Shown here: positions 1 through 64,000 of the stretch, piece by piece
How the letters are laid out: each line of letters starts with the position of its first letter
Position numbering within the stretch: position 1 is the first letter of the stretch
Notes under the pieces: generated by a model
What the model saw: only the letters and a program-made list of their open reading frames with translations
Databases searched by the model: none
What the model was told of the DNA's origin: nothing
Made by a program: the position numbers and the translations under genes
Assembly (NCBI GenBank): GCA_033580375.1
Contig: GCA_033580375.1_4527.1
From: a phage
Length of the DNA: 64,000 nucleotides
Reading direction: 5' to 3' (one strand)

Positions 1-269
1 ATTGCTTCACTTGTAATTTTTTCAACAATTCCTGTAGGAATAAATTTAGCAAATTGTGTTTCTGGAATAGAATTTTCTTCCAAGAAAGCAGTTGTTGCTT
101 CTAAATAAGACATACCAAATTGTTCAACCATGGATTCGATAATGAATCCGTTTTCTTGACGGTCAAGCAATTTAGCGATATCATCTTTATCGTGTTTTAC
201 TGCTAATTCTTGTTCAGATAAACCGGTCTCATCAACCGGTTTAATATCACTTAGTGAAAACTGTGTCAT
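1..269 (-). CDS. 33: Late-transcription accessory protein gp33, partial (N-terminal ~89 aa in window; C-terminus beyond window start)
   Basis: Hand translation of minus strand from ATG near 269: MTQFSLSDIKPVDETGLSEQELAVKHDK...SIPETQFAKFIP..., resembles remembered T4 gp33; position downstream of dsbA as in T4. Not in ORF track because truncated by window edge. Confidence 0.55.
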   Translation of the reverse strand, partial: MTQFSLSDIKPVDETGLSEQELAVKHDKDDIAKLLDRQENGFIIESMVEQFGMSYLEATTAFLEENSIPETQFAKFIPTGIVEKITSEA

Positions 270-534
270 AAAGCTCGACTACCTCTTCGTTTTCAGCTTC
301 AAATTGGTCACGAGCATCTTTATGATAAAGAGCTAACAAACGATTAAACATTTTTCCATCGACGCCAAGCTCTTCTTTAGCACGAGTACGAATGTCTTTA
401 ATCAGTTCATTATAACCAGAAATTTTAAGTTTGTTATCAGAAGCTTCTTTGACTAGTTTAGCCAGTTCTTCACCATGCACATCTTGATTAAATTCAACTG
501 CTTCTTTCTTAGCCATGTTTACCTCAGAATTCAT
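247..534 (-). CDS. dsbA: dsDNA-binding protein DsbA (alternative start at Met7 near 516 would give the T4-like 89 aa)
   Basis: 95-aa track ORF between rnh and gene 33, same order as T4; small basic/acidic protein. Assignment mainly positional. Confidence 0.55.
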   Translation of the reverse strand: MNSEVNMAKKEAVEFNQDVHGEELAKLVKEASDNKLKISGYNELIKDIRTRAKEELGVDGKMFNRLLALYHKDARDQFEAENEEVVELYDTVFTK

Positions 535-1441
535 TAATTACACTTGTTAATTTAGAAAGTCCAGATTTTACAAAGTACGAATAAATCTTGCCTTTAGGTT
601 GTGGTTTATATGAGTTATAATACTCTATAATGGTTGAAGCAATATTATCAGGGATATAATCAAAATCAATGAGAATCAAATTTTCTTGATACCGTTTATA
701 TTCTTCTGCACTTAATAATACTTCAGCTTGAGAACGGTCATTGGCAATTGCTTCAATAATTGATGTTTTCATGCTTGGAGTTCGTTCACCATCAACTCTG
801 GTAAACCAGAAGTCGCCACGAACTCGAACAGATGCAACACCATCTTTACGGTCGCCTTTAAGAATTTTAGTCATGCAATCAATTTCAGCAGAACCATTCT
901 TAATTTTAACCCATTTTTTCTGCGGTGGCGACCACTGTTTAACGTTAGGGTATTTGTGTAATTGTGTAAAGTCACCATCTGATGCAACAATACACACCTT
1001 ATGACCAGCTAATGACAAATATTTAGTTAATACACCGATATGGTCATCCGCTTCGTATTTGTCAATATCCATTACAACGTATGGCATATATTTCTTAATC
1101 TCATCAACGACTTGATGGAGTGCAGTAAAATATCCTTCCCAATCCCACTTTGAAGCTTCACGATCAGTTTTACGATTTTTCTTGTAATAGTAAGCAAAGT
1201 CGCGTCGCCAATACCCAGAAGTAGCGTTATCCATGCACAATACAAATTTTGTATAACCTTGCTTACGGAACATCACTACGTTTTTACGAATTGAATTCAA
1301 GACCACATGGCGAACCATCGGAACAGTAATTTTATCACCGTCTTCAAAGTTGTTTAATGCAGCTGCCAATGCAATGTTACTAAAGTCGGCAAGTGCAATA
1401 CCTTCTTTGTAATCTTCATCCAACATCATTTCTAAATCCAT
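524..1441 (-). CDS. rnh: RNase H / 5'-3' exonuclease (FEN family)
   Basis: 305 aa, same length as T4 RNase H; N-terminus MDLEMMLDEDYKEGI..., motifs KYEADDHIGVL, SDGDFTQLHKYPNVKQWSP, C-terminus KIYSYFVK.GLSKLT..INEF align with remembered T4 Rnh. Confidence 0.9.
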   Translation of the reverse strand: MDLEMMLDEDYKEGIALADFSNIALAAALNNFEDGDKITVPMVRHVVLNSIRKNVVMFRKQGYTKFVLCMDNATSGYWRRDFAYYYKKNRKTDREASKWDWEGYFTALHQVVDEIKKYMPYVVMDIDKYEADDHIGVLTKYLSLAGHKVCIVASDGDFTQLHKYPNVKQWSPPQKKWVKIKNGSAEIDCMTKILKGDRKDGVASVRVRGDFWFTRVDGERTPSMKTSIIEAIANDRSQAEVLLSAEEYKRYQENLILIDFDYIPDNIASTIIEYYNSYKPQPKGKIYSYFVKSGLSKLTSVINEF

Positions 1442-1519
1442 ATGAACCTCTTGTTCAGTTAGTCAACTTGGACCATAGTAACATACTAGTTCGAAAGCGT
1501 AAATAGTCTTTTACTCATT

Positions 1520-1527
1520 TATAAATA
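1520..1527 (+). promoter_or_regulatory. T4-type late promoter (TATAAATA) upstream of gene 34
   Basis: Exact TATAAATA about 35 nt upstream of the gene 34 ATG; gp55-dependent late promoter consensus. Confidence 0.55.
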
Positions 1528-1561
1528 GTAAAATAGAACACATGATGATAAGAGGACTACC

Positions 1562-4500
1562 ATGGTTGACATCAAACGTAAGTTCAGGGCCGAAGATGGT
1601 CTTGACGCAGGCGGTGATAAGATAGTTAACGTTGCGCTTGCTGACCGCACAGTTGGCACCGATGGCGTGAACGTTGACTTTTTGGTGCAAGAAAACACCG
1701 TACAGAATTATGACGAGACGCGCGCGTATACAAAAGATTTTATTGTTCTTTATGATAATCGTTTTTATCAAGCTTTAAACGATATTCCAGCTCCGGCAGG
1801 CCCTTTCTCTTTGGCTAAATGGAAGGCAACTCGTACAGATGCAGAATGGATTACAGTTCAAGGCGGAGATTTCCAATTATCAGTAGGTAACTCTATCGCG
1901 GTTGATACTTCAGCTGGCACTGATATTAATTTCACTTTGCCTCAAAATCCTTTAGATGGCGATACAGTTATTTTGTCTGATATTGGTGGTAGAGTAGGCT
2001 ATGTAAAAGTTCAAATTACTGCAGAGGCTCAAAGTATTGTAAACTTTAGAGGACAACAGGTTCGTTCAGTTTTAATGACGCACCCAAAATCTAAAATGGT
2101 CTTCATTTTTAGCAACCGCCTATGGCAAATGTATGTTTCTGATTACGAACGTAATGCAGTCACAGTAACTCCTGCTAAGCCATATCAGGCGCAACCTAAT
2201 GATTTTATCATTCGACGTTTTACATCAGCCGCTCCTATTAATATTACATTGCCTCGTAATGCTAATAATGGCGATATTATTAATTTAGTTGATTTAGACA
2301 AATTAAACCCATTATATCACACAATTGTCAAAACTTACGATGATACAACTTCTATACGAGAAGCTGGTGTTCATGTAGCAGAAGGACGTAATACTGCGGA
2401 AGCATTCTTTGTTTATGATTCTGCTAATAGCTTATGGCGTGTTTGGGAAGGTGACCAGAAATCTCGTTTACGTATAGTTCGTAATGATACTGATTTACGC
2501 CCTAATGAAGAAGTTCTTGTTTTTGGAACTAATAATGATACAATCTCAACGGTAAATCTTACTTTGCCTACAGATATTTTGTCTGGTGATACTGTTAAAA
2601 TATCGTTGAATTATATGCGTAAAGGGCAAACTGTAAAAATTAAAGCTGCTGAAGGCGATACAATTGCTAGCAGTATTTCTTTATTACAGTTCCCAAAACG
2701 TTCGGAGTATCCACCTGATGCACAATGGGTTTCTGTTAGTGAGCTGGAATTTAATGGTGATACTTCGTATGTACCTGTACTTGAGTTAGCTTATATAGAA
2801 GATTATTCATCTGAAACAAAATATTGGGTAGTTCAACAAAACACCGTAACCGTCGAACGAGTCGATGCATCGAGCAATACCACTCGAGCTCGTTTAGGTG
2901 TTATTGCTCTTGCTTCTCAAGCGCAAGCAAATGTCGATTTAGAAAATGCTCCTGGTAAAGAACTGGCTATTACTCCGGAAACATTAGCAAATCGTACAGC
3001 AACTGAAACTCGTCGTGGTATTGCTCGTATTGCAACAACTGCACAAGTTAACCAGAATACCGATTTTGCATTCCAAGACGACTTGATTATTTCTCCTAAG
3101 AAATTGAACGAACGTACAGCAACTGAAACCCGTAGAGGTGTTGCTGAAGTTGCAACTCAGGCTGAAACTAATGCTGGCACAGATGATACCACTATTATTA
3201 CTCCTAAGAAATTGGATGCCCGTCAAGGTTCTGAAGTTTTATCTGGTATTGTAAAATACACATCTACGACTGGTACTACAGCTGCTACTATTCGTGGTAA
3301 TGCTGGGACTAACGTTTATAACAAAGCCGTAGATAATTTAACTATTTCTCCAAAGGCTCTTGACCAGTATAAAGCTACCCCTACTCAACAGGGCGCAGTA
3401 ATTCTTGCTATTGAAAGTGAAGTTATCGCTGGCGAATCACAAGCCGGTTGGGCTAATGCTGTAGTGACCCCTGAAACTCTGCATAAGAAAACTTCTACTG
3501 ATGGACGTATTGGTTTAATTGAAATTGCTACGCAAGCAGAAACTAACACTGGAACTGATTATACTAGAGCAGTAACGCCTAAGACGTTAAATGATAGGAA
3601 AGCTACGGAAGGATTATCCGGCATAGCCGAAATTGCTACGCAAGTTGAATTTGATACTGGAACTGACGATACTCGTATCTCGTCTCCACTGAAAATTAAA
3701 ACTCATTTTGATTCTTCTGACCGTACCAGTGTTAATTCTGATTCCGGACTTATTGAAGAAGGAACCTTGTGGAACCATTATACTCTTGATATTTCTAAAG
3801 CAAATGAAACACAACGTGGTACACTTCGTGTAGCGACCCAAGCAGAATCTAATGCAGGAACTTTAGATGATGTTCTTATTACTCCTAAAAAGCTTTTAGG
3901 GACTAAGTCCACTGAAACGTCTGAAGGCGTGATTAAGGTTGCTACTCAGGCTGAAACTGTAACAGGAACTTCTGCTAATACTGCTGTATCTCCTAAGAAT
4001 TTAAAATGGATTGTCCAGAATGAACCAACATGGGCTGCTACTACTGCAATAAGAGGTTTTGTTAAAACTTCATCTGGTTCAATCACATTCGTTGGTAATG
4101 ATACAGTTGGTTCAACACAACCTTTAGAATCATATGAAAAAAATAGCTATGCTATATCTCCATATGAATTAAACCGTGTACTTGCTAACTATTTGCCATT
4201 GAAAGCTAAAGCCGTAGATAGTAATCTGTTAGATGGTCTAGATTCTCTTCAGTTCATCCGTAGAGACATCGACCAGACGGTTAATGGTTCTTTAAGTCTT
4301 ACTAAACAGACCAACCTGAGTGCTCCTTTAGTATCTACAAGCACTGCTTCTTTTGGGTCCGAAGCATCTGTTACTCGTAGATTAACTCTTAATGACTCTA
4401 GCGGTTCTGAAATAGTTTTCACTAAAGGAACCCAATCTCTTAGTAATAAAGAGAATTTCGTTGTTAGAGCATGGGGTAATAGCGCTACAGATGGTGCCCG

Positions 4501-5395
4501 TGATACAATATTTGAAGCTGGTGACGAAACCGGATACCATTTCTATTCTCAGCGCGCTTCTGATAATAAAGTATCATTTAATATTAATGGAACGCTTTAT
4601 TCAACAGGTATTGTTTCTACAAATGGATTAAATGTTACAGGTGTTTCTACCTTTACCGGGCCTATTAGTGCTACAGGTGAAATTGTTTCTAGTTCTCCTA
4701 TTGCATTCAGAGCTATTAACGGTAACTATGGTGTTATGCTTTATAATGCTGGTGACAGTTCTTATATTGCATTAACTAACTCAGGTGACCAGACCGGGAC
4801 GTTTAATAACTTACGCCCGATCACGATTAACAATGCCACAGGCTTAGTTCGTCTTGACAATGGTGTTCAAATCACAAGTGGTGCAACAATAACTACCGGT
4901 GGGTTAACTGTAAATAACAGAATTATTTCTAACGGCGTTAAAACTGCCACTGTTTATACCGATAAACCAACAGCTTCTACTGTAGGTTTTTGGTCTATTG
5001 ACATTAACGATTCTGCTGTATATAGCCAATTCCCTGGTTACTGGACGCGTGATAACAAAGGTAACCGTGACCAAGAAATTAAATATCCTGGTACTTTGAC
5101 TCAATTTGGTAATAGCTTAGATTCGCTTTATCAGGATTGGATTTGTTATCCTACAGGTGCAAATGGTGGTAGTATTCGTTATACTCGTACATGGCAGAAA
5201 AATAAAGATGCTTGGACCTCATTTGCAATGGTATTTGATAGTGGCAACCCACCTTCACCTAGCGATGTCGGTGCTATCCCATCTGATAATGCTGTGATTG
5301 GAAACCTTACTGTTCGAGACTTCTTACAATTAGGAAATGTGAGAATTGTTCCAGACCCGGTTAACAAAACAGTTAAATTTATATGGGTTGAATAA
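1562..5395 (+). CDS. 34: Long tail fibre proximal subunit gp34
   Basis: 1277 aa (T4 gp34 1289 aa); first gene of late tail-fibre operon after rnh; contains repeated ~40-aa motifs typical of gp34. Confidence 0.9.
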   Translation: MVDIKRKFRAEDGLDAGGDKIVNVALADRTVGTDGVNVDFLVQENTVQNYDETRAYTKDFIVLYDNRFYQALNDIPAPAGPFSLAKWKATRTDAEWITVQGGDFQLSVGNSIAVDTSAGTDINFTLPQNPLDGDTVILSDIGGRVGYVKVQITAEAQSIVNFRGQQVRSVLMTHPKSKMVFIFSNRLWQMYVSDYERNAVTVTPAKPYQAQPNDFIIRRFTSAAPINITLPRNANNGDIINLVDLDKLNPLYHTIVKTYDDTTSIREAGVHVAEGRNTAEAFFVYDSANSLWRVWEGDQKSRLRIVRNDTDLRPNEEVLVFGTNNDTISTVNLTLPTDILSGDTVKISLNYMRKGQTVKIKAAEGDTIASSISLLQFPKRSEYPPDAQWVSVSELEFNGDTSYVPVLELAYIEDYSSETKYWVVQQNTVTVERVDASSNTTRARLGVIALASQAQANVDLENAPGKELAITPETLANRTATETRRGIARIATTAQVNQNTDFAFQDDLIISPKKLNERTATETRRGVAEVATQAETNAGTDDTTIITPKKLDARQGSEVLSGIVKYTSTTGTTAATIRGNAGTNVYNKAVDNLTISPKALDQYKATPTQQGAVILAIESEVIAGESQAGWANAVVTPETLHKKTSTDGRIGLIEIATQAETNTGTDYTRAVTPKTLNDRKATEGLSGIAEIATQVEFDTGTDDTRISSPLKIKTHFDSSDRTSVNSDSGLIEEGTLWNHYTLDISKANETQRGTLRVATQAESNAGTLDDVLITPKKLLGTKSTETSEGVIKVATQAETVTGTSANTAVSPKNLKWIVQNEPTWAATTAIRGFVKTSSGSITFVGNDTVGSTQPLESYEKNSYAISPYELNRVLANYLPLKAKAVDSNLLDGLDSLQFIRRDIDQTVNGSLSLTKQTNLSAPLVSTSTASFGSEASVTRRLTLNDSSGSEIVFTKGTQSLSNKENFVVRAWGNSATDGARDTIFEAGDETGYHFYSQRASDNKVSFNINGTLYSTGIVSTNGLNVTGVSTFTGPISATGEIVSSSPIAFRAINGNYGVMLYNAGDSSYIALTNSGDQTGTFNNLRPITINNATGLVRLDNGVQITSGATITTGGLTVNNRIISNGVKTATVYTDKPTASTVGFWSIDINDSAVYSQFPGYWTRDNKGNRDQEIKYPGTLTQFGNSLDSLYQDWICYPTGANGGSIRYTRTWQKNKDAWTSFAMVFDSGNPPSPSDVGAIPSDNAVIGNLTVRDFLQLGNVRIVPDPVNKTVKFIWVE
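2950..4010 (+). repeat. Tandem in-frame protein repeats within gp34 (about 8 units of ...TPK.L...(A/S)TE...G....ATQAE...GTD...)
   Basis: Repeated peptide motif visible in translation (e.g. RTATETRRGIARIATTAQ... / RTATETRRGVAEVATQAETNAGTDDTTIITPKKL / TQRGTLRVATQAESNAGTLDDVLITPKKL / TSEGVIKVATQAETVTGTSANTAVSPKNL). Confidence 0.6.
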
Positions 5396-5403
5396 GAGGT
5401 TAT

Positions 5404-6528
5404 ATGGAAAAATTTATGGCAAGGTTTGGACAGGGATACGTCCAAACGCCGTTTTTATCGGAAAGCAATTCAGTTAGATTTAAGCTAAGTATAGCGGGTT
5501 CATGCCCGCTTTCAACAACTAATCCGTATATTTTGTTCCAAAATGAGCCTTTAGGGTTGCAGTCTTTTGGTATTGGACTAAATGTTAGGGTAATAAATCC
5601 GGAAAATGGAACTATAGTTGATAGTAAATTATACAATTTTGCGCCTACAAATAATGCAACTTCAGCTGCATTTATTTCGTTTGTTAATACATACGCAGAT
5701 AATTTCATTTTCGCATTTATTTCTAATAACAAATTTAATTTGCCACCAGAAATAATTGAATGGTTTAAAGCTGCTGGGAGTTCAGTTATACCGTCAATTG
5801 AAGTTGCTAGTCTTGTTGATATTTCATATTCAGCGTTTTATGTTTCAGGTAAAAATACTATTGCATTGGAACACATAAAATACAGTAATAAGAAAACAAT
5901 TTCTGATTACTCAACTCCATTAGATATTGTATATGACTCTATTGCTGATATAGGTGCTACCGGCTATCCTAGACGTACATACGAAGCTCTAGAAACGTTT
6001 TTATCTCCTGTTGGAGGAACTAACAATGAAATAAAAAGGGTGCCTACATCATCCCTTGTTACTCCTATCGCAAACTATGGATTAAAGCCTACAGATTTTC
6101 TTTATTTGAAATTTCAATTAATGGCTGATGAAGCATTACTAGAGGAAGGAACCACAAGACTTTCAATTCGTTTCTTTAAGTCTCCATCTAGCTCTCCTAT
6201 ATCGTCTAAAGATATAAACTTTGACGGAACTGCTGGGGTGTGGAAGCTGTATGAAGAATACGTTGAAATACCAGCTGAAGCCGATGGTTTTACAGTATAT
6301 TGTTACCGTACGGCCCCAGTCGGTCAAGGTGGACTAAGAAATGTTATTTTCACTGAAGTATCATGTAACGGAAGTATAGCAAAACCTGCCGAGTTTGGCC
6401 TAAATGGTATTCGTGCTAATTACATCGATGAATCATTAACCGGTAATGATATAATGGACTTGCCTACTCAGTTATCTAACGACACGGGTAAGGTATTTGG
6501 GCAGGAATTTAAAGAGTACACAGAATAA
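5404..6528 (+). CDS. 35: Long tail fibre hinge connector gp35
   Basis: 374 aa (T4 gp35 372 aa), directly follows gene 34 with RBS AAGAGG. Confidence 0.8.
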   Translation: MEKFMARFGQGYVQTPFLSESNSVRFKLSIAGSCPLSTTNPYILFQNEPLGLQSFGIGLNVRVINPENGTIVDSKLYNFAPTNNATSAAFISFVNTYADNFIFAFISNNKFNLPPEIIEWFKAAGSSVIPSIEVASLVDISYSAFYVSGKNTIALEHIKYSNKKTISDYSTPLDIVYDSIADIGATGYPRRTYEALETFLSPVGGTNNEIKRVPTSSLVTPIANYGLKPTDFLYLKFQLMADEALLEEGTTRLSIRFFKSPSSSPISSKDINFDGTAGVWKLYEEYVEIPAEADGFTVYCYRTAPVGQGGLRNVIFTEVSCNGSIAKPAEFGLNGIRANYIDESLTGNDIMDLPTQLSNDTGKVFGQEFKEYTE

Positions 6529-6529
6529 A

Positions 6530-6549
6530 GGAGACTTCGGTCTCCTTTT
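6530..6549 (+). terminator. Intrinsic terminator-like hairpin (GGAGAC-UUCG-GUCUCC + U-tract) after gene 35
   Basis: Perfect 6-bp stem with UUCG tetraloop followed by TTTT immediately after gene 35 stop. Confidence 0.5.
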
Positions 6550-6553
6550 CGCG

Positions 6554-6561
6554 TATAAATA
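6554..6561 (+). promoter_or_regulatory. T4-type late promoter (TATAAATA) upstream of gene 36
   Basis: TATAAATA about 27 nt upstream of the gene 36 ATG, followed by RBS AAGGAG. Confidence 0.55.
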
Positions 6562-6587
6562 CTTTAATATTAATAAGGAGACACGAA

Positions 6588-7244
6588 ATGGCCGATTTAA
6601 AAGCCGGAAGTACAGTTGGTGGTTCCGTCATATGGCATCAAGGCAATTTTCCTTTAATGCCAGCTGGCGATGACATCCTATATAAAACATTTAAATTATA
6701 CACTGAATATAACAAGCCAAAAGCGGCTGATAACGATTTCGTATCTAAAGCAAACGGCGGGACATATCTCAAAAAGGTAATCTTTAACGAAGGTGTTGCA
6801 GTCAAAACAGCAGATGACCAAACGAATGGTATTTTTTCTGGTGGTGGTGACGCCGCGACATTCGACCAAACAAACATGGATATTGTTTCGTGGTATGGTA
6901 TTGGGTTTAAATCATCTCAAGGTACCGGTGAAAGAACTGTTGTAATTGATACTCGCACCGGTAATATAAGTTCTAAAGGCGTTATTGAAGCATCTCAATT
7001 CAGAGCCACAACGTTAGCACCTTTAAATAATTACGACCTTACTCGCAAAGATTATGTTGATAGTCAAATAAATACAGTTAATGCTAATGCAAACAGTCGT
7101 GTACTCCGTTCAGGAGATACAATGACCGGTGCGCTAACCGCCCCAAACTTTTTCTCACAGAATCCTGCATCTCAACCCTCGCATGTTCCGCGATTTGACC
7201 AAATTGTTATTAAGGATTCTGTTCAAGATTTCGGCTATTATTAA
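6588..7244 (+). CDS. 36: Long tail fibre distal connector gp36
   Basis: 218 aa (T4 gp36 221 aa), position between 35 and 37. Confidence 0.8.
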   Translation: MADLKAGSTVGGSVIWHQGNFPLMPAGDDILYKTFKLYTEYNKPKAADNDFVSKANGGTYLKKVIFNEGVAVKTADDQTNGIFSGGGDAATFDQTNMDIVSWYGIGFKSSQGTGERTVVIDTRTGNISSKGVIEASQFRATTLAPLNNYDLTRKDYVDSQINTVNANANSRVLRSGDTMTGALTAPNFFSQNPASQPSHVPRFDQIVIKDSVQDFGYY

Positions 7245-7252
7245 GAGGACTT

Positions 7253-10200
7253 ATGGCTACTTTAAAACAAATACAATTTAAAAGAAGCAAAACCGCAGGC
7301 GCACGTCCTGCCGCTTCAGTATTAGCCGAAGGTGAATTGGCTATAAACTTAAAAGACCGTGTACTTTTTACCAAAGATGACCAAGGAAATATTATTGATC
7401 TTGGTTTTGCTAAAGGCGGTAGTATTGACGGGAATGTTATTCACACAGGTAATTATAACCAAACTGGCGATTATACTTTAAATGGCACCTTCACTCAGAC
7501 AGGTAATTTTAATTTAACTGGTATTGCTCGAGTAACTCGTGATGTTATTGCCGCCGGGCAGATTATGACTGAAGGCGGAGAACTTATTACAAAAAGTTCA
7601 GGTACAGCACATGTTCGTTTTTTCGATAACAATAGTCGCGAACGTGGAATCATTTATGCCCCGGCTAATGATGGTTTAACTACACAAGTACTTAATATCA
7701 GGGTTCAAGACTACGCCGCTGGTGATGAAAGCACCTATGCATTTTCGGGCAGTGGACTATTTACTTCACCTGAAGTATCAGCATGGAAATCTATTTCGTC
7801 TCCACAAATTCTGACCGATAAAGTTATTACAAATGGGAAGAAGACGGGCGATTATGATATCTATTCATTATCAAATAACACTCCATTGGCAGAAAGCGAA
7901 ACGGCTATTAACCACCTCCGTGTTATGCGAAATGCTGTAGGAGCAGGTATTTTCCACGAAGTTAATGTTAATGACGGAATAACCTGGTATTCCGGAGATG
8001 GCTTAGACACTTATCTTTGGTCGTTTACCTGGTCCGGTGGATTGAAAGCCGGTCATTCTATCGCTGTAGGTCTTCCAGGCGGTCCAAAAGGATATTCTGA
8101 ATTAGGAACGGCCTCAATTGTTCTTGGTGATAATGATACCGGATTTAAGTGGCATCAGGATGGATATTTCCATACAGTAAACAACGGAACAAAAACTTTC
8201 ATTTACGGTCCTGCGGAAACACAAAGCCTTAGAAAAATGGTTATGGGTTATTCTCCAGATGGGCTTCTTATGACAACGCCACCGACAGAAAACTATGCTT
8301 TGGCCACTGTTGTTACTTACCATGATAATAACGCATACGGCGACGGTCAGACTCTTTTAGGATATTATCAAGGCGGTAATTATCATCACTATTTCCGCGG
8401 TAAAGGTACTACAAACATTAATACTCACGGCGGTTTGTTAGTTACTCCAGGTAATATTGATGTTATTGGCGGTTCTGTTAATATAGATGGTAGAAATAAT
8501 TCTTCTACACTAATGTTTAGAGGCAACACAACAGGATACAGCTCGGTTGATAATATGGATATTAAAGTTTGGGGTAATACGTTTGTTGATCCAAGCGGAG
8601 GTATCCGTAAAAACATTATGGAAATTTCTGATGCAACTAGCTGGATGAGCTATATTCAAAGACTTACTACTGGCGAAGTAGAAATGAACGTTAATGGTTC
8701 ATTTGAATCATCTGGTGTTACTGCTGGAGATAGAGGAGTTCACACAACAGGTGAAATTTCATCTGGAGCAGTGAATGCTCTTCGCATTTGGAATGCAGAT
8801 TATGGAGCCATTTTTAGACGTTCAGAAGGAAGTCTTCATATTATTCCAACTGCTTACGGTGAAGGTAAACACGGTGATATCGGTCCACTTCGCCCGTTTA
8901 GTATGGCTTTAGATACCGGTAAAGTTACTATTCCGGATTTACAATCAAGTTACAATACGTTCGCTGCTAACGGTTATATTAAATTTGTTGGTCATGGAGC
9001 GGGTGCCGGTGGTTATGACATTCAATATTCTCAAGCGGCTCCTATTTTCCAGGAAATCGATGATGATGCTGTAAGCAAATATTATCCTATTGTTAAACAG
9101 AAGTTTTTAAACGGTAAATGCGTTTGGTCTTTAGGTACTGAAATTAATTCGGGTACATTCGTTATTCATCATCTGAAAGAAGATGGTTCACAAGGCCATA
9201 CGTCTCGTTTTAATCAAGACGGTACTGTTAACTTCCCAGATAACGTTTCTGTCGGCGGCGGTGAAGCTACTATTGCTCGTAATGGTAACATCTGGTCTGA
9301 TATCTGGAAAACGTTTACTTCAGCAGGCGACGTAACTAATATTCGCGATGCTATTGCTACTCGCGTTGCCAAAGAAGGCGACACGATGACCGGCACTCTT
9401 TGGATTAATAAAGATGCCGCTGGAATAGTTCTTAATCCTCCTTTGACCAGTGATTCATCATTTATTCGTTCTGATACGGCCGGGGCCAATAATTGGTATA
9501 TTGGTAAAGGCGGTGCCGACAATGGTCTAGGTTTTTACAGTTACATTACACAAGGCGGTGTATACATAACAAATACCGGTGAAATATCGCTTTCTCCTCA
9601 AGGACAAGGAACATTTAATTTTAATAGAGACCGCCTTTATATAAATGCTAGTCAATGGGTTGCACATAAATCTGGCGCTTGGGGCGACCAATGGGGCTTA
9701 GAAGCTCCTGTATTTGTGGATTTTGGCTACGTCGGTAATGATAGTTATTATCCTATTATTAAAGGAAAATCTGTTATTACGAATGAAGGATACGTGTCAG
9801 GCGTTGATTTTGGTATGCGCCGTACCCCTAATATGTGGGCACAAGGTATTATCCGTGTAGGCAACCAGGAAAACGGTTCAGACCCACAAGCCATCTATGA
9901 ATTCCACAGTAACGGTACTTTTTATGCCCCTAGCCTACTTAAGAGCAACAGAGTATCAGCAGGTGGCGGTGACCCCGTATGGGCCGGGCCATGTATTGTT
10001 CTTGGCGATAATGACACAGGTCTAGTTTGGGAAGCAGATGGTATTTTCAACGCATATGCAAACGGACAAGGTGTATTCAGTTTTAGAGCCGGTCTCGCAC
10101 AAACATTTGGTAACGTAGCGTTAAACGTTAACGCAGGTATGTATGTTCGTGATAACATTGATGTTAACGACGTTTATATCCGTTCTGATATTCGCTGTAA

Positions 10201-10504
10201 GTCAGAAATTAAGCTTATTAAGAACGCTCAAGAGAAATCTAAACTCTTAGGCGGCTATACTTATCTGCTTAAAAACTCTGTTACAGACGAAGTTAAACCA
10301 TCTGCAGGTTTAATTGCTCAGGAAGTTCAAGAAGTATTGCCTGAACTTGTTTCTGAAGATAAAGAGACCGGACTGCTTCGTTTGAACTATAACGGTATTA
10401 TTGGTTTAAATACTGCCACTATCAACGAGCATACTGACGAAATCAAGGAATTGAAATCTGAAATTGCTGAGTTGAAAGCATTAATTAAATCATTGATAAA
10501 ATAA
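7253..10504 (+). CDS. 37: Long tail fibre distal subunit gp37 with C-terminal intramolecular chaperone domain
   Basis: 1083 aa; N-terminus MATLKQIQFKRSKTAGARPAASVLAEGELAINLKDR is gp37-like; position and size. Confidence 0.9.
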   Translation: MATLKQIQFKRSKTAGARPAASVLAEGELAINLKDRVLFTKDDQGNIIDLGFAKGGSIDGNVIHTGNYNQTGDYTLNGTFTQTGNFNLTGIARVTRDVIAAGQIMTEGGELITKSSGTAHVRFFDNNSRERGIIYAPANDGLTTQVLNIRVQDYAAGDESTYAFSGSGLFTSPEVSAWKSISSPQILTDKVITNGKKTGDYDIYSLSNNTPLAESETAINHLRVMRNAVGAGIFHEVNVNDGITWYSGDGLDTYLWSFTWSGGLKAGHSIAVGLPGGPKGYSELGTASIVLGDNDTGFKWHQDGYFHTVNNGTKTFIYGPAETQSLRKMVMGYSPDGLLMTTPPTENYALATVVTYHDNNAYGDGQTLLGYYQGGNYHHYFRGKGTTNINTHGGLLVTPGNIDVIGGSVNIDGRNNSSTLMFRGNTTGYSSVDNMDIKVWGNTFVDPSGGIRKNIMEISDATSWMSYIQRLTTGEVEMNVNGSFESSGVTAGDRGVHTTGEISSGAVNALRIWNADYGAIFRRSEGSLHIIPTAYGEGKHGDIGPLRPFSMALDTGKVTIPDLQSSYNTFAANGYIKFVGHGAGAGGYDIQYSQAAPIFQEIDDDAVSKYYPIVKQKFLNGKCVWSLGTEINSGTFVIHHLKEDGSQGHTSRFNQDGTVNFPDNVSVGGGEATIARNGNIWSDIWKTFTSAGDVTNIRDAIATRVAKEGDTMTGTLWINKDAAGIVLNPPLTSDSSFIRSDTAGANNWYIGKGGADNGLGFYSYITQGGVYITNTGEISLSPQGQGTFNFNRDRLYINASQWVAHKSGAWGDQWGLEAPVFVDFGYVGNDSYYPIIKGKSVITNEGYVSGVDFGMRRTPNMWAQGIIRVGNQENGSDPQAIYEFHSNGTFYAPSLLKSNRVSAGGGDPVWAGPCIVLGDNDTGLVWEADGIFNAYANGQGVFSFRAGLAQTFGNVALNVNAGMYVRDNIDVNDVYIRSDIRCKSEIKLIKNAQEKSKLLGGYTYLLKNSVTDEVKPSAGLIAQEVQEVLPELVSEDKETGLLRLNYNGIIGLNTATINEHTDEIKELKSEIAELKALIKSLIK
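10184..10501 (+). other. Peptidase S74-like intramolecular chaperone / autoproteolysis domain at gp37 C-terminus (last ~106 aa)
   Basis: Motif ...DVYIR|SDIRCKSEIKLIK...YTYLLKN...GLIAQEVQEVLPELV...LNYNGIIGLNTATINEHTDEIKELKSEIAELK: Ser-x4-Lys dyad plus IAQEV..V.PE.V core, as in endosialidase/T5 pb1 C-terminal chaperone domains. Confidence 0.6.
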
Positions 10505-10509
10505 TAAAA

Positions 10510-10523
10510 GGGCCTTCGGGCCC
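10510..10523 (+). promoter_or_regulatory. RNA stem-loop (GGGCC-UUCG-GGCCC) between genes 37 and 38, immediately 5' of the gene 38 Shine-Dalgarno
   Basis: Perfect 5-bp GC stem with UUCG loop; no U-tract; followed by tGGAGGttttt-ATG. Confidence 0.4.
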
Positions 10524-10534
10524 TGGAGGTTTTT

Positions 10535-11314
10535 ATGGCAGTAGTAGGAATACCTGGTTGGATTGGAACATCAGCAGTGGCTGAAACAGGTCAACGTTGG
10601 ATGTCAGCAGCTTCTAGAGAATTACGTCTAGGGAACCCATCTTGGATGTCACAATTCGCTGGACGTTCAAGAGAAATTATTCACACTCTTGGAGCAGACC
10701 ATAATTTTAATGGTCAATGGTTCCGTGACCGTTGTTTTGAAGCCGGTGGCGCTCCTATAGTGTTTAATATCACAGGCAACTTAGTATCATATTCTAAAGA
10801 CGTTCCTTTATTCTTCATGTATGGTGATACTCCTAACGAATATGTTACTTTGAATATTCATGGTGGTGTTCATATGTGGGGCCGAGGTGGTAATGGTAGC
10901 GTAAATGGAAGCCCAGGCACTAATGGTGGCGACGTAATCCAAAATGATATTGGTGGACGACTTCGCATTTGGAACTATGGCGTTATTGCATCAGGTGGCG
11001 GTGGCGGCGGTGCAGTGTCGTTAAAGAATAGCTGGGATGCGTATGCTACGGCTGGTGGCGGTGGTGGTAGACCATTTGGTCTCGGCGGTGCTGGCGTTAA
11101 TTGGCCTGGCGGCAATGCTAGTTATGACGCCCCGGGCGGCGCCGGTTACACTTCCCAATTCGGCGGAGGCAATGGCGGTGATGCTGGGGGCGCTGGTGGT
11201 GACGGATGGGGCAGTCACTTATCTAGATCTGGTGGTGGTGCTCCTGGTAGAGCAGTATTCGGAAGTTCACCTTCATGGGGTGCTACAGGCACAATCTATG
11301 GCTCCTGGATTTAA
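10535..11314 (+). CDS. 38: Receptor-recognising adhesin gp38 (T2-type, glycine-rich motifs)
   Basis: 259 aa; conserved N-terminal half ([11 protein letters not shown]...QRWMS...[41 protein letters not shown]) then poly-Gly islands ([29 protein letters not shown]) typical of T2/K3-type gp38. Confidence 0.85.
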
Positions 11315-11332
11315 ACGATAATACCTCTCAAT

Positions 11333-11340
11333 TATAAATA
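11333..11340 (+). promoter_or_regulatory. T4-type late promoter (TATAAATA) upstream of holin gene t
   Basis: TATAAATA about 20 nt upstream of the t start region. Confidence 0.5.
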
Positions 11341-11359
11341 TTGATAAATGGGAGGTAAT

Positions 11360-12019
11360 ATGGCAGCACCAAAAGTATCATTTTCGCCTAGTGATATTTT
11401 ATTTGGGTTGCTAGACCGCATTTTCAAAGATAACGCCTCTGGAAATATTCTTATTTCCAGAGTTGCTGTTGTAGTTCTTTTGTTCCTAATGGCACTAATA
11501 TGGTACAAAGGGAGTATTTTTATGGATTATTACGTGAGGTCGAAATATGATACTTACACAGAAGTAATTCAAAAAGAAAGAAATACACGATTTGAATCTG
11601 CGGCTTTAGAACAACTACAAATAGTCCACGTCACATCAAGGGCGGATTTTAGTTCGGTGTATTCTTTCAGACCTAAAAATCTAAATTATTTCGTCGACCT
11701 TATTGCGTATGAAGGTAAGTTACCTAGCACAGTAACTGAAAAATCTATGGGAGGATTTCCTGTCGATAAAACGACAGCAGAATATTCGGTCCATTTAAGT
11801 GGACTTCACTTTACTTCTAAAACAGATTTTGCTTTCTTACCTACCAAATCAAAAACTCCGGAACTGGCATATATGTATAGTTGTCCTTACTTCAATTTGG
11901 ATAACATATATGCTGGAACTGTTTCTATGTATTGGTACAAGGGGTCGGATGTGTTAAATGAAGAACGCTTGGCAGCAATATGCAACCAAGCAGCAAGGAT
12001 ATTAGGGCGGGCTAAATAA
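11360..12019 (+). CDS. t: Holin T (track ORF starts at 11348 but the GGAGG-spaced ATG at 11360 gives MAAPKVSFSPSDILFG... as in T4)
   Basis: Near-identity to remembered T4 holin T along whole length (SFSPSDILFG, RVAVV.LLF.MA, LEQLQIVH, YSFRPKNLNYFVD.IAYEGKLPST, YMYSCPYFNLDNIYAGT, AARILGRAK). Confidence 0.9.
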   Translation: MAAPKVSFSPSDILFGLLDRIFKDNASGNILISRVAVVVLLFLMALIWYKGSIFMDYYVRSKYDTYTEVIQKERNTRFESAALEQLQIVHVTSRADFSSVYSFRPKNLNYFVDLIAYEGKLPSTVTEKSMGGFPVDKTTAEYSVHLSGLHFTSKTDFAFLPTKSKTPELAYMYSCPYFNLDNIYAGTVSMYWYKGSDVLNEERLAAICNQAARILGRAK

Positions 12020-12292
12020 TTAGTTGTTAGAATACATCGTCAAATGGCGATAAATATTTTCAAAACCTTCATTGAATTCACTAATCAGTGTTTTCTTTTC
12101 TTCGGCAGTTAAATTTGTAATTAGTTTTCTGAACGAATTCTGATTTAGCTGTCGACCATCTTTTTTAATTCCAATCTCATTCAAGAATCCGATGAAATTT
12201 GCTCGGTCTTCAACAATATCTTCCCTCGAGAATTTAATCAAAATAGAAGCAACAGTAATAATTTCACGTACAATTTCAATATCTTTATTCAT
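12020..12292 (-). CDS. asiA: Anti-sigma70 factor AsiA
   Basis: 90 aa; MNK.I..VREIITVASILIKFSREDIVE.RANFI.FLNEIG...NQNSFRK...DEFNEGFE matches T4 AsiA. Confidence 0.9.
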   Translation of the reverse strand: MNKDIEIVREIITVASILIKFSREDIVEDRANFIGFLNEIGIKKDGRQLNQNSFRKLITNLTAEEKKTLISEFNEGFENIYRHLTMYSNN

Positions 12293-12338
12293 AACGTTTT
12301 ATTCATTCCATTTGGTTGATACGATTATAGTACCATTA

Positions 12339-12554
12339 TCAGTGTTGATTGTAAACAGCTTTTTCTACACTTTTAACGTAATCAGTGTAGTCTTCCTGTT
12401 CATACGAGTGTAAGGCCAAGAACATGGCTAATAGTTCATTATAGACTAAAGCCTCACGCTCACGTTCTGCCTCTACTACGTTCTGAAGATTATGGCTCAT
12501 ATCATTCCTTATAACTATCAATGTAGTCCTGTATGTCAAAGAATGACATTTCAT
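12339..12554 (-). CDS. hypothetical protein (start may be internal; overlaps next ORF)
   Basis: Track ORF, co-directional, in asiA-motA early region. Confidence 0.3.
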   Translation of the reverse strand: MKCHSLTYRTTLIVIRNDMSHNLQNVVEAEREREALVYNELLAMFLALHSYEQEDYTDYVKSVEKAVYNQH

Positions 12555-12789
12555 ATTCTAGGACATTAAGAGCCCGTTCTTCAGTATAGTCAGAACCAAA
12601 TACGATAGTGATTTCACCAGGCTTCATATGATTGAAATCGACACTAAAAGGAATACGAGAACATACTTCGTCTGCCATATCTGCAACAACACTACGATAT
12701 ACTTCTCGGTTAACCTGATAAAGCTCTGCAAGTTCTTCGCAACGAATAACAAGTTCAGTAGCAGGATTTTCTTTGATTTTAGTAAACAT
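12502..12789 (-). CDS. hypothetical acidic protein (possible Arn-like anti-restriction protein by position next to asiA)
   Basis: 95 aa, strongly acidic; T4 arn lies next to asiA. Positional guess only. Confidence 0.35.
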   Translation of the reverse strand: MFTKIKENPATELVIRCEELAELYQVNREVYRSVVADMADEVCSRIPFSVDFNHMKPGEITIVFGSDYTEERALNVLEYEMSFFDIQDYIDSYKE

Positions 12790-12863
12790 AGTCTTTACCC
12801 TTATGTTTTTGTTTACGCTTAGATTGAAGTTCCGATTTCTTCTTGTCCTTATGGACAGAAGCC

Positions 12864-13091
12864 TTATTGAAATCGTGTTTTGCTACAAGATTGTTCATAA
12901 TGATTTATAACCTCATTTAAACATTTATCGGTAAAAGAAAACTTTTTAGCCACAGAACATTCGATAATGTGTTCTTTCAAATCTTTAGAGTCGGTATAAC
13001 CCATCTCAGTAATAAAGTGGCGAATTAAAGCTTTATTCTTATCATTAACAGAATTAAAATAATCTGCTTTAGAATCAATTATTCTCATCAT
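12864..13091 (-). CDS. hypothetical protein
   Basis: Track ORF, co-directional. Confidence 0.35.
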   Translation of the reverse strand: MMRIIDSKADYFNSVNDKNKALIRHFITEMGYTDSKDLKEHIIECSVAKKFSFTDKCLNEVINHYEQSCSKTRFQ

Positions 13092-13356
13092 CTAATTTCC
13101 TTAATTGATATTGCAACGAGCTAATAATTTCTTCGTTCATTTTAATATACATGTCACGCAAGAAAGGTTTTAACCCTTCACGAATAATTGCTAATGTATC
13201 ACCTTTACATAAATTAACCAAATAAGGATGATCTAAAGCGTCCCAACCAGGCTGATTAGCATACATGCCATAGTTTTCTTCCATCATATGATTAAGACGT
13301 TTGATATCTTGGATACGTGATTCAATAGCATCTTTCTGGAGTTGTTTAATATTCAT
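13075..13356 (-). CDS. hypothetical protein
   Basis: Track ORF, co-directional, start abuts next ORF stop. Confidence 0.4.
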   Translation of the reverse strand: MNIKQLQKDAIESRIQDIKRLNHMMEENYGMYANQPGWDALDHPYLVNLCKGDTLAIIREGLKPFLRDMYIKMNEEIISSLQYQLRKLDDENN

Positions 13357-13817
13357 TAATAAAGGTCCTCTGAATAAAGTTCTTTCTCACTTCCACCACG
13401 TTCAATACGCACCTGTCCAGCATACGTTGCAATAATCATTGCTTCTTCGCGCGTCCAGTAATTAGAGTATTGGTCAATAAAGCCTTGGTCGTCACCACAA
13501 ACTTGTTGCGAGACTAATTGAGGACCAACTATATCAAGTACTTCAGCCATATCTTTAGAGTAATGACGAACTCCAGGAATAACCAGAGTTCCACCACTCT
13601 TCAATTTAAACCTATTAGCTGCACATACTATAACACGTTGAACTTTTTGGTCATTATTCCAATAACACGTTTGCCAACAGATTTCAGGAACTTCATTCAT
13701 TATATCATCAGCAGAATAATTATAACCGTAGGACTGGAATTTTTCTGCTAGACTTTCAGGAGTCTCACGAGACAAGGCCAAATCTAATAGCTCTAAACGT
13801 TCTTTAAATGATTTCAT
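13356..13817 (-). CDS. hypothetical protein
   Basis: 153-aa track ORF with ATGA-type overlap to neighbours. Confidence 0.45.
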
Positions 13818-14143
13818 TTAAACCATTCCTTAATACGTTGCCAAATAGATTTTTGTGCTTGTTTATTTACACCAATCGAACGAATAACAGGTTGTGACTG
13901 CTGATATTCTTTATAATCTTCTTTATAGATTTCGTAAGCCGCATCAACAAATGAACTGATCGCTGCCATGTAGTTTTTACGAAGGCCAAATGGCGCATCA
14001 TTATTTTCACGAATAACCGTATATTGGCCTGCTTTAATCTTTACAATTGTCCCTAAATAAGCCCCGTGGTACCAAATATCCCATCCTTCCTGAGTAGGTT
14101 CTGCACATTTACGAAGTTCGTTAATAATATTCAGCTTATTCAT
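13814..14143 (-). CDS. hypothetical protein
   Basis: 109-aa track ORF immediately downstream of motA. Confidence 0.45.
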
Positions 14144-14153
14144 TATGTATTCC

Positions 14154-14786
14154 TCACAGTACGTTAGTTACAAGGGTAATGATTTCTTTGGACACATTAG
14201 GGAAGTCAATGTAAGTATATTTACCACCGATCTTAATCTTAACATCATTTTCAAGAGAAGTAAACAGCTTTGATTCAGTTTCTGACATGTTGTATGCAAA
14301 GATTCTAAGAGCGCCGTCTCGTCGAATTTCAATTTGGCGAATGCCTAGAACTCGTTTTGCAAATCGAACTTCTAAGTTACTACGGTTTTCACCAATTTCT
14401 TTAACTTCAACTTTATCTTTAATATTTTCAAAAACAAAGTTTGCTAATTCATGCATTTCAGGAGTAACTCCACGTGCTTTTCTGGTGTTACGTTTCTGAA
14501 GAAGTTCTGGAGCATTTTCTTGAGCAAATAGGTCTGCAGCTTTTTGGATAATATCCATTGCTTCGCCGGTTGCCACAAGTCCATCACCAGATTTTTCGAC
14601 TAAACCTTTCTTAATCAATACACCAATGTTAGAGTTAACAACTGATGCATTGTATTCTGCTTCCAGAGCTTCACGGACATTGGCAGCAGTGGTGAAGTTG
14701 TTCTTAATGATATAAACCATTATTGCAGCAGTTTTTTCATTCAGAGCGTTTTCAGAAGCTTTGATGATGTAAGTAACTTTAGACAT
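14154..14786 (-). CDS. motA: Middle-transcription activator MotA
   Basis: 210 aa (T4 MotA 211 aa); position between asiA region and gene 52; preceded by early promoter. Confidence 0.8.
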   Translation of the reverse strand: MSKVTYIIKASENALNEKTAAIMVYIIKNNFTTAANVREALEAEYNASVVNSNIGVLIKKGLVEKSGDGLVATGEAMDIIQKAADLFAQENAPELLQKRNTRKARGVTPEMHELANFVFENIKDKVEVKEIGENRSNLEVRFAKRVLGIRQIEIRRDGALRIFAYNMSETESKLFTSLENDVKIKIGGKYTYIDFPNVSKEIITLVTNVL

Positions 14787-14823
14787 TTTATTTCTCCAAA
14801 TTAGTATTTGTTTTGATAGGTCT

Positions 14824-14852
14824 ATAATATCACGTTTGAAGCAAAAGTAAAC
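14824..14852 (-). promoter_or_regulatory. T4 early-type sigma70 promoter (GTTTAC-17 nt-TATTAT on minus strand) upstream of motA
   Basis: Minus strand reads GTTTACttttgcttcaaacgtgaTATTAT about 38 nt upstream of motA ATG. Confidence 0.5.
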
Positions 14853-14889
14853 TTTATTTTGGGCTCTTTTTCAAAAGCCCTGGTAAAAT

Positions 14890-15105
14890 TTACAAACTCA
14901 TTTCTTTAATAAGGCCAATAAGTTTTGCCTTTTTAGAACGAAGCTTTTCTAAATGATATCCGTTTGAACCGCGAACAACTAAAGAATTGATTTCAACTTC
15001 TAAGAAATTTAATTCTTCAACAAGTGCTTTACGGGGAGCATTCATACCAGGTTTAACTTTACCAAAACGAGTAGTTGTGTTTTGGGTTAATTTCATTTTA
15101 GACAT
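14890..15105 (-). CDS. hypothetical protein (52.1-like position)
   Basis: 71-aa ORF with its own copy of the motA promoter/leader module. Confidence 0.4.
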   Translation of the reverse strand: MSKMKLTQNTTTRFGKVKPGMNAPRKALVEELNFLEVEINSLVVRGSNGYHLEKLRSKKAKLIGLIKEMSL

Positions 15106-15144
15106 TTTATTTCTCCAATTTGGTTGTTTTGTTTTGATAGGTCT

Positions 15145-15173
15145 ATAATATCACGTTTGAAGCACATGTAAAC
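15145..15173 (-). promoter_or_regulatory. T4 early-type promoter, near-duplicate of the motA promoter
   Basis: Same GTTTAC-17-TATTAT module and leader (agacattttatttctccaa) as at 14781-14852. Confidence 0.5.
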
Positions 15174-15180
15174 TGTTTTG

Positions 15181-15214
15181 TGAAAAAAATGCACAAAAGG
15201 GAGCCGAAGCTCCC
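15181..15214 (-). terminator. Intrinsic terminator (GGGAGC-UUCG-GCUCCC + U-tract, minus strand) downstream of gene 52
   Basis: Perfect hairpin with UUCG loop on minus strand followed by TTTTGTGCATTTTTTT. Confidence 0.55.
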
Positions 15215-15290
15215 TAATCGCGATTGTCCAACCAATACAGCCAAATCACTAGTGCAGCTATTGCACCGAGAAATCCTAAGGCTAGGGCAC

Positions 15291-16616
15291 TCAAAGTGCC
15301 TCCAAGTCTTTAGTGTACTCTGTCACAACATCAGTAGACTTCCAATACTCGTTTTCTTCTTTCTTAGCTTTAGCTTCTTCTGCTAGTTTACGTGCTTCGT
15401 CGGAAGTGATATGGAAGATGTTAAGACCTACCAGTTTATCGACATGTTCTTTATACATTTCGATTTGTGCTAGCTCTTCAGTCAAAGCTTTACGGGTCTT
15501 GCCTTGAATCACAATTTCGCCACTGATAACTTTTTTGATGAAGTGTGCCTTAGCAAAAGCAAGTTTAAATGCTTTTTCAGATTCAAGGATTTTGTTGTCA
15601 ATACGTTTCTGAACGTAAGTCTTACGGACTTCAACAAAATCTTTGATTAAGTCTACTACATTATCATAGACCGCTAATTTACCCTTTTCATTAATCACTG
15701 TGATGTTTTGTGAACGACGTTCGATGAGACTAAAATCTTTCATGATTTTTTCATGACGTAGCTCTTCATCATCAGGAAGCGAGTACTCTTTACGGAACTT
15801 CACCTTAAACCCAAAGCCGTGTTCACCACAATCGTCTTCCCATGAGATTAGTCCTTTGTCTTCCAACGGGTCAAGAACCTTACTCACATACGTTTCACGG
15901 TCGAATTTATATGGGATTTCAGTTATCTGCATTTGAGTGCGAGATGTGAACTTATATGTTCCGTGAATCTCATAACGCCCATCAACTTCATGTACTTCAC
16001 CACGGAATTCCGGGAATTCAACTTTTGGCTTAGTGACATTTTTACCTTGAAGAGCTTGTAATACTGCCTTTTTGACAGATTTAAAACTATGAGGCAGAAT
16101 ATTTGTTGCGTAACCGGTTGCAATACCGGAGACACCATTCAAAAGAACTGTCGGAATAATAGGAAGATAGAATTTTGGTGGAACGTGTTCTTTATCTTCA
16201 TGAGCTGGAGCATATTCAGTATCTTTATAGACATTATAGAAATTTTTACTTACACGAGCAAAAATATAACGAGATGCTGCAGCTTTTTGGACTGTTCTAG
16301 AACCAAAGTTGCCTTGGCCATCTAACAGTGGATAGTTGTTGTTCCATGTGTTAGCCATCAATGCGCCTGCATCTTGTGCAGAAGATTCACCATGGTGATA
16401 ACCTAAATCTGCAACACCACCCGCAATTGACGCAAGTTTATGAAATTTTTCTTTATTACCACGAGCCAAATCTAATGCACGATGAACCACAAAACGTTGA
16501 ACCGGCTTAAATCCATCAATCATATTTGGGATTGCACGGTTTTCAACGGTGTACATCGCGTATGCTAAGGCTTCGTTATCAATAATACTTTTTAGATTAC
16601 GAGAATTCAATTGCAT
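15291..16616 (-). CDS. 52: DNA topoisomerase II medium subunit gp52 (GyrA-like)
   Basis: 441 aa (T4 gp52 442 aa); position after motA; N-terminal region typical of type II topoisomerase A subunit. Confidence 0.85.
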   Translation of the reverse strand: MQLNSRNLKSIIDNEALAYAMYTVENRAIPNMIDGFKPVQRFVVHRALDLARGNKEKFHKLASIAGGVADLGYHHGESSAQDAGALMANTWNNNYPLLDGQGNFGSRTVQKAAASRYIFARVSKNFYNVYKDTEYAPAHEDKEHVPPKFYLPIIPTVLLNGVSGIATGYATNILPHSFKSVKKAVLQALQGKNVTKPKVEFPEFRGEVHEVDGRYEIHGTYKFTSRTQMQITEIPYKFDRETYVSKVLDPLEDKGLISWEDDCGEHGFGFKVKFRKEYSLPDDEELRHEKIMKDFSLIERRSQNITVINEKGKLAVYDNVVDLIKDFVEVRKTYVQKRIDNKILESEKAFKLAFAKAHFIKKVISGEIVIQGKTRKALTEELAQIEMYKEHVDKLVGLNIFHITSDEARKLAEEAKAKKEENEYWKSTDVVTEYTKDLEAL

Positions 16617-16760
16617 ATTTTCACCATATTAATGAACGAATAATCATTATAACATCTGAAATGAAAAGCACTACTTGGATTAGTCCAAACATCACACCGT
16701 AGTACAGAACCGTAAGCAACAACAAGAGCCCGAAGGCTCCTGCTAAGATGTTCTTAATCA

Positions 16761-16907
16761 TTACTCGCCTTTTAACACGTTAATAAGAGCTAAGACCGCT
16801 AAGGTACCTTGTGATACGGCCTGTTGAAATACTGTTGTTTCGCCCGTAACTAAAGTGTTAACGAATAAAAACGACCAACACAGCAATGCAATAATCCATG
16901 CTACCAT
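16761..16907 (-). CDS. small hydrophobic membrane protein (ac-like position), ~48 aa; coordinates approximate
   Basis: Hand-found ORF MVAWIIALLCWSFLFVNTLVTGETTVFQQAVSQGTLAVLALINVLKGE between gene 52 and ndd, where T4 has ac/stp. Below track size cutoff. Confidence 0.3.
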   Translation of the reverse strand: MVAWIIALLCWSFLFVNTLVTGETTVFQQAVSQGTLAVLALINVLKGE

Positions 16908-16959
16908 TTTAATTACCTCAAAAATAAATTAAAGGCCTAACTTAATAGGTCCGTATAAA

Positions 16960-17406
16960 TTAGTAACTCTGCAGAATGAATTTGAAATTATCAGCCAGAA
17001 GACGGTTCATTTCAGTGAGTGTTTGATATTCTGACGTATGGTTGCGAGTGAATGCCAGAGCCAATTGACCTTTACCATAACCAGTAGTCAGTGGTTTCAT
17101 GTTCTTAGCTGCAACAAAGATTACATCATATTCAGTATTGTTAGTGGCCATGGTACGAGCTAGTTGTGAACGGCCTTGACGAATGTGAGAAAGAATTGCA
17201 TCTAACCCTTGTTTAGAACGTTGACGTCCTACAAAGAATCGTGCTGCTACTTGACGCCAGTCAGATGAACCTTTAACGAAGAAGTAAAAACCTTCACGAG
17301 AACGAAACTCTTTAGAAACTTCAGAACCGTATTCGCCATTACGAACTACTGCAACAACTTCACCGCCAACTTCCAGAAGGTCTTTACGAGTTAAATATTT
17401 GGACAT
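16960..17406 (-). CDS. ndd: Nucleoid disruption protein Ndd
   Basis: 148 aa; FY.GNQRSKQG..A.LSHIRQ.RSQLART.A.NN..Y.V...[42 protein letters not shown] matches remembered T4 Ndd. Confidence 0.85.
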
Positions 17407-17482
17407 GCTAATTTCCTCAATTGATTAATGTTTTTGTAATCCATGAGAGCATTATACTCTGCTCTCAAGAGTTTGTACAATT

Positions 17483-17683
17483 TTATTCGGCTATATCAGA
17501 ACGTTCAAAAAGCTCTTCAACAGTTAAACATTCAGTGTCATCTTCAATAAAGAATCGAGTCCAACACGTTGGGGCGATACAGTTATGAGTTTGTCCGGCG
17601 ATAGAAGCTACACGAATAAGCTGCTGACCATTATTCAGAACAAATTTTTCGCCAATTTCAACATCTTTAAAAAGCTTAGCCAT
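17483..17683 (-). CDS. hypothetical protein
   Basis: 66-aa track ORF with Cys pairs. Confidence 0.35.
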   Translation of the reverse strand: MAKLFKDVEIGEKFVLNNGQQLIRVASIAGQTHNCIAPTCWTRFFIEDDTECLTVEELFERSDIAE

Positions 17684-17933
17684 TTTGTGTTCCTCATGTT
17701 TCAGTAAGACTACTATACTATAATCCTACCGTGATGTAAACAATTAAATTACATTAAAATATGTTAAAGCCAACCATGTTCCAGTGAACGAACATGCAAT
17801 GTAAAAAACCGTATCACAAATTGTTTTTAGTACAATAAGAAGTGCATTTTTCATAAGTACCTCAATGCAATTGAAAATATTATACAAATCATAGGGATAC
17901 TAAGCAACCATATTCCGATCCACATTTTAGAGC

Positions 17934-18197
17934 TCATATCTCAACTTCCGCGAGTTCCATATATCCTTTGCTGATAACCTCTTTAAGGTCTTTAGAAAGA
18001 ATAACATCAAAATGGTCGTTCATATGTCCATTAACCAGACGAGTTATTTCGGCTTCAGATGACATATAAGGCACGTCCGAGTCCCAATGAGATAGGCCTA
18101 AATGGGTATAAATCATCCCTTCGTCGTCTGCAGTGTTGTACATTGAAACAAACTCACCTGTCACTTTATGTTTTGCGTAGAAAAATTTAAATTTCAT
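17934..18197 (-). CDS. hypothetical protein
   Basis: 87-aa track ORF downstream of denB. Confidence 0.4.
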   Translation of the reverse strand: MKFKFFYAKHKVTGEFVSMYNTADDEGMIYTHLGLSHWDSDVPYMSSEAEITRLVNGHMNDHFDVILSKDLKEVISKGYMELAEVEI

Positions 18198-18265
18198 GAT
18201 GTTATCCTCTTTTAGATAGGACTACTGTATCATAGTCCTACTTAGTTGTAAACACTTTTATGAAA

Positions 18266-18823
18266 TTAAAGTTGAAGATACCACCCGTTGTAGTTGCTCT
18301 TGCGGACGATTTTCTTTAGGTCTTCATGGTCTCCCACGAACTTTATAGAATAAGAGAAGACGTCAGGTGAGGTTTCTTTGACATTCAATATAATAATACA
18401 GTCTGCAACTCGATGATTCAGGAATGGCCCTATGTTGATTCCGTTGCCACCCGGATAATCACCACTGTATCCTGTGGTAACAGAAATCCATTTAGAATCC
18501 ATCTGATGTGTCTTGACTTCTACACGAATTCCACAATATTTGGGATGGGCTAACACGTCCCATGCATATGTGTACGGGTCTTCTACGTCTTCATTACCTT
18601 TATTAACATATCCGTCTAGCCAATTTGCTACTACATACTCTGCAAAGACTGCAACCTTACAACGTCGAACTACATCTTCTTTGTTTTGGTCTGGATTTTG
18701 GCTCAATGAATACCGAGCAGTGTCAGCAATCTTCACTTTCATTTCACTAGTCAAAAACTCATTCGACAGGATAAATGTCGGAAGATTCTTCAGTCTCAAC
18801 AGTCCCAAGTTCGTCTTTACCAT
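18266..18823 (-). CDS. denB: Endonuclease IV DenB-like (start taken at internal Met giving 185 aa)
   Basis: Position between ndd and rIIB as in T4; internal-start length equals T4 DenB (185 aa). Positional/size inference. Confidence 0.5.
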   Translation of the reverse strand: MVKTNLGLLRLKNLPTFILSNEFLTSEMKVKIADTARYSLSQNPDQNKEDVVRRCKVAVFAEYVVANWLDGYVNKGNEDVEDPYTYAWDVLAHPKYCGIRVEVKTHQMDSKWISVTTGYSGDYPGGNGINIGPFLNHRVADCIIILNVKETSPDVFSYSIKFVGDHEDLKKIVRKSNYNGWYLQL

Positions 18824-19046
18824 AGATACCTCTGATGTGTAGTTCGCCAAAATAAATGCGGTCTCCTTCTTCAAGATAGTTAGCATCTACCGGTGGGATT
18901 TCAATAACAACTTCGTCGCATTCTAACCAGCCATAGTGTGCATCACCAGGATGTTTTACCAATTTAGCACAATAAACTGATTTACACTTATGATGACCAC
19001 GAAGATTAGCAATTTTGGATTCTGATACGTCAAATGGATGAATCAT
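18759..19046 (-). CDS. hypothetical protein (start uncertain)
   Basis: Track ORF 18759..19085; upstream part overlaps a terminator hairpin so a later start is assumed. Confidence 0.3.
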   Translation of the reverse strand: MIHPFDVSESKIANLRGHHKCKSVYCAKLVKHPGDAHYGWLECDEVVIEIPPVDANYLEEGDRIYFGELHIRGIYGKDELGTVETEESSDIYPVE

Positions 19047-19060
19047 AATTACCCCTAAAG

Positions 19061-19083
19061 AAAAAAAGGGGACCGAAGTCCCC
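19061..19083 (-). terminator. Intrinsic terminator (GGGGAC-UUCG-GUCCCC + U7, minus strand) downstream of rIIB
   Basis: Perfect hairpin with UUCG loop followed by seven U on the minus strand, 5 nt after rIIB stop. Confidence 0.6.
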
Positions 19084-19088
19084 AATTA

Positions 19089-20024
19089 TTATTCTGCAAA
19101 TAATTCAGTAACGTCTGAAATTACTTCATAACGACAAGTACGCATCTTAGCATCGCCATAGTCAACTGGGATAGATACAACATCGCGCGGATGAACTTTA
19201 ACCTTAACAACTTTATCTGAGCTAGAACCAAAGTAACGAATATATGATTTAGCGCAAACATGTAGACCACGGGAGCAGGTTTGCGTATCATCATCGTTAA
19301 CACGAGTACGAGGCATTGAAACAACTTTACCTGGTGAGTTATCAAATGTACCGCTATAGCAATCTAAATAATCTTTACGAACTACTTTCCACGCGTAGAA
19401 ATGCCCATCTTCAGTGATTTCAATATCATTTGCAACCAAGAAGTCGAATAAACGTTGTACAGCTTTTTCGCTCGGGTTTTCTAACAGGTTTTCAAGGAAC
19501 GGCAGATAGAATTTAAAGTCTTCGCCTTTTTCCATGGAATCAATAATACGATTAACCAGACCTGAACGAATTTCTATACCTTGATAAAATAAACTACCAC
19601 CTTCAATAGTAACATTACCATCAACAAACTTAGTAATAGCTTTCTTGACGTTAATAAGTTCAACAGCTTTACTAAGGTTTCCTGCGACCAGATTAGCTTT
19701 AATTTCTTCAAAATTTGCATGACTTGATGGGGTCGCATTGTATGCTACGCGTCCTTCAATGATTGAAATAAATTTAGATGACGCGTTCCATATGATTTCT
19801 GGACGATGTCCGCCGATAATAGGTTCATCATTTTCTGGGACCTGTTCTTCGTCTTCAAATTCAGCGGCTTTCTCTTCAGCTTTAAAATTCTTAACAATCT
19901 TACGAAGAGTATCTGTTGAAATGTCGAAGTAATCGGCAATTTCTTTACGAGTCCATTTGCCTGATTCAACCAGGCCATAAGCTTCTAACTGTTCTTCTTG
20001 GGGCAAGCATTTGATATTGTACAT
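19089..20024 (-). CDS. rIIB: rIIB protein
   Basis: 311 aa (T4 312 aa); MYNIKCL..., IIWNASKKFISI, GGSLFYQ.IE.RSGLV.RI.DSMEKGE.F.FY.PFLENLLENPS.KAV.RLFDFLVANDIEITEDG.FYAWKVVR, DDDTQTCSRGLHVC.KSYIR.FGSS match T4 rIIB. Confidence 0.9.
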   Translation of the reverse strand: MYNIKCLPQEEQLEAYGLVESGKWTRKEIADYFDISTDTLRKIVKNFKAEEKAAEFEDEEQVPENDEPIIGGHRPEIIWNASSKFISIIEGRVAYNATPSSHANFEEIKANLVAGNLSKAVELINVKKAITKFVDGNVTIEGGSLFYQGIEIRSGLVNRIIDSMEKGEDFKFYLPFLENLLENPSEKAVQRLFDFLVANDIEITEDGHFYAWKVVRKDYLDCYSGTFDNSPGKVVSMPRTRVNDDDTQTCSRGLHVCAKSYIRYFGSSSDKVVKVKVHPRDVVSIPVDYGDAKMRTCRYEVISDVTELFAE

Positions 20025-20033
20025 AATGTTTCC

Positions 20034-22247
20034 TTATTTGGCTGCTTCCACAGCCTTCATGAATTTAACGATTTGAGCGACCTGTTCTTTGGAAAGAGTA
20101 CCACGTCGTCCCATGTATTCTGACACAATATGATAATTGGTTTCGAATTCAATAACCATTTTATCATCATTATCGTAAGCATTATCTTTAAGCTTATCGA
20201 AAATTTTAGCACACAATTCTAACTTTTTATTCAGTTCTCTGTTAGTAGCACCTGAGAATCGATTCCATCCCCAACGATTATTTACTGTTGAGAGTTTTGC
20301 AAAATCTTTACTGATTTCTTTGTTTTTAGAGCTAAAATACTTACTAAGGAAGTTAAGCTCTTCATTACGAGTAATATGATTCAAATAAGGTTGAGCTCTA
20401 CGACTTGGTGATACATACTCATCATAATCCACTTTATCGATTAGCGTAATATAGTCGTTAATTGATTTTTCGAACAAGCATTCTACTTCGCCAAGTTTAC
20501 GAACTTTCTTAGCAATCTGTGGACGAACTACAGTGAACTCTTTAATACCTGACAAATCAGCAATACGGGTCAAGAAATTGGAGTCATAGTTCAACCAACC
20601 TTTATCTGCGTCAAGACATTCAGCATTAGAACGATTACGAACTATAGCATAACCTTGGATTTCATCTGCTTCACTTGCCGGAATAAAGAGGTCTTCTGAT
20701 ACCCAAACATCGTTTTCATTCTTAAAGAATCGATGAGCACTTGGCGATTTAGGACGAGGCTCATTAGTCCGTTTCCTGACTTCAATCCATGGCTTAACGA
20801 TTTGTAAAAGCTCTGAAGTCTTGTACATGTTAATGTTGTCGCCATCAAAGATAACTTTAAGGCGTTCCAGAAGTTTCATTGCATCTTCGTCTGTAGGGTC
20901 AACGAATAGTACGCTTTTACCAAAACCGCGTGGAACTTTACCGGTTAATTTAACCTCGTCTTTAGACATTTCAATTGAATTAAGAGCTCGCATTAATGGA
21001 ACGCGTCCCTTAACGTCGTCAATAACAATTTCAACGTTTTTAATGTTAATGCCAATCAGGCTGTTAATTGAAATAGTTGATGATGAGCTACCACTTTCAC
21101 GAATACGACGAAGACGAGGGGATTCAACGATATCGTATACGACGCCAAGATTACACCACTCAGGCCCCATTTTAAAACGTTTGTACAACTCAGAATAAGT
21201 TAGTTGTTCTTTAGAGTATTTCAGTGATTCAATATTAGACCCGGCCTTTTCCATGTATTTACGAGCGGTATAACCAAGAGAATCAATTTCACGGAACACA
21301 TGACGTGGGTATTTACAATCAATCCATTTCTTAGAATCTTCAGCGAACAATTTAGCATCGATTTCTGCAACGCGTTTATGGATATTTGCTACTGTACGTT
21401 TATCAAATGACAACGCTTCACGAGACGGAGCTACATCTAGTTCACCCATAGGGAATTTAATATAAGCTGTAGTGCATCGCGTCATCATCCATGTTTGTTC
21501 TTTAATAACACTTCCGATTGGATATACAATACCGCCGTAAACAGCCATGATATTACCACGTTCACCCCATGGAGCTTCCTTGGCCAAATATACATCGTCA
21601 AATTCTGGGAAGTATTTGATATCTTTAACACCACGAACTTCTGCAATATCACCGAGAGGACGCATAACATAAGCAATTTCGGATGCGAACTTTTCAAAAT
21701 CTTCTGGGTTAACCGGCACAACTACTTCTACACCCGTACGGTCATCAGGGCCCATTTTATCTACGAAGGTTGGCTTAATTTGTGGACCTGTGTCATCTTG
21801 GTAGATTACGTAACCACGAACTTCGCCGTTGTGATAAGACGTAAGGTTAAACGTATCGGTATATGCTAGTGGAGCTTTAGAGCCTAGACCGAATCCACCA
21901 ATGAAATCGTTACTCGATGTTTTAGTTGAAGCAAAATATGAGTTATAGATTCCTGGCTCTTCGTCATTACCTCGAATAGTGAAATCACTCATACCAGGAC
22001 CAAAGTCTCGAACTACAAAGCGTGGGTCTAAACGACCTGGAGCCTGAACAATAAACTTATCAGTGCAACCATTAAGAATTTGTCCATCAATACAGTTTGT
22101 GATTAATTCACGTACACAAGCCAATTCTTTGTTTGTATAAAGGTCATTAGACAAAATCTTATAAACTTTACTATTGCCTTGAATAGTGAATGCCGTGCTC
22201 TTACCGCCTGAACCAATAATCGTTTCTTTAGCCGTTTCAATAATCAT
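20034..22247 (-). CDS. rIIA: rIIA protein
   Basis: 737 aa (T4 725 aa); position upstream of rIIB; N-terminal GHKL/GyrB-like ATPase-type region. Confidence 0.85.
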   Translation of the reverse strand: MIIETAKETIIGSGGKSTAFTIQGNSKVYKILSNDLYTNKELACVRELITNCIDGQILNGCTDKFIVQAPGRLDPRFVVRDFGPGMSDFTIRGNDEEPGIYNSYFASTKTSSNDFIGGFGLGSKAPLAYTDTFNLTSYHNGEVRGYVIYQDDTGPQIKPTFVDKMGPDDRTGVEVVVPVNPEDFEKFASEIAYVMRPLGDIAEVRGVKDIKYFPEFDDVYLAKEAPWGERGNIMAVYGGIVYPIGSVIKEQTWMMTRCTTAYIKFPMGELDVAPSREALSFDKRTVANIHKRVAEIDAKLFAEDSKKWIDCKYPRHVFREIDSLGYTARKYMEKAGSNIESLKYSKEQLTYSELYKRFKMGPEWCNLGVVYDIVESPRLRRIRESGSSSSTISINSLIGINIKNVEIVIDDVKGRVPLMRALNSIEMSKDEVKLTGKVPRGFGKSVLFVDPTDEDAMKLLERLKVIFDGDNINMYKTSELLQIVKPWIEVRKRTNEPRPKSPSAHRFFKNENDVWVSEDLFIPASEADEIQGYAIVRNRSNAECLDADKGWLNYDSNFLTRIADLSGIKEFTVVRPQIAKKVRKLGEVECLFEKSINDYITLIDKVDYDEYVSPSRRAQPYLNHITRNEELNFLSKYFSSKNKEISKDFAKLSTVNNRWGWNRFSGATNRELNKKLELCAKIFDKLKDNAYDNDDKMVIEFETNYHIVSEYMGRRGTLSKEQVAQIVKFMKAVEAAK

Positions 22248-22259
22248 ATTTTTCTCTCA

Positions 22260-22460
22260 TCACAAGTTACGTTTAAAAATTTCTGCTACTTCAAGAAGTT
22301 CTTCTTTAGTGGCTGTATCGGTTTGTATTTTATATCGAATTTCTTTAAAGCGTTCTTTAAAGGACTCTGCTGACTCGATATCAAAAAATCTTTGGATAAG
22401 CCGGAATTCCCGGAGCACTGCTTTATCAAAAAGTTCCAAGTCCACGTTATATGTTCTCAT
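22260..22460 (-). CDS. hypothetical protein (rIIA.1 position)
   Basis: 66-aa track ORF immediately upstream of rIIA. Confidence 0.45.
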   Translation of the reverse strand: MRTYNVDLELFDKAVLREFRLIQRFFDIESAESFKERFKEIRYKIQTDTATKEELLEVAEIFKRNL

Positions 22461-22552
22461 AATATTCTCTTCAGTAGATTCCTAGGGCACTATTACTAAA
22501 GACCATATAATCTATCATCTTATGTGTAATAGCGCCTCAGGCGATTCAGGAT

Positions 22553-23653
22553 TTACGCTGTGAAGATTTTATCCCACATTGCAACAACTGCATCTCGGTT
22601 ATACTTCTTCCATACTGCTTCAGCACGTTTAACTCGAGCTTCGTACGTGTCAGTGAATTCTAATACAGCTTTTGTGTAAAGCGCAACTACTTCTTTCTTA
22701 GGAGTAGAGGAATCAATTTCTACACGCACAGTATCTGGGTCATATTCGAATGTCGCATGCGGATAATCCTTAAAAACTAACTGAATTACAGGGACACCTT
22801 TAGAGATGGCTTCAATAGAACTATTCTCTACCGTACCCGTGTCAGGACACGTATTAATAAGTGCTTTAGCTGTTTTAAGACGTTCCATGATTTCACTGTG
22901 TGGAGCATCAATAATAACAGGATACTTAGCTGGTGGTGCCCATTTGCTTGGACAATAACCAATACCATTTTCGCCTAGTGCTTTAATCGCTTCAAGAGCA
23001 ACATCAGTACGACGCATCTTAGTGTCATAACGTTGAGCACTAATAATCAAATCAGTTGCTGGAAGAACTTCAGGTTTCTCATTCAAACAAATAACCGGAT
23101 AATCTTCGGCTTCAAACAACGGATTTGCTCGCCAATAATCATAATCAATTTTGTCAGTCAGACCCGAAGTCATATAACAATATTTACGTTCAAATTCACG
23201 GAAGGCTTTAGTAGGAGCATAACTCTTACCACCATTCTTATGAATTTGAATAGTCTGGTCCCAAATTTGAACAATGCCACGAGATACCGGTTCAAATGGT
23301 GTTGCCATAAAATTCTTATGAACTTTAGAGAGACCTGCGTCTTTAATTGCCTGAACGGTTAGTTTGGTCGGTTCCATTGTAACAACGAAATCGTACTCAT
23401 TAATGCCGGCTAGTTCAACAATCTTACGAGCCATAGTATAACTCATACCTAGACTGAATTTAGTCAGATGACCAACAGGATGGTGTGTAACTTTCCAATC
23501 ACCAAATGTGTCATTATCAAAACCAATATAATCAATATCAGCACCGATGGACACAAGATATTTCAACACATTTAAATGTACTGCTTCAAGACCACCTTGT
23601 ACACGCTCTGGGTTAAACGGGACTGCGCGAGATGGGATAAACATAACTTTCAT
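22553..23653 (-). CDS. Putative GT-B-fold glycosyltransferase (candidate DNA hmC glycosyl/arabinosyl-transferase)
   Basis: 366 aa at the rIIA-39 junction where T4 carries gene 60/mobA; C-terminal E..SIEAISKGVPVIQ resembles the GT1/GT4 E-x7-E donor-binding region; size typical of GT-B enzymes. Confidence 0.5.
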   Translation of the reverse strand: MKVMFIPSRAVPFNPERVQGGLEAVHLNVLKYLVSIGADIDYIGFDNDTFGDWKVTHHPVGHLTKFSLGMSYTMARKIVELAGINEYDFVVTMEPTKLTVQAIKDAGLSKVHKNFMATPFEPVSRGIVQIWDQTIQIHKNGGKSYAPTKAFREFERKYCYMTSGLTDKIDYDYWRANPLFEAEDYPVICLNEKPEVLPATDLIISAQRYDTKMRRTDVALEAIKALGENGIGYCPSKWAPPAKYPVIIDAPHSEIMERLKTAKALINTCPDTGTVENSSIEAISKGVPVIQLVFKDYPHATFEYDPDTVRVEIDSSTPKKEVVALYTKAVLEFTDTYEARVKRAEAVWKKYNRDAVVAMWDKIFTA

Positions 23654-23679
23654 AATTAAGCCTTATTAAAATTAAAATG

Positions 23680-23697
23680 AAGCTCCCGAAGGAGCTT
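23680..23697 (-). promoter_or_regulatory. RNA hairpin (AGCUCC-UUCG-GGAGCU) overlapping gene 39 stop, 26 nt before glycosyltransferase start
   Basis: Perfect stem with UUCG loop; short U-rich tract after; too close to downstream ATG for a separate promoter, so read-through or attenuation likely. Confidence 0.4.
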
Positions 23698-25513
23698 AGG
23701 ACATCCATTCTTTACGAAGTTCTGAATCATCACCCAACAACATTTCAAAGAGTTCTTTCCAATTTTCAGGAAGTTTAACTACGTCGTACACAGGGTTTTG
23801 AATCATTTCACGATATTCTGACTTTTCAAGGGAGCCCAATCCCTTGATGTATCGAATACTATGCTTAGGCAGTGTATCTTTAGCTTCTTCATACTCAGCT
23901 ACAGTATAAAACCATTTTTGAGATTTGCCAATTTGTGCAATAATTACAGGCGTTTTAACGAAGCGAATACGTCCTTGTTCAAACAATTCAGGCCAATTAC
24001 TAAAGAAAGCAAGCAAAGCCGGATAAATACTTCCAAGGCCGTCATGATCGGCATCGGTCATAATTGCAATATTACGATAGTTCGTATTCTCTGCCTTTTC
24101 ACCAAGAATAAGACCTGTGATAGCACAGATATCAAAGAGCTCTTTGTTCTTCATCATATCAGCATATGACATACCCCAGCTATTCATCACCTTACCACGT
24201 AATGGGAATCCACCGTGTAGTTCACGGTCACGAACATCAATGAGATAACCAATTGCCGAATCACCTTCTGTTAAAAACAATGTCGTATCTGCATCTTTAC
24301 CACATTGGTTAGCTTTAATATGCTTATGAACCTTAGCTTTAGTTGCCTTTTTAGCGGCTTTAGTTTCTGCAGCCTTTTCTGCCGCTAATTTACGAGCTAA
24401 TGCTGCTTCAACAATAGGCATAATCAAGGCTTCGTTTTTAAGAAGTGCCTGAGCAATTTTCTTAGCATCTAATTGGATATGATTACGAATATCACCATAC
24501 GTTGACGTTAAACGTTCTTTAGTCTGAGAATCAAAACGCATGTTACTCATGTCTCTAATAAACATCAACATTGTGAGGCATTCTTTAACACGAGCTTTAG
24601 TGACTTCAATACCCTTATATTTCTTTTTAATACCGGGCAAAAGATGTTCGCAGATATCATCCATTACACATTCAACATGATGACCACCATTTTTAGTATG
24701 GATGTTATTCACATAAGTTAAATGACGGAAGCCATCTGGTGATGTTGTGAATGCTATAGAGACTTTATCATTTTCTTGAATGATGTTATCTTCACCAAAT
24801 TGTTTAGCAAATCGTTTAAAATTGCCATCAACCTTTTTACCATTAAATGTGAACTTGATATCAGGATAAACGACTGCCAATGTTTGAAGTCGGTCTAAAG
24901 TAATATCTAAATAAATTTGAGATAAATTATGCTCTTCAAATGAAGTGAAATCAGGAGTGAAGATTACTTTAGTGCCTTTACCTTTAGATTTCTTAGAAGA
25001 CCATGATTTGTTTTCCATTCCGTTTGAACAGTTAACAGTGATTTCATTTTCACCATCTGACGTGATGCCTGTAAACAACGTAGAGAAGATATTAGTTAAA
25101 CTACTCCCGACGCCGTTCATACCACCAGTCTTGCGTTCAGAGTCATCACCAAAGTTACCACCGGCCTTTGGAATAGTCCAGGCTGCTACAGGCCCAGGAA
25201 TTTGTTCGCCCGTTTGGTCGGTAACTAAACCTTGAGGAATACCACGTCCGTTATCTTCCACCGAAACTTGATTATTTTTAATTTGCACATCAATTTTATT
25301 TGCAAACTTAAATGATGTACGAATAGCTTCATCAACCGAGTTGTCAATAATCTCATCGATTAATTTTACCAGACCAGGAACATATTCAACTTGTTGATAT
25401 TTACCAAACAAAAAACGTTCATGTGCTTCTTTAGCAGAAGAACCAATATACATACCACTACGTTTCTTAATATGTTCTACATCTGACAATACCTTAATTT
25501 CATTTTTAATCAT
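23696..25513 (-). CDS. 39: DNA topoisomerase II large subunit gp39 (GyrB-like ATPase), uninterrupted 39+60 form
   Basis: 605 aa; GyrB-type ATPase motifs (E..DNS.DE, DNGRGIP, GG.FGDD, GG.NGVGSSL) and TOPRIM-like C-terminal part; T4 has this split into 39 (516 aa) plus 60. Confidence 0.9.
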   Translation of the reverse strand: MIKNEIKVLSDVEHIKKRSGMYIGSSAKEAHERFLFGKYQQVEYVPGLVKLIDEIIDNSVDEAIRTSFKFANKIDVQIKNNQVSVEDNGRGIPQGLVTDQTGEQIPGPVAAWTIPKAGGNFGDDSERKTGGMNGVGSSLTNIFSTLFTGITSDGENEITVNCSNGMENKSWSSKKSKGKGTKVIFTPDFTSFEEHNLSQIYLDITLDRLQTLAVVYPDIKFTFNGKKVDGNFKRFAKQFGEDNIIQENDKVSIAFTTSPDGFRHLTYVNNIHTKNGGHHVECVMDDICEHLLPGIKKKYKGIEVTKARVKECLTMLMFIRDMSNMRFDSQTKERLTSTYGDIRNHIQLDAKKIAQALLKNEALIMPIVEAALARKLAAEKAAETKAAKKATKAKVHKHIKANQCGKDADTTLFLTEGDSAIGYLIDVRDRELHGGFPLRGKVMNSWGMSYADMMKNKELFDICAITGLILGEKAENTNYRNIAIMTDADHDGLGSIYPALLAFFSNWPELFEQGRIRFVKTPVIIAQIGKSQKWFYTVAEYEEAKDTLPKHSIRYIKGLGSLEKSEYREMIQNPVYDVVKLPENWKELFEMLLGDDSELRKEWMS

Positions 25514-25535
25514 GTTGTCTCCTCGTTATGAAGGT

Positions 25536-25562
25536 ATTCTATCATCCGAAATCTAAAGCAAA
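25536..25562 (-). promoter_or_regulatory. Candidate MotA-dependent middle promoter for gene 39 (MotA box TTTGCTTTA, 12 nt, TAGAAT)
   Basis: Minus strand: TTTTTGCTTTAgatttcggatgaTAGAATacc about 23 nt upstream of gene 39 ATG. Confidence 0.4.
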
Positions 25563-25578
25563 AAGGGCCGAAGCCCTT
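25551..25578 (-). terminator. Intrinsic terminator (AAGGGC-UUCG-GCCCUU + U-tract, minus strand)
   Basis: Hairpin with UUCG loop overlapping the stop codon of the upstream 141-aa ORF, followed by TTTTTGCTTT. Confidence 0.5.
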
Positions 25579-26002
25579 ATTTAAATTTAATTTTCTGAAG
25601 TGCATCAATTGCAGCCAAACGCCCTTGTTCACTTTTAACTGTAATGACCACATCGCCTGATATGATCACCGAACCATCAACAAATTCTATAGAGCCTTTT
25701 TTGAAACCGACAGCTGTATCTTGTTCCGGGACTTCTTCAAAGAATTTAAATTCTGCACCATAAAGCAGAATATCACCTTGCATACTATGAATAGTTCGGC
25801 CATAATCGCCTACGGCTTCTACAGCAATAACCGAAACGCCGTAACCAATCATCTCTTCCACAATAAAATCTTTGGACAATAAAGTAGTATGCAGATTAGT
25901 ATTAAGACGTTTACCAGTCGTATTAAGAATTCTCAAGAAATTATCTTCCTGTCCTTTGATAATACGGTATTTCTTGCCAATTTCAAAACCTTTAAAAGCC
26001 AT
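25577..26002 (-). CDS. hypothetical protein (39.1/goF region)
   Basis: 141-aa track ORF. Confidence 0.45.
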   Translation of the reverse strand: MAFKGFEIGKKYRIIKGQEDNFLRILNTTGKRLNTNLHTTLLSKDFIVEEMIGYGVSVIAVEAVGDYGRTIHSMQGDILLYGAEFKFFEEVPEQDTAVGFKKGSIEFVDGSVIISGDVVITVKSEQGRLAAIDALQKIKFK

Positions 26003-26004
26003 AA

Positions 26005-26184
26005 TTATCCCTTCTTAAGTAAGTCGTAAAAACCACCGTTCACATGTTTAGGAGCAGAAACCCGACGAGTAGACAGACGGTGACATTCAGGGCAAACATC
26101 GTTTTCTCGTTCAGAAATCCTTTTAATTTTTTCATATTCATGACCACAATCTTCAGATTGACATTTATAGTCGTATAACGGCAT
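26005..26184 (-). CDS. small zinc-ribbon protein (CxxC...CxxC, FmdB-like), ~59 aa
   Basis: Hand translation MPLYDYKCQSEDCGHEYEKIKRISERENDVCPECHRLSTRRVSAPKHVNGGFYDLLKKG: two CxxC pairs. Below track cutoff. Confidence 0.45.
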   Translation of the reverse strand: MPLYDYKCQSEDCGHEYEKIKRISERENDVCPECHRLSTRRVSAPKHVNGGFYDLLKKG

Positions 26185-26186
26185 TA

Positions 26187-26615
26187 TTATTCCTTAAAAT
26201 GTGCTTTCAACATTTGATACAAAGACCATGCCTGGTCGTTATTTTCGATAGTAATCGTCATCACCGGAAATTCGGTCAATTCATCAAGTTCTCCAGAGTC
26301 TTGCTCTTCAGACGCTTGATATGGATTTCCAACTTCATCAAAAAACTCTGCTTCACTAGTAGAGAGCCAGATAAAGTTTTCATCAAGAATATCACCACCA
26401 GTGGCGTATCCAACCATGCCAGTAGATGTCACAATTTTAGTAGGTCGTCCAAGATGGTCAACATCTAATACTTTAAATGGTTCCATGCCAAGACGTCGTG
26501 CATAAATCCCATTATCAGTGTGGTTTTTAATAAACTCTTCTTGGGCACGTTTATCTTTAAATTGGTACCATGAGTTAACGCGGAATTTATTAGCCATTAG
26601 TAAGTTTCCTTCCAA
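26187..26615 (-). CDS. hypothetical protein
   Basis: 142-aa track ORF. Confidence 0.4.
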
Positions 26616-26869
26616 TAAGTTGTACCATTTTCAGTGATTTCACGGAAGATACCATAGATAGGCATTTCATCACCGAGTTTTTCGTAAACGTAAACCACTT
26701 CAGTGTAGCATAAAAATTCAGTCCAGTTTTTCTGTACAACAACTAAATCAGGATTAAATAGAACATCTTCAAACTCATCGATGTTTGAATCAGTAGTTAC
26801 GTTTTTAATGATTTGACGTTTCATAATATTCTCCTCTTGTTTTGATAGGTCTATAGTATCATAGCCCAT
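26597..26869 (-). CDS. hypothetical protein
   Basis: 90-aa track ORF. Confidence 0.4.
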
Positions 26870-26881
26870 AGTTGTTGTACA

Positions 26882-27406
26882 TCATTTTAGCAAAATAAAA
26901 TCAACTTGTTCTGCCAATGAACGTCTGAACATTAATTGACAACTTCCGAGGATGAAATCAGGTGCTTCATAGACCGCGATGTAGTATCCTTTAGCTTTCA
27001 AGAGTTCAACATCTACCTGGTCATCAAACCATGCATAAACCGCGTCAACACTTTCAAATCCAAAATAGAACCCTTGAGCCCAATCTTCACTCAATTCAAA
27101 TGTGTGCTCAATTCTATAGTATCTTAAGATATTTTTTTCAAGGAGTTTATCTTCATTTACTGTAGGACGATTAGGGACATTATAGTTGTCGCCGTGATGG
27201 TAGAAATTACCTGAGAGTATTCCATGTTTATCAAGGAACTCCCATGTTTCTTCAGAGTTGTCGGTGCCCGACCAACCGTATGGCGAACGAGGTTCTTTAT
27301 TCCAAGAGGTTTCCCAAATTCTGACGGCTTTACCGTCTTCAATAGCAATTCCTGGTAATGATTCACGTTGAGTACAAAAACTACGTTCTACGCGGTAAAC
27401 TAACAT
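26882..27406 (-). CDS. hypothetical protein
   Basis: 174-aa track ORF. Confidence 0.45.
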   Translation of the reverse strand: MLVYRVERSFCTQRESLPGIAIEDGKAVRIWETSWNKEPRSPYGWSGTDNSEETWEFLDKHGILSGNFYHHGDNYNVPNRPTVNEDKLLEKNILRYYRIEHTFELSEDWAQGFYFGFESVDAVYAWFDDQVDVELLKAKGYYIAVYEAPDFILGSCQLMFRRSLAEQVDFILLK

Positions 27407-27465
27407 ATTATTCTCCTCTGGTTGATATGGTTATAATATCAAAACCAGAGGAGAAGTAAACAACT

Positions 27466-27885
27466 TTATGCGAAAGCAGCCGGGCTATATTTTTTAATTT
27501 GGAATTCAGGAACTACCATGAACTGACCAGCGAAAACGATGTTATAAAGCTTAACACCATCTTCTACCCAACGGTCGCTAATAAATCCGGCGATTTGCTT
27601 AGTTTTCCATGGCGTTCCATCGGTTGCCGCAGCAATAGTGAATTCGTGGTCTTTTTCAACAGAAACTGATCTGCATAGTCCCCATTTGAACGCTTTTTCT
27701 TCTGGTTCAATGAATTGGCTTGAGACGTAACCAATGTTGCCATCAGCATCACGAACTTTAACTTGATGTGGACTAAAGAGTCCACAACTTACAGAAAGAA
27801 CTTCAACCAACTTCCCAGCAACTTTAGAGCGAGAAGCAACAGGTACATATACGTAATCACCAATAGAGAGATTTGCAATATTCAT
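27466..27885 (-). CDS. hypothetical protein, paralog family member 1
   Basis: 139 aa; shares N-terminal SRSK.AGKLVEV and C-terminal GFISD.WVEDG.KLYNIVF.G.F.VV with the next ORF. Confidence 0.5.
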   Translation of the reverse strand: MNIANLSIGDYVYVPVASRSKVAGKLVEVLSVSCGLFSPHQVKVRDADGNIGYVSSQFIEPEEKAFKWGLCRSVSVEKDHEFTIAAATDGTPWKTKQIAGFISDRWVEDGVKLYNIVFAGQFMVVPEFQIKKYSPAAFA

Positions 27886-27894
27886 AATAATTCC

Positions 27895-28380
27895 TTAAGC
27901 TTTACGAGGAGACACATAACGAGTGATTTCGGATTCTTTAACAACTCTGAAGTCACCTAAGAATACGATATTGTATAACTTTTCACCATCTTCAACCCAT
28001 TGGTCACTAATGAAGCCACACATAGTATCAGTTTTGCTTGGATAACCGTATTCATCGATGAAGTCAAATTCTTTATCAGTCTGGAATTCAACACCTTTAC
28101 ACAAGGCCCATTTGAACTGTGCATTATGCTCTGTGGATTCAACTTTTTCTCTTGAAGCAAAAGCACTACTCACAGGCGTTTCCAAGAACTTTGCACGAAC
28201 ATAAGCAAATTTGGTTTCCTGTGTCCCAAAACTAGGAATAATACGAACTTTTACCTCAGAATCTTCATCTTTAACGCCTTCTTTAAGTTGAATACTTACA
28301 ACTTCGACCAATTTTCCTGCGGCTTTAGAACGAGATTTGTTAGATACGCGAACGATTTCACCAATAATACCAAGATTCAT
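27895..28380 (-). CDS. hypothetical protein, paralog family member 2
   Basis: 161 aa; paralog of 27466..27885. Confidence 0.5.
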   Translation of the reverse strand: MNLGIIGEIVRVSNKSRSKAAGKLVEVVSIQLKEGVKDEDSEVKVRIIPSFGTQETKFAYVRAKFLETPVSSAFASREKVESTEHNAQFKWALCKGVEFQTDKEFDFIDEYGYPSKTDTMCGFISDQWVEDGEKLYNIVFLGDFRVVKESEITRYVSPRKA

Positions 28381-28412
28381 AATTTCTCTCTCTCTTTGTT
28401 TAAATTGAATTC

Positions 28413-28442
28413 ATTATACTCCGTCCATCCTTGGATGTACAA
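28413..28442 (-). promoter_or_regulatory. T4 early-type promoter (TTGTACA-17-TATAAT, minus strand)
   Basis: Minus strand: TTGTACAtccaaggatggacggagTATAAT, about 30 nt upstream of 28380 start. Confidence 0.5.
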
Positions 28443-28444
28443 CA

Positions 28445-28939
28445 TTAATTAAGGATATTAACCACAGCACTACGTGGAACTACACTAAAATCACCTGCAT
28501 GAACAACGTTCAGAAGTTCAACACCGTCTTCAATCCACTGGTCAGTTACCCATCCATTTACTGGATAAGCGAACGGGCGTCGAATTGAAACATATTTACA
28601 CAGCAAATCAGTAGGCTCAATAGGCTTAATCAGAGTACCGTACATACAAGCGATATCCATATCAATACAGACGTCTTTAACGGGTTCTACTTCTTCAATC
28701 AACAGTTCAAAGTCGGTGCTTGGAAGGGCGGTAGTAGAAATTGTATCGTATGAATTTTTAATTTCTAAGAATAACCAAGGGCCTTCAGCTTGTTTGATGA
28801 AGTTAACAATAGTGAAACTATTACCTTGAGTGGCACCTAAAATTTCACAAAACTTTTCGTAAGCTCGCACTGAAGCACTGTACCAGTTGATTTGTTTTTC
28901 GTCTTTCAGGATGTAAGTAGCCGTAGTATTGATATTCAT
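28445..28939 (-). CDS. hypothetical protein, paralog family member 3 (C-terminal module only)
   Basis: 164 aa; C-terminus WVTDQWIEDGVELLNVVHAGDFSVVP matches the family motif. Confidence 0.5.
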   Translation of the reverse strand: MNINTTATYILKDEKQINWYSASVRAYEKFCEILGATQGNSFTIVNFIKQAEGPWLFLEIKNSYDTISTTALPSTDFELLIEEVEPVKDVCIDMDIACMYGTLIKPIEPTDLLCKYVSIRRPFAYPVNGWVTDQWIEDGVELLNVVHAGDFSVVPRSAVVNILN

Positions 28940-28970
28940 AATGTTTTTCCTGTTTGGTTAAGATAGAAAG

Positions 28971-29000
28971 ATTATACTCCAACCATCCTTGGTTGTAAAC
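28971..29000 (-). promoter_or_regulatory. T4 early-type promoter (GTTTACA-18-TATAAT, minus strand)
   Basis: Minus strand: GTTTACAaccaaggatggttggagTATAAT; spacer nearly identical to promoter at 28413-28442. Confidence 0.6.
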
Positions 29001-29005
29001 TGATT

Positions 29006-29683
29006 TTATCGCTGTTTTACACTTAACGGGTCAGGATTCTCAGGGACATCTTCAAGACCAAGCGCATAACGCTGAGCATATTTTAACATCAAAATATCTT
29101 TAGCACAATCATGAATACTATCATGGGCAACGAATCCTTTTAGCGTACCCATCGGTAATGGACACATACTTAATCCTCGTGTCAACGAGTAAGCTTCGAT
29201 TGCCGTACGAATATCGCGTTGAGCCCAGAATTTAACCGGTTCTAATTTATCAGTATCAATATCTGGTTCAAGAACACCTTCATCACGATAGAGGTCACGA
29301 ATCAAATCGACCAAGATCGGGAAGTCAAAGCTCATACCACGGCACCACATTTGTGATTTCCATTGGTCAACTTTATTAGCTCGACAATAATCTAAAAAGA
29401 TTTTAATGCCTTCAAGCGTAGTGACATCGTCTTCAGACGGGGCCAGGTTTTTACGTGCTTCTGCCGATTGTTCTTTCCACCATTTCATAGTGGATTTAGC
29501 GAAAACTCGCTTCCCTTTTTGAGAAGCTAAATTAAATTTAATTCGCTTACCTCGTTGAACAAGTTCTTCGAATGTTTCAACAATTTCAGGGTCGGAATTA
29601 TATGCAATAACCGCAAGGTCAATAACAGCCGCTTTTGATGTATTGCCGAATGTTTCAAAATCTATAATAACATCAGTGCTCAT
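29006..29683 (-). CDS. dexA: Exonuclease A (DnaQ-like 3'-5' exonuclease) DexA
   Basis: 225 aa (T4 DexA 227 aa); N-terminal IIDFETFG exonuclease motif I; position next to dda. Confidence 0.8.
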   Translation of the reverse strand: MSTDVIIDFETFGNTSKAAVIDLAVIAYNSDPEIVETFEELVQRGKRIKFNLASQKGKRVFAKSTMKWWKEQSAEARKNLAPSEDDVTTLEGIKIFLDYCRANKVDQWKSQMWCRGMSFDFPILVDLIRDLYRDEGVLEPDIDTDKLEPVKFWAQRDIRTAIEAYSLTRGLSMCPLPMGTLKGFVAHDSIHDCAKDILMLKYAQRYALGLEDVPENPDPLSVKQR

Positions 29684-29692
29684 AATTTTCTC

Positions 29693-31006
29693 TCAAATAA
29701 AATGGACGTCAAAACGACCACGAGTTGTGCCGACATACAATAGTTGTTTAGCTAATTCTGAATCGGCATAATGGATACACGGTGTATAAACAAAGGCCGT
29801 GTCAACAGACATACCCTGAGCCTTATGGAAGGTTGATACTGGTAGTGCCTTCACCTTAGTGAACATACGTTTAGCATCCCAGAATTCACTCCATGGAGCT
29901 TTACCACCTTTATTCCAGAATTTGTATGTTTCTGCGGTCTTAGCCAAAAACAAATTGAATTTATAAAGCTCTTCTTCGGAAGAAATAACCTTTATATCCT
30001 CGCGGACGTATTCTTCATCATCCCCATATGTTTCTACTGTAAGATTCCAGTATCGTATCATATATTCGCCTGAAACACCACGTGCTTTAACGAATGTAGA
30101 CGTTTCTACAGCATCTCGAATACGAACGAATTGCCCGTTATTGAAAAGCATTTCGGTCATATTTTTGCCATCTAGCTTATATGTCTTAGTAAATGGCTCT
30201 TGTAGAACAATGACCTCGTCTTTAATAAATGGTTTTTCTGTTTCAAGAAGTTTTCGGCGAATAATTGAATTCAACTTGTCAACCGACTTATTTGTGAATG
30301 CCATCATTCGATTTTCGAAAAGGTCTTCAGGAGTTTTAACGACATTAAAATAGTTCATCATATACGATTTAAGGTCTGTATATCCATGAACACCATGTCC
30401 GTCAACTACTTTATCATAAATCCATTTGCCATTACGAATATCAGTCGCAACATCAATAATTGGTGCATTGCTACGTTTAACTTCTGTAAGGTTGCATTGC
30501 ACGAAGTCTTTGTGAGTGAAGAAAGGACTTAGATACGCAGTGGATTCGCCTGGGTCTACAGGTCGAATCTGACATCGGTCACCAATTCCAATTACTGTGC
30601 ACCATTTAGGGATACTAGCTAACATTATTTTAAACAGAGAACGGTCACACATTGATGCTTCATCAAATAACAGTACACGACACAAGGCTAAGTCGGGAAC
30701 CTTTTTCTGTTCAAACAATACGTTTTCTTCGTATGTGGTTGGGTTGATTTTAAGAATGCTATGAATGGTTGATGCTTCTTGTCCGGCAAGTTTGCTTAGA
30801 ACCTTTTTAGCAGCGTGTGTTGGTGCTGCTAAAATAATACCTGATTCTCCAGAAGAAATAAGGGCTTCAACGATGAATCTAGTAAGGGTTGTTTTACCTG
30901 TACCAGCAGGCCCATTAATAGTTACATGATGTTTCTTTTCTTTAATAGCGTTCATAACAACGTTGAAGGCGTTTTTCTGGCCGTCAGTCAAATCATCAAA
31001 TGTCAT
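29693..31006 (-). CDS. dda: SF1B DNA helicase Dda
   Basis: 437 aa (T4 Dda 439 aa); MTFDDLT.GQKNAF, Walker A GPAGTGKTT, helicase motifs. Confidence 0.9.
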   Translation of the reverse strand: MTFDDLTDGQKNAFNVVMNAIKEKKHHVTINGPAGTGKTTLTRFIVEALISSGESGIILAAPTHAAKKVLSKLAGQEASTIHSILKINPTTYEENVLFEQKKVPDLALCRVLLFDEASMCDRSLFKIMLASIPKWCTVIGIGDRCQIRPVDPGESTAYLSPFFTHKDFVQCNLTEVKRSNAPIIDVATDIRNGKWIYDKVVDGHGVHGYTDLKSYMMNYFNVVKTPEDLFENRMMAFTNKSVDKLNSIIRRKLLETEKPFIKDEVIVLQEPFTKTYKLDGKNMTEMLFNNGQFVRIRDAVETSTFVKARGVSGEYMIRYWNLTVETYGDDEEYVREDIKVISSEEELYKFNLFLAKTAETYKFWNKGGKAPWSEFWDAKRMFTKVKALPVSTFHKAQGMSVDTAFVYTPCIHYADSELAKQLLYVGTTRGRFDVHFI

Positions 31007-31314
31007 CGTAAAGTCCCTGCAATTGGAATACTAACAATACGGCCTGTGTCCAGGATTCGTTGATATAATCTTTGCGTCTCCGCATCTAGTTTAATGTGTT
31101 TCATTTCAAGCTTATTAAACCAGAACTTACGCGGAGTTTCGACCATTCTTAGAACTCCCATTTTTAAATCTGTTTTATACTGTGTTTTCAAAGTATCGAA
31201 AACTTTATCTGCAATATCCTTTCTAAAAAATACTGCAGGACGATGCTCATCAAGTGGAACCGGGACAGTAAATCCTTCCATATCTCGATAAACTATTGCA
31301 TATACATAAACCAT
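31003..31314 (-). CDS. hypothetical protein (dda.1 position)
   Basis: 103-aa track ORF overlapping dda start by 4 nt. Confidence 0.45.
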   Translation of the reverse strand: MVYVYAIVYRDMEGFTVPVPLDEHRPAVFFRKDIADKVFDTLKTQYKTDLKMGVLRMVETPRKFWFNKLEMKHIKLDAETQRLYQRILDTGRIVSIPIAGTLR

Positions 31315-31316
31315 AA

Positions 31317-32063
31317 TTAACCTTTAATTAGTTGGAATAATGATGCGCTAAGTGGTAAGCCACGTTTCAATTTTAATTTACCAATGAAACCAATCTTTTC
31401 AAAACGTTGCAAACCTTGGATAACTTTATCATATGTATCGAAAAGCGATTCAGCGTCAGTTAATTTAGTTTTAGTTTTCCAGTCAGAGCCTTTAAGAAGA
31501 ACGTTGAGTTTAGTAAGTTCATGGCCTTCTGCTTGATGTGAGCCATTAATGCGTGCCTTCAAAGCAACAATTCTAAGTTTAGATTCGTTAGATAAAGGTT
31601 GATTTTTCATCATGTTAGCCATATGCTTAACACGATTTTCACGTTTTGCTCGGATTTTTAAAATAGTACCATAAACCTTTTTAATTTGGGCCCATTTCTT
31701 CTCATCAAGATTAAGTTTCTCTACTTTACGGACAGAAGGATTAGCGATACGTCTTGCAATGGCATCACGTTTCTCAATAAGTTCTTCTAATGTTAAATCA
31801 GAACGAGCCGTGTTATATTTTTTCTTAACTGGGATAACATTACCTTTAATGTAGCCGATATCGTTATCAAAACGTTCTAAGGATAATTTCTCACCTTCAA
31901 CAGAGTTATTGAAAGATTCACCTGAGTAAGCGCAGACCTTTTGATCAAGAATGTTTTTAAGGTAATTAAAGTCTAAGTTAAAATCCTTAGAGCGTCTCTT
32001 CGCAGAAGCTCTGGTGTGGTCAAGACGACGATTGATTTTGTTAATTTTATTATTTGATAACAT
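31317..32063 (-). CDS. hypothetical basic protein (Srd-like by position and size)
   Basis: 248 aa, lysine/arginine rich; T4 srd lies after dda.1. Positional guess. Confidence 0.35.
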   Translation of the reverse strand: MLSNNKINKINRRLDHTRASAKRRSKDFNLDFNYLKNILDQKVCAYSGESFNNSVEGEKLSLERFDNDIGYIKGNVIPVKKKYNTARSDLTLEELIEKRDAIARRIANPSVRKVEKLNLDEKKWAQIKKVYGTILKIRAKRENRVKHMANMMKNQPLSNESKLRIVALKARINGSHQAEGHELTKLNVLLKGSDWKTKTKLTDAESLFDTYDKVIQGLQRFEKIGFIGKLKLKRGLPLSASLFQLIKG

Positions 32064-32215
32064 AATATTTTCCTCTGTCTTACGGACGTTAGGTCATTTA
32101 GCTGATAAGCTTATAATATCATGCCCTCAGGCAGTGTACACTCTTTTTTCATAAAATGCTTTAATTTTTTATGTGTTATAATGGTTCTGAGTTCCATCCG
32201 GTTATTCCAATCCAG

Positions 32216-32824
32216 TCAGTAACTGACAATAGTCAGATTCCAGATTGTATAATTTCCGTCTTGAATAATAGAATCTACACGCAGTGTAGTCCCTATAGGG
32301 AGCATAAATTCACATTCGTCAGATATAAGTCTAGCATTAGACCGTCTTGTCGCTTCAGGGAAAGCTCCATTGAACTCACAAGACGGCGCAGCCAGAATCA
32401 TATTAAGCATATGTTCACGGAAGTTGAAAGCAAATGGTGCATCTTTGATGCAGAACATATTAAATGTTCCGTAAAAATTATACGAAGCGAAGTTACGTGC
32501 TACACCGAACACCGGGCTGAAGCTCATTACTCTATCAAATTTAATAATACTACCAACGCCTTTATCATCAAGTGTGGCCATAGTTTTCTTAGAGATTCCA
32601 CGATACATTGTCTCAGGAACAGAAGACGACCAATTTCTACGAACAATTGCACTTAAATCTTGTTGGATGCTATCAGGCTTGTTTTCCATACACTGCCATA
32701 GTACACTTTGTTCAATGTCGCTGAATTGCTCATCGATTTTGTACTGAAGCATATCTTGATAATCTGGACATTGAGCACGTCGAACCATTTCCTCAATTTC
32801 ACATTCATTATACGGCATAAACAT
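32216..32824 (-). CDS. ADP-ribosyltransferase (ModA/ModB-like)
   Basis: 202 aa; R-S-E triad motifs visible: MYRGIS (Arg), MSFSPV (S-x-S), SDECEFMLP (catalytic Glu-x-Glu); position matches T4 modA/modB. Confidence 0.65.
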   Translation of the reverse strand: MFMPYNECEIEEMVRRAQCPDYQDMLQYKIDEQFSDIEQSVLWQCMENKPDSIQQDLSAIVRRNWSSSVPETMYRGISKKTMATLDDKGVGSIIKFDRVMSFSPVFGVARNFASYNFYGTFNMFCIKDAPFAFNFREHMLNMILAAPSCEFNGAFPEATRRSNARLISDECEFMLPIGTTLRVDSIIQDGNYTIWNLTIVSY

Positions 32825-33232
32825 TTTGGTTTCTCCTATGGTTGATAAAGGTATAGTATCATCATCGGAAGAGTTTGTACACTAAAAATTCAACATTTTC
32901 AAATGAATGATTTTGTATAATCGAGATAAAGGGATATATTCTAAGTCTTCAATTTCCACAATCTCAAATCTAGAGATACTTGAGACCATGTACTCTTATT
33001 CAGATTGACATGTCATGATAGACCTCCATTTAAAGATAAGCCTATCATAACACGAAAGGAGGGAATGTAAACTACTTTTTAAGCTTTCCTACTAAAGGAC
33101 CGTCAGGCCCAGGTTGTTCTAACATGAATGGTGATGCTTTAAGAAGCAATGCCAACCCTTTCACCATTCGATACCATATCTCAAAGTCCTTTTTCTTGGT
33201 TTCCACTAAGAATTGCTCTTTCAAATGCTCTT

Positions 33233-33421
33233 TCATTTCCAAGGACTCCACGGTGGTGGGTCGTCATAATAAGAGGCTAGGTCTTTCAGGACTTCTAATG
33301 GTAAACTAAAACCATGACGTTGTATAATACTATCAATTTCATTGACAAGTTCACCACGTTGTTCTTTAGGAGCCTTGACTTCAGGCTCATCAAACATACT
33401 CATCAAGTCCATATTATTCAC
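33233..33421 (-). CDS. hypothetical protein
   Basis: 62-aa track ORF. Confidence 0.35.
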   Translation of the reverse strand: MNNMDLMSMFDEPEVKAPKEQRGELVNEIDSIIQRHGFSLPLEVLKDLASYYDDPPPWSPWK

Positions 33422-33878
33422 CGAGATAAAAACTAGCCGGTTCAGAGAATGTTTCTAGTGCTACACCTTTTGTCTTAAAAAATTTCCAAATAGCTCGTTG
33501 CAAATGGATTAAATCTGCTAATGATGTAATAAAGTATTTTTTGGCAAAATACTTATGGTCTCGCTTTTCAAACAGGTCTAAACGCTTTTCAGGATTCACA
33601 TAAACAGCATTTTCTGTAGATTCGTACCCTAAATCCTTTATGCCTTCTTCAAGACTAAATGGAGAATTTTTAGAATGAGTAATAGCTCCAACTCGCTCTA
33701 CACGAATTTTGTAACCTTTAGGAATCTGCAATTTACAGAATTCTTCTACGATATATTGCGGATTATTTAGACTTTTGTTAATGAGAATAGCTATTTCTAG
33801 TGGAGTCTTATCTTCTACTGGTATATGTTTAAATGACTTGGCTTCAAGCAAATACATTTTAAATAACATAGCATCCAT
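33414..33878 (-). CDS. hypothetical protein
   Basis: 154-aa track ORF. Confidence 0.45.
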   Translation of the reverse strand: MDAMLFKMYLLEAKSFKHIPVEDKTPLEIAILINKSLNNPQYIVEEFCKLQIPKGYKIRVERVGAITHSKNSPFSLEEGIKDLGYESTENAVYVNPEKRLDLFEKRDHKYFAKKYFITSLADLIHLQRAIWKFFKTKGVALETFSEPASFYLGE

Positions 33879-34053
33879 TATAATTTCCTCAATGGTTCAC
33901 CCATATAAAGTTTTACAATACGTTCGCCTTCATCTTCGACGAGCTTTTCTTCATGTTTCTGGAGTTCTTTGACCATTTTCTCTTCAAAAACATCTAACCA
34001 ATCTTCTGGACCGACACCATCATTCAAGCTTTTAAACCATTTTACTATTCTGT

Positions 34054-34302
34054 TCATTCACAGCTCCCTGAGCTTGAACTACAATCAGAATCACTTGTCC
34101 CAGAATCACCAGGCCAAGACGATACGTATGAATGATTATAACTTGAAGAGCTTGAAGCATTAACCTGTTTTGTTTTTGGACGAATAATTTCTTCCATCAT
34201 TCCGTCACCGATATATTCCCAACTTTTTTCATGTGTATCAGGAATAGGCATCATCCCCTCGCCTGGTTTAGCAGCAAACAACTTCTTCAGCATCGTAAGC
34301 AT
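34054..34302 (-). CDS. hypothetical protein with Ser-rich C-terminus (start at internal ATG after RBS GAGGAA)
   Basis: Track ORF 34054..34377 trimmed to the ATG that follows the stop of the upstream ORF. Confidence 0.35.
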   Translation of the reverse strand: MLTMLKKLFAAKPGEGMMPIPDTHEKSWEYIGDGMMEEIIRPKTKQVNASSSSSYNHSYVSSWPGDSGTSDSDCSSSSGSCE

Positions 34303-34495
34303 TAATTGTTCCTCGAACAAAACGAACACCACCATCATCCCAACGGATTTCGGCATTAAATTTGACGTCTTCACCATCCATCATGAATGAGTGTACGACT
34401 ACATCATCGTAATATCCAAGACCGTATTTCAACGAAACTTCTTGAGCAATCAAAGCACCTAATGTGTTATTAGGTTTAATCCAACGATTTAACAT
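34268..34495 (-). CDS. hypothetical protein
   Basis: 75-aa track ORF preceded by early-promoter-like GTTTACA-17-TAAGAT. Confidence 0.4.
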   Translation of the reverse strand: MLNRWIKPNNTLGALIAQEVSLKYGLGYYDDVVVHSFMMDGEDVKFNAEIRWDDGGVRFVRGTINAYDAEEVVCC

Positions 34496-34560
34496 ATTGT
34501 TCTCCTCTTGAGTAAGTAAGAATATCTTAACATAGTTTTTAGTGGTTGTAAACTCTAGAA

Positions 34561-34587
34561 ACGAAAAAAGGAATCCCGAAGGATTCC
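34561..34587 (-). terminator. Intrinsic terminator (GGAAUCC-UUCG-GGAUUCC + U6, minus strand) downstream of soc
   Basis: 7-bp perfect stem, UUCG loop, followed by TTTTTTCG on minus strand. Confidence 0.6.
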
Positions 34588-34596
34588 TTAAATTAT

Positions 34597-34833
34597 TTAA
34601 CCACTTACTGGTGTAGGGGTAAACATTGTAGCGTTCTTAGTACGCCAATCTTCTGCGCTTGACACTACCGTAGTGTAAGCAGCTTTTTCAGATGGGAAAG
34701 TCTGATAATGAGCATCAGCAATTCGGTGCTCATTTGAGTAAATCTCAAACGGAACCGAAACTTCCATACCTTTAACTTCTTTGCCTTCACCAGCAGGATG
34801 CGTAAAGGTTTTGATGTTTACATAACCACCCAT
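34597..34833 (-). CDS. soc: Small outer capsid protein Soc
   Basis: 78 aa; GYVNIKTF...HYQTFPSEKAAY.TV matches remembered T4 Soc. Confidence 0.85.
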   Translation of the reverse strand: MGGYVNIKTFTHPAGEGKEVKGMEVSVPFEIYSNEHRIADAHYQTFPSEKAAYTTVVSSAEDWRTKNATMFTPTPVSG

Positions 34834-34864
34834 AATTAACTCCTTTGTTGTTTAATTACAGGTG

Positions 34865-34872
34865 TATTTATA
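34865..34872 (-). promoter_or_regulatory. T4-type late promoter (TATAAATA on minus strand) upstream of soc
   Basis: Minus strand TATAAATA about 30 nt upstream of soc ATG. Confidence 0.5.
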
Positions 34873-34878
34873 ACTTAA

Positions 34879-35415
34879 TTAGTACCCATTATCCTGACGT
34901 TCAAAGTTGTGTTGGTTTTTCAAGTAGTAAAGTTTAAAGATTTCTTCAGCCGAAAGACCTAGACCCTGGAACATATTTAGAACGAAATGCAGAATATCAA
35001 TCATTTCAAATTTAATTTCAAGTTGGTCTTCAGGAGACAGTTCATCGATACGACGATTTCGATATTCAGCATGTTGTGCTTTCCAAGGCTTCCATACACT
35101 GCTGGCAGCTTTTTCACCATTGCTCATACCACCAAGTGAAGTCAGCAGTTCACGGAATTCATCATCAATATAATCTTTCTGATTACGCAGCCAATCAACA
35201 ACATCGCCAGCAGTGACCAATTCATCAGGATGTTTGTTATGTTCAGGCTTGTCATTTGCCAGACGAACCTGTAAAGATTTCTGCATATCAAGCATTACCT
35301 GCAGTGGGTCTTTATCTTCGTGAATCAGAGCATTAAAATAAGCTTCTTCTGCTTTATCAACACCAGAAATAAGTTGTGAACATTCATTAAAGTGTGCCAT
35401 TATTTTTCCTTTCAA
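34879..35415 (-). CDS. 56: dCTPase/dCTP pyrophosphatase gp56 (MazG-like)
   Basis: 178 aa (T4 gp56 171 aa); position between soc and primase. Confidence 0.8.
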   Translation of the reverse strand: MKGKIMAHFNECSQLISGVDKAEEAYFNALIHEDKDPLQVMLDMQKSLQVRLANDKPEHNKHPDELVTAGDVVDWLRNQKDYIDDEFRELLTSLGGMSNGEKAASSVWKPWKAQHAEYRNRRIDELSPEDQLEIKFEMIDILHFVLNMFQGLGLSAEEIFKLYYLKNQHNFERQDNGY

Positions 35416-35489
35416 TTCAGTATAAGAGAGTTAATTCTAACATTAATTTTATAAAGCGTAATAAATAATAAGGTAACTAAGGAGATATT

Positions 35490-35687
35490 ATGTTTAAACT
35501 TCCATCGTTAATCAATGCTATTAAAGGCAATAAAAAGAAAACTGCTATCGCTGCAATAGTTGTAGGTGGCATTATTTCATGGAACTTCGGTATCGCACCG
35601 GTGTTAGTTGCTAATGGTATTATAGTTCCTTCTGTTCCGTTGGATACTGTTGTTGACCTAGCTTTTGCTGTTATAGGGCTAGTCTAA
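35490..35687 (+). CDS. small hydrophobic protein on opposite strand (candidate membrane peptide)
   Basis: 65-aa plus-strand ORF with strong RBS (AAGGAG, 7 nt spacing) in a minus-strand block; predicted hydrophobic helices; 3' end overlaps primase stop by 4 nt. Confidence 0.35.
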   Translation: MFKLPSLINAIKGNKKKTAIAAIVVGGIISWNFGIAPVLVANGIIVPSVPLDTVVDLAFAVIGLV

Positions 35688-36718
35688 ATTTTAGAATACC
35701 GAGATAATCTCATTTTAGCATGCAACCCACTTGAAATATTCTGTTTCATATATTCTAAAATTTCTTGTGGTGTTGCATTTTCTTTCATTACCATATCATT
35801 CACATCCTTTGATCTCCATGGAGCTCTATCCCAGAACATGACACGTTCGCCTGCATCAACTAATCGCTTCATACGAGCTATAGTATCCGGATGCCTAGGT
35901 TCATTATCCATTACCCATACCCGACGTTCTTTAAATGGTACCACATCTAAATCTATTGAGCCGCCTGTAATAGCGATTGCATTAGGTATGAATAAACTAT
36001 CAATAGGGCCTTCCATTACCCAGACGTCTCCTTCCTTAACACGTTCAACACCATAAATTTTTGTTGCGGACTCAAAAGCTTTAATAGTGATATATTTTTG
36101 AGGAGCATCTTTGCGAAGTGCACGTCCTTGAAATGACTCGGCCTTCCCGTCTTTATTAAAAATAGGAATCACTAAACGCGGTTCGGGAATCTCTTTCTTA
36201 TACGTACCAGGTTGAATCTTGTTGACCAATTTAGGCCATTCTAATGTGAACCATAATCTGTTCCACGATTCTTTAGGAATACACCGAGACTTAACATATT
36301 TCACAATAGGATGCTCTTCAGGCAACTTGTCCAGACGAGAACAAGACGGCAAAGAATTTATAGTCTTTTTCTCCGGTTCTGGTTTATGTTCAGGAACCTT
36401 TTCGATCTTTGGTTCCATTCTAGCTTTTTCTTTACGAACTTCCATTAGATATTCGCGATAAAGCTCTTCGTCATACTCTTTTAAGTATCCAGAAATCGTA
36501 TTATGATATTGGCAGTTATAGCAATGCACATTACCTGGAGTACCGCCATAATACCATCCGCGGGCTTTCATTGCATCTGTCTGAGAGTCGCCACAAACTG
36601 GACAACGAAACGTTAATTTAAATGTGCTTGAATTATTGATTTGTCTAAAACGAGGTAGGTGAGAAAACGCACGATAAGCAAATTCATTATCTATCCATTC
36701 AGCCATAGTATTCTCCAA
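35684..36718 (-). CDS. 61: DNA primase gp61
   Basis: 344 aa (T4 gp61 342 aa); zinc ribbon CPVCGDS...CYNC and TOPRIM motifs (VMEGPIDSLF, VWVMDNEPRH); N-terminus WIDNEFAYRA matches T4. Confidence 0.9.
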   Translation of the reverse strand: MENTMAEWIDNEFAYRAFSHLPRFRQINNSSTFKLTFRCPVCGDSQTDAMKARGWYYGGTPGNVHCYNCQYHNTISGYLKEYDEELYREYLMEVRKEKARMEPKIEKVPEHKPEPEKKTINSLPSCSRLDKLPEEHPIVKYVKSRCIPKESWNRLWFTLEWPKLVNKIQPGTYKKEIPEPRLVIPIFNKDGKAESFQGRALRKDAPQKYITIKAFESATKIYGVERVKEGDVWVMEGPIDSLFIPNAIAITGGSIDLDVVPFKERRVWVMDNEPRHPDTIARMKRLVDAGERVMFWDRAPWRSKDVNDMVMKENATPQEILEYMKQNISSGLHAKMRLSRYSKI

Positions 36719-36745
36719 AGGCCTTAAATTAATAAGGCCATCATA

Positions 36746-37240
36746 TCACAACTTATTGATATTTACTTTAATTCGCTTTCTTTTCTTGTAAGGAATTTGT
36801 TCTGGACCTTTATTTACGACTGCACCTGTAGTTGTTCCTGATGCAATAGCTTGAGGGCTGCCACCTGAATCACCGGCCACCATATCCTCAAATAAAGGGA
36901 GTTCTTTAAATATTTCTTTCTGTTGTTCTTCAGTAATGTTATAGCGTGAAGCTACAGCACTCCAAGCAGACATCATTGAGGCCATTCCATTAAGACCCGG
37001 AACAGTGCTCATCATTCGCTTCATTGAACGAACTGAAGCATGAAAAGGTGTATAAGCCGCTTTCTCTTCAGGAGTAGAAGGACGTTTAAGAACACTTCCA
37101 CGTTCGTCGATTATTTTGGCTTCGTACGCTTTCCATTCTGTAAAAGGTTTTTGCATTAGTCGAATAAACTTATATGCATAAACTGAATCTATTGCAGTGT
37201 TAATAATACCCATAGGTACCTCCTGAGTATATTTAATCAA
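36746..37240 (-). CDS. hypothetical protein
   Basis: 164-aa track ORF. Confidence 0.45.
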   Translation of the reverse strand: MIKYTQEVPMGIINTAIDSVYAYKFIRLMQKPFTEWKAYEAKIIDERGSVLKRPSTPEEKAAYTPFHASVRSMKRMMSTVPGLNGMASMMSAWSAVASRYNITEEQQKEIFKELPLFEDMVAGDSGGSPQAIASGTTTGAVVNKGPEQIPYKKRKRIKVNINKL

Positions 37241-37430
37241 TCACAAAGATCGCTTTATCGCCGTTCGCATCTGTGACTTCATATGTAGTGTCTTCATAGT
37301 GTGGAATATTCCAAATTACACCATCATTAGCTTTTACGCTAATATGACATTGGTGTTTTGAAACAACTTCATAATCTTCAAAACTTGTAAAAACACTAAT
37401 TTTAGAACCAGTGCAAATTGCAGTAGTCAT
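37233..37430 (-). CDS. hypothetical protein
   Basis: 65-aa track ORF. Confidence 0.35.
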   Translation of the reverse strand: MTTAICTGSKISVFTSFEDYEVVSKHQCHISVKANDGVIWNIPHYEDTTYEVTDANGDKAIFVID

Positions 37431-37431
37431 T

Positions 37432-38091
37432 TTAACCTCGATTCATAAATGCATTAAATATTTGGTCATCAACAGAAATTTCTAATTCGACTTCAATTGC
37501 TTCAGCCTTTTCTTCAGGTGGTAATTCGTATCCACACACTACAATTTTTTCATCGATATCAAAATATACAGAAGCAATATGATTAATGTTATTTTCAGTT
37601 AAGTCTAAATCAACATCAACATCTTTTTGACCTACACTTAAAGGATAACTAATACGGGTTATTTTATTATCTTTAACAAAGAGTCCACCAACATACTCTG
37701 TACTACGTTTGAAGTTTACACGTTTCCGAATTGAAAGATATGATGCATCTTTACCGTGGGCTCGGCTCATAGGACATAATGAATAACTAGAATAAGAGAT
37801 ATCAAATCCTACGCCTTCAACATGTGCCAGAGTATCATGAGTAAACCAATTATAGTCGTATGCCAAATCCATTAAATTATAATATGTGAATGGAACCGGA
37901 TTAACGTCATACGTTGTACCTTTAAAATCTGCCCAGGCAACGATTTCGTTATCTTTAACAATTACAAAAATTACACCAATATGGTATCCGTTATTATTTT
38001 CATTCGGCGTTATATTATAACATTGTGCATTAGGAAATTTACCATATTTAAATGGCGCGTTTTTGTGCATATAATAAATCATATTATTCAC
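37432..38091 (-). CDS. hypothetical protein
   Basis: 219-aa track ORF. Confidence 0.45.
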   Translation of the reverse strand: MNNMIYYMHKNAPFKYGKFPNAQCYNITPNENNNGYHIGVIFVIVKDNEIVAWADFKGTTYDVNPVPFTYYNLMDLAYDYNWFTHDTLAHVEGVGFDISYSSYSLCPMSRAHGKDASYLSIRKRVNFKRSTEYVGGLFVKDNKITRISYPLSVGQKDVDVDLDLTENNINHIASVYFDIDEKIVVCGYELPPEEKAEAIEVELEISVDDQIFNAFMNRG

Positions 38092-38377
38092 CTGTGATTT
38101 CGGTTACGATATCTTTGTTATCGAAATTAGGGTCACAATACAAAACATAGTTGTACTGCATGATACCGCCAGACTTAAGTTGTTCAACAACTTTATTAAC
38201 CATATTAGGACGGTCTCGTTTAGTGATGTTCATGATATCAGAGAAGATTTGTTGTTCAACATCTTCTTGATTTGCAGTCATTGACCACTCACAGAGGTCT
38301 TTATCATAACCTGCTGTAACTGGAGCTGGTGCACATGATACTGCAAGTAAGATTGCTGCCAATGATAACTTTTTCAT
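38084..38377 (-). CDS. sp: Spackle periplasmic protein Sp (lysozyme inhibitor / superinfection exclusion)
   Basis: 97 aa with signal peptide; GYDKDLCEWSMTA...DIMNI.KRDRP...QLKSGG.MQYNYVLYCD.NF.NK.I matches remembered T4 Sp. Confidence 0.8.
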   Translation of the reverse strand: MKKLSLAAILLAVSCAPAPVTAGYDKDLCEWSMTANQEDVEQQIFSDIMNITKRDRPNMVNKVVEQLKSGGIMQYNYVLYCDPNFDNKDIVTEITGE

Positions 38378-38440
38378 TTTAACTCCTTAGTTGATTTGAT
38401 AGGACTACTATACTATAGTCCATCTATAATGTAAACAAGT

Positions 38441-38689
38441 TTATTCTTTTTCGCGAATAATAATTACTTGTTGAGGCTGCTGAGCAGATTTCTTTTCGGC
38501 AACGATAGACCAAATTAAAGTTCCAATCCAACCAACCATCGTCCAGTTAAAGAGCAAAGATACAAAGAAGATTGCTGTTGTGCTTTTTGTGCCACGAATA
38601 AGTGCGATTACCCAAGGCAACATGTAAATGATGATTGAACCAATACCTGCGATTAAAACTGCTACTGAACTAGCTACGAATAATTCCAT
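38441..38689 (-). CDS. small integral membrane protein (two predicted TM helices; Imm-like?)
   Basis: 82 aa, hydrophobic (LIAGIGSIIIYMLPWVIALI...FFVSLLFNWTMVGWIGTLIWSIV). Confidence 0.45.
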   Translation of the reverse strand: MELFVASSVAVLIAGIGSIIIYMLPWVIALIRGTKSTTAIFFVSLLFNWTMVGWIGTLIWSIVAEKKSAQQPQQVIIIREKE

Positions 38690-38750
38690 GTTAATTTCCT
38701 CTTGATTTGTTATGTTTATAGTATCTTGTTTTAACTTTGGCGTAAACCAA

Positions 38751-39119
38751 TTAATTAAATTTGTTTAAACGTTCAATACACTGGACGTAGTTATTCGCGA
38801 TTTGTTTCTGGGTAGGCTCTTTACCAGTTGTTTCAACATAGCGAATGAATGCGATTTCAGTAGCCTGTAGACAATGTTCTTTAACGCGTTGTTCTTTTGT
38901 CAATGCTACAGTATCAGAGTCACGATAACGTTGAGCATGGGCATCGGCTTGAATCATTCGATTACCTACAGTAACCGGGTCTTCCACTTCAACTTTAGGT
39001 TGGTTGTACTGTTTAACATTCGGGTTATAAATCAATTGGCCAACATTATTAGGGATAAAGCCATGAGCACCACATCCAGTTAATCCGAATACCATTGCTA
39101 AAGCTATTAATTTTTTCAT
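38751..39119 (-). CDS. putative lipoprotein
   Basis: 122 aa; signal peptide with lipobox L-T-G-C (MKKLIALAMVFGLTGCG). Confidence 0.5.
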   Translation of the reverse strand: MKKLIALAMVFGLTGCGAHGFIPNNVGQLIYNPNVKQYNQPKVEVEDPVTVGNRMIQADAHAQRYRDSDTVALTKEQRVKEHCLQATEIAFIRYVETTGKEPTQKQIANNYVQCIERLNKFN

Positions 39120-39190
39120 TTCAATTTCCTCTGTAGTTGATAGAAAGATAGTAACACAGTATGCGGTGCTTGTAAACAGTTATTTTAAAA

Positions 39191-39379
39191 TTATCGAAAA
39201 TCTGCTTCAAAAACTTTCTCGTCATTAATAAATGCTTTAACTAATGCGTTGTTCACTTCAGCAAGTTGTACCGCAACCCACTCGATTTCTTCACGATCAC
39301 CTGATAACATGATATCTTTAGTGAACATCTCACCGCTTTTAAACCAGCCAATAAAAGTAATTTTAGTTAATTTGCTCAT
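39191..39379 (-). CDS. dmd: Dmd antitoxin (discriminator of mRNA degradation); track ORF trimmed to RBS-preceded Met
   Basis: ITFIGWFKSGEMFTKDIM...EVNNALVKAFINDEKVFEADFR matches remembered T4 Dmd; about 62 aa. Confidence 0.75.
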   Translation of the reverse strand: MSKLTKITFIGWFKSGEMFTKDIMLSGDREEIEWVAVQLAEVNNALVKAFINDEKVFEADFR

Positions 39380-39693
39380 ATTTCCTCGCAAAATGCCCAT
39401 TCAGCGTGATAAACTGTAGCACCTTTAGTATCATTCATTTGAACTACATCTACCGGAGAAATTACTCGATAGAGACGTGGTTCACCTCCATAAGAGCGTG
39501 CTGCTCGTCCTGCATAAATCTTTGCTAAACCGATATCTTCAGTAAAGAATACACGATCCAAGTTTTTCTTACGTCCGGTTTCAGACAGAACTCCTGTTTC
39601 TTCAGGAGGACAAAGCATGTTTTCGATGTTAGCTGAACTACTTGAACCGTGATAAAAAATCTTAAATTCTGCTTTACAATCAATGGTTTTCAT
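39376..39693 (-). CDS. hypothetical protein
   Basis: 105-aa track ORF; ATGA-type overlap with dmd start. Confidence 0.4.
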   Translation of the reverse strand: MKTIDCKAEFKIFYHGSSSSANIENMLCPPEETGVLSETGRKKNLDRVFFTEDIGLAKIYAGRAARSYGGEPRLYRVISPVDVVQMNDTKGATVYHAEWAFCEEI

Positions 39694-39748
39694 TTTGTTC
39701 TCCAGTAGTTGATATGTCTATAATAACACAACTACTGGAGAAGTAAAC

Positions 39749-40123
39749 TTAAAAACGTAATTTAGATATATCTGCGTTGATTTCGTTTTGGTTTGCGTCG
39801 TATGCAATTAAACGAACCGCTTTAGATGGGTCATTCAATGCATAGAAATGATGGAACATTGCTCGAACGATATCACCATTTACGAGTTCTACCTGGATAG
39901 GAGAACCTTTTTCGAGTTGGAAATGTTCATAAGCTTTGATGGTTCGCAGATAATCAAGTTTTTGATTTCCGGCTCCAACGATTTGTACGATACGTTTGCC
40001 CATGTTTTCCATACGAGATACAATAGTTTTAGGAGCAAGAATAACGTAGGTTGCCAGCGGAGAAACTACTTCAACAGTTGTGTTTTCGGTGATTGCAGTA
40101 AAAATTGCTTGAGACATATTCAT
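39749..40123 (-). CDS. hypothetical protein
   Basis: 124-aa track ORF preceded by early promoter. Confidence 0.45.
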   Translation of the reverse strand: MNMSQAIFTAITENTTVEVVSPLATYVILAPKTIVSRMENMGKRIVQIVGAGNQKLDYLRTIKAYEHFQLEKGSPIQVELVNGDIVRAMFHHFYALNDPSKAVRLIAYDANQNEINADISKLRF

Positions 40124-40152
40124 AATGTTTTCCTCTTGGTTGGTGTAAGTAC

Positions 40153-40182
40153 ATCATATCATGCCTAGAGGAAGATGTAAAC
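40153..40182 (-). promoter_or_regulatory. T4 early-type promoter (GTTTACA-18-TATGAT, minus strand)
   Basis: Minus strand GTTTACAtcttcctctaggcatgaTATGAT about 30 nt upstream of 40123 ATG, directly after the gene 41 terminator hairpin. Confidence 0.5.
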
Positions 40183-40189
40183 CCCGAAA

Positions 40190-40210
40190 GGAGACCGAAG
40201 TCTCCTTTTT
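40190..40210 (-). terminator. Terminator-like hairpin (GGAGAC-UUCG-GUCUCC) just after gene 41; orientation ambiguous (T5 tract on plus side, UUUCGGGGUUU on minus side)
   Basis: Perfect stem with UUCG/CGAA loop; same stem as the gene 35 terminator. Confidence 0.45.
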
Positions 40211-40211
40211 A

Positions 40212-41654
40212 TTAAAATTTTAACTCATTGGCTAAGCTATCTAGGTCAGCCCGTGTTGCCTTGGCTTTACCTACGCGTTCCGTGCGATTCACCTCTGCCT
40301 GACGCATCTGAGCACCTGCGTTTTCATTTACCGTGTTAGGTGTGTTCATGCCTTCTTGCTCAATCTCAACCCATTTCTGATTGCCTTTACGTACACCCAT
40401 CAAGAACTTGTTCCACTTATTCTTATCACCATATCGTGATTTGATTTGTTTGATAAGTTGTTGTTCAGCTTGTGCAAGTTCTTCGGTTTCAATTACGGCC
40501 AACATGAAATCTGCTGTCGCCGGTAAACCTGCTGATTCTGCAATATCACTCATGTTCATGTCTGAAGCATCCCATGCTGCACGTCCTACTTGAGCTGCAG
40601 TCCATAGAACTGTTTCAGATTCTACTGCTAATGCACGAAGTTCTTCTGCGATAGCTTTAACTAATGTGTAACTATTTTCAGTGTAAACTCTGATACGACA
40701 AGACCCACAAATACCTAAGTAATCGACTATAATTACAGACGGCACAAAGTTCTTCTTAAGTTTCAATTCATTAAGCAATGCACGGAATGTATTAGCATTA
40801 GCTCCACCAGTAGGATACTGTTTAACTACTAAACGTCCTAATGTTGATTTTGAACGCCATTTTTCCATCTTGGCTTTATATTCAGCATAAGATACGTTAC
40901 CATCATCGATATCATCGAGTGATACGTCAAGCATGTTTGCATCTATACGCTTAGCACAAACTTCTTCAGCCATTTCCATGGAAATATAAAGAACATTATG
41001 TCCTGTTTGAAGATAATCTGCAGCAAGTGAACAAAGGCCTAAAGATTTACCAACGTTAACACCAGCCATTAAAACGTTTAGTGTACCTGTTTCTGCACCA
41101 CCTTTAGTGATTTTATTCAGAATGTTTAATTTGAACGGGACCTTACGTGCTTTATTTAGATAAGAAAGCCAGCGTGATTCGTAGTCTTCCATCCAGTCAT
41201 GACCAACATAACTATCAAACGAAATTGAAAGTGCTTGACGCATAATATCAGGAATAGCTCCTACGTCAGGCATTTTCTTGTTACGTTGTTCTGGAGGTAG
41301 TTCGGCATTAGTCTGAATCTCAATGATTTTGGACGTGGCATTATACATCGCTTTTTGCTGGACATATTTCTCAGTTTCTTTAACCAACCATTCGTGGTCT
41401 TCAGGAGTATCAGCCAATTTTTCAATTAGGTCTGAAGTTCCTTTATATTCGGCTTCAGTTAAAGAACTGTTATCTAAAGCCACCTTTAATGCATTGATAG
41501 ATGGCATTGCATTATATTCGTTAACGTGGCTCTTTATAATTTTAAAGACATTTTTTGCCGGTCCACGCTCAAAATACTCAGAATCCATATAAGGCCAGAC
41601 CTTAGAAAAATAAGCCTGGTCGTATACGAGATGAGACAAAATAATTTCTACCAC
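40212..41654 (-). CDS. 41: Replicative DNA helicase gp41 (DnaB-like)
   Basis: 480 aa (T4 gp41 475 aa); Walker A GVNVGKS, DnaB-family motifs. Confidence 0.9.
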   Translation of the reverse strand: MVEIILSHLVYDQAYFSKVWPYMDSEYFERGPAKNVFKIIKSHVNEYNAMPSINALKVALDNSSLTEAEYKGTSDLIEKLADTPEDHEWLVKETEKYVQQKAMYNATSKIIEIQTNAELPPEQRNKKMPDVGAIPDIMRQALSISFDSYVGHDWMEDYESRWLSYLNKARKVPFKLNILNKITKGGAETGTLNVLMAGVNVGKSLGLCSLAADYLQTGHNVLYISMEMAEEVCAKRIDANMLDVSLDDIDDGNVSYAEYKAKMEKWRSKSTLGRLVVKQYPTGGANANTFRALLNELKLKKNFVPSVIIVDYLGICGSCRIRVYTENSYTLVKAIAEELRALAVESETVLWTAAQVGRAAWDASDMNMSDIAESAGLPATADFMLAVIETEELAQAEQQLIKQIKSRYGDKNKWNKFLMGVRKGNQKWVEIEQEGMNTPNTVNENAGAQMRQAEVNRTERVGKAKATRADLDSLANELKF

Positions 41655-41663
41655 GATAACTCC

Positions 41664-42026
41664 TTAAAAGAATTTAAATTTTTTCTTGGTTCGTTCATTA
41701 AAAGCTTGTTGTACCTGCATTGTAACACATTTTTCAACATGCGGCGCAAGTTCTGCTTTTCTGTCCTGGTCAAGAACTGCAAAGTCCATTACGATTTTAC
41801 CATCAACCCAGTCTAGTTTTGTAATATAGACTATATGATGAGAACCGTCTTCAAGTGTAATCAGAATCTCTTGAATGACGTTTTCCATTGCTGAACGGAT
41901 AATTTTAAGAGATTCATTAAACACTCGTTCTTTGCGAATGTCTTCCCCTTCCGAAGAAGGGGATTCATCAACGATTTCTAGATTTAAATCATCGAGATTA
42001 TTCATCGAAATCTTCCATTTCGTCAA
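41664..42026 (-). CDS. hypothetical protein at the gene 40 position
   Basis: 120-aa track ORF between uvsX and 41; assignment positional only. Confidence 0.4.
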   Translation of the reverse strand: MTKWKISMNNLDDLNLEIVDESPSSEGEDIRKERVFNESLKIIRSAMENVIQEILITLEDGSHHIVYITKLDWVDGKIVMDFAVLDQDRKAELAPHVEKCVTMQVQQAFNERTKKKFKFF

Positions 42027-43170
42027 GGTCGTTTTCTATATCTGCTGCAGATGGAGCATCAGAAGTTTTAACCGGAACTTTAGTTGTTGCTTTGCAATTA
42101 ATAAGGTCGTTAACTGCGTCATCAACTTCTTTAATAGAAGAGATAGCGCCTAGTTTATATTTAGTTTCAATTGCATCTCGGAAAGGTTTGTGTTTAAACA
42201 ACGGTCCCCAGAATTCTACGCAATCAGTAGCTTTAGCACGCCATGATTTCTCTTCACGAATCATTTCACCTGTTTCTTCGTCAAGGAATTCACGAGCATA
42301 CCAACCGGCTTTAGGTTTAACCACAAAACCAATTTCAGTTGCCATTTCTAACAAGCCACTGAATGGGTCAATACCGCCATCAAAATTAACCGTGATCGGG
42401 AAAGTAGATTTCTCTTTAACAGTACGAGATTTTTCTGCTTTCAACGTGAAGTCATAACCGGTCAATTCTGTACCTTCTTTAACCTGACGTTTAGAGATAA
42501 AGAATACAGTGTTAGCAGAGTAAAGAATACCTGTACCACCACCCATAATCTCTTTAGGATATAGTCCACCGATTTCCATTGCTGTATGGTTAATTGCAAC
42601 ACATGGAATATCTTTAATAGTCAGATACGGGGTCACAATACGGAACAGAGATTTAAGTGCCTTAGCACGAGACATATCACCTACGACTTTCTCGTTCAAT
42701 GCATCTTCGGTTTCTTTCTTAGATGCAGTATTACCGATTGAATCGATAAAGATAATAACTTTATCACCGCGTTCAATAGCGTCAAGCTGATTAGTCATAT
42801 CAACTTTAAGTTGTTCGACGGACTGAATTGGTGTGTGAACTACACGGTCTAAATCAACACCCATTGAACGAAAATAAGATTCTGAAGCACCGAATTCTGA
42901 ATCATAGAACAAACAAATTGCATCTTTATATTTCTTCATATACGCTGCAACCATGGTCAGCCCAAACAATGTTTTAAAATGTTTAGAAGGTGCAGCAAAA
43001 ATAGTCAAGCCTGATTGCAATCCTGCATTCAGAGCACCACCTAGTGCAATATTCAACATCGGAATACGAGTAGGGACTTCATCGCGATTATTAAACAGCT
43101 TAGACTTAGTCAAGTCTGCAGTCATTTTAGAAGTAGAAGCTTTAATCAGACGAGATTTTAAATCAGACAT
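41998..43170 (-). CDS. uvsX: RecA-like recombinase UvsX
   Basis: 390 aa (T4 UvsX 391 aa); N-terminus MSDLKSRLIKASTSK.TA.L.KSK.FN..D...RIPMLNIALGG; RecA core. Confidence 0.9.
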   Translation of the reverse strand: MSDLKSRLIKASTSKMTADLTKSKLFNNRDEVPTRIPMLNIALGGALNAGLQSGLTIFAAPSKHFKTLFGLTMVAAYMKKYKDAICLFYDSEFGASESYFRSMGVDLDRVVHTPIQSVEQLKVDMTNQLDAIERGDKVIIFIDSIGNTASKKETEDALNEKVVGDMSRAKALKSLFRIVTPYLTIKDIPCVAINHTAMEIGGLYPKEIMGGGTGILYSANTVFFISKRQVKEGTELTGYDFTLKAEKSRTVKEKSTFPITVNFDGGIDPFSGLLEMATEIGFVVKPKAGWYAREFLDEETGEMIREEKSWRAKATDCVEFWGPLFKHKPFRDAIETKYKLGAISSIKEVDDAVNDLINCKATTKVPVKTSDAPSAADIENDLDEMEDFDE

Positions 43171-43269
43171 TGTATTTTTCCATAGGCATCATTATATTTT
43201 ACTCATGTTTAAAAGATAAGATGATTATATACTAATGATTATACAGCATTTAAAACTTTAAACAGGCTC

Positions 43270-43818
43270 TTAACGAGCCCATTTGATGATTTCTGTAATC
43301 AAATCATTACGTTCGCTTGCATTAAATCCTATAACTTTGTTAGCACCATCATGATTAAGTAATTGATACGTTTGGATTTTGTTATGAATTGCAAACTCTT
43401 CAAAATGTGAAATGACTGTATTAAAACTGAGTGAAGACAAAGTAATAAGATCGTCTTCAAAACTTTCAGTCATTTCGTTACGTGTTAAAATAATTGTGAA
43501 CACGTCATGGTTTTGGCAAAGACGAACATAATCCTGCTCATAAACATCAAGAACCGAGTCCGCATCTTGTCGAATACGTCCATAAACCCAGTTACTAATA
43601 TATCCACGGTCTAACAGATAAATCTTAGTAGGGTCTAAATAATTCAACATCGTTTCGAAACAACCAACTTCATTTCGAGACTTAACATCGAAACGTCCAT
43701 CAACTGTTCGTTTAGGGAAATCAATCTTTACATATCTTTCACTAATTTCCATTATGACATTAATGAAAGTTGTTTTGCCGGCATTATCTGGGCCATCTAC
43801 TAAAATAATTTTAGCCAT
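43270..43818 (-). CDS. P-loop kinase-like protein (thymidylate/dNMP-kinase fold); function unknown
   Basis: 182 aa; Walker A ILVDGPDNAGKTT near N-terminus, DRGY motif (LLDRGYISNWVYG) like the DRY/DRX motif of nucleoside monophosphate kinases. Occupies the slot of T4 beta-gt. Confidence 0.5.
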   Translation of the reverse strand: MAKIILVDGPDNAGKTTFINVIMEISERYVKIDFPKRTVDGRFDVKSRNEVGCFETMLNYLDPTKIYLLDRGYISNWVYGRIRQDADSVLDVYEQDYVRLCQNHDVFTIILTRNEMTESFEDDLITLSSLSFNTVISHFEEFAIHNKIQTYQLLNHDGANKVIGFNASERNDLITEIIKWAR

Positions 43819-43819
43819 T

Positions 43820-44716
43820 TTATTCCTCGATTACGACATCTTCGTATTTAGGTATATTATACGGCGAAGAAATTAAAGCATTAAAGTAGATGAACTCACC
43901 AAGACCTGGATGGAATACTTCTTCAGGATTTTCGAAATATTGAATCTTCGGACGTCCTTTAAGAATTTGATAGTACTCAGTTTTAGTTGGTTTAAAAATT
44001 CGAATCAGCGCTTCTTCAGGATACTTATTTCTGTCGAAGCTATTATTTGGATCGGTTATATAAAGTGGTTGTCCTAATTGAATTGCACATTCAACCACTT
44101 GTTCAAAATGATAACACGGATCACTAATTCGAAATGGATGAAAAATACCATCTACATGAATAGGAGCCAAATCACCTACAAGACGCTGCATGATGGAAGG
44201 ACGTATAACTTTCTGCGTTACGATAATCTTATTATCTGCGCCAGCGTTAACCAGCACTTCTTTTTGACGTTCATTCAACACAGTAGTTTGAAGTGAACGA
44301 TTAACCGACAACATGTCGGTTTTTAAGAATTCGTCAATATAAAAACGTGGTTTATTAGGGTCTGCAGTGATATTGAAATTGAATTCTACATCAAAAGCGC
44401 CGTCATATCCAGTGATATCTGTGATTAGAAAATCACAATCATAATAAGCAATTAATGAATCAACAACAAATTCATTTTCAGACCAGAAATATTTACGAGT
44501 GTTATACGCGTTATCTTTATACCATAATGGAACAAACTTAAATTCTGGGAAAAGACGTTCACATTCTTTAATATCAGATGCATTACGTGGATATGTAATC
44601 ACATCACCCGGATTAGCACGGTGCAAATGAAGTTGGAAGTTGCCATCCTTAAGGATAGCATACTGTCCAGTTTCATAAGACCGCATACTCAAGATTGGTA
44701 CGCGGAAAATAGCCAT
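43820..44716 (-). CDS. hypothetical protein (298 aa) in beta-gt position; no motif recognised
   Basis: Track ORF tightly packed (2-nt gap to next gene, 1-nt overlap with gene 42 homolog). Confidence 0.4.
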   Translation of the reverse strand: MAIFRVPILSMRSYETGQYAILKDGNFQLHLHRANPGDVITYPRNASDIKECERLFPEFKFVPLWYKDNAYNTRKYFWSENEFVVDSLIAYYDCDFLITDITGYDGAFDVEFNFNITADPNKPRFYIDEFLKTDMLSVNRSLQTTVLNERQKEVLVNAGADNKIIVTQKVIRPSIMQRLVGDLAPIHVDGIFHPFRISDPCYHFEQVVECAIQLGQPLYITDPNNSFDRNKYPEEALIRIFKPTKTEYYQILKGRPKIQYFENPEEVFHPGLGEFIYFNALISSPYNIPKYEDVVIEE

Positions 44717-45432
44717 TAGTCAAGGAATCCTTTAACATAATCAAAATCACGTTCAAACACATGGGCACTTACCATGGTATGAGTATAATCACCAACTTCT
44801 ACACCGCATTCGTTAGCGATATAATGAAGTAATTTTCCTTGGAGATAAAAATCCAACTGCATAACAACAGCACAGTTCTGAGAACGCATATGACAGTGGG
44901 TATAAAGCTTACCATCACGAATATAATAAGTCACTGAGTCAGTACATGGATATTCAAGTGTTTCATCTGAATCAAGCAAAGCCTGATCAGAACTTTCTAG
45001 AATTTGGAACACAACTCTTCGAGAGTTAGGTTTTTCTTTAAGTTCTTTTAGAAGAGCTGGTAATTGAGCCGCAATGCGAGGACCATAGAAAGTGTTGAAG
45101 TTTGCAGGCAAAGCATCTGATTTTGGTTTAGAAATAAATTTAGCGACATTAGGATATGCCTTAAACGCTTCTTCTGCATCAGTACCACCGGAAATCATAA
45201 ACTTCCAGAAGTCTTCGGCATATTCATAAGATATGCGATTAATACGTGGGTCGGTCATTTTGAATGATGATGGAGTGTCAACAACTACTGTCATAGACCC
45301 AATTTCATTACAACGTCCAATACGAGAATCAGTTACGAATTCTGGGTTTTCTAAAATTTCACGATTGACTGCTTTAAATGCGGTTTGAAAATCTGCGGCT
45401 TTGATATATTTCATTGTGTTATGTTTTCCCAT
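44716..45432 (-). CDS. 42: dCMP hydroxymethylase (thymidylate-synthase superfamily), gene 42 homolog
   Basis: 238 aa; catalytic region YPCTDSVTYYIRDGKL...HMRSQN...MQLDFY aligns by eye with T4 gp42 FMCTNTVQYLIRDKKI...NMRSND...FRNDY (Cys148 nucleophile, Asp179 equivalent retained). Confidence 0.7.
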   Translation of the reverse strand: MGKHNTMKYIKAADFQTAFKAVNREILENPEFVTDSRIGRCNEIGSMTVVVDTPSSFKMTDPRINRISYEYAEDFWKFMISGGTDAEEAFKAYPNVAKFISKPKSDALPANFNTFYGPRIAAQLPALLKELKEKPNSRRVVFQILESSDQALLDSDETLEYPCTDSVTYYIRDGKLYTHCHMRSQNCAVVMQLDFYLQGKLLHYIANECGVEVGDYTHTMVSAHVFERDFDYVKGFLD

Positions 45433-45557
45433 GTTTACCTCAATACAATTTATTATATACTCAATTCGTAAAGCTTATTTGAATTTCTTGGCAATGTTGA
45501 TATAACGTAAAGCTTCAGCATCGATACTTCCAAGAACACTATGAAGAAATGCATCAG

Positions 45558-45713
45558 CTTAGTATTCTAATTGAACAGGTTCTTTAATCACTTTAGCCGC
45601 TTTGGTTTCAAACAGGCCCATAAGGGCCTTTTTAAGAATTTGTTCGTTAGTGTTCAGTTTCATAGTCAAAATCTCTTCATTAAGTTTATAATTAAAAGCT
45701 TTTCTAGAAATCA
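45558..45713 (-). CDS. small ORF (~51 aa) translationally coupled (ATGA) to the U32 gene; coordinates approximate
   Basis: Hand translation MISRKAFNYKLNEEILTMKLNTNEQILKKALMGLFETKAAKVIKEPVQLEY; start overlaps U32 stop. Confidence 0.25.
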
Positions 45714-46871
45714 TTCCGGGTACCTCAAAGCGTCATCAGAGTTAGTTATATCAATAATAGATATGGAGTTTTCTGCTAACCCGTTTTTAGATAATTGACG
45801 TTTGTAATATCTTTCACAATATGTACACGTTGACCCACAGATTTCATTAGCACAATCGAAATCCGGATGTCTGAACCACCTTTTTTCTAAAAAGCCATCT
45901 AACAAAGAGGTTTCAATATTTACTGTATGTGAAAACTCAGTCTCATTTTCAAGAGTGAAAATAGTCTCTAAAGGCTTCCACAGTTCTAACAAATTACCTT
46001 CAAACTTTTCAGAAGCGTATGCTTCAAGAACTTTCAAAATGTAGTCTGTGCTACCTGTACGTCCTGAAACTTTGAATTGAGTGATACCAATATCATTATA
46101 AAGTTTCAAATCTTGAGGACGAACAAAACGAGTTCTCAGCCAGTTAAATGGGTCTGTATCACGAGCTTTAATGCAGTGTTGCATTGGATATCCATTTAAG
46201 GATTTAGCATCATCAGCGGTAACATCAGTACTATGGAAAATATAGCAAGAGTCACGATAACTACAATGTGTTGTATACCCTTTACCAGCATTAGAACAGA
46301 ACTCATTTACAAGAACTTCAAATATTATATTGTTCTTATTGCAAAACTCTGCTGCACGCTTCAGGAAAGAAACTGAACGGTTCTTATGAATTCCACAGCA
46401 GACCTTTTTGATATTATATTGGTCATGCAAGTATTTGATTTGAGTTACGGCATCAACATGTAGAATTGTTGAAACTTCAATCTCAATATCTTTATTGACT
46501 TCACGAACAATTTCCATAACAACAGGGTTAGCGATAGTAATACGCCATACACCTATTGACCAAAGATACTGAACATAATCCTGAATAGCTTTCTTCTTCC
46601 ACTCAACTAGTTCTCTTTTTGAACCAGGATTTATCGTGTTGAGTGTATAGTTAAAGCAAATACCTAATTCGTTACAACGTTTAACATAGTCTTCTAACAT
46701 TTTTTTGTCAACGTCAGGAAGCCTAAAATCAGGTCTGGCTGCTACAAAAGCCATTTCTCTTGTAGAGCCATATACTTCGTTTATCAAGCTATTAGGATAA
46801 GTTTTATTGAGCTCTACGATTTTATCAAGAAGAGCTAAATCAAAATTCGTTCCGATTTTAAAAGTATTCAT
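45711..46871 (-). CDS. Peptidase-U32-family protein (RlhA/TrhP/UbiU-like putative oxygen-independent hydroxylase)
   Basis: 386 aa; N-terminal TIM-barrel signature NEVYGS...FVAARPDF...ICFNYTLNTI (cf. U32 DAVY.G...NAR.F...YVTLNTL), central ITIANPVVMEIVRE...EIEVS and Cys cluster EFCSNAGKGYTTHCS, plus C-terminal CANEICGSTCTYC. Confidence 0.6.
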   Translation of the reverse strand: MNTFKIGTNFDLALLDKIVELNKTYPNSLINEVYGSTREMAFVAARPDFRLPDVDKKMLEDYVKRCNELGICFNYTLNTINPGSKRELVEWKKKAIQDYVQYLWSIGVWRITIANPVVMEIVREVNKDIEIEVSTILHVDAVTQIKYLHDQYNIKKVCCGIHKNRSVSFLKRAAEFCNKNNIIFEVLVNEFCSNAGKGYTTHCSYRDSCYIFHSTDVTADDAKSLNGYPMQHCIKARDTDPFNWLRTRFVRPQDLKLYNDIGITQFKVSGRTGSTDYILKVLEAYASEKFEGNLLELWKPLETIFTLENETEFSHTVNIETSLLDGFLEKRWFRHPDFDCANEICGSTCTYCERYYKRQLSKNGLAENSISIIDITNSDDALRYPE

Positions 46872-46929
46872 TTTTTTGCATCTCGCGTTAATTGATGCGA
46901 TGGGTTTTTTGCAGGTCTTACTTAAATTA

Positions 46930-47331
46930 TTATAGATTCGGTTTATACGATTTAAATGTTTCGAATTCGCCTTTATTCATAAGAGCTTTGAATTCGTCAG
47001 GACGCATAGCTTTGTCGTCGATAATCCAATCATATACTGGTTTATGTGTTAGCAAATTATGGTACTTCAAACCAATGTTTTCCAAGTTCTGAATCAGACT
47101 TGGGAGAATGTCAATTGCTATACGACCAGGACCTACTGACTTCATACCACGAGCAGTGTAAAGCGTTATGGTATGCCCTGCATCATACAGGGCATTAATG
47201 GCGGTCACCATTTCGACGTCTGGTTTGAAGTTCGCGTAATCACGATTGTTATTCCATTCCGTGATGCAATCATCGACATCAAAACAAAGATTAAGCATGT
47301 TTTCTACACGGCGCATTAGATTCGTTCCCAT
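46930..47331 (-). CDS. HAD-superfamily phosphatase (KdsC-like sugar-phosphate phosphatase)
   Basis: 133 aa; HAD motif I FDVDDCIT, motif II LYTAR, motif IV YDWIIDD. Confidence 0.6.
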   Translation of the reverse strand: MGTNLMRRVENMLNLCFDVDDCITEWNNNRDYANFKPDVEMVTAINALYDAGHTITLYTARGMKSVGPGRIAIDILPSLIQNLENIGLKYHNLLTHKPVYDWIIDDKAMRPDEFKALMNKGEFETFKSYKPNL

Positions 47332-49001
47332 TGATGAGTGATATCGCCACCGATTGGACGATAGGAAACACCAGTTTCTTTATCAGTTAGTACCCATTTA
47401 CCAGGATTTTTTGTAATCAGAGTAGCCGTTACAGGTTCTGCTACGTCATAACTAATAGAGCCGTCTTGAAGTACACGACCCATGTTACGTAATTGCTTAG
47501 TCAGAAGTTCCATACCTTTATAATATGCGGCTACCGCTTTAAGTGGATTATTCTTGAAATAACCACCTAATGCAATCCAGATAATCGCCACTGCCAAATG
47601 ATGATACTCGTTAAACGAACTCATCTTTCCATATTTGTAAACTAATGGATTGATGTTAATAGTCACATTACAAGTTGTTTCGTCAATAGTAAACTGTCCC
47701 CAGGTCGGATTAGCATTGAATTCATCATAACCTGAAACAGCATAAAGCACTTTAGCTTCATCGTACAATTTTGGCCCGTAAATCTTGGTTTCACCAAAAT
47801 ATCCACGAGGGTCGATAAACTTGACTTCGCCGTTATCAGTAATCATAGTATTACTGAAGTTCGGGTCACCGTGAATAACAGAGTACTGTCCCTGAGAACG
47901 GTTATGATAACGAATAAGGTGTTCTAAAGCTTGTTTCAACATTGGCTTCAGACGTCCAATCTTAGTGTAGTTCACATGTGTGATTTTACCAAATGAATCA
48001 ATCAATGGTTGAATGCTTTCACAACGATCAATAACTTTCGTATAGAATTCTTTAGTGAAATCACGACGAACAGTTTCAGGACTTACAAAATAAATGTCTG
48101 TGCTGAATTTCAGTGCATCTAAAATTGCATCAACAATTTGTGGACGAGCAAGACTTGATTTGGATTTAATATATTCAAATGCTGGCTTACCTTTAATGCG
48201 TTCCATTTCAAAGTTATTTTCATTAACAGAAACTAACTGAGGAACTGAATCTGATTTTACTTTCAAATACCATGAAATCTCATCTTTTTGAAGAGCTCGT
48301 CCCTGTTCTGTTAATGCGAATTTAGTTACAGTTTCTTCACCAATTTCAACTGCATTAAAACTACGATTAAGTTCACGAACTTCATGAGCCTTTTCAAGTT
48401 TAGGCATATCACCTAAATCAATTAGATTCATAAGCTCTGATTTATTGAATGCACTGCCGTAAAGGAATTCTACAAAATCACGTCCTTTACAGTATTCGTG
48501 AATTTCCTCGTCAGTAGAACCCATGTAGAATTCCCAGTCTTTGAACTGATAAATTCCTACAACATTACCGCCTGTTGAACCTACGTTAGTGATATTTTCA
48601 CCATCGAAATTATATCGACATTCATCACCCTTAACATAGATTGCGTTAACATTCCAAGACCATGAACCAAAATCTGGAATAATATCACACCAGTTAACAA
48701 CTACGTTATGGCCGTCTAAATCTTTATGTAATTTAGCAAGAGCATAAGCAGAACCATACGCTTCATCAACTGTACGAATAGTCACATTGAACCCTTCTTG
48801 CTCACAATAAGCTCGAACAGTTTCAGCAAATTTTGAATGAACTACTACAATAATTTCATCTGCACCAAGGTCAGAATAAATTGTATACAAATTGCTCAGA
48901 ATAGTGTCTTGTTTATAGTTCACAAGAACTTTTGGAATATGGTGAGTAATTGGATATAAACGAGTTGCCAGTCCAGCACCAAGAATAACAGCTTTTTTCA
49001 T
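47316..49001 (-). CDS. Bifunctional sugar-1-phosphate nucleotidyltransferase (N-terminal) / sugar kinase (C-terminal, APH/ChoK-like)
   Basis: 561 aa; N-terminus KAVILGAGLATRLYPITHHIPKVLV matches the RmlA/GalU G-x-G-T-R-L signature; C-terminal HGDPNFSNTMITDNGEVKFIDPRGYFG resembles the catalytic loop of aminoglycoside/choline/anomeric-sugar kinases. Confidence 0.7.
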   Translation of the reverse strand: MKKAVILGAGLATRLYPITHHIPKVLVNYKQDTILSNLYTIYSDLGADEIIVVVHSKFAETVRAYCEQEGFNVTIRTVDEAYGSAYALAKLHKDLDGHNVVVNWCDIIPDFGSWSWNVNAIYVKGDECRYNFDGENITNVGSTGGNVVGIYQFKDWEFYMGSTDEEIHEYCKGRDFVEFLYGSAFNKSELMNLIDLGDMPKLEKAHEVRELNRSFNAVEIGEETVTKFALTEQGRALQKDEISWYLKVKSDSVPQLVSVNENNFEMERIKGKPAFEYIKSKSSLARPQIVDAILDALKFSTDIYFVSPETVRRDFTKEFYTKVIDRCESIQPLIDSFGKITHVNYTKIGRLKPMLKQALEHLIRYHNRSQGQYSVIHGDPNFSNTMITDNGEVKFIDPRGYFGETKIYGPKLYDEAKVLYAVSGYDEFNANPTWGQFTIDETTCNVTININPLVYKYGKMSSFNEYHHLAVAIIWIALGGYFKNNPLKAVAAYYKGMELLTKQLRNMGRVLQDGSISYDVAEPVTATLITKNPGKWVLTDKETGVSYRPIGGDITHQWERI

Positions 49002-49041
49002 GTTGAAGTCCTCATTGGTAAGTAGGAGTATTGTACACTAT

Positions 49042-49185
49042 TCTAGTTAAAGCATTCATACTTTGCTTGTAGTCCAATCATAATCCATCCAATTACAAGT
49101 GTTGGAATCATTACTGGAGCCGTTAAGCTCCAGTAGATAGTCATGACAAGCATCAATAGTAAAAGTCCTATTGTTATTGCTTTCA
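49042..49185 (-). CDS. small hydrophobic membrane peptide (~47 aa), ATGA-coupled to the SIS-domain gene; coordinates approximate
   Basis: Hand translation MKAITIGLLLLMLVMTIYWSLTAPVMIPTLVIGWIMIGLQAKYECFN. Confidence 0.3.
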
Positions 49186-49818
49186 TTGCTCGCCTCGTAA
49201 CATGGCACCTAGAGCACCGCCAGGGTGGAACTTAAGGAAATCATTAGAGGTAAATCCACGTTCAGACGAAAGGTTGATAGCAAACGTATCGATAAGCGCT
49301 AACAACAATGTAGTGGACATGGTCGGAGCTAAAGAGTTCTCGTCAACTTCTACCGCGATACCGGTACAGAACGTATAATCAAAAAGAGCTTCGTATTCTT
49401 GCGGAATGTCAGGGTTACAATGTAACAGAATCTGTTTAACCTGAGGACGAATCATACGAAGATGTTTAGCAACACCTATCATTTCTTCAGTCTTACCAGA
49501 ACGACTGATGTGAACTAATACATCATTAGGTGCAATAAATCCTGCGTCGCCATGAGAATAATGCCCAGTGTTCAAATACATGCTAGGAATACCGAGTGAA
49601 GCAAATGTCTCAGAAGCTTTAGTTGCAATATTAGCATTCTTACCAACACCTGTAATAATTACACGACTTTCATAATTACTCAGTCCAGGGCGTCGAAGAG
49701 TTTCAAGAATAGCATTATAACGAGCAGGGTTTTGACTAATTACTTTGGCCATAGCGGCCAAAGAAGAAGCTTGTTTTATGATTGCGTCAATAGCGATAGT
49801 AATAGGAGTAGTTTTCAT
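49183..49818 (-). CDS. SIS-domain sugar-phosphate isomerase (KpsF/GutQ/KdsD-like arabinose-5-phosphate isomerase, no CBS domains)
   Basis: 211 aa; SIS motifs VIITGVGKNANIATKASETFASLGIPS...HGD...DVLVHISRSGKTEEM and C-terminal HPGGALG. Confidence 0.7.
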   Translation of the reverse strand: MKTTPITIAIDAIIKQASSLAAMAKVISQNPARYNAILETLRRPGLSNYESRVIITGVGKNANIATKASETFASLGIPSMYLNTGHYSHGDAGFIAPNDVLVHISRSGKTEEMIGVAKHLRMIRPQVKQILLHCNPDIPQEYEALFDYTFCTGIAVEVDENSLAPTMSTTLLLALIDTFAINLSSERGFTSNDFLKFHPGGALGAMLRGEQ

Positions 49819-49858
49819 ATTTCTCTCATTTAATTAGTTTACCGTCCTTGGCATTATA

Positions 49859-52570
49859 TCAAAAATCGAACATATCGAATAGAGATGCTTTCTTCTCGTA
49901 ATCGAGTTTCGCTGCTGATGTGAATCCTTCAAGTGGTTTAATAAATGTCTTCTCAAGGAGAACAGTGTAGTCCATCCAATGAAGTACATCATCTTTGATT
50001 AAATCAGTGATTTCAGTACCAGAAGGCCATGCGATACATTTATCACCGAACGGGTTTCCTTCACGTAAAGGCAGAACATATACTTTTTCACCTTCTACAA
50101 CTTGTGGTGCATCGATATTACCTTTGATAGCCCGGTTATACGTCAGAATTCCACGAATATGGAACGGACATTTAGGACCAGGGAATCCACCTACATCATA
50201 TTTAGCAATGTTATTCGCAGAAGATACCGACGCGATGCTAATATAATTCAATTGACGGAATTCTTTTTCAAACTCTTTAAAATATTCTTGTAATGATTCT
50301 TCACCTTCTTGAAGCATACGACGAATACATTCTTTAAGAGCTTTCTGTACCGCTTTAGGAGTTGAAGATTTCTGTGTTTCGAGACCCATGATTTTGAGTT
50401 TAGGCTCAGCGTAACGAGTACCTTCCATATCCCACACGTTTAATGCATAACGTTTCTTACCAGTCCAGAATCCGCCAATACCTTTAGAACCGAGCGGAGG
50501 ACCAGCGATAGCTTCTCGGTCCATGAACATTAAGTGTTGTTTATTGTTCATGTATTCACACATTTCACGGAAACCTCTATCAATAGCCGGTTCCATACGT
50601 TCACGAGCGAACTTATCTAAGAAGTCTACCCAATGGTTGGTATCACGGAATTTAGATTCACCAACCTTATCAATAATTTTATCTGCAGATACATAAATGG
50701 AGTCTGTATCACCATAAAGAACGAAAGCTTCACCTTCTGTACCACAAACTTCGTTCAGATATTCATTAACTTTACGTTCAATCCACTGTAAAGCCATTTG
50801 CCCGAATGTTGTGATTGCAGTAGCATTACGCAAATCGTAATAACGGAACCAAACGTTTCCAAGTGCACCATAAAGCGAGTTGATGAGTAATTTACGGTTA
50901 ATCTGTGCAGTCATACCTGCAACTTCAGTACGTTGAGCTCTAAACAACATTTCATTAAGAGATTTAGCAGACAACTTTTTAATCTTTTCTTTAATCTCGT
51001 CAGTGAAGTCGAAACGATAATCAACATCTAATGGTTCATCAACAGAAAGATTAGGATTATGCAATGCCTCTTTAATTATTTCACCATTACGTTGAGCTGC
51101 AAGCATGTAACCTTTATGTTCTTTACGCTGATTAAAGACCTTAGTGATTTCGGTTGGAACTACACCATCACGGTCTTTATAATACATCATGCCATTAGGA
51201 GAGCAACTGTACACATCTGAAGGACGTTCAGCAACAGCGTTAATATAATCATGCAATGGAGCTACTTTAAACGTTCCTGCTATTGTTTCTGGGCTAATAT
51301 TCACTTGGCGAATAATACTTGGATACAGAGATGTAAGGTCGAAACTCATTACATATTTGTATCGATTTGGAATAGGTTCCTTAACAAAAGCGCCAGGATA
51401 AGGTTGAACCGGGTGAGAACGACCTTGTGGAATCACCTTGTTCTGCTCTTTAAGGCTATTAAAAATAATAGCATCCCATGTTTTAATTGGGCTAAACACA
51501 GATTGAATCTGTATCTTAGCATAATAACCCATGTCCAAACTCAAGTTGATGAACTGACGCTTAGCATCAATTTGCAATACACGATACACGTCGATAATGT
51601 TATAAGAAATATATCGTTGGTGATTGCTTTCACGAAGCTTAGAAATAGGGCCTTCATATTTCAGTTTACCAACGTTCAATTCAAATTCTGAAATGTAATC
51701 CAGAGAATACGACGGTTGATTGGTAAAAGAGAATTTTTTGTAAAGGTCAATGTAATCAAGAACAGAGATACCGAACAATGTAATGATTTCACGAGAACCA
51801 TACATGTTTTCGATAACTTTAACACGAGTTTTACGATGTGGTGATAAACGTTTCGCAGTAGATTCGCCAAAAATATTCTTGATTCGGTTATACACATATG
51901 GAATATCAAATGACTCAACGTTCCATCCAGTCAAAATGACAGGAGTTTTCTGTTGCCAGAAGTTGAGATATTCCATCAACAATTCTTTTTCGTTATCGAA
52001 CGGCATATAAATGATTTTATCAATAATTTCGGATGGAACTTCATCACCACCTTGTTCTTGAAGCTTAGCCGCAATTTCGATAGACCATTCTTCCACATTA
52101 CCATATGGAGAATTCAATAGATCAAATACGTAGAACCTGTCGTCAATTGAGTCATAATGGGTGATAGCATCAATCGGATGTTTTGCTTGTGACGGCTCAG
52201 GGAACCCATCCGGAGATGTTACTTCGATGTCGAAGTTAGCCACACGAATTTTTGTATGGTCGTATTTGATTTCATAGTTATAAGTGTCAGACAAATACGC
52301 TAATTTGAAATCGTCCATGCCAAGTGCTTCAAGTCCGATATCTTCCATGCGTTTAATCCATTGGGAGGCATCACGCATATTAGCGAACAACTTACGAGTA
52401 CATGGCTTACCGTAGATATCGAAATATTTCGTAGCCTGACTTTCTGGACAATGAGCAAACAGTGATGGTTTATATTCTACTTCACGAGTACGTTCACGGC
52501 CGTTAGAATCGATGTAACGTTCAAAAATTGAATCACCGATCTGTTCAACCGTTAAGTAAAATTCTTTCAT
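49859..52570 (-). CDS. 43: DNA polymerase gp43 (family B, with 3'-5' exonuclease)
   Basis: 903 aa (T4 gp43 898 aa); MKEFYLTVEQIGDSIFERYID N-terminus, exo motifs (FDIE), pol motifs (SLYPSII, YGDTDS). Confidence 0.95.
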   Translation of the reverse strand: MKEFYLTVEQIGDSIFERYIDSNGRERTREVEYKPSLFAHCPESQATKYFDIYGKPCTRKLFANMRDASQWIKRMEDIGLEALGMDDFKLAYLSDTYNYEIKYDHTKIRVANFDIEVTSPDGFPEPSQAKHPIDAITHYDSIDDRFYVFDLLNSPYGNVEEWSIEIAAKLQEQGGDEVPSEIIDKIIYMPFDNEKELLMEYLNFWQQKTPVILTGWNVESFDIPYVYNRIKNIFGESTAKRLSPHRKTRVKVIENMYGSREIITLFGISVLDYIDLYKKFSFTNQPSYSLDYISEFELNVGKLKYEGPISKLRESNHQRYISYNIIDVYRVLQIDAKRQFINLSLDMGYYAKIQIQSVFSPIKTWDAIIFNSLKEQNKVIPQGRSHPVQPYPGAFVKEPIPNRYKYVMSFDLTSLYPSIIRQVNISPETIAGTFKVAPLHDYINAVAERPSDVYSCSPNGMMYYKDRDGVVPTEITKVFNQRKEHKGYMLAAQRNGEIIKEALHNPNLSVDEPLDVDYRFDFTDEIKEKIKKLSAKSLNEMLFRAQRTEVAGMTAQINRKLLINSLYGALGNVWFRYYDLRNATAITTFGQMALQWIERKVNEYLNEVCGTEGEAFVLYGDTDSIYVSADKIIDKVGESKFRDTNHWVDFLDKFARERMEPAIDRGFREMCEYMNNKQHLMFMDREAIAGPPLGSKGIGGFWTGKKRYALNVWDMEGTRYAEPKLKIMGLETQKSSTPKAVQKALKECIRRMLQEGEESLQEYFKEFEKEFRQLNYISIASVSSANNIAKYDVGGFPGPKCPFHIRGILTYNRAIKGNIDAPQVVEGEKVYVLPLREGNPFGDKCIAWPSGTEITDLIKDDVLHWMDYTVLLEKTFIKPLEGFTSAAKLDYEKKASLFDMFDF

Positions 52571-52630
52571 TTAATTTCCTTTAGACGAGTTATTGTCTTT
52601 TGTTTGTTGATGAACTTATTATACTCCAAA

Positions 52631-52646
52631 TGGGACCGAAGTCCCA
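52631..52646 (-). terminator. Terminator-like hairpin (UGGGAC-UUCG-GUCCCA, minus strand) between regA and gene 43
   Basis: Perfect stem, UUCG loop, followed by UUUGGAGUAUAAU on minus strand. Confidence 0.45.
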
Positions 52647-52651
52647 TTGCT

Positions 52652-53029
52652 TTAATTACCAATTGTATATTTTGCTTTCAAAGTCCAGTCATCTTTCTGT
52701 TTAAAAGAGATAACACGGAAGTTATTAGTCAGGCTAAATAGATCTTCACGAGCAGAGTCTTCAATAACAATTAATCCCCAGTCTTCAAGCAACTGAGCAA
52801 TCGAATCACGTCGCTGATAGTCTTCACCATCAATATCAACCTGACGTCCGTCCATACGCAGCATTTCTTTAAAGTGGACGATGTAATATTTACCTTGCTT
52901 TTGGAGGATATGACAGGACTGATAAAGGATTTTATCCTTGTTATTAGCGATGCCCATACGGGTCAAAGTCTCTTTGACTTTCAGAAAATCTTCAGGGTTC
53001 TTCAATTTAATTTCAATCATTTTTACCAT
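52652..53029 (-). CDS. regA: Translational repressor RegA
   Basis: 125 aa (T4 122 aa); [23 protein letters not shown]...[20 protein letters not shown] matches T4 RegA. Confidence 0.85.
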
Positions 53030-53586
53030 TCCAATGCTAATTTTTTAAATTGTTTTTGTTCTTTTACGTTTTTAGTAACTTCTTTGAGAAATTCATCAGT
53101 GACCATGGCCTTCAGTTCTTTAAGGACTATTGGCAGCTTGTTATTTTTTTCAAGGAGCCGCTTATACTCGGTAGCATCATTCATGTTGATTGTGTAATGT
53201 TTCATCAACAGTTTGATAACTAGTAACTCTGAAGTGTCTTCGACTAGTTTAGCCCATTTAGAGAATCGACGACCACGCGGAATTGCCGCCATCATATAGT
53301 TGAAGTGCGCTTCATCACTTAATTCAGAACCGACTAAGTTCATCATGTAAACGGCTGGCATACATTCTGGGAACTGGGATAATGAGTTCTCAATCATAAA
53401 TTTTGAGTAGTCGACCTGAGCAATTGACATAGATTTCTTTTCATTAATGGCATTAATGATTTTAAAGAATTCATTCTCAGGTTTTTCTTTAAACATATCA
53501 GCACATTTTTGAATCGCATCAGCGTCATTAGACTTCCATGCAATTTGGTGCTCGTTAAGCTGGACGTCATCATCGAATAAGTTCAT
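53023..53586 (-). CDS. 62: Clamp loader small subunit gp62
   Basis: 187 aa, same as T4 gp62; position between regA and 44. Confidence 0.8.
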
Positions 53587-53587
53587 A

Positions 53588-54550
53588 TTATTTCCAAGTC
53601 AGTTCACAGGTCAGTTGAAGAAGCATATACATAACATGTAATTCAATATTACTTGCTAGTCCATGAAACTTATTATTTTCGCCTGCAATTTCGTAAAGCG
53701 AAATAATACTTTTACCAGGTGCAACTTGGTCATAACATTCTGAAACTAATTTATCGATGAACCACGAATAATCTGCAGCATATTTTGGAGCTAATGCACG
53801 AAGCTGTTTGATATCTTTGTTCTTCATTGCTTCGATAACATCAGAGACTGTTCCACGGTCATTAGTTACGATAGACAGAATACCTGCATCAAGAACACCT
53901 TTAGACGAGTACTGGTCTAATTGGCCGATTGTGCGACGAAAGTCTGGGAAGTTCTTTTTAACCAGAGCTGCAACAACTTTCATATCAGCGATTTCGATAT
54001 TTTCATTCTTACAGATTTCAACCATACGATGAATCATTTTCTTCATCATCGAGATTTTATCTTCTTCGGTCGGACGACCGAATTCGATAACTCGACAACG
54101 GCTACGTAATGGTTCAATAATTCCATCGATGTTGTTAGCAGTAATAATAATAGAACAGTTACTAGAGAATTCTTCCATGAATGTACGAAGGTGACGTTGT
54201 GATTCGGCGAGGCCACTACGGTCAAATTCATCAATAACAATAACTTTAGGCTTGCCTTCCATTGAGACTGAACGAGCGAATGCAGTTAACGGACCACGCA
54301 CAAAATCAATTTTACAATCAGAACCGTTGACGAACATCATTTCGGCATTGATATCATTACATAATGCTTTTGCTACGGTTGTTTTACCTGTACCAGGAGA
54401 TGGAGAGTGTAAAATAATATGAGGAAGTTTTCCTTTAGATACTAAAGACTTGAATGTTTCATGGTCATACGCAGGCAGAATACATTCGTCAATGGAAGAA
54501 GGACGATATTTCTGTTCTAGAATGTGTTCTTTGGAATTGATAGTAATCAT
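53588..54550 (-). CDS. 44: Clamp loader large subunit gp44 (AAA+ ATPase)
   Basis: 320 aa (T4 319); Walker [11 protein letters not shown], Walker [12 protein letters not shown] motif LRSRC. Confidence 0.9.
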
Positions 54551-54625
54551 GTAATTTTCCTCATTATCATTAAACTGGAGGATTTCTCCTCCATAATCGT
54601 ACTACATTAAACGTAAAGCTTTAAC

Positions 54626-55327
54626 TTAGAAGTCGTGGGTAGAATCGGCTTCCATCGCAATAACATAACTTACTTGAGAGCTTTCAAACTTAGCTGCAAC
54701 TTTATCACCAGCTCCCCACAACATTACTTTATAGTTACCTGGCTGGATTTTCATATTAGCCATATTGATTACGAAGTTAAAGTTATTAGAACCATCATAA
54801 TCGGTAAGAGTCAAAGAATACTTAGGACGAGTTAGTCCAGAATCTTCAACTTTATTATAACCGTTGATAACAATTTTACCATCTTTATTTGTAATAGCAA
54901 TTGTATCAATCTGAAGACCACGTGAAACTCGAAGCAATTGTTGAAGGTCTTCAGCTTTAATTTCAGTAATCACCGAAGCCACTGGGAATTGAATTGGCTT
55001 ATTAGGAAAAACAATGGTGCTCTTGTCGGCAGCAGGCCAATAAACTGTGGAACGTGTATCTGCAATTTTAATATTGCCATCGGTGTGCATTGAAATTTCA
55101 GCATCATCAGACACTAGACTCAAAATGCTTAAGAAGCTATTCAAATCATAAAGTGCTACGTCAAAATCAATTTCATCAGAGATATTTGCTTCCGCATAAG
55201 TGGTGCCATTAACTGCACGGGTCATAATAAATTTACCTTGACTCAGCAGAATGCCGGAGTTAATAGAGGCAAAGTTTTTCAGAATAGCGATAGTATCTTT
55301 AGACAGTTTCATTTTATTTCCTTTCAA
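54626..55327 (-). CDS. 45: Sliding clamp gp45
   Basis: 233 aa (T4 228); MKLSKDTIAILKNFASINSGILL N-terminus as in T4 gp45. Confidence 0.85.
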   Translation of the reverse strand: MKGNKMKLSKDTIAILKNFASINSGILLSQGKFIMTRAVNGTTYAEANISDEIDFDVALYDLNSFLSILSLVSDDAEISMHTDGNIKIADTRSTVYWPAADKSTIVFPNKPIQFPVASVITEIKAEDLQQLLRVSRGLQIDTIAITNKDGKIVINGYNKVEDSGLTRPKYSLTLTDYDGSNNFNFVINMANMKIQPGNYKVMLWGAGDKVAAKFESSQVSYVIAMEADSTHDF

Positions 55328-55354
55328 GACAATTCAAAGTTTAAAAAAAATTTA

Positions 55355-55771
55355 TTATGCAGCAACCATCTGCTTTTTAATAGCTTCAGGCAGTGATTCA
55401 ATATATTCTGGAATTTTAGAAGCAACAATTTCGCCGGCTGCAATTAATTGTTCGTCGGCATCAACACAGTAGAAATCTTCCAGACGCTCAGAACCATCTT
55501 TATCAAGAACGATTTTTCCACCAGCTTCAATAGAATCTTTATAGTGCTTACGCATCAGATGAATCCACATATCAGATACATCGTTGTCGATAAAACCATA
55601 AATCATAAAACGAGTTTCTTGTGGCAAAGATTGAAGCTTTTTAGCACTTGCGTCATCACAATGCAGGACCCATGCTTTACGAACACGATTATGGTTATGT
55701 GGGTTAGCGTCAGTACGGATAGAAGTAACTTTCAGATCAGCAGCAGTAAAACCTTTAGCAGTAGTAAACAT
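55355..55771 (-). CDS. rpbA: RNA polymerase-binding protein RpbA-like
   Basis: 138 aa at the position of T4 rpbA (between 45 and 46). Positional. Confidence 0.5.
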   Translation of the reverse strand: MFTTAKGFTAADLKVTSIRTDANPHNHNRVRKAWVLHCDDASAKKLQSLPQETRFMIYGFIDNDVSDMWIHLMRKHYKDSIEAGGKIVLDKDGSERLEDFYCVDADEQLIAAGEIVASKIPEYIESLPEAIKKQMVAA

Positions 55772-55783
55772 ATTATTTCTCTC

Positions 55784-55984
55784 TTATTCGTAGAAGTCGG
55801 TAACTGTCCATGCGGAATTGCGATTAGACATTATTTTATTATACTCATCTTTAAAAGCAGATTTGAGCATTTGTTCAGTAACAATATGTTCTTCACCTGA
55901 AAACGTATTGGTCAAAACATATTTTTTAATTTCAGGGACAACAAGAAGATGTTGTCCGGTTGAATACTCCATGTTGTTCTCCAT
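55784..55984 (-). CDS. hypothetical protein (45.2 position)
   Basis: 66-aa track ORF. Confidence 0.4.
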   Translation of the reverse strand: MENNMEYSTGQHLLVVPEIKKYVLTNTFSGEEHIVTEQMLKSAFKDEYNKIMSNRNSAWTVTDFYE

Positions 55985-56026
55985 TTAATTTGATGTGGTC
56001 ATTATAACCACATCGTGTTAAAGCGT

Positions 56027-57715
56027 TTATGAAACAGTCATTACCGTAAATCGTCCAACTTTGCTCATCTGAAGATGTTGTCCATAAGCTTGTGGGTCAT
56101 GGTCTCTGTGACTAATTATAAACACGTTTGCATCGGTTAGAGAGTTAAGAATTGTTGAAATAGCTTTAATACCTTCAGAATCAGTCGCGGAATCCATGAC
56201 TTCGTCCATAATTAATGTATTGATTCTAACACCAGAAACCTTTTCAGCAATATCTCGCCATGTAAACAACAATGCGATATCGATACGTGCTTTTTCACCT
56301 TGACTAAATGAAGCATAACTAAAATCTTCACGGCCGCGTGATTTTATAGATTCATTGAATTCTTCGTCAATAGAAAACACATAATCAGCTTCCATGATTT
56401 TAAGATAATGGTTAATCTGCTTGTTGAACAGAGGCACATATTTTTTAATGATAGCACCTTTAATACCAGAATCTTTTAACATATCTGTGATAATACCACG
56501 ATGGTATTTTTCAAGAACGATATCCGATTTTGTTTTAATGATTTTATCAAGTTCTTTTTGAAGCAAAGCTATCTCATCGGCATGGTCGATAAATTCCGCC
56601 GAGGCTTGTTCTATTGCAGCTTTAACTTTCTTAGCTTTATCAATAGTGGCAATCATTGCTTGTTTCTTGGTACGAATATCGGATGCAAGGTCCTGTTTAG
56701 TCTTAACATTAGCTCGATATTCGTCCACTAGGACACTCAGATTATCTCTGTGACAGGTAAGTTGCTCGAATGAGTGATTACATTCATGAAGCTTATCGGT
56801 AATCTTAGAGACAATAGGATCACCCTGGTGCAACTGCGATGCACAAGTAGGACATGTGCCACCATCGTGATACATCTTAATAACTTTGTTATATGAGTCA
56901 ATTTTAGATTTAATCAAGAATGCTTCTTGTCCGATCTTGTTGAACGCCTCAGTAGGGTCTTCATCAAGAACGATATTAAGTAGACGCTCATTAGCTTCTT
57001 CGATTTCTGCTTTTAATGAACGAGCTTCTTTGGCTAGGTCGTCATACATATTCTGTAGACGTGCTACATTATCGCCAGATAATTTCTTTTGACGTTCGAT
57101 ATTCTCGTTATAAATCTTAATTTGTTGGATAATACCATCTTTCTTGGCATCGAGAACTTGTCCCTGGGAATTAAGTTCGCGAACTTGAGACTTATTGATT
57201 TTATCCATTTCAGCGAGTGTGCCGACTTCTAAAAGGTCTTCGACAAGTTTTCTACGAGCAGGGGTGCTAAGAGCCATGAAAGGGGTATACCCTGCCGTCC
57301 CAAGCACAACGATTTGTTTAAAAGACGCGTATGACATTCCGATGCTACGTTCAAATTCTTCTTGGAAGTCACGACTGCTGGCAGATTCATCGAGACGAAC
57401 ACCGTCAACGGAGATTTCGAAAATATTGGGCTTTTGGCCACGTTTAATGAAGTATTTTTTACCATCGAATTCCATCCAAAGCTCAACTAAGAGCTCTTTC
57501 TTGTTCGTGCTATTAATGATTTGTCCTTTCTTAACATCACGAAATGGTTTACCGAAAAGTCCGAAAGTAATGGCTTCTAACATCGTAGATTTACCACCGC
57601 CATTTTTACCAGTGATTAATGTCTTTTGGACTTTATCTAATTGGATATCGATAGGATTCCCACCTACCGACATGATGTTTTGATAACGAACACGATTTAA
57701 TTTAAATGATTTCAT
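56027..57715 (-). CDS. 46: Recombination endonuclease subunit gp46 (Rad50/SbcC-like ATPase)
   Basis: 562 aa (T4 560); Walker A GKNGGGKST, coiled-coil middle, CxxC zinc hook (CPTC), C-terminal D-loop/signature region. Confidence 0.9.
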   Translation of the reverse strand: MKSFKLNRVRYQNIMSVGGNPIDIQLDKVQKTLITGKNGGGKSTMLEAITFGLFGKPFRDVKKGQIINSTNKKELLVELWMEFDGKKYFIKRGQKPNIFEISVDGVRLDESASSRDFQEEFERSIGMSYASFKQIVVLGTAGYTPFMALSTPARRKLVEDLLEVGTLAEMDKINKSQVRELNSQGQVLDAKKDGIIQQIKIYNENIERQKKLSGDNVARLQNMYDDLAKEARSLKAEIEEANERLLNIVLDEDPTEAFNKIGQEAFLIKSKIDSYNKVIKMYHDGGTCPTCASQLHQGDPIVSKITDKLHECNHSFEQLTCHRDNLSVLVDEYRANVKTKQDLASDIRTKKQAMIATIDKAKKVKAAIEQASAEFIDHADEIALLQKELDKIIKTKSDIVLEKYHRGIITDMLKDSGIKGAIIKKYVPLFNKQINHYLKIMEADYVFSIDEEFNESIKSRGREDFSYASFSQGEKARIDIALLFTWRDIAEKVSGVRINTLIMDEVMDSATDSEGIKAISTILNSLTDANVFIISHRDHDPQAYGQHLQMSKVGRFTVMTVS

Positions 57716-57960
57716 ATGTATTCTCTTCGAATGAAGTCCTCTACATATTTTAACATGTCATCCCTATCAGCAAAATATTCATCTAGTTCTGCATACATAA
57801 CAACACCCGGTGCATACTCACAGGTAACATACATTGTTCCAAAGAAACGAGGAGATGATTCCTCGTAATTCTCAGTCCATTCAACGATACCAATATAACC
57901 GTCGCCAATACTAAATTCATGACGATGGATTTCATAGTCAGTCTTCGTCATTATACGCAT
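57712..57960 (-). CDS. hypothetical protein (46.1 position)
   Basis: 82-aa track ORF. Confidence 0.4.
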   Translation of the reverse strand: MRIMTKTDYEIHRHEFSIGDGYIGIVEWTENYEESSPRFFGTMYVTCEYAPGVVMYAELDEYFADRDDMLKYVEDFIRREYI

Positions 57961-58195
57961 CCTCGATACATGCTTCAGCCATTTTAAGAATAGAGCCAGG
58001 AGTATCGTTGTCCATTATATTAAAGCTAAATTCAATAGCCCAGTCGGTACAGACATGAACGGCTTTAACTTCATTGCCTTCAACGCGTAATGGCTCAATC
58101 CAATACTTGATGGTGTTCTCGAATCCATCATCATCTTTAACGTCTATTTCAGCTTCAAGTCCGAGCCCAGCATTGTTAAATTCATCTAAAGTCAT
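57938..58195 (-). CDS. hypothetical protein (46.2 position)
   Basis: 85-aa track ORF. Confidence 0.4.
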   Translation of the reverse strand: MTLDEFNNAGLGLEAEIDVKDDDGFENTIKYWIEPLRVEGNEVKAVHVCTDWAIEFSFNIMDNDTPGSILKMAEACIEDAYNDED

Positions 58196-59211
58196 TGTGT
58201 TGCCTCAATATAAAGTTCGTTGGAATATTTGACCAGCGCTTCTCTGTCTTCGTCTGAGATATCTGGAATCGCGTCAATATATTCTTTAATGATATCTTGA
58301 AGTGATTTAATCTCGATTTCCTGGTCGTCATCAGATTCAACACTGTTATCAACTTTAGAAACCATACGAAGAGAGTGAACTACTTTTTCAAGTTCAGATT
58401 CAAACTTAGTCAACTCTGAATCAATTTCTGATACTATAACACGTACGGCTAGATTAGTATAATCAGAATAATTGATTTTGCCTTTAAACGGATAAGTGAT
58501 TCGTCGATGCCATGTTGTTTCATTAGGAATAAATTCCATACGTTCAACATCAGTGTCAAATACCCAGAATCCGCGCGGGTCGTTCTCGTCACCTGCAGTA
58601 AGGGTCCATGGTGTCCCAATATATTTGACGTTAGCAGCTTCAGAGATTGTGTGGAAGTGGCCAGACCAGACTTGTTTATAGGTCTTTAAGAAATCAGGTT
58701 CAAGCCCATGAGACTTCATTCCTTTATAGAAATAAAAGCCATTCAGTTCCCAGTGCCCAACACAATATGCCGCAGAAGAAGTCTTGATGTGCTCTAAGAT
58801 TTCACCTGTATTTTCTTCACACATCCACGGAACGATATCAATCAGACATCCGTCAAAATCTACAGTAGTTGGATGTTCGTAAATAGTAAAGTTTTCAAAT
58901 TGAGTTAACAATTCAGAAACAGTGTTAGGTGTTATTGTATTCTTAAACGCCATGTCATGGTTTCCTATCGTGACATGAACGTGAATGCCTGCTTTAGAAA
59001 TCATATCAACGATTTCACGATTGAATTCCATTGTACGATGTGTAATTGCTTTACGGACGTCAAACCAATCACCGTACTGAATCCAAGTTTTAATCCCGTG
59101 TTTCTTAGAGTATTCAATTGCTTGACGAATACCATCACGTTGAATATCTTGAACCCATGGGTCATCTTGTTTGACTCCGATATGGAAGTCGCCTAAGTGC
59201 AAAATTTTCAT
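58192..59211 (-). CDS. 47: Recombination nuclease subunit gp47 (Mre11/SbcD-like phosphoesterase)
   Basis: 339 aa (same as T4); MKILHLGDFHIG, calcineurin-like phosphoesterase motifs (GNHD, GHFH). Confidence 0.9.
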   Translation of the reverse strand: MKILHLGDFHIGVKQDDPWVQDIQRDGIRQAIEYSKKHGIKTWIQYGDWFDVRKAITHRTMEFNREIVDMISKAGIHVHVTIGNHDMAFKNTITPNTVSELLTQFENFTIYEHPTTVDFDGCLIDIVPWMCEENTGEILEHIKTSSAAYCVGHWELNGFYFYKGMKSHGLEPDFLKTYKQVWSGHFHTISEAANVKYIGTPWTLTAGDENDPRGFWVFDTDVERMEFIPNETTWHRRITYPFKGKINYSDYTNLAVRVIVSEIDSELTKFESELEKVVHSLRMVSKVDNSVESDDDQEIEIKSLQDIIKEYIDAIPDISDEDREALVKYSNELYIEATQ

Positions 59212-59234
59212 ATTATTTCCTCATTAGTTAATTC

Positions 59235-59260
59235 ATTCTATCATCCGTTTATAAAGCAAA
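59235..59260 (-). promoter_or_regulatory. Candidate MotA-dependent middle promoter for gene 47 (TTTGCTTTA, 11 nt, TAGAAT)
   Basis: Minus strand TTTGCTTTAtaaacggatgaTAGAATgaattaactaatGAGGaaataatATG; shares CGGATGATAGAAT with the gene 39 candidate. Confidence 0.4.
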
Positions 59261-59283
59261 AAAAAAAGAACTCCGAAGAGTTC
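59258..59283 (-). terminator. Intrinsic terminator (GAACUC-UUCG-GAGUUC + U10, minus strand)
   Basis: Perfect stem, UUCG loop, followed by ten U on minus strand. Confidence 0.55.
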
Positions 59284-59457
59284 CTATCCACATAGTACAC
59301 CGTACAGAGGCTCATTTGAACTTTTAAATCGAATGGGCTTGTGCGTAATAGTTCCTTCGGCTTTAGCTTTATCATAAGACTCTTTAAAACGTCTCATTCT
59401 TTCTGCTTTGCCTTTACGGATTTTATCGAAATTTTCAGAGGTCAGGTCGTTCGTCAT
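59284..59457 (-). CDS. small basic hypothetical protein (~57 aa); coordinates approximate
   Basis: Hand translation MTNDLTSENFDKIRKGKAERMRRFKESYDKAKAEGTITHKPIRFKSSNEPLYGVLCG; below track cutoff. Confidence 0.3.
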   Translation of the reverse strand: MTNDLTSENFDKIRKGKAERMRRFKESYDKAKAEGTITHKPIRFKSSNEPLYGVLCG

Positions 59458-59496
59458 GCATAAGCACCTCTCAGAAAATGCCTAAATCGATTTCTC

Positions 59497-59718
59497 TCAT
59501 CGTTTCCACCATTTCTTAACTTGAAATGAATCGACCCACACGAGTTGTTTTGGGTCTGCCTTTACAATAGGCGGACAAATTTCTGTAATAGAACCGTCGT
59601 GATATTCCTTTTCAGAAATTTTAACACAAAGAGGACCACCCAATTTAATGGTGAACCCTGCGTTCAGCTTCAGACGTTTAAATTTTGTTTGAACTAGCGC
59701 CATTAATGATGTCCTCAA
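59497..59718 (-). CDS. hypothetical protein
   Basis: 73-aa track ORF in the region where T4 carries alpha-gt. Confidence 0.35.
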   Translation of the reverse strand: MRTSLMALVQTKFKRLKLNAGFTIKLGGPLCVKISEKEYHDGSITEICPPIVKADPKQLVWVDSFQVKKWWKR

Positions 59719-60001
59719 TAGCCTGACGAGTAGTAATCCACTGGATTTTAATTAACTTGTCATTATATGGTTGTCGTAGAATATCCCGAGATTTCTTAAT
59801 AGCATATTCGTAAGCTTCGAAGTTGTTTTGAATTGCTGCTTCTTGAGCATGTGCATAAAGACGGTTTAGTTCAAAACGATTCTTTTTAAGAATCTTTTCA
59901 GATTTTTTACGTGCTTCAGCTTCATTTTTCTTTTGGATTTCTTGTAGCATTTTAGCCACTGCATCTTCTGCTTCTTTATTTTCAATAATCTCGGTAGTCA
60001 T
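59678..60001 (-). CDS. hypothetical protein
   Basis: 107-aa track ORF, Lys/Glu rich. Confidence 0.4.
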   Translation of the reverse strand: MTTEIIENKEAEDAVAKMLQEIQKKNEAEARKKSEKILKKNRFELNRLYAHAQEAAIQNNFEAYEYAIKKSRDILRQPYNDKLIKIQWITTRQAIEDIINGASSNKI

Positions 60002-60002
60002 A

Positions 60003-60216
60003 TTATCTCATTAAATTAAAATAAAAACGTCCGTCCTCTTCAATACAGAACTCGTACTCAACTGGAGTCCCATTTATCGAAAATGACACGTCATGTGGGT
60101 TCAAAGGGTCGATGTCAAAATTAATTTTAAATTCTCGACCCAACAGTTTTACCAAATAAGGGATTGCTTCGTCAAAAGGTTCTTCTAAGTAGTTAGAGAT
60201 ATCAATTGTCATCCTC
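60003..60216 (-). CDS. hypothetical protein (start trimmed to Met just after gene 55 stop)
   Basis: Track ORF 60003..60296 overlaps the gene 55 3' end in another frame; internal Met chosen. Confidence 0.35.
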
Positions 60217-60759
60217 ATATAAAAAATCCAAACTAGGTGAATCGCTAACAACTTCCTTCTTTTCAGCCCCAGGAGCTTTATAAGCGGATTCTTCATAATG
60301 CGTCATTTTATCGTAGATGTCTTGAATAAACGTTTCATCTACCAACGCTACCATATCATCGTCATGACTGTCGTAGACGTTATGAACGAAGTAACTATAT
60401 TTCTTTGCAACTTCCTTACGTTCTTTTTTGATACGTTGGACAAAAGCATTAAAACAAGCTCGAGTTATGTATGCATGTGGGTTATTGTACTTAGTTTCGT
60501 CGAAATTATGAAGTCCCTTAATAGAGGCTTCAATCCCATCTGCAATCATCTCCTGCTTCCAAGACTGGGTATATCCTGAAAAGTTGAAACGTTTGGACAG
60601 GCCTTCGGCGATAAGCATAATTGCTAAACCGATGGTATCATTCTGACGAATAATTTTGTTTGGGTCTTTATTATTTAAGAGCTCCTTTTTCCACTCGATT
60701 ATAGCGGCGAGAAGCTCTTTATTATTCACATAGTTATTTTTAGGTTTTTGTTCAGTCAT
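60202..60759 (-). CDS. 55: Late sigma factor gp55 (track ORF uses upstream TTG; ATG at 60759 gives the T4-like 185 aa)
   Basis: [27 protein letters not shown]..., region 2-like sigma motifs; length and sequence match T4 gp55. Confidence 0.85.
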
Positions 60760-60914
60760 AAGTACCTCTTGGCTCAATTCATAGGTCTATTATATCATAA
60801 TATTTAGAGACCTATCTTAAAGCACGAGATACTATCAAAGATACGTAACTTTCATAAAGTTGACGACTTAAAATTCACCAAACTTTTCTTCGGTTATAGC
60901 AATTCGAGATAGTT

Positions 60915-61142
60915 TCATTCTAATTCCTTCGCTGCAAATAAGGCAGCATCCAACGAATCAAATTGGTCAACGAAATCAATATTCAACGCATCGTCAACCG
61001 TAGCATATAACCACCATTGTTTGAATTCGTATTCTAGAATAAATCCAGGACCTTCAATCTGAGGAAGACCTAGGCTATTTGTACCAACTTCGTAACCAGC
61101 TAGACGCAGGTCATTAATCAAAGTTTCTGTTAATACGCTCAT
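60915..61142 (-). CDS. hypothetical protein
   Basis: 75-aa track ORF. Confidence 0.35.
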   Translation of the reverse strand: MSVLTETLINDLRLAGYEVGTNSLGLPQIEGPGFILEYEFKQWWLYATVDDALNIDFVDQFDSLDAALFAAKELE

Positions 61143-61519
61143 TTTACCGCCTTAACAATTTTCAGGTCAACGAATTTTTTCTTACGTTGATTTTTCATAC
61201 GACGGATAGTCTTTTCAGAGATTTCATGTTTCTGATAAGCTTTAGATTCAACACCAAATGCAGCAACGTCAAATTCAGAAAGAATATATTGTACTAGAAT
61301 TTCGCGAATAGAATTACGTCCAATTTTCTGGTCGTGTTTTTGCATGATTTCATAAAGACGGAATTCCCACGCATCAAGAACTTGAGGAGTAACAATATTG
61401 CCGGATTCCAGAAGAGCAACAACTTTATCGAAAGCGAAAGAATTAACTACGTTTTTGATTTTAGTAGACATATTATTTTCCTCGGTTATTTTATTATCCA
61501 ATGAGAGAATTATACTCAT
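61139..61519 (-). CDS. hypothetical protein
   Basis: 126-aa track ORF. Confidence 0.4.
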   Translation of the reverse strand: MSIILSLDNKITEENNMSTKIKNVVNSFAFDKVVALLESGNIVTPQVLDAWEFRLYEIMQKHDQKIGRNSIREILVQYILSEFDVAAFGVESKAYQKHEISEKTIRRMKNQRKKKFVDLKIVKAVK

Positions 61520-61776
61520 CTCTCAAGAGTTTCTATACTATTTTTAAGCATGAAAAGTAAGTAATTTGTATCACGTGGAGTAATATCAACACCCATATCA
61601 AAGATGCCTTTATAGATTGGGTATTTGTTTTCGGTTGTATCGAAGCTGAAACTATTTCCATCACATCTAACAGTAATAGCATCTGTTAAAATGTCATACT
61701 CAATCCTAACAATTGAATCCCCAATTTTAACGTCGAGGTGTTTTTTGAATTTGATAAAATCTAATTCTTCGGCCAC
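61516..61776 (-). CDS. hypothetical protein
   Basis: 86-aa track ORF. Confidence 0.4.
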   Translation of the reverse strand: MAEELDFIKFKKHLDVKIGDSIVRIEYDILTDAITVRCDGNSFSFDTTENKYPIYKGIFDMGVDITPRDTNYLLFMLKNSIETLER

Positions 61777-61839
61777 GATATTTTCCTCATTTTAAGACGA
61801 TAGGAAGATAATAACATGTCTTCCTATCGTTGTACATTA

Positions 61840-62040
61840 TTAACCGAACTTTTTAGCGCCTTTCCAGCCTTCGTACATAACTGCACAAGTCAGTAGTACA
61901 GCGTGCTGGCATTCTTTGTATTTGTAAATCCAGAACCAGCGTAAGAAGTCTTCGTCCTCAACACCATTGAGTTTCATATTGGCAAAGAATTCTGCACGTT
62001 CTTCACGAAGTTGCCATGACACAATATTTTCAGGATTCAT
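61840..62040 (-). CDS. hypothetical protein
   Basis: 66-aa track ORF. Confidence 0.35.
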   Translation of the reverse strand: MNPENIVSWQLREERAEFFANMKLNGVEDEDFLRWFWIYKYKECQHAVLLTCAVMYEGWKGAKKFG

Positions 62041-62265
62041 TTAAATTTTCCAGTTACCGTTTTCATCAATAAATTTAATCCAGTCATTTACTGACCACTT
62101 AGTTGTATCGCCTTTTGGAGCAGAATTTAAAGTGTAGAACCCTTGCTTAAAAAGCCAGCGTTTGATATTCATAATTTCCTCAACTGTAACGATAACATTC
62201 GTTAGCTTTACGTTTGGCTTCAGTATGAGAAGTATTATAATCATACTCTTCTTTACTGTAAACAT
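62041..62265 (-). CDS. hypothetical protein
   Basis: 74-aa track ORF. Confidence 0.35.
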   Translation of the reverse strand: MFTVKKSMIIILLILKPNVKLTNVIVTVEEIMNIKRWLFKQGFYTLNSAPKGDTTKWSVNDWIKFIDENGNWKI

Positions 62266-62500
62266 CTTTTTTCAACTTACGAACTTCTTTGCGGAGTTGT
62301 CGATTCATTTCATTCTTGACTTCAGAATCAACGCCTTTCATACGTTTCCATTTATCTGAGCGGAAGATGTTTTCAACCATGTCTTTGTGGCTAACACCGT
62401 CAGGAGCTTTACGCTTACCAAAATAGTCGTAATCGCGAACTTTCAAATCTTTACGACGATATGTTTTACCCATAAGTACCTCAGAGGTTGATTGATACAA
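62180..62500 (-). CDS. hypothetical basic protein (true start probably internal)
   Basis: 106-aa track ORF overlapping neighbour. Confidence 0.3.
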   Translation of the reverse strand: MYQSTSEVLMGKTYRRKDLKVRDYDYFGKRKAPDGVSHKDMVENIFRSDKWKRMKGVDSEVKNEMNRQLRKEVRKLKKDVYSKEEYDYNTSHTEAKRKANECYRYS

Positions 62501-62729
62501 TGCGTTTGATAAAATTCACTTCACTTACTGAAAGGTCTTTAAGACCGATTGATTCTAAACGCTGAGTAAGCGTCAACATTGGGATATAGTCCCAATGAGT
62601 TTTATTTGCTTGATAAGTACGAACGTCATTAGCAATTTCAACATGCAAATCGGAAATGGTAATGAATACCTGATGCTCGTCATTAACTTTAAGGGTTAGA
62701 ACAACCTTCTTTGAATCTAAACTAATCAT
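62481..62729 (-). CDS. hypothetical protein
   Basis: 82-aa track ORF. Confidence 0.35.
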   Translation of the reverse strand: MISLDSKKVVLTLKVNDEHQVFITISDLHVEIANDVRTYQANKTHWDYIPMLTLTQRLESIGLKDLSVSEVNFIKRIVSINL

Positions 62730-63070
62730 GGCTTAATTTCCTTCGCAATTGAACAGAAGATACTACGGTCACAAAGCATTTCACCAATTTCTGGATATTT
62801 GATTGAACGGTACCAAACATCCAGGCTTGAAACTCTGGTTATCTGTACTGCGTTACCGTTGACAGAATAGTACTGCTCAACCTTAATTTCTTTATCTTCA
62901 ATTGTCATTTTGTTTTCCTCTATAGCAGTTGGTTTAATCTTAACACATCTATCGAGGATGTAAACTGTTTTATGAAAAATATTTTTGATTTGAGAGGGGC
63001 ACAAGGAGATAGTGAAGTGAAGATTCCAATGGATTATATTAGAAATAGGATAAAGAAGACCAGGCGGCAC
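62726..63070 (-). CDS. hypothetical protein
   Basis: 114-aa track ORF. Confidence 0.4.
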   Translation of the reverse strand: MPPGLLYPISNIIHWNLHFTISLCPSQIKNIFHKTVYILDRCVKIKPTAIEENKMTIEDKEIKVEQYYSVNGNAVQITRVSSLDVWYRSIKYPEIGEMLCDRSIFCSIAKEIKP

Positions 63071-63074
63071 CTGG

Positions 63075-63380
63075 TCAATCTTCTATGATATCAGAGTCGT
63101 ATCCTAATGAAATCAAGGACTTTTTAAACTCTGCAATATTCTTTTGTTTCTTATCATTTAAAAATATGACAGGATAACGAATATTAAGTGAAGTGAATCC
63201 TGCACGTTTAGCAAGAGATACGATTAAAGGACGGTCGTATTCAATCTTACCATTATTAGTGAGGACTTTATAAAATGTATAAGGAACATTGAGCTCCTTT
63301 AAAAGTTTTGTAACAGTATAACATCCTGGACAACGTCCAACTTCTTCAGGGATGCCATAAATTTCAATCTTGTTCTTTAA
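63075..63380 (-). CDS. Glutaredoxin/NrdH-like redoxin (C-P-G-C active site); start uncertain
   Basis: C-terminal ~100 aa of track ORF 63075..63527: KIEIYGIPEEVGRCPGCYTVTKLLKELNVPYTFYKV is a thioredoxin-fold redox motif; N-terminal 50 aa of the track ORF overlap the upstream gene and are probably not translated. Confidence 0.45.
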   Translation of the reverse strand, partial: LKNKIEIYGIPEEVGRCPGCYTVTKLLKELNVPYTFYKVLTNNGKIEYDRPLIVSLAKRAGFTSLNIRYPVIFLNDKKQKNIAEFKKSLISLGYDSDIIED

Positions 63381-63681
63381 GTTCGAGTTTTGTTCCACGA
63401 GAAATAATTCCTTGGTAAGCCCAATAAGGAGGATTAACAGAATCCTCACCCGAGTTTTCTTCAGGAAAATAAACCTGGATAACGAAGCCGGATTCATCAA
63501 ATGTAAAATAAACTGTAGGCAGTTCACCTAACAATTCGGCGCGAGCATTAATTTCTTCGAGATCTCGTTCACGTCCAGCCCAAAAACTAGGATTTAGATT
63601 ACATTCGTAAAAATAATAGTCATTACCGAACATATCAAACCCATTCCAACTCTCTACCACGTACCGCTCAAAACTAATCAT
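63364..63681 (-). CDS. hypothetical protein
   Basis: 105-aa track ORF. Confidence 0.4.
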   Translation of the reverse strand: MISFERYVVESWNGFDMFGNDYYFYECNLNPSFWAGRERDLEEINARAELLGELPTVYFTFDESGFVIQVYFPEENSGEDSVNPPYWAYQGIISRGTKLELKEQD

Positions 63682-63683
63682 AA

Positions 63684-63899
63684 TTAAGCCTTTTTATCAA
63701 GAACAGAATTCAGTTTGTTAGTAATTTTATCCAGACGCTCATTGAACTCATTAGAAGATAAGCCCTTTTCTGGAGAAATTAAACTAATCACGAAAAATAC
63801 ACCAGTAAAAGGAATAAGAAAAATAGCTCCAACTGCCATAAACAAAAAGAACGTTACAGTTGTAAGAAAATCAGCTAAACCTTTACGAAATTTATACAT
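63684..63899 (-). CDS. small membrane protein (hypothetical)
   Basis: 71-aa track ORF with hydrophobic core FFLFMAVGAIFLIPFTGVFFVISLI. Confidence 0.4.
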   Translation of the reverse strand: MYKFRKGLADFLTTVTFFLFMAVGAIFLIPFTGVFFVISLISPEKGLSSNEFNERLDKITNKLNSVLDKKA

Positions 63900-64000
63900 A
63901 TTTACCCTTAATTAATTAACCAAGCATTGATAAGCACTAAACTATATTGCGAATAAAATTCTGGACCAAAATGAAAAATCATATCATTTATAGTATCCAT

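Follow-up and report, generated by a model that had tools for sequence, protein, structure and literature searches.

The closest described relatives of the gene discussed here are small reading frames of T-even phages that abut the primase gene 61. In phage T4T, dam.1 (ADJ39749.1) runs on the plus strand from 17724 to 17924, between dam (16832-17611) and gene 61. The counterparts in phages RB69 and RB32 are RB69ORF029w (NP_861719.1) and RB32ORF030w, and Nolan et al. (2006) listed RB69ORF029w with one predicted transmembrane segment at residues 21-41 (PMC1524935, Additional file 2). Literature searches under the names dam.1, RB32ORF030w, phrog_2024 and T4Tp032, and on ribosome profiling or unannotated reading frames of T4, returned nothing on this gene.

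Two groups of better-known small proteins provide a frame for thinking about such a product. Imm, Sp, RI, RIII and holin T are small phage proteins located at the inner membrane or in the periplasm; RI and T have their N-terminus in, are single-pass or of the signal-anchor-release (SAR) type, and extend a C-terminal part into the periplasm, and imm and sp are expressed early. In bacteria, AcrZ, MgrB and MgtS are small membrane-protein regulators. We analysed a 64,000-nucleotide stretch of DNA (hereafter the window) from a Mosigvirus/Carettavirus-type T-even phage, which is 97.7% identical to phage phiE142 over 2 kb, and compared its gene 56-61 interval with the corresponding loci of related phages.

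A convergent 65-codon reading frame beside gene 61

The ORF occupies positions 35490-35687 on the plus strand, from an ATG at 35490 to a TAA at 35685-35687, as confirmed in the sequence, and its 65-residue product is MFKLPSLINAIKGNKKKTAIAAIVVGGIISWNFGIAPVLVANGIIVPSVPLDTVVDLAFAVIGLV. It lies between two minus-strand genes whose limits we took from annotated relatives: the gp56 dCTPase gene (34879-35400; ATG at 35400, MAHFNE...) and the gp61 primase gene (35684-36706; ATG at 36706, MAEWID...). The automatic ORF listing stretches both genes to upstream TTG codons (34879-35415 and 35684-36718, minus strand). At the 3' end, the ORF and gene 61 overlap tail-to-tail in the 4 nt CTAA (35684-35687), which carry the TAA stop on one strand and the TAG stop of gene 61 on the other; at the 5' end, an 89-nt gap that lacks dam separates the ATG from that of gp56. 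Direct reading places a Shine-Dalgarno (SD) sequence, AAGGAG, at 35479-35484 on the plus strand. The original prediction of a convergent 65-aa ORF with a strong ribosome-binding site, wedged between the dCTPase and primase genes and overlapping the primase stop codon, thus agrees with the sequence and with the annotated relatives. The SD site is equally real; the 7-nt spacing given for it hinges on the counting convention, as 5 nt (atatt) lie between the last G and the ATG.

In the 51.5-kb block of minus-strand genes (12501-64000), we counted 56 plus-strand ORFs of at least 60 aa, and by its length alone the ORF is within chance expectation. It is the only one of the 56 that combines an ATG with an SD, and the only one with an upstream ATAAATA. 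Its composition by codon position is that of a typical coding sequence. In the close relative vB_Eco_mar005P1, the counterpart is the sole plus-strand CDS among about 79 CDSs from asiA to gene 47. When 35000-36200 was scanned against Rfam, the single match was a sub-threshold mir-1597 hit inside gene 56 (35090-35157, minus strand; E=0.007), which we rejected as chance since its 27.8 bits fall far below the gathering score of 93.

The protein is 100% identical to an annotated hypothetical protein of phiE142 and is also annotated in vB_Eco_mar005P1. Searched with tblastn, it matched 693 phage records, 686 of which cover at least 80% of the query. It matches PHROG 2024 (phrog_2024) over its full length (E=2.2e-26; residues 1-65 align with all 65 profile positions), and the same PHROG is matched by the proteins of T4, VR25 (copy b), JS98, Entb_45, CGG4-1 and PM2 with E values from 1e-15 to 1e-31. 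The T4 counterpart (T4 Dam.1) shares 54% identity with the window protein, and the RB69 protein is nearly identical to it. T4T Dam.1, RB69ORF029w and RB32ORF030w, all members of PHROG 2024, have the same length, strand and gene 61-abutting position as the ORF, and T4T Dam.1 and RB69ORF029w share with it an upstream ATAAATA and SD and a single predicted transmembrane segment. Judged by sequence and position, T4T dam.1 and RB69ORF029w have their Mosigvirus/Carettavirus orthologue in the ORF, which is annotated in hundreds of genomes and hence not novel.

No Pfam or NCBIfam family was found for the window protein or six divergent homologues, and among PHROGs phrog_2024 alone was returned. Weak matches to SecF, GltK, YwcE and SspI were set aside as hydrophobic-composition noise far below the cut-offs. 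Several records carry product names that have no support: the CGG4-1 family member (positions 2501-2725 of locus L018) is misnamed dCTP pyrophosphatase, the family member A0A482MZV5 in BFVD/UniProt is called Holin, and the names putative head morphogenesis protein and DNA packaging ATPase occur among T6 (AP018814), Klebsiella phage EI and the protein cluster P0024. These wrong names should not be spread further. Other records omit the gene. The same ORF is present at about 17738-17938 of the T4 RefSeq record NC_000866.4, where it was left unannotated, and it is also unannotated in the RefSeq records of JS98 (L015, 2501-2701) and PEi20 (L019, 2486-2671). Transcriptome or proteome quantification based on these three annotations therefore cannot report the gene, and this applies to read or peptide counts made against the T4 annotation (e.g. 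PMC9697503).

Conservation of the reading frame was assessed by dN/dS (Nei-Gojobori), which is 0.04-0.45 in 11 pairs of sequences with finite dS. By group, close pairs gave 0.04-0.15 in Mosigvirus, Tequatrovirus and Kanagawavirus and 0.35-0.39 in Gaprivervirus, and distant pairs with finite dS gave 0.17-0.66. Among 61 cluster representatives, W31, N32 and P37 are invariant, G43 and P47 are conserved in 95% and 97%, and A39, L46, V49 and an acidic residue at position 52 in about 80-90%; column entropy in this alignment is lowest across residues 31-49. The resulting signature, W-N-x4-P followed by the loop G and P, is complete in the window protein. Frame, length (56-74 aa), start codon, SD and key residues are kept across genera even though the flanking spacers are unalignable, and an SD (AGGAGG, GGAGG or AGGAG) stands at the equivalent position before an ATG in all 15 loci compared. 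Conservation of the frame and its ribosome-binding site in relatives, the check proposed with the original prediction, is thus borne out by the record coverage, the dN/dS values below 1 and the SD in every locus. By these comparative measures the reading frame is under purifying selection, and we regard the ORF as a genuine protein-coding gene with near certainty.

The upstream element, predicted late expression and antisense transcription

The original prediction looked for expression early in infection. The upstream region points the other way: the conserved element before the ORF is the core of a T4 late promoter, and a plus-strand scan of 35000-36800 for sigma-70-like early promoters found none ahead of the ORF, its sole match lying downstream at 36525-36552. 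The predicted gp55-type late promoter is AATAAATA (35460-35467, plus strand), which matches the T4 late-promoter consensus TATAAATA at -13 to -6 in 7 of 8 positions, with A instead of T at -13; this position is commonly A or T in T4-like phages (PMC1524935). Among 15 loci of different genera, whose spacers are otherwise unalignable, 14 have an ATAAATA that ends 13-23 nt short of the ATG. The perfect consensus occurs in three of these 14, and CGG4-1 has ATTAAATA instead. Across the orthologous loci of about 5 kb, there is usually one plus-strand ATAAATA, the copy preceding the ORF. On the plus strand of T4 (NC_000866.4), GATAAATA is found upstream of the ORF, and the 5' end is predicted about 6 nt downstream (around nt 17,722). 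The HMM scan of Nolan et al. (2006) lists no late promoter before RB69ORF029w (PMC1524935). A T4 dRNA-seq study reports 150 start sites, 22 of them antisense (bioRxiv 10.1101/2024.04.04.588121).

The motif is scarce in the window, where ATAAATA is 3.7-fold depleted (8 copies observed versus 29.3 ± 5.9 expected). The copies lie at 1521, 6555, 7068, 11334, 12050 and 24023 (plus strand), 34865 (minus strand) and 35461 (plus strand), and a gene clearly follows those at 6555 (a tail-fibre ORF), 11334 (the holin gene t), 34865 (soc) and 35461 (the ORF); the T holin gene at about 11353 has its own perfect TATAAATA. Behind the plus-strand copies at 7068, 12050 and 24023 there is no SD-led ORF. By position, those at 12050 and 24023 should lie opposite minus-strand early genes, and they could be candidate antisense late promoters.

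From the conserved late-promoter core, late expression is to be expected, and on this sequence evidence the ORF is probably a late gene. The element would act as a gp55/gp33/gp45-dependent late promoter, with transcription beginning only after the onset of replication, from a start near 35473 that would give a leader of about 17 nt. In that case the early region would hold a late gene on either side of gene 56, the ORF on one and soc on the other. The T4 gene soc is short and has its own TATAAATA promoter (motif at 34865-34872 on the minus strand in the window) and a strong SD, much as predicted for the ORF. It differs in being read from the early-gene strand, in encoding a soluble capsid decoration protein and in having no sequence relationship to the ORF.

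The predicted late promoter stands back-to-back with a MotA-type middle promoter for gene 56 on the minus strand (35434-35458), which consists of a MotA-box-like CGCTTTA (35458-35452), a 12-nt spacer and a -10 element TAGAAT (35439-35434). The same MotA-box/-10 architecture is found in six other loci (mar005, a Tequatrovirus-like contig designated L009, VR25, JS98, PM2 and CGG4-1), and it coincides with the RB69 promoter Pm:16038 (score 21.6; Nolan et al. 2006, Additional file 4, PMC1524935). In L009 and VR25, the late-promoter core falls inside or directly beside the spacer between MotA box and -10 element.

The scan for sigma-70 promoters and terminators found no terminator-like site downstream of the ORF on the plus strand, and thus none between the convergent genes, so a late transcript would have to read on, as antisense RNA, into the 3' end of gene 61, probably as a side effect. 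One can turn this around and propose that the antisense RNA is the functional product, which pairs with early or middle mRNA and helps to shut off primase or dCTPase synthesis late in infection, the ORF being secondary. The geometry is suited to such a role: in every locus the ORF overlaps gene 61 tail-to-tail or ends within 18 nt of it with no terminator in between, the predicted late promoter is conserved, and the transcript is convergent also with the mRNA that reads through from 61 to 56. A role of the RNA only, however, would not preserve protein residues, SD and ATG, and this is where it meets opposition: purifying selection acts on the amino-acid sequence, subfamilies with only about 20% identity have invariant residues in common, and a strong SD and ATG are kept in 15 of 15 loci. 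We consider the antisense RNA an improbable principal product, although antisense transcription may occur as a by-product. A type I toxin-like arrangement, in which a hydrophobic peptide is paired with an overlapping antisense RNA, was dropped: the partner here is a 340-aa essential replication gene instead of a small RNA, and the peptide has a conserved non-hydrophobic motif.

Predicted topology of the protein and its possible roles

Reading the ORF as a late protein-coding gene, we turn to its product. Only one segment, centred on residues 18-41, exceeds the Kyte-Doolittle transmembrane threshold (best 19-residue mean 1.95, residues 23-41). Hydropathy and AlphaFold2 together place a single predicted transmembrane helix at codons 17-41 (35538-35612, plus strand), which holds the invariant W31, N32 and P37. 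The N-terminal 17 residues (K3, K12, K15-17) have a net charge of +5 in the window protein and of +1 to +7 across the family. Beyond this basic stretch, neither the window protein nor its T4 counterpart contains K or R, and standard tryptic proteomics would probably overlook it. Codons 42-65 (35613-35684, plus strand) encode a conserved loop (G43, P47, V49 and the acidic residue 52) and a short C-terminal helix (51-62), both predicted to be periplasmic. For the C-terminal 19 residues, the summed Hessa free energy is 6-11 kcal/mol and the net charge -2 to 0 across the family; at this energy the region is not an independent transmembrane segment. In the window protein it is still fairly hydrophobic (Kyte-Doolittle mean 1.64, net charge -2), and a re-entrant or hairpin arrangement is possible.

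AlphaFold2 returned the same helices with alignments of 8 and of 61 sequences (3/4-11/12, 15/17-41 and 51-62, with a loop at 42-50), in both cases at pLDDT 81, with values of at least 87 at residues 21-50 and a confidence peak at residues 31-50. The original prediction of a hydrophobic, membrane-type peptide is consistent with these models; its several transmembrane helices reduce to one, followed by the short C-terminal helix. By the positive-inside rule, the modelled protein is probably a single-pass membrane protein with its N-terminus in and its C-terminus out. It would insert into the inner membrane with the basic N-terminus facing the cytoplasm, and the segment W-N-x4-P-x5-G-x3-P-x-V-x2-(D/E) together with the short C-terminal helix would sit at the periplasmic face. 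A model of three helices and 65 aa is too small to infer a fold from. Foldseek gave nothing with E below 7 against the PDB and family members only against BFVD, the top match being a 52%-identical homologue labelled Holin.

That label suggests a holin or another direct lysis effector, and the product does share with holins its small size, its predicted late expression and at least one predicted transmembrane domain (residues 17-41, approximately). The best structural match in BFVD, however, is the UniProt entry A0A482MZV5, a member of the same uncharacterised family, and its name is no independent evidence. A highly charged, hydrophilic C-terminal domain is typical of holins; the ORF product lacks one, its charge cluster being N-terminal. 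Neither an endolysin nor a spanin gene is adjacent, the neighbours being the genes for gp56 and gp61; a T holin is already encoded elsewhere in the window (at about 11353); and no holin family was matched in Pfam, PHROGs or NCBIfam. A direct lytic function is accordingly quite unlikely.

Returning to a predicted single-pass protein that is expressed late, the most likely mode of action would be binding, because conservation is concentrated in the juxtamembrane segment and not in the anchor. This segment would bind and modulate another inner-membrane or periplasmic protein in late envelope events. The small envelope proteins of T4 (Imm, Sp, RI, RIII and holin T) resemble the product in kind of protein only, with no detectable homology: searches of PHROG, Pfam and NCBIfam for relationships to T, RI, RIII, Imm, Sp or spanins matched only PHROG 2024. 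Holin T is encoded by a late gene with a TATAAATA promoter; imm and sp, unlike the ORF, lie on the minus strand in the early-gene block of a close relative; and the predicted periplasmic part of the product, unlike that of the T4 proteins, comprises only about 25 residues. AcrZ, MgrB and MgtS offer an analogy in their size below 70 aa, their one transmembrane helix and their short conserved juxtamembrane motif, which would suit a larger membrane protein as partner, although they have no sequence or structural match to the product. By such analogy, the product could conceivably affect lysis timing, lysis inhibition or late superinfection exclusion, although this is rather unlikely, and timing, location and analogy are what speak for it. 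A narrower proposal is more doubtful: a Tevenvirinae-specific late inner-membrane factor whose periplasm-proximal W-N-x4-P...G...P segment would bind a membrane protein of phage or host, such as holin T or a part of the machinery for lysis inhibition or superinfection exclusion, and so tune lysis timing or late exclusion. Such a factor would have escaped classical genetics and annotation-based studies because the T4 RefSeq record does not annotate it.

Distribution of the family and the dam slot

We checked the position of the gene in the window, T4T, RB69, VR25, JS98, Marfa, PM2, CGG4-1, PEi20, Entb_45, ZX14 and Roth01. In every Tevenvirinae-type genus sampled, the homologue lies on the plus strand, tail-to-tail with gene 61 and on its gene 56 side, and this orthologous position is held in Tequatro-, Mosig-, Caretta-, Gapriver-, Dhaka-, Marfa-, Mosuguk-, Gelderland- and Kanagawavirus and in Klebsiella phage Roth01. 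The 4-nt overlap with gene 61 is identical in T4, RB69, VR25, JS98, Marfa, Entb_45 and PEi20; the overlap amounts to 21-24 nt in PM2 and ZX14, and is replaced by gaps of 2 nt in CGG4-1 and 18 nt in Roth01. A second, divergent subtype, which has about 20% identity to the window protein and belongs to the same PHROG, occupies the same position in JS98 (Dhakavirus), Marfa, PM2 (Mosugukvirus), CGG4-1 (Gelderlandvirus), PEi20, Entb_45, ZX14 (Kanagawavirus) and Klebsiella phage Roth01. The Gaprivervirus members VR25 and VR26, and also ESCO47, carry both subtypes in tandem (in VR25 at 2501-2698 and 2707-2907 of locus L004); the second copy starts ATG-TGA in VR20 and is truncated in VR7. The tandem paralogues suggest redundancy and differential loss of an ancestral pair.

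Beyond these phages, a narrow Mosigvirus profile matched two clusters among 1.84 billion representative proteins. A broader profile matched 60 clusters of 47-74 aa among 5.8 billion proteins, on contigs of which the longest reach about 175 kb; all those named by source are from phages, and none of the 60 is named as bacterial or informatively annotated. Six T4-like genera outside the group lack the ORF: Tulanevirus (AS-gz), Lazarusvirus (DP45), Bragavirus (Pm5461), Slopekvirus (KP15), Krischvirus (TB34) and Pseudotevenvirus (RB16). In all six the next gene is co-directional with gene 61 and only a few nucleotides away, and there is therefore no room for the ORF. In KP15 and RB16 the next gene is 56 itself, at a distance of 7 nt, and the spacer is missing along with the ORF. 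On this comparison, the 61-56 junction appears to be ancestral and to be a hot spot for insertions (dam, the ORF, HNH endonuclease genes). The distribution across genera thus argues for a Tevenvirinae-type acquisition at the 61/56 junction, where dam or other genes were inserted in some lineages.

In T4, dam lies between the ORF and gene 56, whereas in the window gene 56 adjoins the ORF directly; otherwise there is no difference of substance between the two loci. The original prediction rightly placed dam in the T4 56-61 interval and noted its absence here, and it took the ORF to be present instead, that is, as an early-expressed convergent gene that fills the dam slot in one lineage. The missing dam is what recommends this idea, and the second half of it does not survive comparison: T4T carries dam (16832-17611) and dam.1 (17724-17924) side by side, so the two are not mutually exclusive in this interval; Tequatrovirus-like contigs that lack dam, L009 among them, keep the ORF; and the element conserved upstream is a late-promoter core, with no sigma-70-like promoter. 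An early, lineage-specific replacement is very improbable, and as a substitute for dam the ORF is excluded by the comparative data.

Least credible of all, and likewise excluded by the comparative data, is a chance ORF in a promoter-rich spacer that was spread by automatic annotation, for although non-coding-strand ORFs of at least 60 aa are common in the window (the 56 counted above) and many records give arbitrary names, frame, length, start, SD and key residues are conserved despite unalignable spacers, dN/dS is well below 1, and the distant T4-like phages without the ORF (KP15 and RB16, with genes 61 and 56 only 7 nt apart) are also without the spacer.

As a whole, a late-expressed, single-pass small membrane protein orthologous to dam.1 is the explanation that we favour with reasonable confidence. 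The gene itself is ordinary, an annotated conserved hypothetical of T-even phages. The useful by-products of the analysis are the proposed late-gene assignment, a definition of the family and its predicted topology, and a gap in the reference T4 annotation. As the sole late-strand gene in an early block of about 47 kb, with a conserved late-promoter core, it extends the inventory of a well-studied model phage by one predicted late membrane protein. Modulation of lysis or exclusion by this protein, if real, would be a small addition to T4 biology and not a new kind of system.

Follow-up and report, generated by a model that had tools for sequence, protein, structure and literature searches.

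In T-even phages, several small early proteins guard the infected cell. Dmd is the antitoxin acting on RnlA and LsoA, by a mechanism that has been published. T4 Spackle, the product of sp (gene 61.3), has a disulfide between Cys29 and Cys81 and forms a complex with the gp5 lysozyme (PMC7677548). T4 Imm forms a complex with gp29, Arg33 and Trp50 both being needed for exclusion, and plasmid-borne Imm excludes T4 by itself (bioRxiv 10.64898/2026.03.06.709160). The genes are ordered 43 - imm.1 - imm - 42 in T4, and a metagenomic relative is arranged alike. No molecular function has been published for Imm.1, the literature containing passing mentions only. The record of RB69 (NC_004928; NP_861725-NP_861729) names sp, imm, imm.1, 61.4 and dmd in that order.

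The 64,000-nucleotide stretch of phage DNA analysed here (the window) is 98% identical at the DNA level to genomes of Mosigvirus, the RB69-like phages. Four consecutive minus-strand ORFs in the ORF list, of 97, 82, 122 and 62 aa, lie at 38084-39379 (Table 1), each with a Shine-Dalgarno-like AGGAG or GAGGAAA 5' of it. The initial annotation had put them between the primase and helicase genes, which is where they are, gene 61 being at 35684-36718 and gene 41 at 40212-41654. Judged by orthology, the four genes are the already known and annotated Spackle, Imm, Imm.1 and Dmd of the RB69 type. We consider the cluster, with a probability of about 0.9, to consist of four known early genes of T4 in their RB69-type (Mosigvirus) arrangement, which would jointly protect the freshly infected cell. 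The proteins are 97-100% identical to their RB69 counterparts (Sp 99%, Imm 100%, Imm.1 99%, Dmd 97%) and, in pairwise comparison, 66%, 64%, 33% and 54% identical to those of T4. All four have Pfam matches well over the gathering scores, and matches to PHROGs are also above threshold for Imm (phrog_1039), Imm.1 (phrog_1754) and Dmd (phrog_2102). Gene order, strand and flanks (61.2/AdfA, ORF040c, ORF041c and 41) are identical to those of RB69. With family matches this strong, and with the conservation, we rejected the reading of these genes as chance ORFs. Searching with tblastn revealed a single imm, a single imm.1 and a single sp in the window, and an Rfam scan of 35000-42000 gave just two sub-threshold chance matches to miRNA models.

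Table 1. Features of the sp-dmd cluster, its flanks and the 43-42 interval, in window coordinates.
Feature	Position	Strand	Description
61.2 / AdfA (anti-DarT factor A)	37432..38091	-	8-nt overlap with the end of sp, assuming the GTG start
sp (Spackle, T4 gene 61.3 orthologue)	38084..38377	-	97 aa; predicted Sec signal peptide and 75-aa periplasmic helical protein
imm-sp spacer	38378..38440	-	early-promoter-like TTTACA-N17-TATAGT (38435..38407) over a stem-loop, then AGGAG RBS
imm (superinfection immunity protein)	38441..38689	-	82 aa, predicted inner-membrane protein
imm.1-imm spacer	38690..38750	-	early-promoter-like GTTTACG ... TACTAT
imm.1	38751..39119	-	122 aa, predicted lipoprotein; lipobox LTG↓C, Cys16, Gly at +2
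dmd-imm.1 spacer	39120..39190	-	early-promoter-like TTTACA-N17-TACTAT (39176..39148)
dmd (T4 61.5 orthologue)	39191..39379	-	62 aa, predicted cytoplasmic antitoxin-type protein
RB69ORF040c homologue	39376..39693	-	105 aa, translationally coupled to dmd
47-aa hydrophobic ORF	49043..49186	-	ancestral site of imm, in the 43-42 interval

Three of the four proteins can be read against orthologues that have been studied experimentally. Sp matches the Pfam family T4_Spackle (PF25676) over residues 1-96 of 96 (1.1e-42, 145 bits against a cutoff of 27). Its N-terminus has a hydrophobic core at residues 4-22 (KD19 1.9) followed by VTA↓G, which aligns with the AMA↓G site of T4 Spackle, and both cysteines of the T4 disulfide, Cys29 and Cys81, are kept; the initial description of a Spackle with a signal peptide is thus borne out. 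As the orthologue of the T4 protein it would be exported through Sec to the periplasm, where it would bind gp5, the tail lysozyme of T-even phages that superinfect the cell, and inhibit it. For Imm, the family match is to Imm_superinfect (PF14373; 1.8e-15, 56.9 bits against a cutoff of 27.9), together with phrog_1039, 'immunity to superinfection' (1e-30). The alignment with T4 Imm is full length over 83 aa (E 4e-37), and the 82-aa protein is, from this orthology, the canonical Imm. Arg33 and Trp50 of T4 Imm are retained as Arg32 and Trp49. The membrane character first ascribed to it is seen in two hydrophobic stretches, at residues 1-34 and about 40-60 (KD19 windows above 1.6). It would seem likely, given the studies of the T4 protein, that it blocks DNA entry by binding the tape-measure protein gp29 of the incoming phage from the inner membrane and so keeping the DNA conduit from opening.

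Dmd, named as such in the initial annotation, matches Pfam Dmd (PF17587) over residues 3-59 of 60 (1.4e-19, 70.6 bits against a cutoff of 27) and phrog_2102 (4e-32). As the orthologue of T4 Dmd it would neutralise RnlA/LsoA-type RNase toxins in the cytoplasm. The dmd start codon and the stop codon of the ORF before it overlap in the sequence ATGA. While RB69 carries 61.4 (70 aa) between imm.1 and dmd, the window has a clean 203-bp deletion there, which relative to RB69 removes 61.4 and shortens Dmd by one residue; the junction, at 39198/39199, is within the 3' end of dmd. The initial annotation had allowed that the cluster proteins might align to T4 61.1, 61.2 or 61.4 and show no envelope signals. 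This is not what was found, and tblastn with the T4 and RB69 61.4 proteins gave no match in the window at E 0.01 or better. The shorter form without 61.4 is common to many Mosigvirus genomes, as seen from matches in one piece as opposed to two.

Of the flanking genes, 61.2 gives a match of 6.4e-120 to Pfam AdfA and is 66% identical to T4 gp61.2. The 105-aa ORF next to dmd matches phrog_2110 (3e-60), is 99% identical to RB69ORF040c and is conserved in many Straboviridae. It has nothing significant in Pfam, one of five homologues matching ART-PolyVal at E 0.07, and it found no match among PDB sequences either as a single sequence or as a profile; a single-sequence AlphaFold2 model reached a pLDDT of 41. 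An Arr-like or other ADP-ribosyltransferase was considered for this ORF, and the Pfam and PDB-sequence searches gave it no significant support.

The fourth protein of the cluster is the lipoprotein. After MKK and a hydrophobic core it has the LTGC lipobox described initially, and of the 582 candidate ORFs in the 64-kb window that start with ATG and have 45 aa or more, it alone passes a lipoprotein-signal filter. It matches DUF5481 (PF17578; 1.2e-9, 38.9 bits against a cutoff of 27) and aligns with T4 Imm.1 at E 3e-19, by which it is the orthologue of that protein. T4 Imm.1 also has a lipobox (LAG↓C), together with an extra pair of cysteines, Cys33 and Cys44, that the protein in the window lacks. 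Imm.1 would be exported and lipid-anchored, with Gly at +2 predicting the inner leaflet of the outer membrane. Members of the family can do without the lipid anchor, as two homologues (P0002 and P0007) have an ordinary Sec signal in place of the lipobox. An AlphaFold2 model of the mature protein from a 5-sequence alignment had a mean pLDDT of 63, reaching about 88 in the helices of residues 60-105, with the N-terminal 46 residues unmodelled and the N-terminal half of low confidence. In the prediction the N-terminal half is disordered, and a helical hairpin with Cys83 and Cys114 forms the C-terminal part. Foldseek searches with this model returned nothing with E below 1 from the PDB and its own family only from BFVD, and the alignment profile had no matches among PDB sequences. 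Scanning Imm.1, Imm and the unknown ORFs beside them against NCBIfam and PADLOC gave nothing meaningful. The family is small: word-indexed and exhaustive HMMER searches of 1.84 billion representatives recovered only 6 clusters at 50% identity, and sequence searching alone did not extend it. Matches of Imm.1 by tblastn coincide with annotated imm.1 loci.

The position of the two genes differs from that in T4. In the window the interval between 42 and 43 contains sugar-modification genes where T4 has imm.1-imm, and it holds no second copy of imm. On gene order, the unit of promoter-like element, imm.1 and imm has moved from the 43-42 interval, as in T4, to the interval between dmd and sp. The relocation places both exclusion genes, imm and sp, side by side. 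The two genes had seemed unfamiliar in the initial annotation because T4 has them between 43 and 42 and not in its 61.x region. The old site retains a trace of the former arrangement. The 47-aa hydrophobic ORF found there is a homologue of an unannotated 49-aa T4 ORF; in T4 this ORF overlaps the imm stop codon, whereas in the window it has been left behind at the 43-42 site. The T4 imm-42 spacer matches the window by blastn with 71% identity over 115 nt (E 6e-9), and in the Gaprivervirus RZ a further homologue, gp076, directly follows imm.

Each gene of the cluster would have either an early-type promoter in front of it or translational coupling. The promoter calls in the three spacers are consensus matches only, and we describe them as early-promoter-like. 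The imm-sp intergenic RNA has a predicted fold of -13.2 kcal/mol. Imm.1 is encoded directly upstream of imm, whose start lies 61 nt downstream; the T4 imm.1-imm spacer is 11 nt, whereas the 61 nt in the window include a promoter-like element of their own. The promoter-like region between dmd and imm.1 may be homologous to the region upstream of T4 imm.1: blastn gives a weak match to the T4 43-imm.1 spacer (68% over 88 nt, E 0.064), and the string ACTGTTTACAAG...TACTAT...CTATCAACTAC, read by eye, is common to the spacers upstream of imm.1 in the window and in T4.

By investigating imm neighbourhoods in other phages we found that a lipobox protein adjoins imm in eight Straboviridae lineages, including at least six named genera. 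Imm.1 was matched in 657 phage records and Imm in 1041; the 657 correspond to the Tequatrovirus and Mosigvirus bands of Imm identity, and in every record common to both lists of matches imm.1 and imm are neighbours. Lipobox proteins next to imm were also seen in Moonvirus, Jiaodavirus, a Dhakavirus-like phage, Gaprivervirus, Muldoonvirus and Serratia phage 4S (the proteins from these other Straboviridae being Merlin gp46, JD18 gp024, PS2_047, 4S_045, RZ gp075 and fDHCT2_137). They are longer than Imm.1 of the window, at 146-168 aa compared with 122 aa, and their genes precede imm in certain genera and follow it in others. Apart from the lipobox and the adjacency to imm, they share with Imm.1 a motif after the lipobox cysteine, G-[DE]-[VI]-V-x-A-x-[ED]-V-G-[KQ], a G-x-L-[IV]-Y segment and two conserved cysteines in the C-terminal helices. 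Neither the DUF5481 profile nor tblastn detected these longer proteins, and an hmmsearch of them with a profile of mature Imm.1 was not significant. Using hhalign, full-length proteins aligned only over the signal peptide and the N-terminal motif, while the mature regions (-M 50) aligned with Imm.1 over their full length with 75-86% probability (E 3-6e-6), bringing the N-terminal motif and both cysteines into register. As full-length alignment was obtained only by hhalign of the mature regions, we regard the homology of Imm.1 to the longer lipoproteins as probable. In Providencia phage PSTRCR_127, the genes annotated up to about 700 bp to the left and right of imm include none for a lipobox protein. 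The presence of a lipobox protein beside imm in eight lineages, taken with Imm.1 being the sole lipobox ORF of the window, suggests that Imm.1 is a conserved envelope partner of Imm.

What these proteins add to exclusion can be read in several ways. The initial annotation proposed that the membrane protein and the lipoprotein might be extra factors, for exclusion or against host defences, that had been inserted in the 61.x region and went beyond the repertoire of T4. Both genes are indeed absent from the T4 61.x region and both proteins carry envelope-targeting signals, but over their full length they are orthologous to T4 Imm and Imm.1, RB69 names them imm and imm.1, and the usual imm site between 43 and 42 has no second copy. 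The orthology and the single-copy result refute this reading, which can hardly be right. The membrane protein is an exclusion factor, as was proposed, in that it is Imm; it is not an additional one, being the only imm product encoded in the window. The lipoprotein is likewise no unfamiliar factor, given its alignment with T4 Imm.1 and its name in RB69. It is also unlikely that Imm.1 is required for Imm activity, since Imm by itself, supplied from a plasmid, excludes T4 and Imm.1 would therefore not be needed for the core block. We favour, tentatively and at well short of even odds, the reading from sequence and gene order that Imm.1 is a periplasmic accessory of the Imm block, meeting the tail tip or tape-measure protein in the periplasm or tuning the specificity of exclusion. 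The wider form of this proposal, that Imm.1 is the T4/RB69 tip of a Straboviridae lipoprotein family obligatorily linked to imm and is a functional periplasmic partner of Imm, is somewhat unlikely as it stands.

Imm.1 might instead mask a receptor in the manner of T5 Llp or Cor, inactivating an outer-membrane protein from the periplasm and blocking adsorption independently of Imm. All three are small early phage lipoproteins predicted to reside on the inner leaflet of the outer membrane (the residue at +2 in Imm.1 not being Asp), imm.1 lies in a neighbourhood of exclusion genes, and Llp provides a precedent (PMC9586334; bioRxiv 10.64898/2026.03.26.714494). The likeness is however one of analogy only: in Pfam, PHROGs, NCBIfam, PADLOC, PDB sequences and Foldseek searches of PDB and BFVD, Imm.1 has no match outside its own family and resembles neither Llp nor Cor in sequence or fold, and some homologues would be soluble periplasmic proteins with no lipid anchor. 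Moreover, the outer-membrane receptors differ between phages whose Imm.1 is near-identical, and exclusion of the classical T4 kind takes effect once adsorption is over. We consider receptor masking improbable. A stronger contender, at not quite an even chance, is that Imm.1 has nothing to do with exclusion, for example modulating host envelope enzymes or the timing of lysis from the periplasm, and is adjacent to imm through a shared mobile early cassette. It would fit with Imm alone sufficing for exclusion, with the divergence of Imm.1 (33% identical to T4, the other orthologues that were compared being at 54-86%), with the tiny size of the family and with the cassettes of early promoter and stem-loop that flank each gene and could promote shuffling of modules. 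Inheritance through co-transcription fits less easily, however, with a lipoprotein that has changed sides relative to imm between genera, upstream in some and downstream in others, and has still kept its place next to it.

For genome annotation little is gained, as these are named genes of a well-known phage group. In RB69-like phages, imm and sp come together beside the anti-defence genes adfA and dmd, giving a compact early island that would protect the infected cell. Imm.1 is conserved, is predicted to be targeted to the envelope, and has travelled with imm through the relocation and across at least six named genera; with gp29 now known as the target of Imm, its role is straightforward to probe. 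If Imm.1 does work as a partner for Imm, it might catch or divert the incoming tail tip or tape-measure protein on its way to the inner membrane, or determine which phages are excluded. Superinfection immunity in the T-even phages would then be a two-component system of an outer-membrane lipoprotein and an inner-membrane protein, and not the work of a single protein.

The interval between primase gene 61 and helicase gene 41 is occupied by minus-strand ORFs throughout (table below). The initial annotation had described four ORFs at 38084-39379, three of them with envelope signals, and its coordinates proved exact; a Shine-Dalgarno sequence lies before each of the four and the signals can be seen. 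The 97-aa protein has an N-terminal hydrophobic signal ending in VTA/G, the 82-aa protein is strongly hydrophobic at residues 1-34 and 40-60, and the 122-aa protein has an LTG/C lipobox (Cys16, glycine at +2). Among the 582 ATG-start candidate ORFs of 45 aa or longer in the entire 64-kb window, this last was the only one to pass the lipoprotein-signal filter.

All four proteins match Pfam families, and the 82-aa protein also matches the PHROG 'immunity to superinfection' (1e-30). In pairwise comparison with T4 the identities are 66% for Sp, 64% over the full length for Imm (E 4e-37) and 33% for Imm.1 (E 3e-19), and the RB69 counterparts of all four are 97-100% identical. The RB69 GenBank record already gives the names, in the order sp, imm, imm.1, 61.4, dmd, ORF040c, ORF041c, 41. 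On the basis of these matches, identities and names we identify the 82-aa two-helix membrane protein as Imm and the LTGC lipoprotein as Imm.1. These two had been put forward as possible additional factors, a suggestion that falls away as both are already named in T4 and RB69; they were missed because the T4 pair sits between genes 43 and 42, not in the 61.x region. The ~3.5 kb surrounding the cluster has 98% DNA identity with many Mosigvirus (RB69-like) genomes, and more than 150 sequenced genomes of this genus contain the cluster. The RB69 record has carried the genes, their names and their arrangement for two decades; this is an ordinary, already-known gene set.

Features of the window, with ORFs between genes 61 and 41 taken from the ORF list
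Feature	Coordinates	Strand	Pfam match	E	Remark
Gene 61, primase	35684-36718				
164-aa ORF	36746-37240	-			nearest gene 61
65-aa ORF	37233-37430	-			
219-aa ORF (AdfA)	37432-38091	-	AdfA, anti-DarT factor A	6e-120	neighbour
97-aa ORF (sp)	38084-38377	-	T4_Spackle	1e-42	
Spacer	38378-38440	-			promoter-like element
82-aa ORF (imm)	38441-38689	-	Imm_superinfect	2e-15	
Spacer	38690-38750	-			promoter-like element
122-aa ORF (imm.1)	38751-39119	-	DUF5481	1e-9	
Spacer	39120-39190	-			promoter-like element
62-aa ORF (dmd)	39191-39379	-	Dmd	1e-19	
105-aa ORF	39376-39693	-			
Spacer	39694-39748	-			promoter-like element
124-aa ORF	39749-40123	-			nearest gene 41
Spacer	40124-40211	-			promoter-like element
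Gene 41, helicase	40212-41654				
uvsX-gene 43 interval	43270-49818	-			
182-aa kinase-like gene	within 43270-49818	-			
298-aa ORF	within 43270-49818	-			
Divergent gene-42-like enzyme	within 43270-49818	-			24% identity to T4 gp42
386-aa ORF	within 43270-49818	-			
133-aa ORF	within 43270-49818	-			
561-aa ORF	within 43270-49818	-			nucleotidyltransferase/kinase-like
211-aa SIS-domain gene	within 43270-49818	-			arabinose-5-phosphate isomerase-like
47-aa ORF	49043-49186	-			small hydrophobic protein

Dmd is reportedly the antitoxin with which T4 counters RnlA and LsoA, and its Pfam match and 54% identity to T4 Dmd would place the window protein in the same family. For Sp, Imm and Dmd alike the mechanisms are predicted from what has been published on their orthologues in T4. 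Once its signal is cleaved, T4 Spackle has 75 residues; it is a helical protein of the periplasm with a Cys29-Cys81 disulfide, and inhibits the gp5 tail lysozyme in a 1:1 complex (PMC7677548); both cysteines are kept in the window Sp. T4 Imm, a small protein of the inner membrane, prevents translocation of the genome; it binds the tape-measure protein gp29, and its exclusion is weakened by R33A and W50A (2026 preprint, 10.64898/2026.03.06.709160); both residues are conserved in the window Imm, as R32 and W49. AdfA (T4 61.2) lies directly downstream of sp, so that the island comprises two exclusion genes and two anti-defence genes; in ATK47, a close relative, RefSeq does not annotate the AdfA CDS.

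The 105-aa ORF, a homologue of RB69ORF040c, shares an ATGA overlap with dmd, which couples the translation of the two. Its identity is 64-90% among very distant T4-like phages (Aeromonas, Acinetobacter, Klebsiella, Stenotrophomonas) and 34% in a Vibrio phage; Tequatrovirus and T4 are absent from the matches. A few records are labelled 'ADP-ribosyl transferase' and a Y-H-G motif is invariant; there was no significant Pfam or PDB match, the best being ART-PolyVal for one homologue (E 0.07), and single-sequence AlphaFold2 gave no usable model. Before the 124-aa ORF, an RB69ORF041c homologue (phrog_10668), lie a promoter-like element and a strong hairpin resembling a terminator, and Pfam, NCBIfam, PADLOC and PDB sequences gave nothing informative for this ORF. 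The 164-aa ORF has a full-length match to phrog_2086 and spans two RB69 genes, 61.1 (92 aa) and ORF032c (63 aa), T4 gp61.1 (54 aa) matching its C-terminal end only; either one gene has been split in the annotation of RB69 or two genes are fused in the window.

The T4 imm.1-imm pair is several kilobases distant, flanked by DNA polymerase gene 43 and gene 42, and the gap between dmd and sp in T4 holds 61.4, encoding an unrelated 85-aa protein. With T4 and RB69 proteins as tblastn queries, imm, imm.1, sp and dmd each occur once in the window and 61.4 not at all, and the 42-43 interval of the window (44716-52570) has no imm, with sugar-nucleotide genes instead. Relative to RB69 (locus L005, 4751-4963), a clean 203-bp deletion (junction 39198/39199) removes 61.4 and the last residue of Dmd. 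This indel is polymorphic among related Mosigvirus genomes, where matches are either in one piece of ~3500 bp or in two pieces of ~3707 bp. The spacer 5' of imm.1 resembles that between gene 43 and imm.1 in T4 (ACTGTTTACAAG ... TACTAT ... CTATCAACTAC), the blastn match being weak (68% over 88 nt, E 0.064), a likeness that would fit a move of imm.1 and imm together with their own early-type promoter. The T4 'intergenic' region between imm and 42 matches window 49053-49165 (71% identity, E 6e-9) and a conserved small hydrophobic protein is encoded there, 47 aa in the window and 49 aa in T4 (~9221-9376 of the T4 locus L002, minus strand), where the ORF starts with an ATG overlapping the stop codon of imm and has no annotation in NC_000866. 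When imm.1-imm relocated in the Mosigvirus lineage, the small ORF was left at the 43-42 site. The ORF has the pattern ...IYWS.T.P.MIPT..GW...LQ.KYEC.N-stop, and its counterparts are RB69 ORF054c, probably annotated too short, and Gaprivervirus RZ gp076, immediately 3' of imm. Other genes replace T4 b-gt, 42, imm and imm.1 in the uvsX-gene 43 interval, presumably the RB69-type arabinosyl-hmC DNA modification cluster.

Every spacer of the cluster contains a GTTTAC...TAnnAT early-promoter-like element on the minus strand, frequently overlapping a stem-loop; several of these are strong, for example that of the spacer before the 105-aa ORF (-23 kcal/mol). A 33-nt repeat (73%) is common to the spacers before imm.1 and the 105-aa ORF (39126-39158 and 39698-39730). 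Promoter/stem-loop cassettes have reportedly been suggested as drivers of module shuffling in T4-type genomes; the window spacers resemble them, and by analogy such shuffling may be linked to the cluster.

For Imm.1 the full-text literature held passing mentions only and no published function was found there, the term 'DUF5481' being absent from the texts searched. The family is very small: a set of 1.84 billion representative proteins contains six clusters of it at 50% identity, and 657 phage records have Imm.1 versus 1041 with Imm, the 657 matching the Tequatrovirus and Mosigvirus identity bands. Imm.1 has diverged much further between T4 and the window, at 33% identity, than the other orthologous genes compared, at 54-86%; gene 42, whose product in the window is another type of enzyme, is the one exception. 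A lipobox is present in the T4 and window proteins and in the homologues P0008 and P0009, and ordinary Sec signals take its place in the homologues P0002 and P0007; from this distribution the predicted constant of the family is periplasmic location, not the lipid anchor. Two cysteines are invariant (Cys83 and Cys114 in the window protein). In the AlphaFold2 model the C-terminal half forms a helical hairpin (pLDDT ~88) and the N-terminal 46 residues are disordered, and Foldseek with this model found no neighbour beyond the protein's own family.

At both genomic positions, in T4 and in the window, imm.1 adjoins imm, as it does in all phage records common to both match lists and in a metagenomic contig with the order 43 - imm.1 - imm - 42. 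Among the genera examined that have Imm and not Imm.1 by tblastn, a 146-168-aa lipobox protein directly adjoins imm, upstream in Moonvirus Merlin, Jiaodavirus JD18, Klebsiella phage Roth01, Muldoonvirus PS2 and Serratia phage 4S and downstream in the Dhakavirus-like phage fDHCT2 and Gaprivervirus RZ. Like DUF5481, these longer lipoproteins have the motif G-[DE]-[VI]-V-x-A-x-[ED]-V-G-[KQ] after the lipid-modified Cys, a G-x-L-[IV]-Y segment and two cysteines in C-terminal helices. Their mature regions align with Imm.1 over the full length in hhalign (75-86% probability, E 3-6e-6), and hmmsearch with the Imm.1 profile was not significant; they are probably homologous to Imm.1. Providencia phage PSTRCR_127 (Gualtarvirus) has no lipobox protein among the annotated genes within ~700 bp either side of imm, and there (1519-1952 of its locus, L015) imm is followed directly by an 80-aa Spackle homologue. 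The imm-sp adjacency therefore arose more than once. The Spackle-like sequence reads GYNKDKCEF...YAMYCDESFDN...GGE, and both genes are annotated as hypothetical.

That the adjacency is kept despite relocation and changes of orientation suggests that Imm.1 is functionally coupled to Imm. Plasmid-expressed Imm alone excludes T4 (10.64898/2026.03.06.709160), and Imm.1 would therefore be an accessory at most; that it acts in the periplasm as an accessory of the entry block is possible, and we offer this tentatively. It is improbable that Imm.1 masks a receptor in the manner of Llp or Cor, since it has no similarity to these proteins and some of its homologues have no lipid anchor. A function unrelated to exclusion is a real possibility, if short of even odds. 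Returning to the linkage itself, the Imm.1-type lipoproteins may form a broader family linked to imm and serve as a second component in T-even superinfection immunity, a doubtful reading to which we give a probability of about 0.3.

Follow-up and report, generated by a model that had tools for sequence, protein, structure and literature searches.

A thymidylate-kinase-fold protein and a putative arabinosyltransferase in the beta-gt slot of a Mosigvirus

T4 carries its beta-glucosyltransferase gene between uvsX and gene 42 (uvsX-segA-b-gt-42), and the question raised by the locus studied here is what fills that place in a relative of RB69, and what it does there. We analysed a 64,000-nucleotide stretch of phage DNA (the window), which belongs to a Mosigvirus (RB69/HY126-like) with 97–98% DNA identity to Mosigvirus genomes. 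An earlier note on this DNA had placed two minus-strand ORFs in the slot, one encoding a 182-aa protein with a Walker A and a DRGY motif and the other a 298-aa protein. Both are where it put them, between uvsX and the homolog of gene 42, a thymidylate synthase (TS) family protein. The gene order of the surrounding cluster matches that of HY126.

The locus and its genes

The genes of the locus, and one further gene of the pathway, are as follows.

41998-43170: uvsX, flanking the two ORFs
43270-43818, minus strand: 182-aa ORF, putative nucleotide (dNMP) kinase of thymidylate kinase (TMK) fold; ortholog of RB69 gp45
43820-44716, minus strand: 298-aa ORF (GT1), predicted compact GT-B (GT4-like) glycosyltransferase; ortholog of RB69 gp46:47, DLP3 gp79 and Thanatos TH1_063
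44716-45432, minus strand: 238-aa TS homolog ("gene 42 homolog"), by signature a flavin-dependent 5-hydroxy-dCMP synthase; ortholog of RB69 gp48
45711-46871, minus strand: 386-aa peptidase-U32-family protein (RB69 gp50), accessory cluster member; Pfam Peptidase_U32 E 7e-11, PHROG 5757
46930-47331, minus strand: 133-aa HAD-type phosphatase (AfhF-like, RB69 gp51); NCBIfam capsule biosynthesis phosphatase E 1.5e-13, PHROG 1238
47316-49001, minus strand: 561-aa bifunctional sugar-1-P nucleotidylyltransferase and kinase (AfhE-like, RB69 gp52:53); Pfam NTP_transferase E 8e-10, weak APH-type kinase matches
49183-49818, minus strand: 211-aa arabinose-5-phosphate isomerase (API; RB69 gp55); NCBIfam KpsF/GutQ E 9e-32, KdsD E 4e-30
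22553-23653, minus strand: 366-aa second arabinosyltransferase (RB69 gp3/ORF003c type), 20 kb away; E 2e-249 to PDB 9iqz/9ir0 "phage HY126 glycosyltransferase"

Transcription runs from the TS homolog through GT1 and the kinase gene to uvsX, and the first three of these are translationally coupled. The start codon of GT1 shares sequence with the stop codon of the TS homolog (TAATG), not with that gene's start as previously described; a single nucleotide rather than 2 separates the GT1 stop from the kinase ATG (GAGGAATAAAATG; junction TAA-A-ATG), and a GAGGA lies inside the 3' end of GT1. Both ORFs are real rather than chance ORFs, because homologs at 34–99% identity occur across phage records (344 for the kinase and 351 for GT1) and the AlphaFold models of both proteins are confident. 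A scan for sigma-70 promoters and terminators from 41.9 to 50 kb returned 26 sites, no excess over the 30.4 expected from shuffles, and we therefore make no claim about operon boundaries.

The earlier note took the modified base to be hmC, a premise that the neighbouring gene does not bear out. The TS homolog differs from PDB 9iqc/9ir2 by a few substitutions along the whole of its 238 aa (E 4.5e-162), but is only 25% identical to T4 gp42. Its active site reads MRSQN...QLDF, that is, D169N and N177D in E. coli ThyA numbering, where T4 has MRSND...RNDY. Judged from these residues, D169N marks the protein as a flavin-dependent 5-hydroxy-dCMP synthase rather than a dCMP hydroxymethylase, and this synthase activity has been demonstrated for RB69 gp48 (PMC13326640). 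According to the literature on orthologs, such a TS homolog hydroxylates C5 of dCMP, and UDP-arabinofuranose, the product assigned to the 561-aa AfhE-like protein, is prepared from arabinose 5-phosphate by AfhE- and AfhF-type enzymes, the role of the AfhF-type HAD phosphatase being described in PMC13326640. The upstream isomerase step is, in that literature, a proposal from structural similarity. The window holds all of the UDP-arabinose genes (API, AfhE-like, AfhF-like) as well as the second glycosyltransferase. Virion DNA of the ortholog phages bears beta-Araf-(1->3)-alpha-Araf-O-5-dC, and arabinosylated 5-hydroxycytosine (5hoC) has been found by LC-MS/NMR in the DNA of RB69 and of Mosigvirus NP (PMC13326640, PMC13390438).

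As an aside, genes for U32 and chorismate mutase may point to an anaerobic route of hydroxylation. The U32-family protein occurs in 222 phage records, none of them from Acinetobacter. At the position equivalent to that of chorismate mutase, this window has a 51-aa ORF that shows no similarity to it.

The two proteins

The suggestion that the 298-aa protein is a divergent glycosyltransferase agrees with its predicted structure, a GT-B fold of two Rossmann-like domains with an NDP-sugar site in the cleft. Searches gave no Pfam, NCBIfam or PDB-sequence match, even with a 35-sequence profile; Glycos_transf_1/Glyco_trans_4 and the canonical E-x7-E are both missing, and the equivalent region reads H269-P-G-L-x-E/D274. 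R196 (in FPFRISD) and K245 are invariant in the family and are a candidate diphosphate-binding Arg/Lys pair. T4 beta-gt (GT63), in the same genomic slot, has no sequence similarity to GT1 (blastp E>3), and the T4 beta- and alpha-glucosyltransferases are longer (351 and 400 aa, against 298). GT1 would differ from them also in its substrates, the putative acceptor being the ring 5-hydroxyl rather than a hydroxymethyl group and the donor a pentofuranose nucleotide. Net charge, tried as a test for a glycosyltransferase that acts on DNA, does not discriminate (pI 5.1 for GT1, 9.05 for T4 beta-gt and 6.1 for T4 alpha-gt). RB69 gp46:47 and DLP3 gp79 are known as "alpha-arabinosyltransferase 1", and GT1 is putatively the first (base-proximal, alpha) arabinosyltransferase. 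When the DLP3 glycosyltransferases, the GT1 ortholog gp79 among them, were assayed one at a time on 5hoC-DNA, they transferred arabinose from neither UDP-Araf nor UDP-Arap (PMC13326640).

Residues 9–16 of the 182-aa protein read GPDNAGKT and residues 70–73 DRGY, and the protein's reported resemblance to thymidylate and dNMP kinases is confirmed by a TMK three-dimensional fold whose closest structural counterparts are mononucleotide kinases. All of 22 homologs keep G9-x-D11-x-x-G14-K15-T16 and D70-R71, which align to the vaccinia TMK motifs, and in the alignment TMK catalytic residues fall on K15/T16, D11, the FPKR Arg, R48 and the D70-R71 clamp. The P-loop Asp, whose TMK equivalent contacts the deoxyribose 3'-OH, is kept, as is the Arg equivalent to the one that reads thymine O4. 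Compared with thymidylate kinases (vaccinia A48R, PDB 2v54; human TMPK), however, the protein is only 14–19% identical, lacks ~19 residues of the alpha2-alpha3 NMP-binding region, has DRGY rather than DRY, and carries N12 where class I has its P-loop Arg. Nor can an Arg-rich LID be made out; the invariant R113 is the only basic-residue candidate after strand 4. Scores fall below the family thresholds (PF02223, 12.5 bits against 27; TIGR00041, 18 bits against 83), and the protein is therefore a TMK-fold relative and not a curated dTMP kinase equivalog. Searching all PDB chains with the sequence and a profile gave P-loop-level matches only. T4 gp1 (PDB 1dek/1del) is not the closest match in fold or sequence; the likeness to the gp1 family (RB69 gp159) is one of function, that of a phage dNMP kinase acting on C5-modified dCMP. 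The orthologs, RB69 gp45 and DLP3 gp78 ("nucleotide kinase"; PMC13326640 Table 1; RB69p045 in PMC8056088), are 97–98% identical within Mosigvirus, occupy the same position and give the same TMK-like fold matches, with nothing substantive to set them apart.

Distribution and linkage

For 48 distinct GT1 sequences, each flanked by 1.5 kb or more, we counted partner genes within 3 kb. A hydroxylase-type TS was near GT1 in 47 of the 48 loci and the kinase in 44, abutting GT1 in 32. The linkage of kinase and GT1, a check proposed in the earlier note, is thus tight, and extends to the modification genes. The hydroxylase-GT1-kinase triad is found also in loci without any arabinose genes, with a flavodoxin-like gene or other sugar genes instead; the kinase therefore tracks the base and the first sugar, not arabinose synthesis. 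Kinase and GT1 co-occur in unrelated backgrounds as well (a jumbo-phage contig, L004; triad-only metagenomic contigs; a second clade of hydroxylase loci), and matches to the two have the same host distribution. In T4, the region from gene 41 to gene 43 contains no kinase-like ORF. Dhakavirus and Marfavirus have TS or U32 between the kinase and GT1. Morganella phage MP1 has a kinase with 54% identity and all motifs in the same slot, and its genome has no hydroxylase, no GT1 and none of the rest of the pathway.

When 185,579 prokaryotic genomes were scanned for GT1, the only hits were two MAG contigs (120 kb and 167 kb), and GT1 therefore appears to be restricted to phages; both contigs are probably mis-binned phage DNA, one of them matching the genome size of T4-like phages. 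Two candidate relatives were rejected. A 211-aa ORF downstream of a Rhizobium-phage glycosyltransferase is treated as no more than a positional analogue of the kinase (hhalign probability 9.5%, Pfam TMK E 0.03), and the ~430-aa proteins of the second hydroxylase clade resemble GT1 only in a RISD...ITD motif (hhalign probability <1%).

What the pair may do

We consider it probable that the two ORFs follow the hydroxylase gene as genes two and three of a coupled core (hydroxylase, GT-B, TMK-fold kinase) within the arabinosyl-5-hydroxycytosine cluster, with GT1 attaching the first arabinose and the kinase acting on 5-hydroxy-dCMP (5hodCMP). UDP-Araf would be the donor from which GT1 transfers that first (alpha) arabinose to the 5-hydroxyl, and the 366-aa enzyme (22553-23653) would add the second. 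Using ATP, the 182-aa kinase would convert the C5-substituted dCMP (5hodCMP) made by the neighbouring synthase to its diphosphate and so, together with the gp1-type dNMP kinase, help to supply precursors for replication. The RB69 gp1-type kinase phosphorylates 5hodCMP, and together with the TS homolog it is enough to place 5hodC in E. coli DNA; this would make a further kinase reserved for 5hodCMP superfluous, which counts against this explanation. The single-enzyme negatives from DLP3, a report of UDP-xylose synthesis by the Thanatos GT1 homolog, the lone kinase of MP1 and the sub-threshold TMK scores count against it also.

It is unlikely, in our judgement, that the kinase is instead a general deoxypyrimidine-monophosphate kinase paralog (for dCMP or dTMP, for example) with no role in modification, its position reflecting a plastic pol-uvsX region. 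MP1, with the kinase in this very slot and the pathway absent, speaks for it; in its catalytic residues, among them the equivalent of the thymine-O4-reading Arg, the protein matches ordinary TMKs, and public annotations name it thymidylate kinase. Yet its distribution is near-perfectly common to that of GT1 across 340+ genomes, including the unrelated backgrounds, it is translationally coupled to GT1, and T4-type hmC phages appear to be without it, going by the host distribution of matches and the T4 scan. Of the outcome that the earlier note would have taken as a refutation, an ordinary dNMP kinase unconnected with modification, half is borne out: the enzyme looks mechanistically ordinary and occurs alone in MP1, but elsewhere it is strongly linked to the modification cluster.

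Rather improbable is a pre-replicative route, in which GT1 would arabinosylate 5hodCMP, the TMK-like kinase would be dedicated to arabinosyl-5hodCMP, and the polymerase would incorporate a glycosylated dCTP analogue. To our knowledge the phage DNA glycosylations described so far are all post-replicative (T4 alpha/beta-GT), which counts against it. This route would nonetheless give a job to a second kinase that has no obvious one while the gp1-type enzyme covers 5hodCMP, since bulky arabinosyl-5hodCMP would be beyond the latter. The kinase abuts GT1 in two thirds of the loci (32/48) and is coupled to it, the triad is retained whatever the sugar, and loss of the ~19 residues from the NMP-binding region might make room on the C5 side of the pocket. 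The experiments of PMC13326640 leave first arabinosylation on the mononucleotide and after replication undistinguished, and single enzymes were inactive on 5hoC-DNA; those in vitro negatives, however, are given as "not shown" and may have trivial causes. MP1, with the kinase but neither GT nor hydroxylase, and Dhakavirus and Marfavirus, where TS or U32 parts the kinase from GT1, also speak against it. If true, this module would be the first in which DNA is glycosylated through its precursors.

The 298-aa protein is very improbably a sugar-activating UDP-pentose pyrophosphorylase rather than a transferase. That activity was assigned by its authors to the GT1 ortholog TH1_063, the purified protein having yielded UDP-xylose, detected by LC-MS, from UTP and xylose-1-P (PMC12838424), and its Thanatos-2 counterpart TH2_066 (300 aa, same position) is a member of the GT1 family (E 1e-121). 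The assay was qualitative, however, and the acceptors tried had no 5-hydroxyl. GT1 has a predicted GT-B fold and no nucleotidyltransferase (Rossmann-like GT-A/NTP_transferase) match, it occurs in loci without genes that produce sugar-1-P, and a bona fide NTP-transferase domain is already supplied by the 561-aa protein, the activity of HY126 AfhE having been shown in the literature.

That the kinase, a P-loop enzyme adjoining base-modification genes, acts on DNA by analogy with 5-hmdU DNA kinases, phosphorylating the modified base or a sugar there to open the way to more hypermodification, is scarcely credible: its closest structural matches and its invariant DR clamp and 3'-OH-binding Asp are those of mononucleotide (dNMP) kinases, no phosphate leaving group is needed for the ether-linked sugar in which the pathway ends, the C-terminal domain of AfhE is credited with phosphorylating the sugar (PMC13326640), and clusters without arabinose genes have the kinase too.

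Both genes are already-described parts of the RB69-type pathway that replaces cytosine with sugar-decorated 5-hydroxycytosine, and not a new kind of system. The comparative results narrow the options for the kinase, which follows the hydroxylase and the first glycosyltransferase regardless of the sugar, yet stands alone in MP1. Arabinosylated 5-hydroxycytosine is a recently solved chemistry of phage counter-defence, effective against restriction enzymes, DNA glycosylases and some CRISPR systems, and the modification is common among T4-like therapy candidates that infect E. coli, Klebsiella, Acinetobacter or other hosts.

The beta-glucosyltransferase slot and its neighbours

The two open reading frames that the earlier note placed at 43270-44716 lie exactly there on the minus strand. 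The region matches many Mosigvirus (RB69-like) genomes at 97-98% identity and has the gene order of phage HY126. The same interval in T4 reads uvsX-segA-b-gt-42-imm-43, so the note was right that they occupy the b-gt slot. The genes considered here are as follows.

22553-23653, minus: second glycosyltransferase (RB69 ORF003c type), essentially identical to the crystallised HY126 glycosyltransferase (PDB 9iqz/9ir0)
41998-43170, minus: uvsX, downstream of the kinase in transcription order
43270-43818, minus: kinase, 182 aa, GPDNAGKT at residues 9-16 and DRGY at residues 70-73
43820-44716, minus: GT1, predicted glycosyltransferase, 298 aa, intact open reading frame
44716-45432, minus: thymidylate-synthase-family protein (TS homolog), 238 aa, upstream of GT1 in transcription order
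45711-46871, minus: U32-family protein (RB69 gp50 ortholog)
46930-47331, minus: HAD phosphatase
47316-49001, minus: bifunctional nucleotidyltransferase/kinase
49183-49818, minus: arabinose-5-phosphate isomerase

[quoted passage not shown] Transcription runs from the TS homolog through GT1 to the kinase. The adjacency noted earlier holds; the spacer between the GT1 stop and the kinase ATG, however, is 1 base rather than 2, and the start of GT1 overlaps the stop of the TS homolog (TAATG), not its start. This overlap, together with the 1-base spacer and a GAGGA Shine-Dalgarno within the GT1 3' end, means that the three genes are translationally coupled.

The premise that the TS homolog is a gene 42 hydroxymethylase, and the modified base therefore hmC, is outdated. 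The protein shares only 25% identity with T4 gp42 and is nearly identical to PDB 9iqc/9ir2 from end to end (E 4.5e-162). Its active site reads MRSQN...QLDF, whereas that of T4 gp42 reads MRSND...RNDY, corresponding to Asp169 to Asn and Asn177 to Asp in E. coli ThyA numbering; judged by these signatures, it is not a dCMP hydroxymethylase. The D169N class of TS homologs makes 5-hydroxy-dCMP using flavin and O2 (Lee et al., NAR 2026, PMC13326640). RB69 DNA, for which arabinosyl-hmC was initially proposed (PMC6024577), is now known to carry beta-D-Araf-(1->3)-alpha-D-Araf ether-linked to C5 of 5-hydroxycytosine (PMC13326640), and a Mosigvirus from the Durham collection gave the same modification result (PMC13390438).

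Predicted functions of the kinase and GT1

The description of the 182-aa protein as P-loop nucleotide-kinase-like is borne out. It matches PHROG 761 "thymidylate kinase" (E 2e-44), while scoring far under threshold against the curated Pfam and TIGRFAM thymidylate kinase (TMK) models. In TMKs of known structure (human, vaccinia), the P-loop Asp contacts the deoxyribose 3'-OH, Arg residues hold the NMP phosphate, and an Arg reads thymine O4. Profile alignment to vaccinia TMK (PDB 2v54; 78% probability, E 1.7e-5) pairs GPDNAGKT with GLDKSGKT, FPKRT with FPQRS, S-R48-N-E with N-R-W-E, and L-D70-R71-G-Y with V-D-R-Y, although the phage protein has a deletion of ~19 residues in the alpha2-alpha3 NMP-binding region. 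The TMK-equivalent residues are invariant in 22 homologs (down to 43% identity), except the FPKR Arg, which is Lys or Ser in three. On this alignment and conservation, the protein reads as a mononucleotide (dNMP) kinase in every computational test applied. The ortholog is listed as "RB69p045, nucleotide kinase", and was said in 2021 to "presumably participate" in modification (PMC8056088).

GT1 is classed as unknown in PHROGs and has no match in Pfam, NCBIfam or PDB sequences, even with a 35-sequence profile, nor is any sequence relationship to T4 beta-gt detectable. An AlphaFold model from 35 homologs is confident (pLDDT 93.7, pTM 0.88) and predicts a GT-B fold, and residues invariant among homologs, including R196 (in FPFRISD), TDPN221-224, K245 and H269, are compatible with a GT4-like diphosphate site. 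The earlier guess of a divergent glycosyltransferase is thus upheld by the predicted fold and by the literature: RB69 gp46:47, DLP3 gp79 and the single Thanatos glycosyltransferase are published as "arabinosyltransferase 1", an assignment we reproduce for the putative GT1. The split of gp46:47 in the RB69 reference is stated to be a sequencing error, which fits the intact frame here.

Linkage across phages

By tblastn, 344 phage records carry the kinase and 351 carry GT1, and the host distribution is the same for both. Loci were taken from IMG/VR using GT1, the hydroxylase-type TS or the kinase as anchor, supplemented with reference phages, and scanned with custom HMMs; counts refer to 48 distinct GT1 sequences flanked by 1.5 kb or more on each side. 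A hydroxylase-type TS lies within 3 kb of GT1 in 47/48 and a kinase in 44/48 (directly adjoining in 32), which bears out the suspected link of both genes to modification; only 35/48 loci hold an AfhE-type arabinose gene. Gene order varies between phages and the genes stay clustered: TS-GT1-kinase in Mosigvirus, Acinetobacter phages, Thanatos and a 355-kb jumbo contig, HAD-kinase-TS-GT1 in Dhakavirus, and HAD-kinase-U32-CM-TS-GT1 in Marfavirus. About 12 metagenomic loci consist of no more than a flavodoxin-like gene followed by TS, GT1 and kinase, and the 10 kb around them is free of arabinose genes. From these loci and the linkage counts, we conclude that the kinase goes with the hydroxylase and the transfer of the first sugar, irrespective of which sugar that is, rather than with the making of arabinose.

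On three metagenomic contigs with TS-GT1-kinase and without arabinose genes, a gene for a Flavodoxin_2 protein (NAD(P)H-dependent FMN reductase-like) lies upstream of the hydroxylase, immediately so in L037:8799-9290 and L041:8539-9051 and ~5.8 kb away in L004:1-523; such a neighbour fits a flavin-dependent hydroxylase needing reduced flavin. A second hydroxylase clade has TS, a ~430-aa protein, sometimes an epimerase, a PHROG-761 kinase and 1-3 NAD-epimerase/dehydratase genes, possibly for a different sugar on 5-hydroxycytosine. The ~430-aa protein is unannotatable, its sole resemblance to GT1 being a RISD...ITD motif (L084:6215-7531, L089:10684-11982, L101:10747-12039 and neighbours). Four GT1 loci have no member of the kinase family, and two of them (Rhizobium phage RHph_Y68 and L107) carry a ~211-aa TMK-like P-loop frame at the same position, paralleling the published RL38J1 gp214-216. 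In two metagenomic loci, GT1 bears a ~185-aa N-terminal extension (L086:11223-12851, L093:10716-12371; a weak HAD-hydrolase match in one) and is followed by isomerase and AfhE-like genes, with no separate kinase gene in L093. Another locus (L049:3615-6198) has TS (MRSQS, not MRSQN), GT1 and UDP-galactopyranose mutase without a kinase, an arrangement reminiscent of the galactofuranose chemistry reported from Rhizobium phage RL38J1.

Proposed pathway, rivals and a possible anaerobic route

In the literature on orthologs, the TS homolog converts dCMP to 5hodCMP, a gp1-type (T4 gp1-family) kinase is able to phosphorylate 5hodCMP, AfhE- and AfhF-type enzymes make UDP-Araf from arabinose 5-phosphate (the isomerase reaction that would supply the latter from ribulose 5-phosphate is a proposal), and later arabinoses go onto DNA. 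We favour, with some reserve, a combined reading in which the putative GT1 would transfer the first alpha-arabinofuranose to the 5-hydroxyl and the TMK-like kinase would phosphorylate 5-substituted dCMP, channelling the hydroxylase product, probably with relaxed pyrimidine specificity.

Such relaxed specificity would account for Morganella phage MP1 (Gualtarvirus, NC_031020), where the order is pol, two small frames, kinase, uvsX. Its kinase (L125:20500-21030) is 54% identical to that of the window (E 1e-75) with every motif intact, and a whole-genome scan (L125-L128) found no GT1, hydroxylase-type TS or arabinose genes, the sole TS being canonical td. MP1 thus shows that the kinase can persist in the absence of the pathway, which lowers the odds that its substrate exists solely in glycosyl-5hoC phages; that it is an ordinary pyrimidine-NMP kinase paralog is a rather unlikely alternative. 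Less probable again is glycosylation before replication, in which GT1 would act on 5hodCMP and the kinase would take the resulting glycoside; DLP3 glycosyltransferases assayed singly did not modify 5hoC-DNA, a caveat for the GT1 assignment too, and the authors cannot tell first arabinosylation on the mononucleotide from that on DNA (PMC13326640). A GT1 pyrophosphorylase, prompted by the report that the Thanatos homolog TH1_063 forms UDP-xylose from UTP and xylose-1-P (PMC12838424), is very unlikely given the predicted GT-B fold and the genuine nucleotidyltransferase domain in the 561-aa neighbour; in Thanatos-2 the counterpart of TH1_063, TH2_066 (300 aa, at the corresponding position), belongs to the GT1 family (E 1e-121). 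The earlier suggestion of a kinase acting on DNA bases or sugars is scarcely credible, as the aligned and conserved residues look like those of a mononucleotide kinase and unlike either.

The 222 phage records with the U32-family gene all belong to phages of Enterobacterales or Shewanella, and the gene is absent from 57/57 Acinetobacter phages carrying GT1 and kinase. In most U32-bearing genera a genuine ~80-aa chorismate mutase adjoins it (Pfam CM_2, 39.5 bits vs cutoff 27), and the two travel as a pair, as in Thanatos; besides the window, the loci behind this U32 and mutase comparison are L131:5658-5903, L132:6001-7391 and L006-L028. The mutase is absent in the window, where its position in other genera (45475-45714, minus) instead holds an unrelated 51-aa frame (45559-45714) with no family match and an in-frame TAA followed by 27 codons to the next stop. 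RlhA and TrhP are U32 family members, and prephenate is the chorismate mutase product. In RNA, these two enzymes place a hydroxyl on C5 of cytidine and uridine, independently of O2 and using prephenate (PMC13602947), while the TS-like hydroxylase requires O2 (PMC13326640). Taken with the U32-mutase pairing, this suggests, as a testable idea, that phages of facultative anaerobes may have an anaerobic, prephenate-dependent route to 5-hydroxycytosine complementing the O2-dependent hydroxylase. The idea was not found in the literature searched on this pathway; in PMC13326640 gp50 appears as a "sugar or heterocycle reductase", and the words U32, prephenate and chorismate do not occur there.

The literature already contains both genes, with fold-level assignments for them and the fact that they co-occur with modification genes (PMC8056088, 2021; PMC13326640, 2026). 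The earlier note's observation, kinase-like and glycosyltransferase assignments and modification link stand, without the hmC premise and the DNA-kinase analogy. The linkage analysis is the new part of the present work, and the residual interest lies in the putative activities of the kinase and GT1 themselves.
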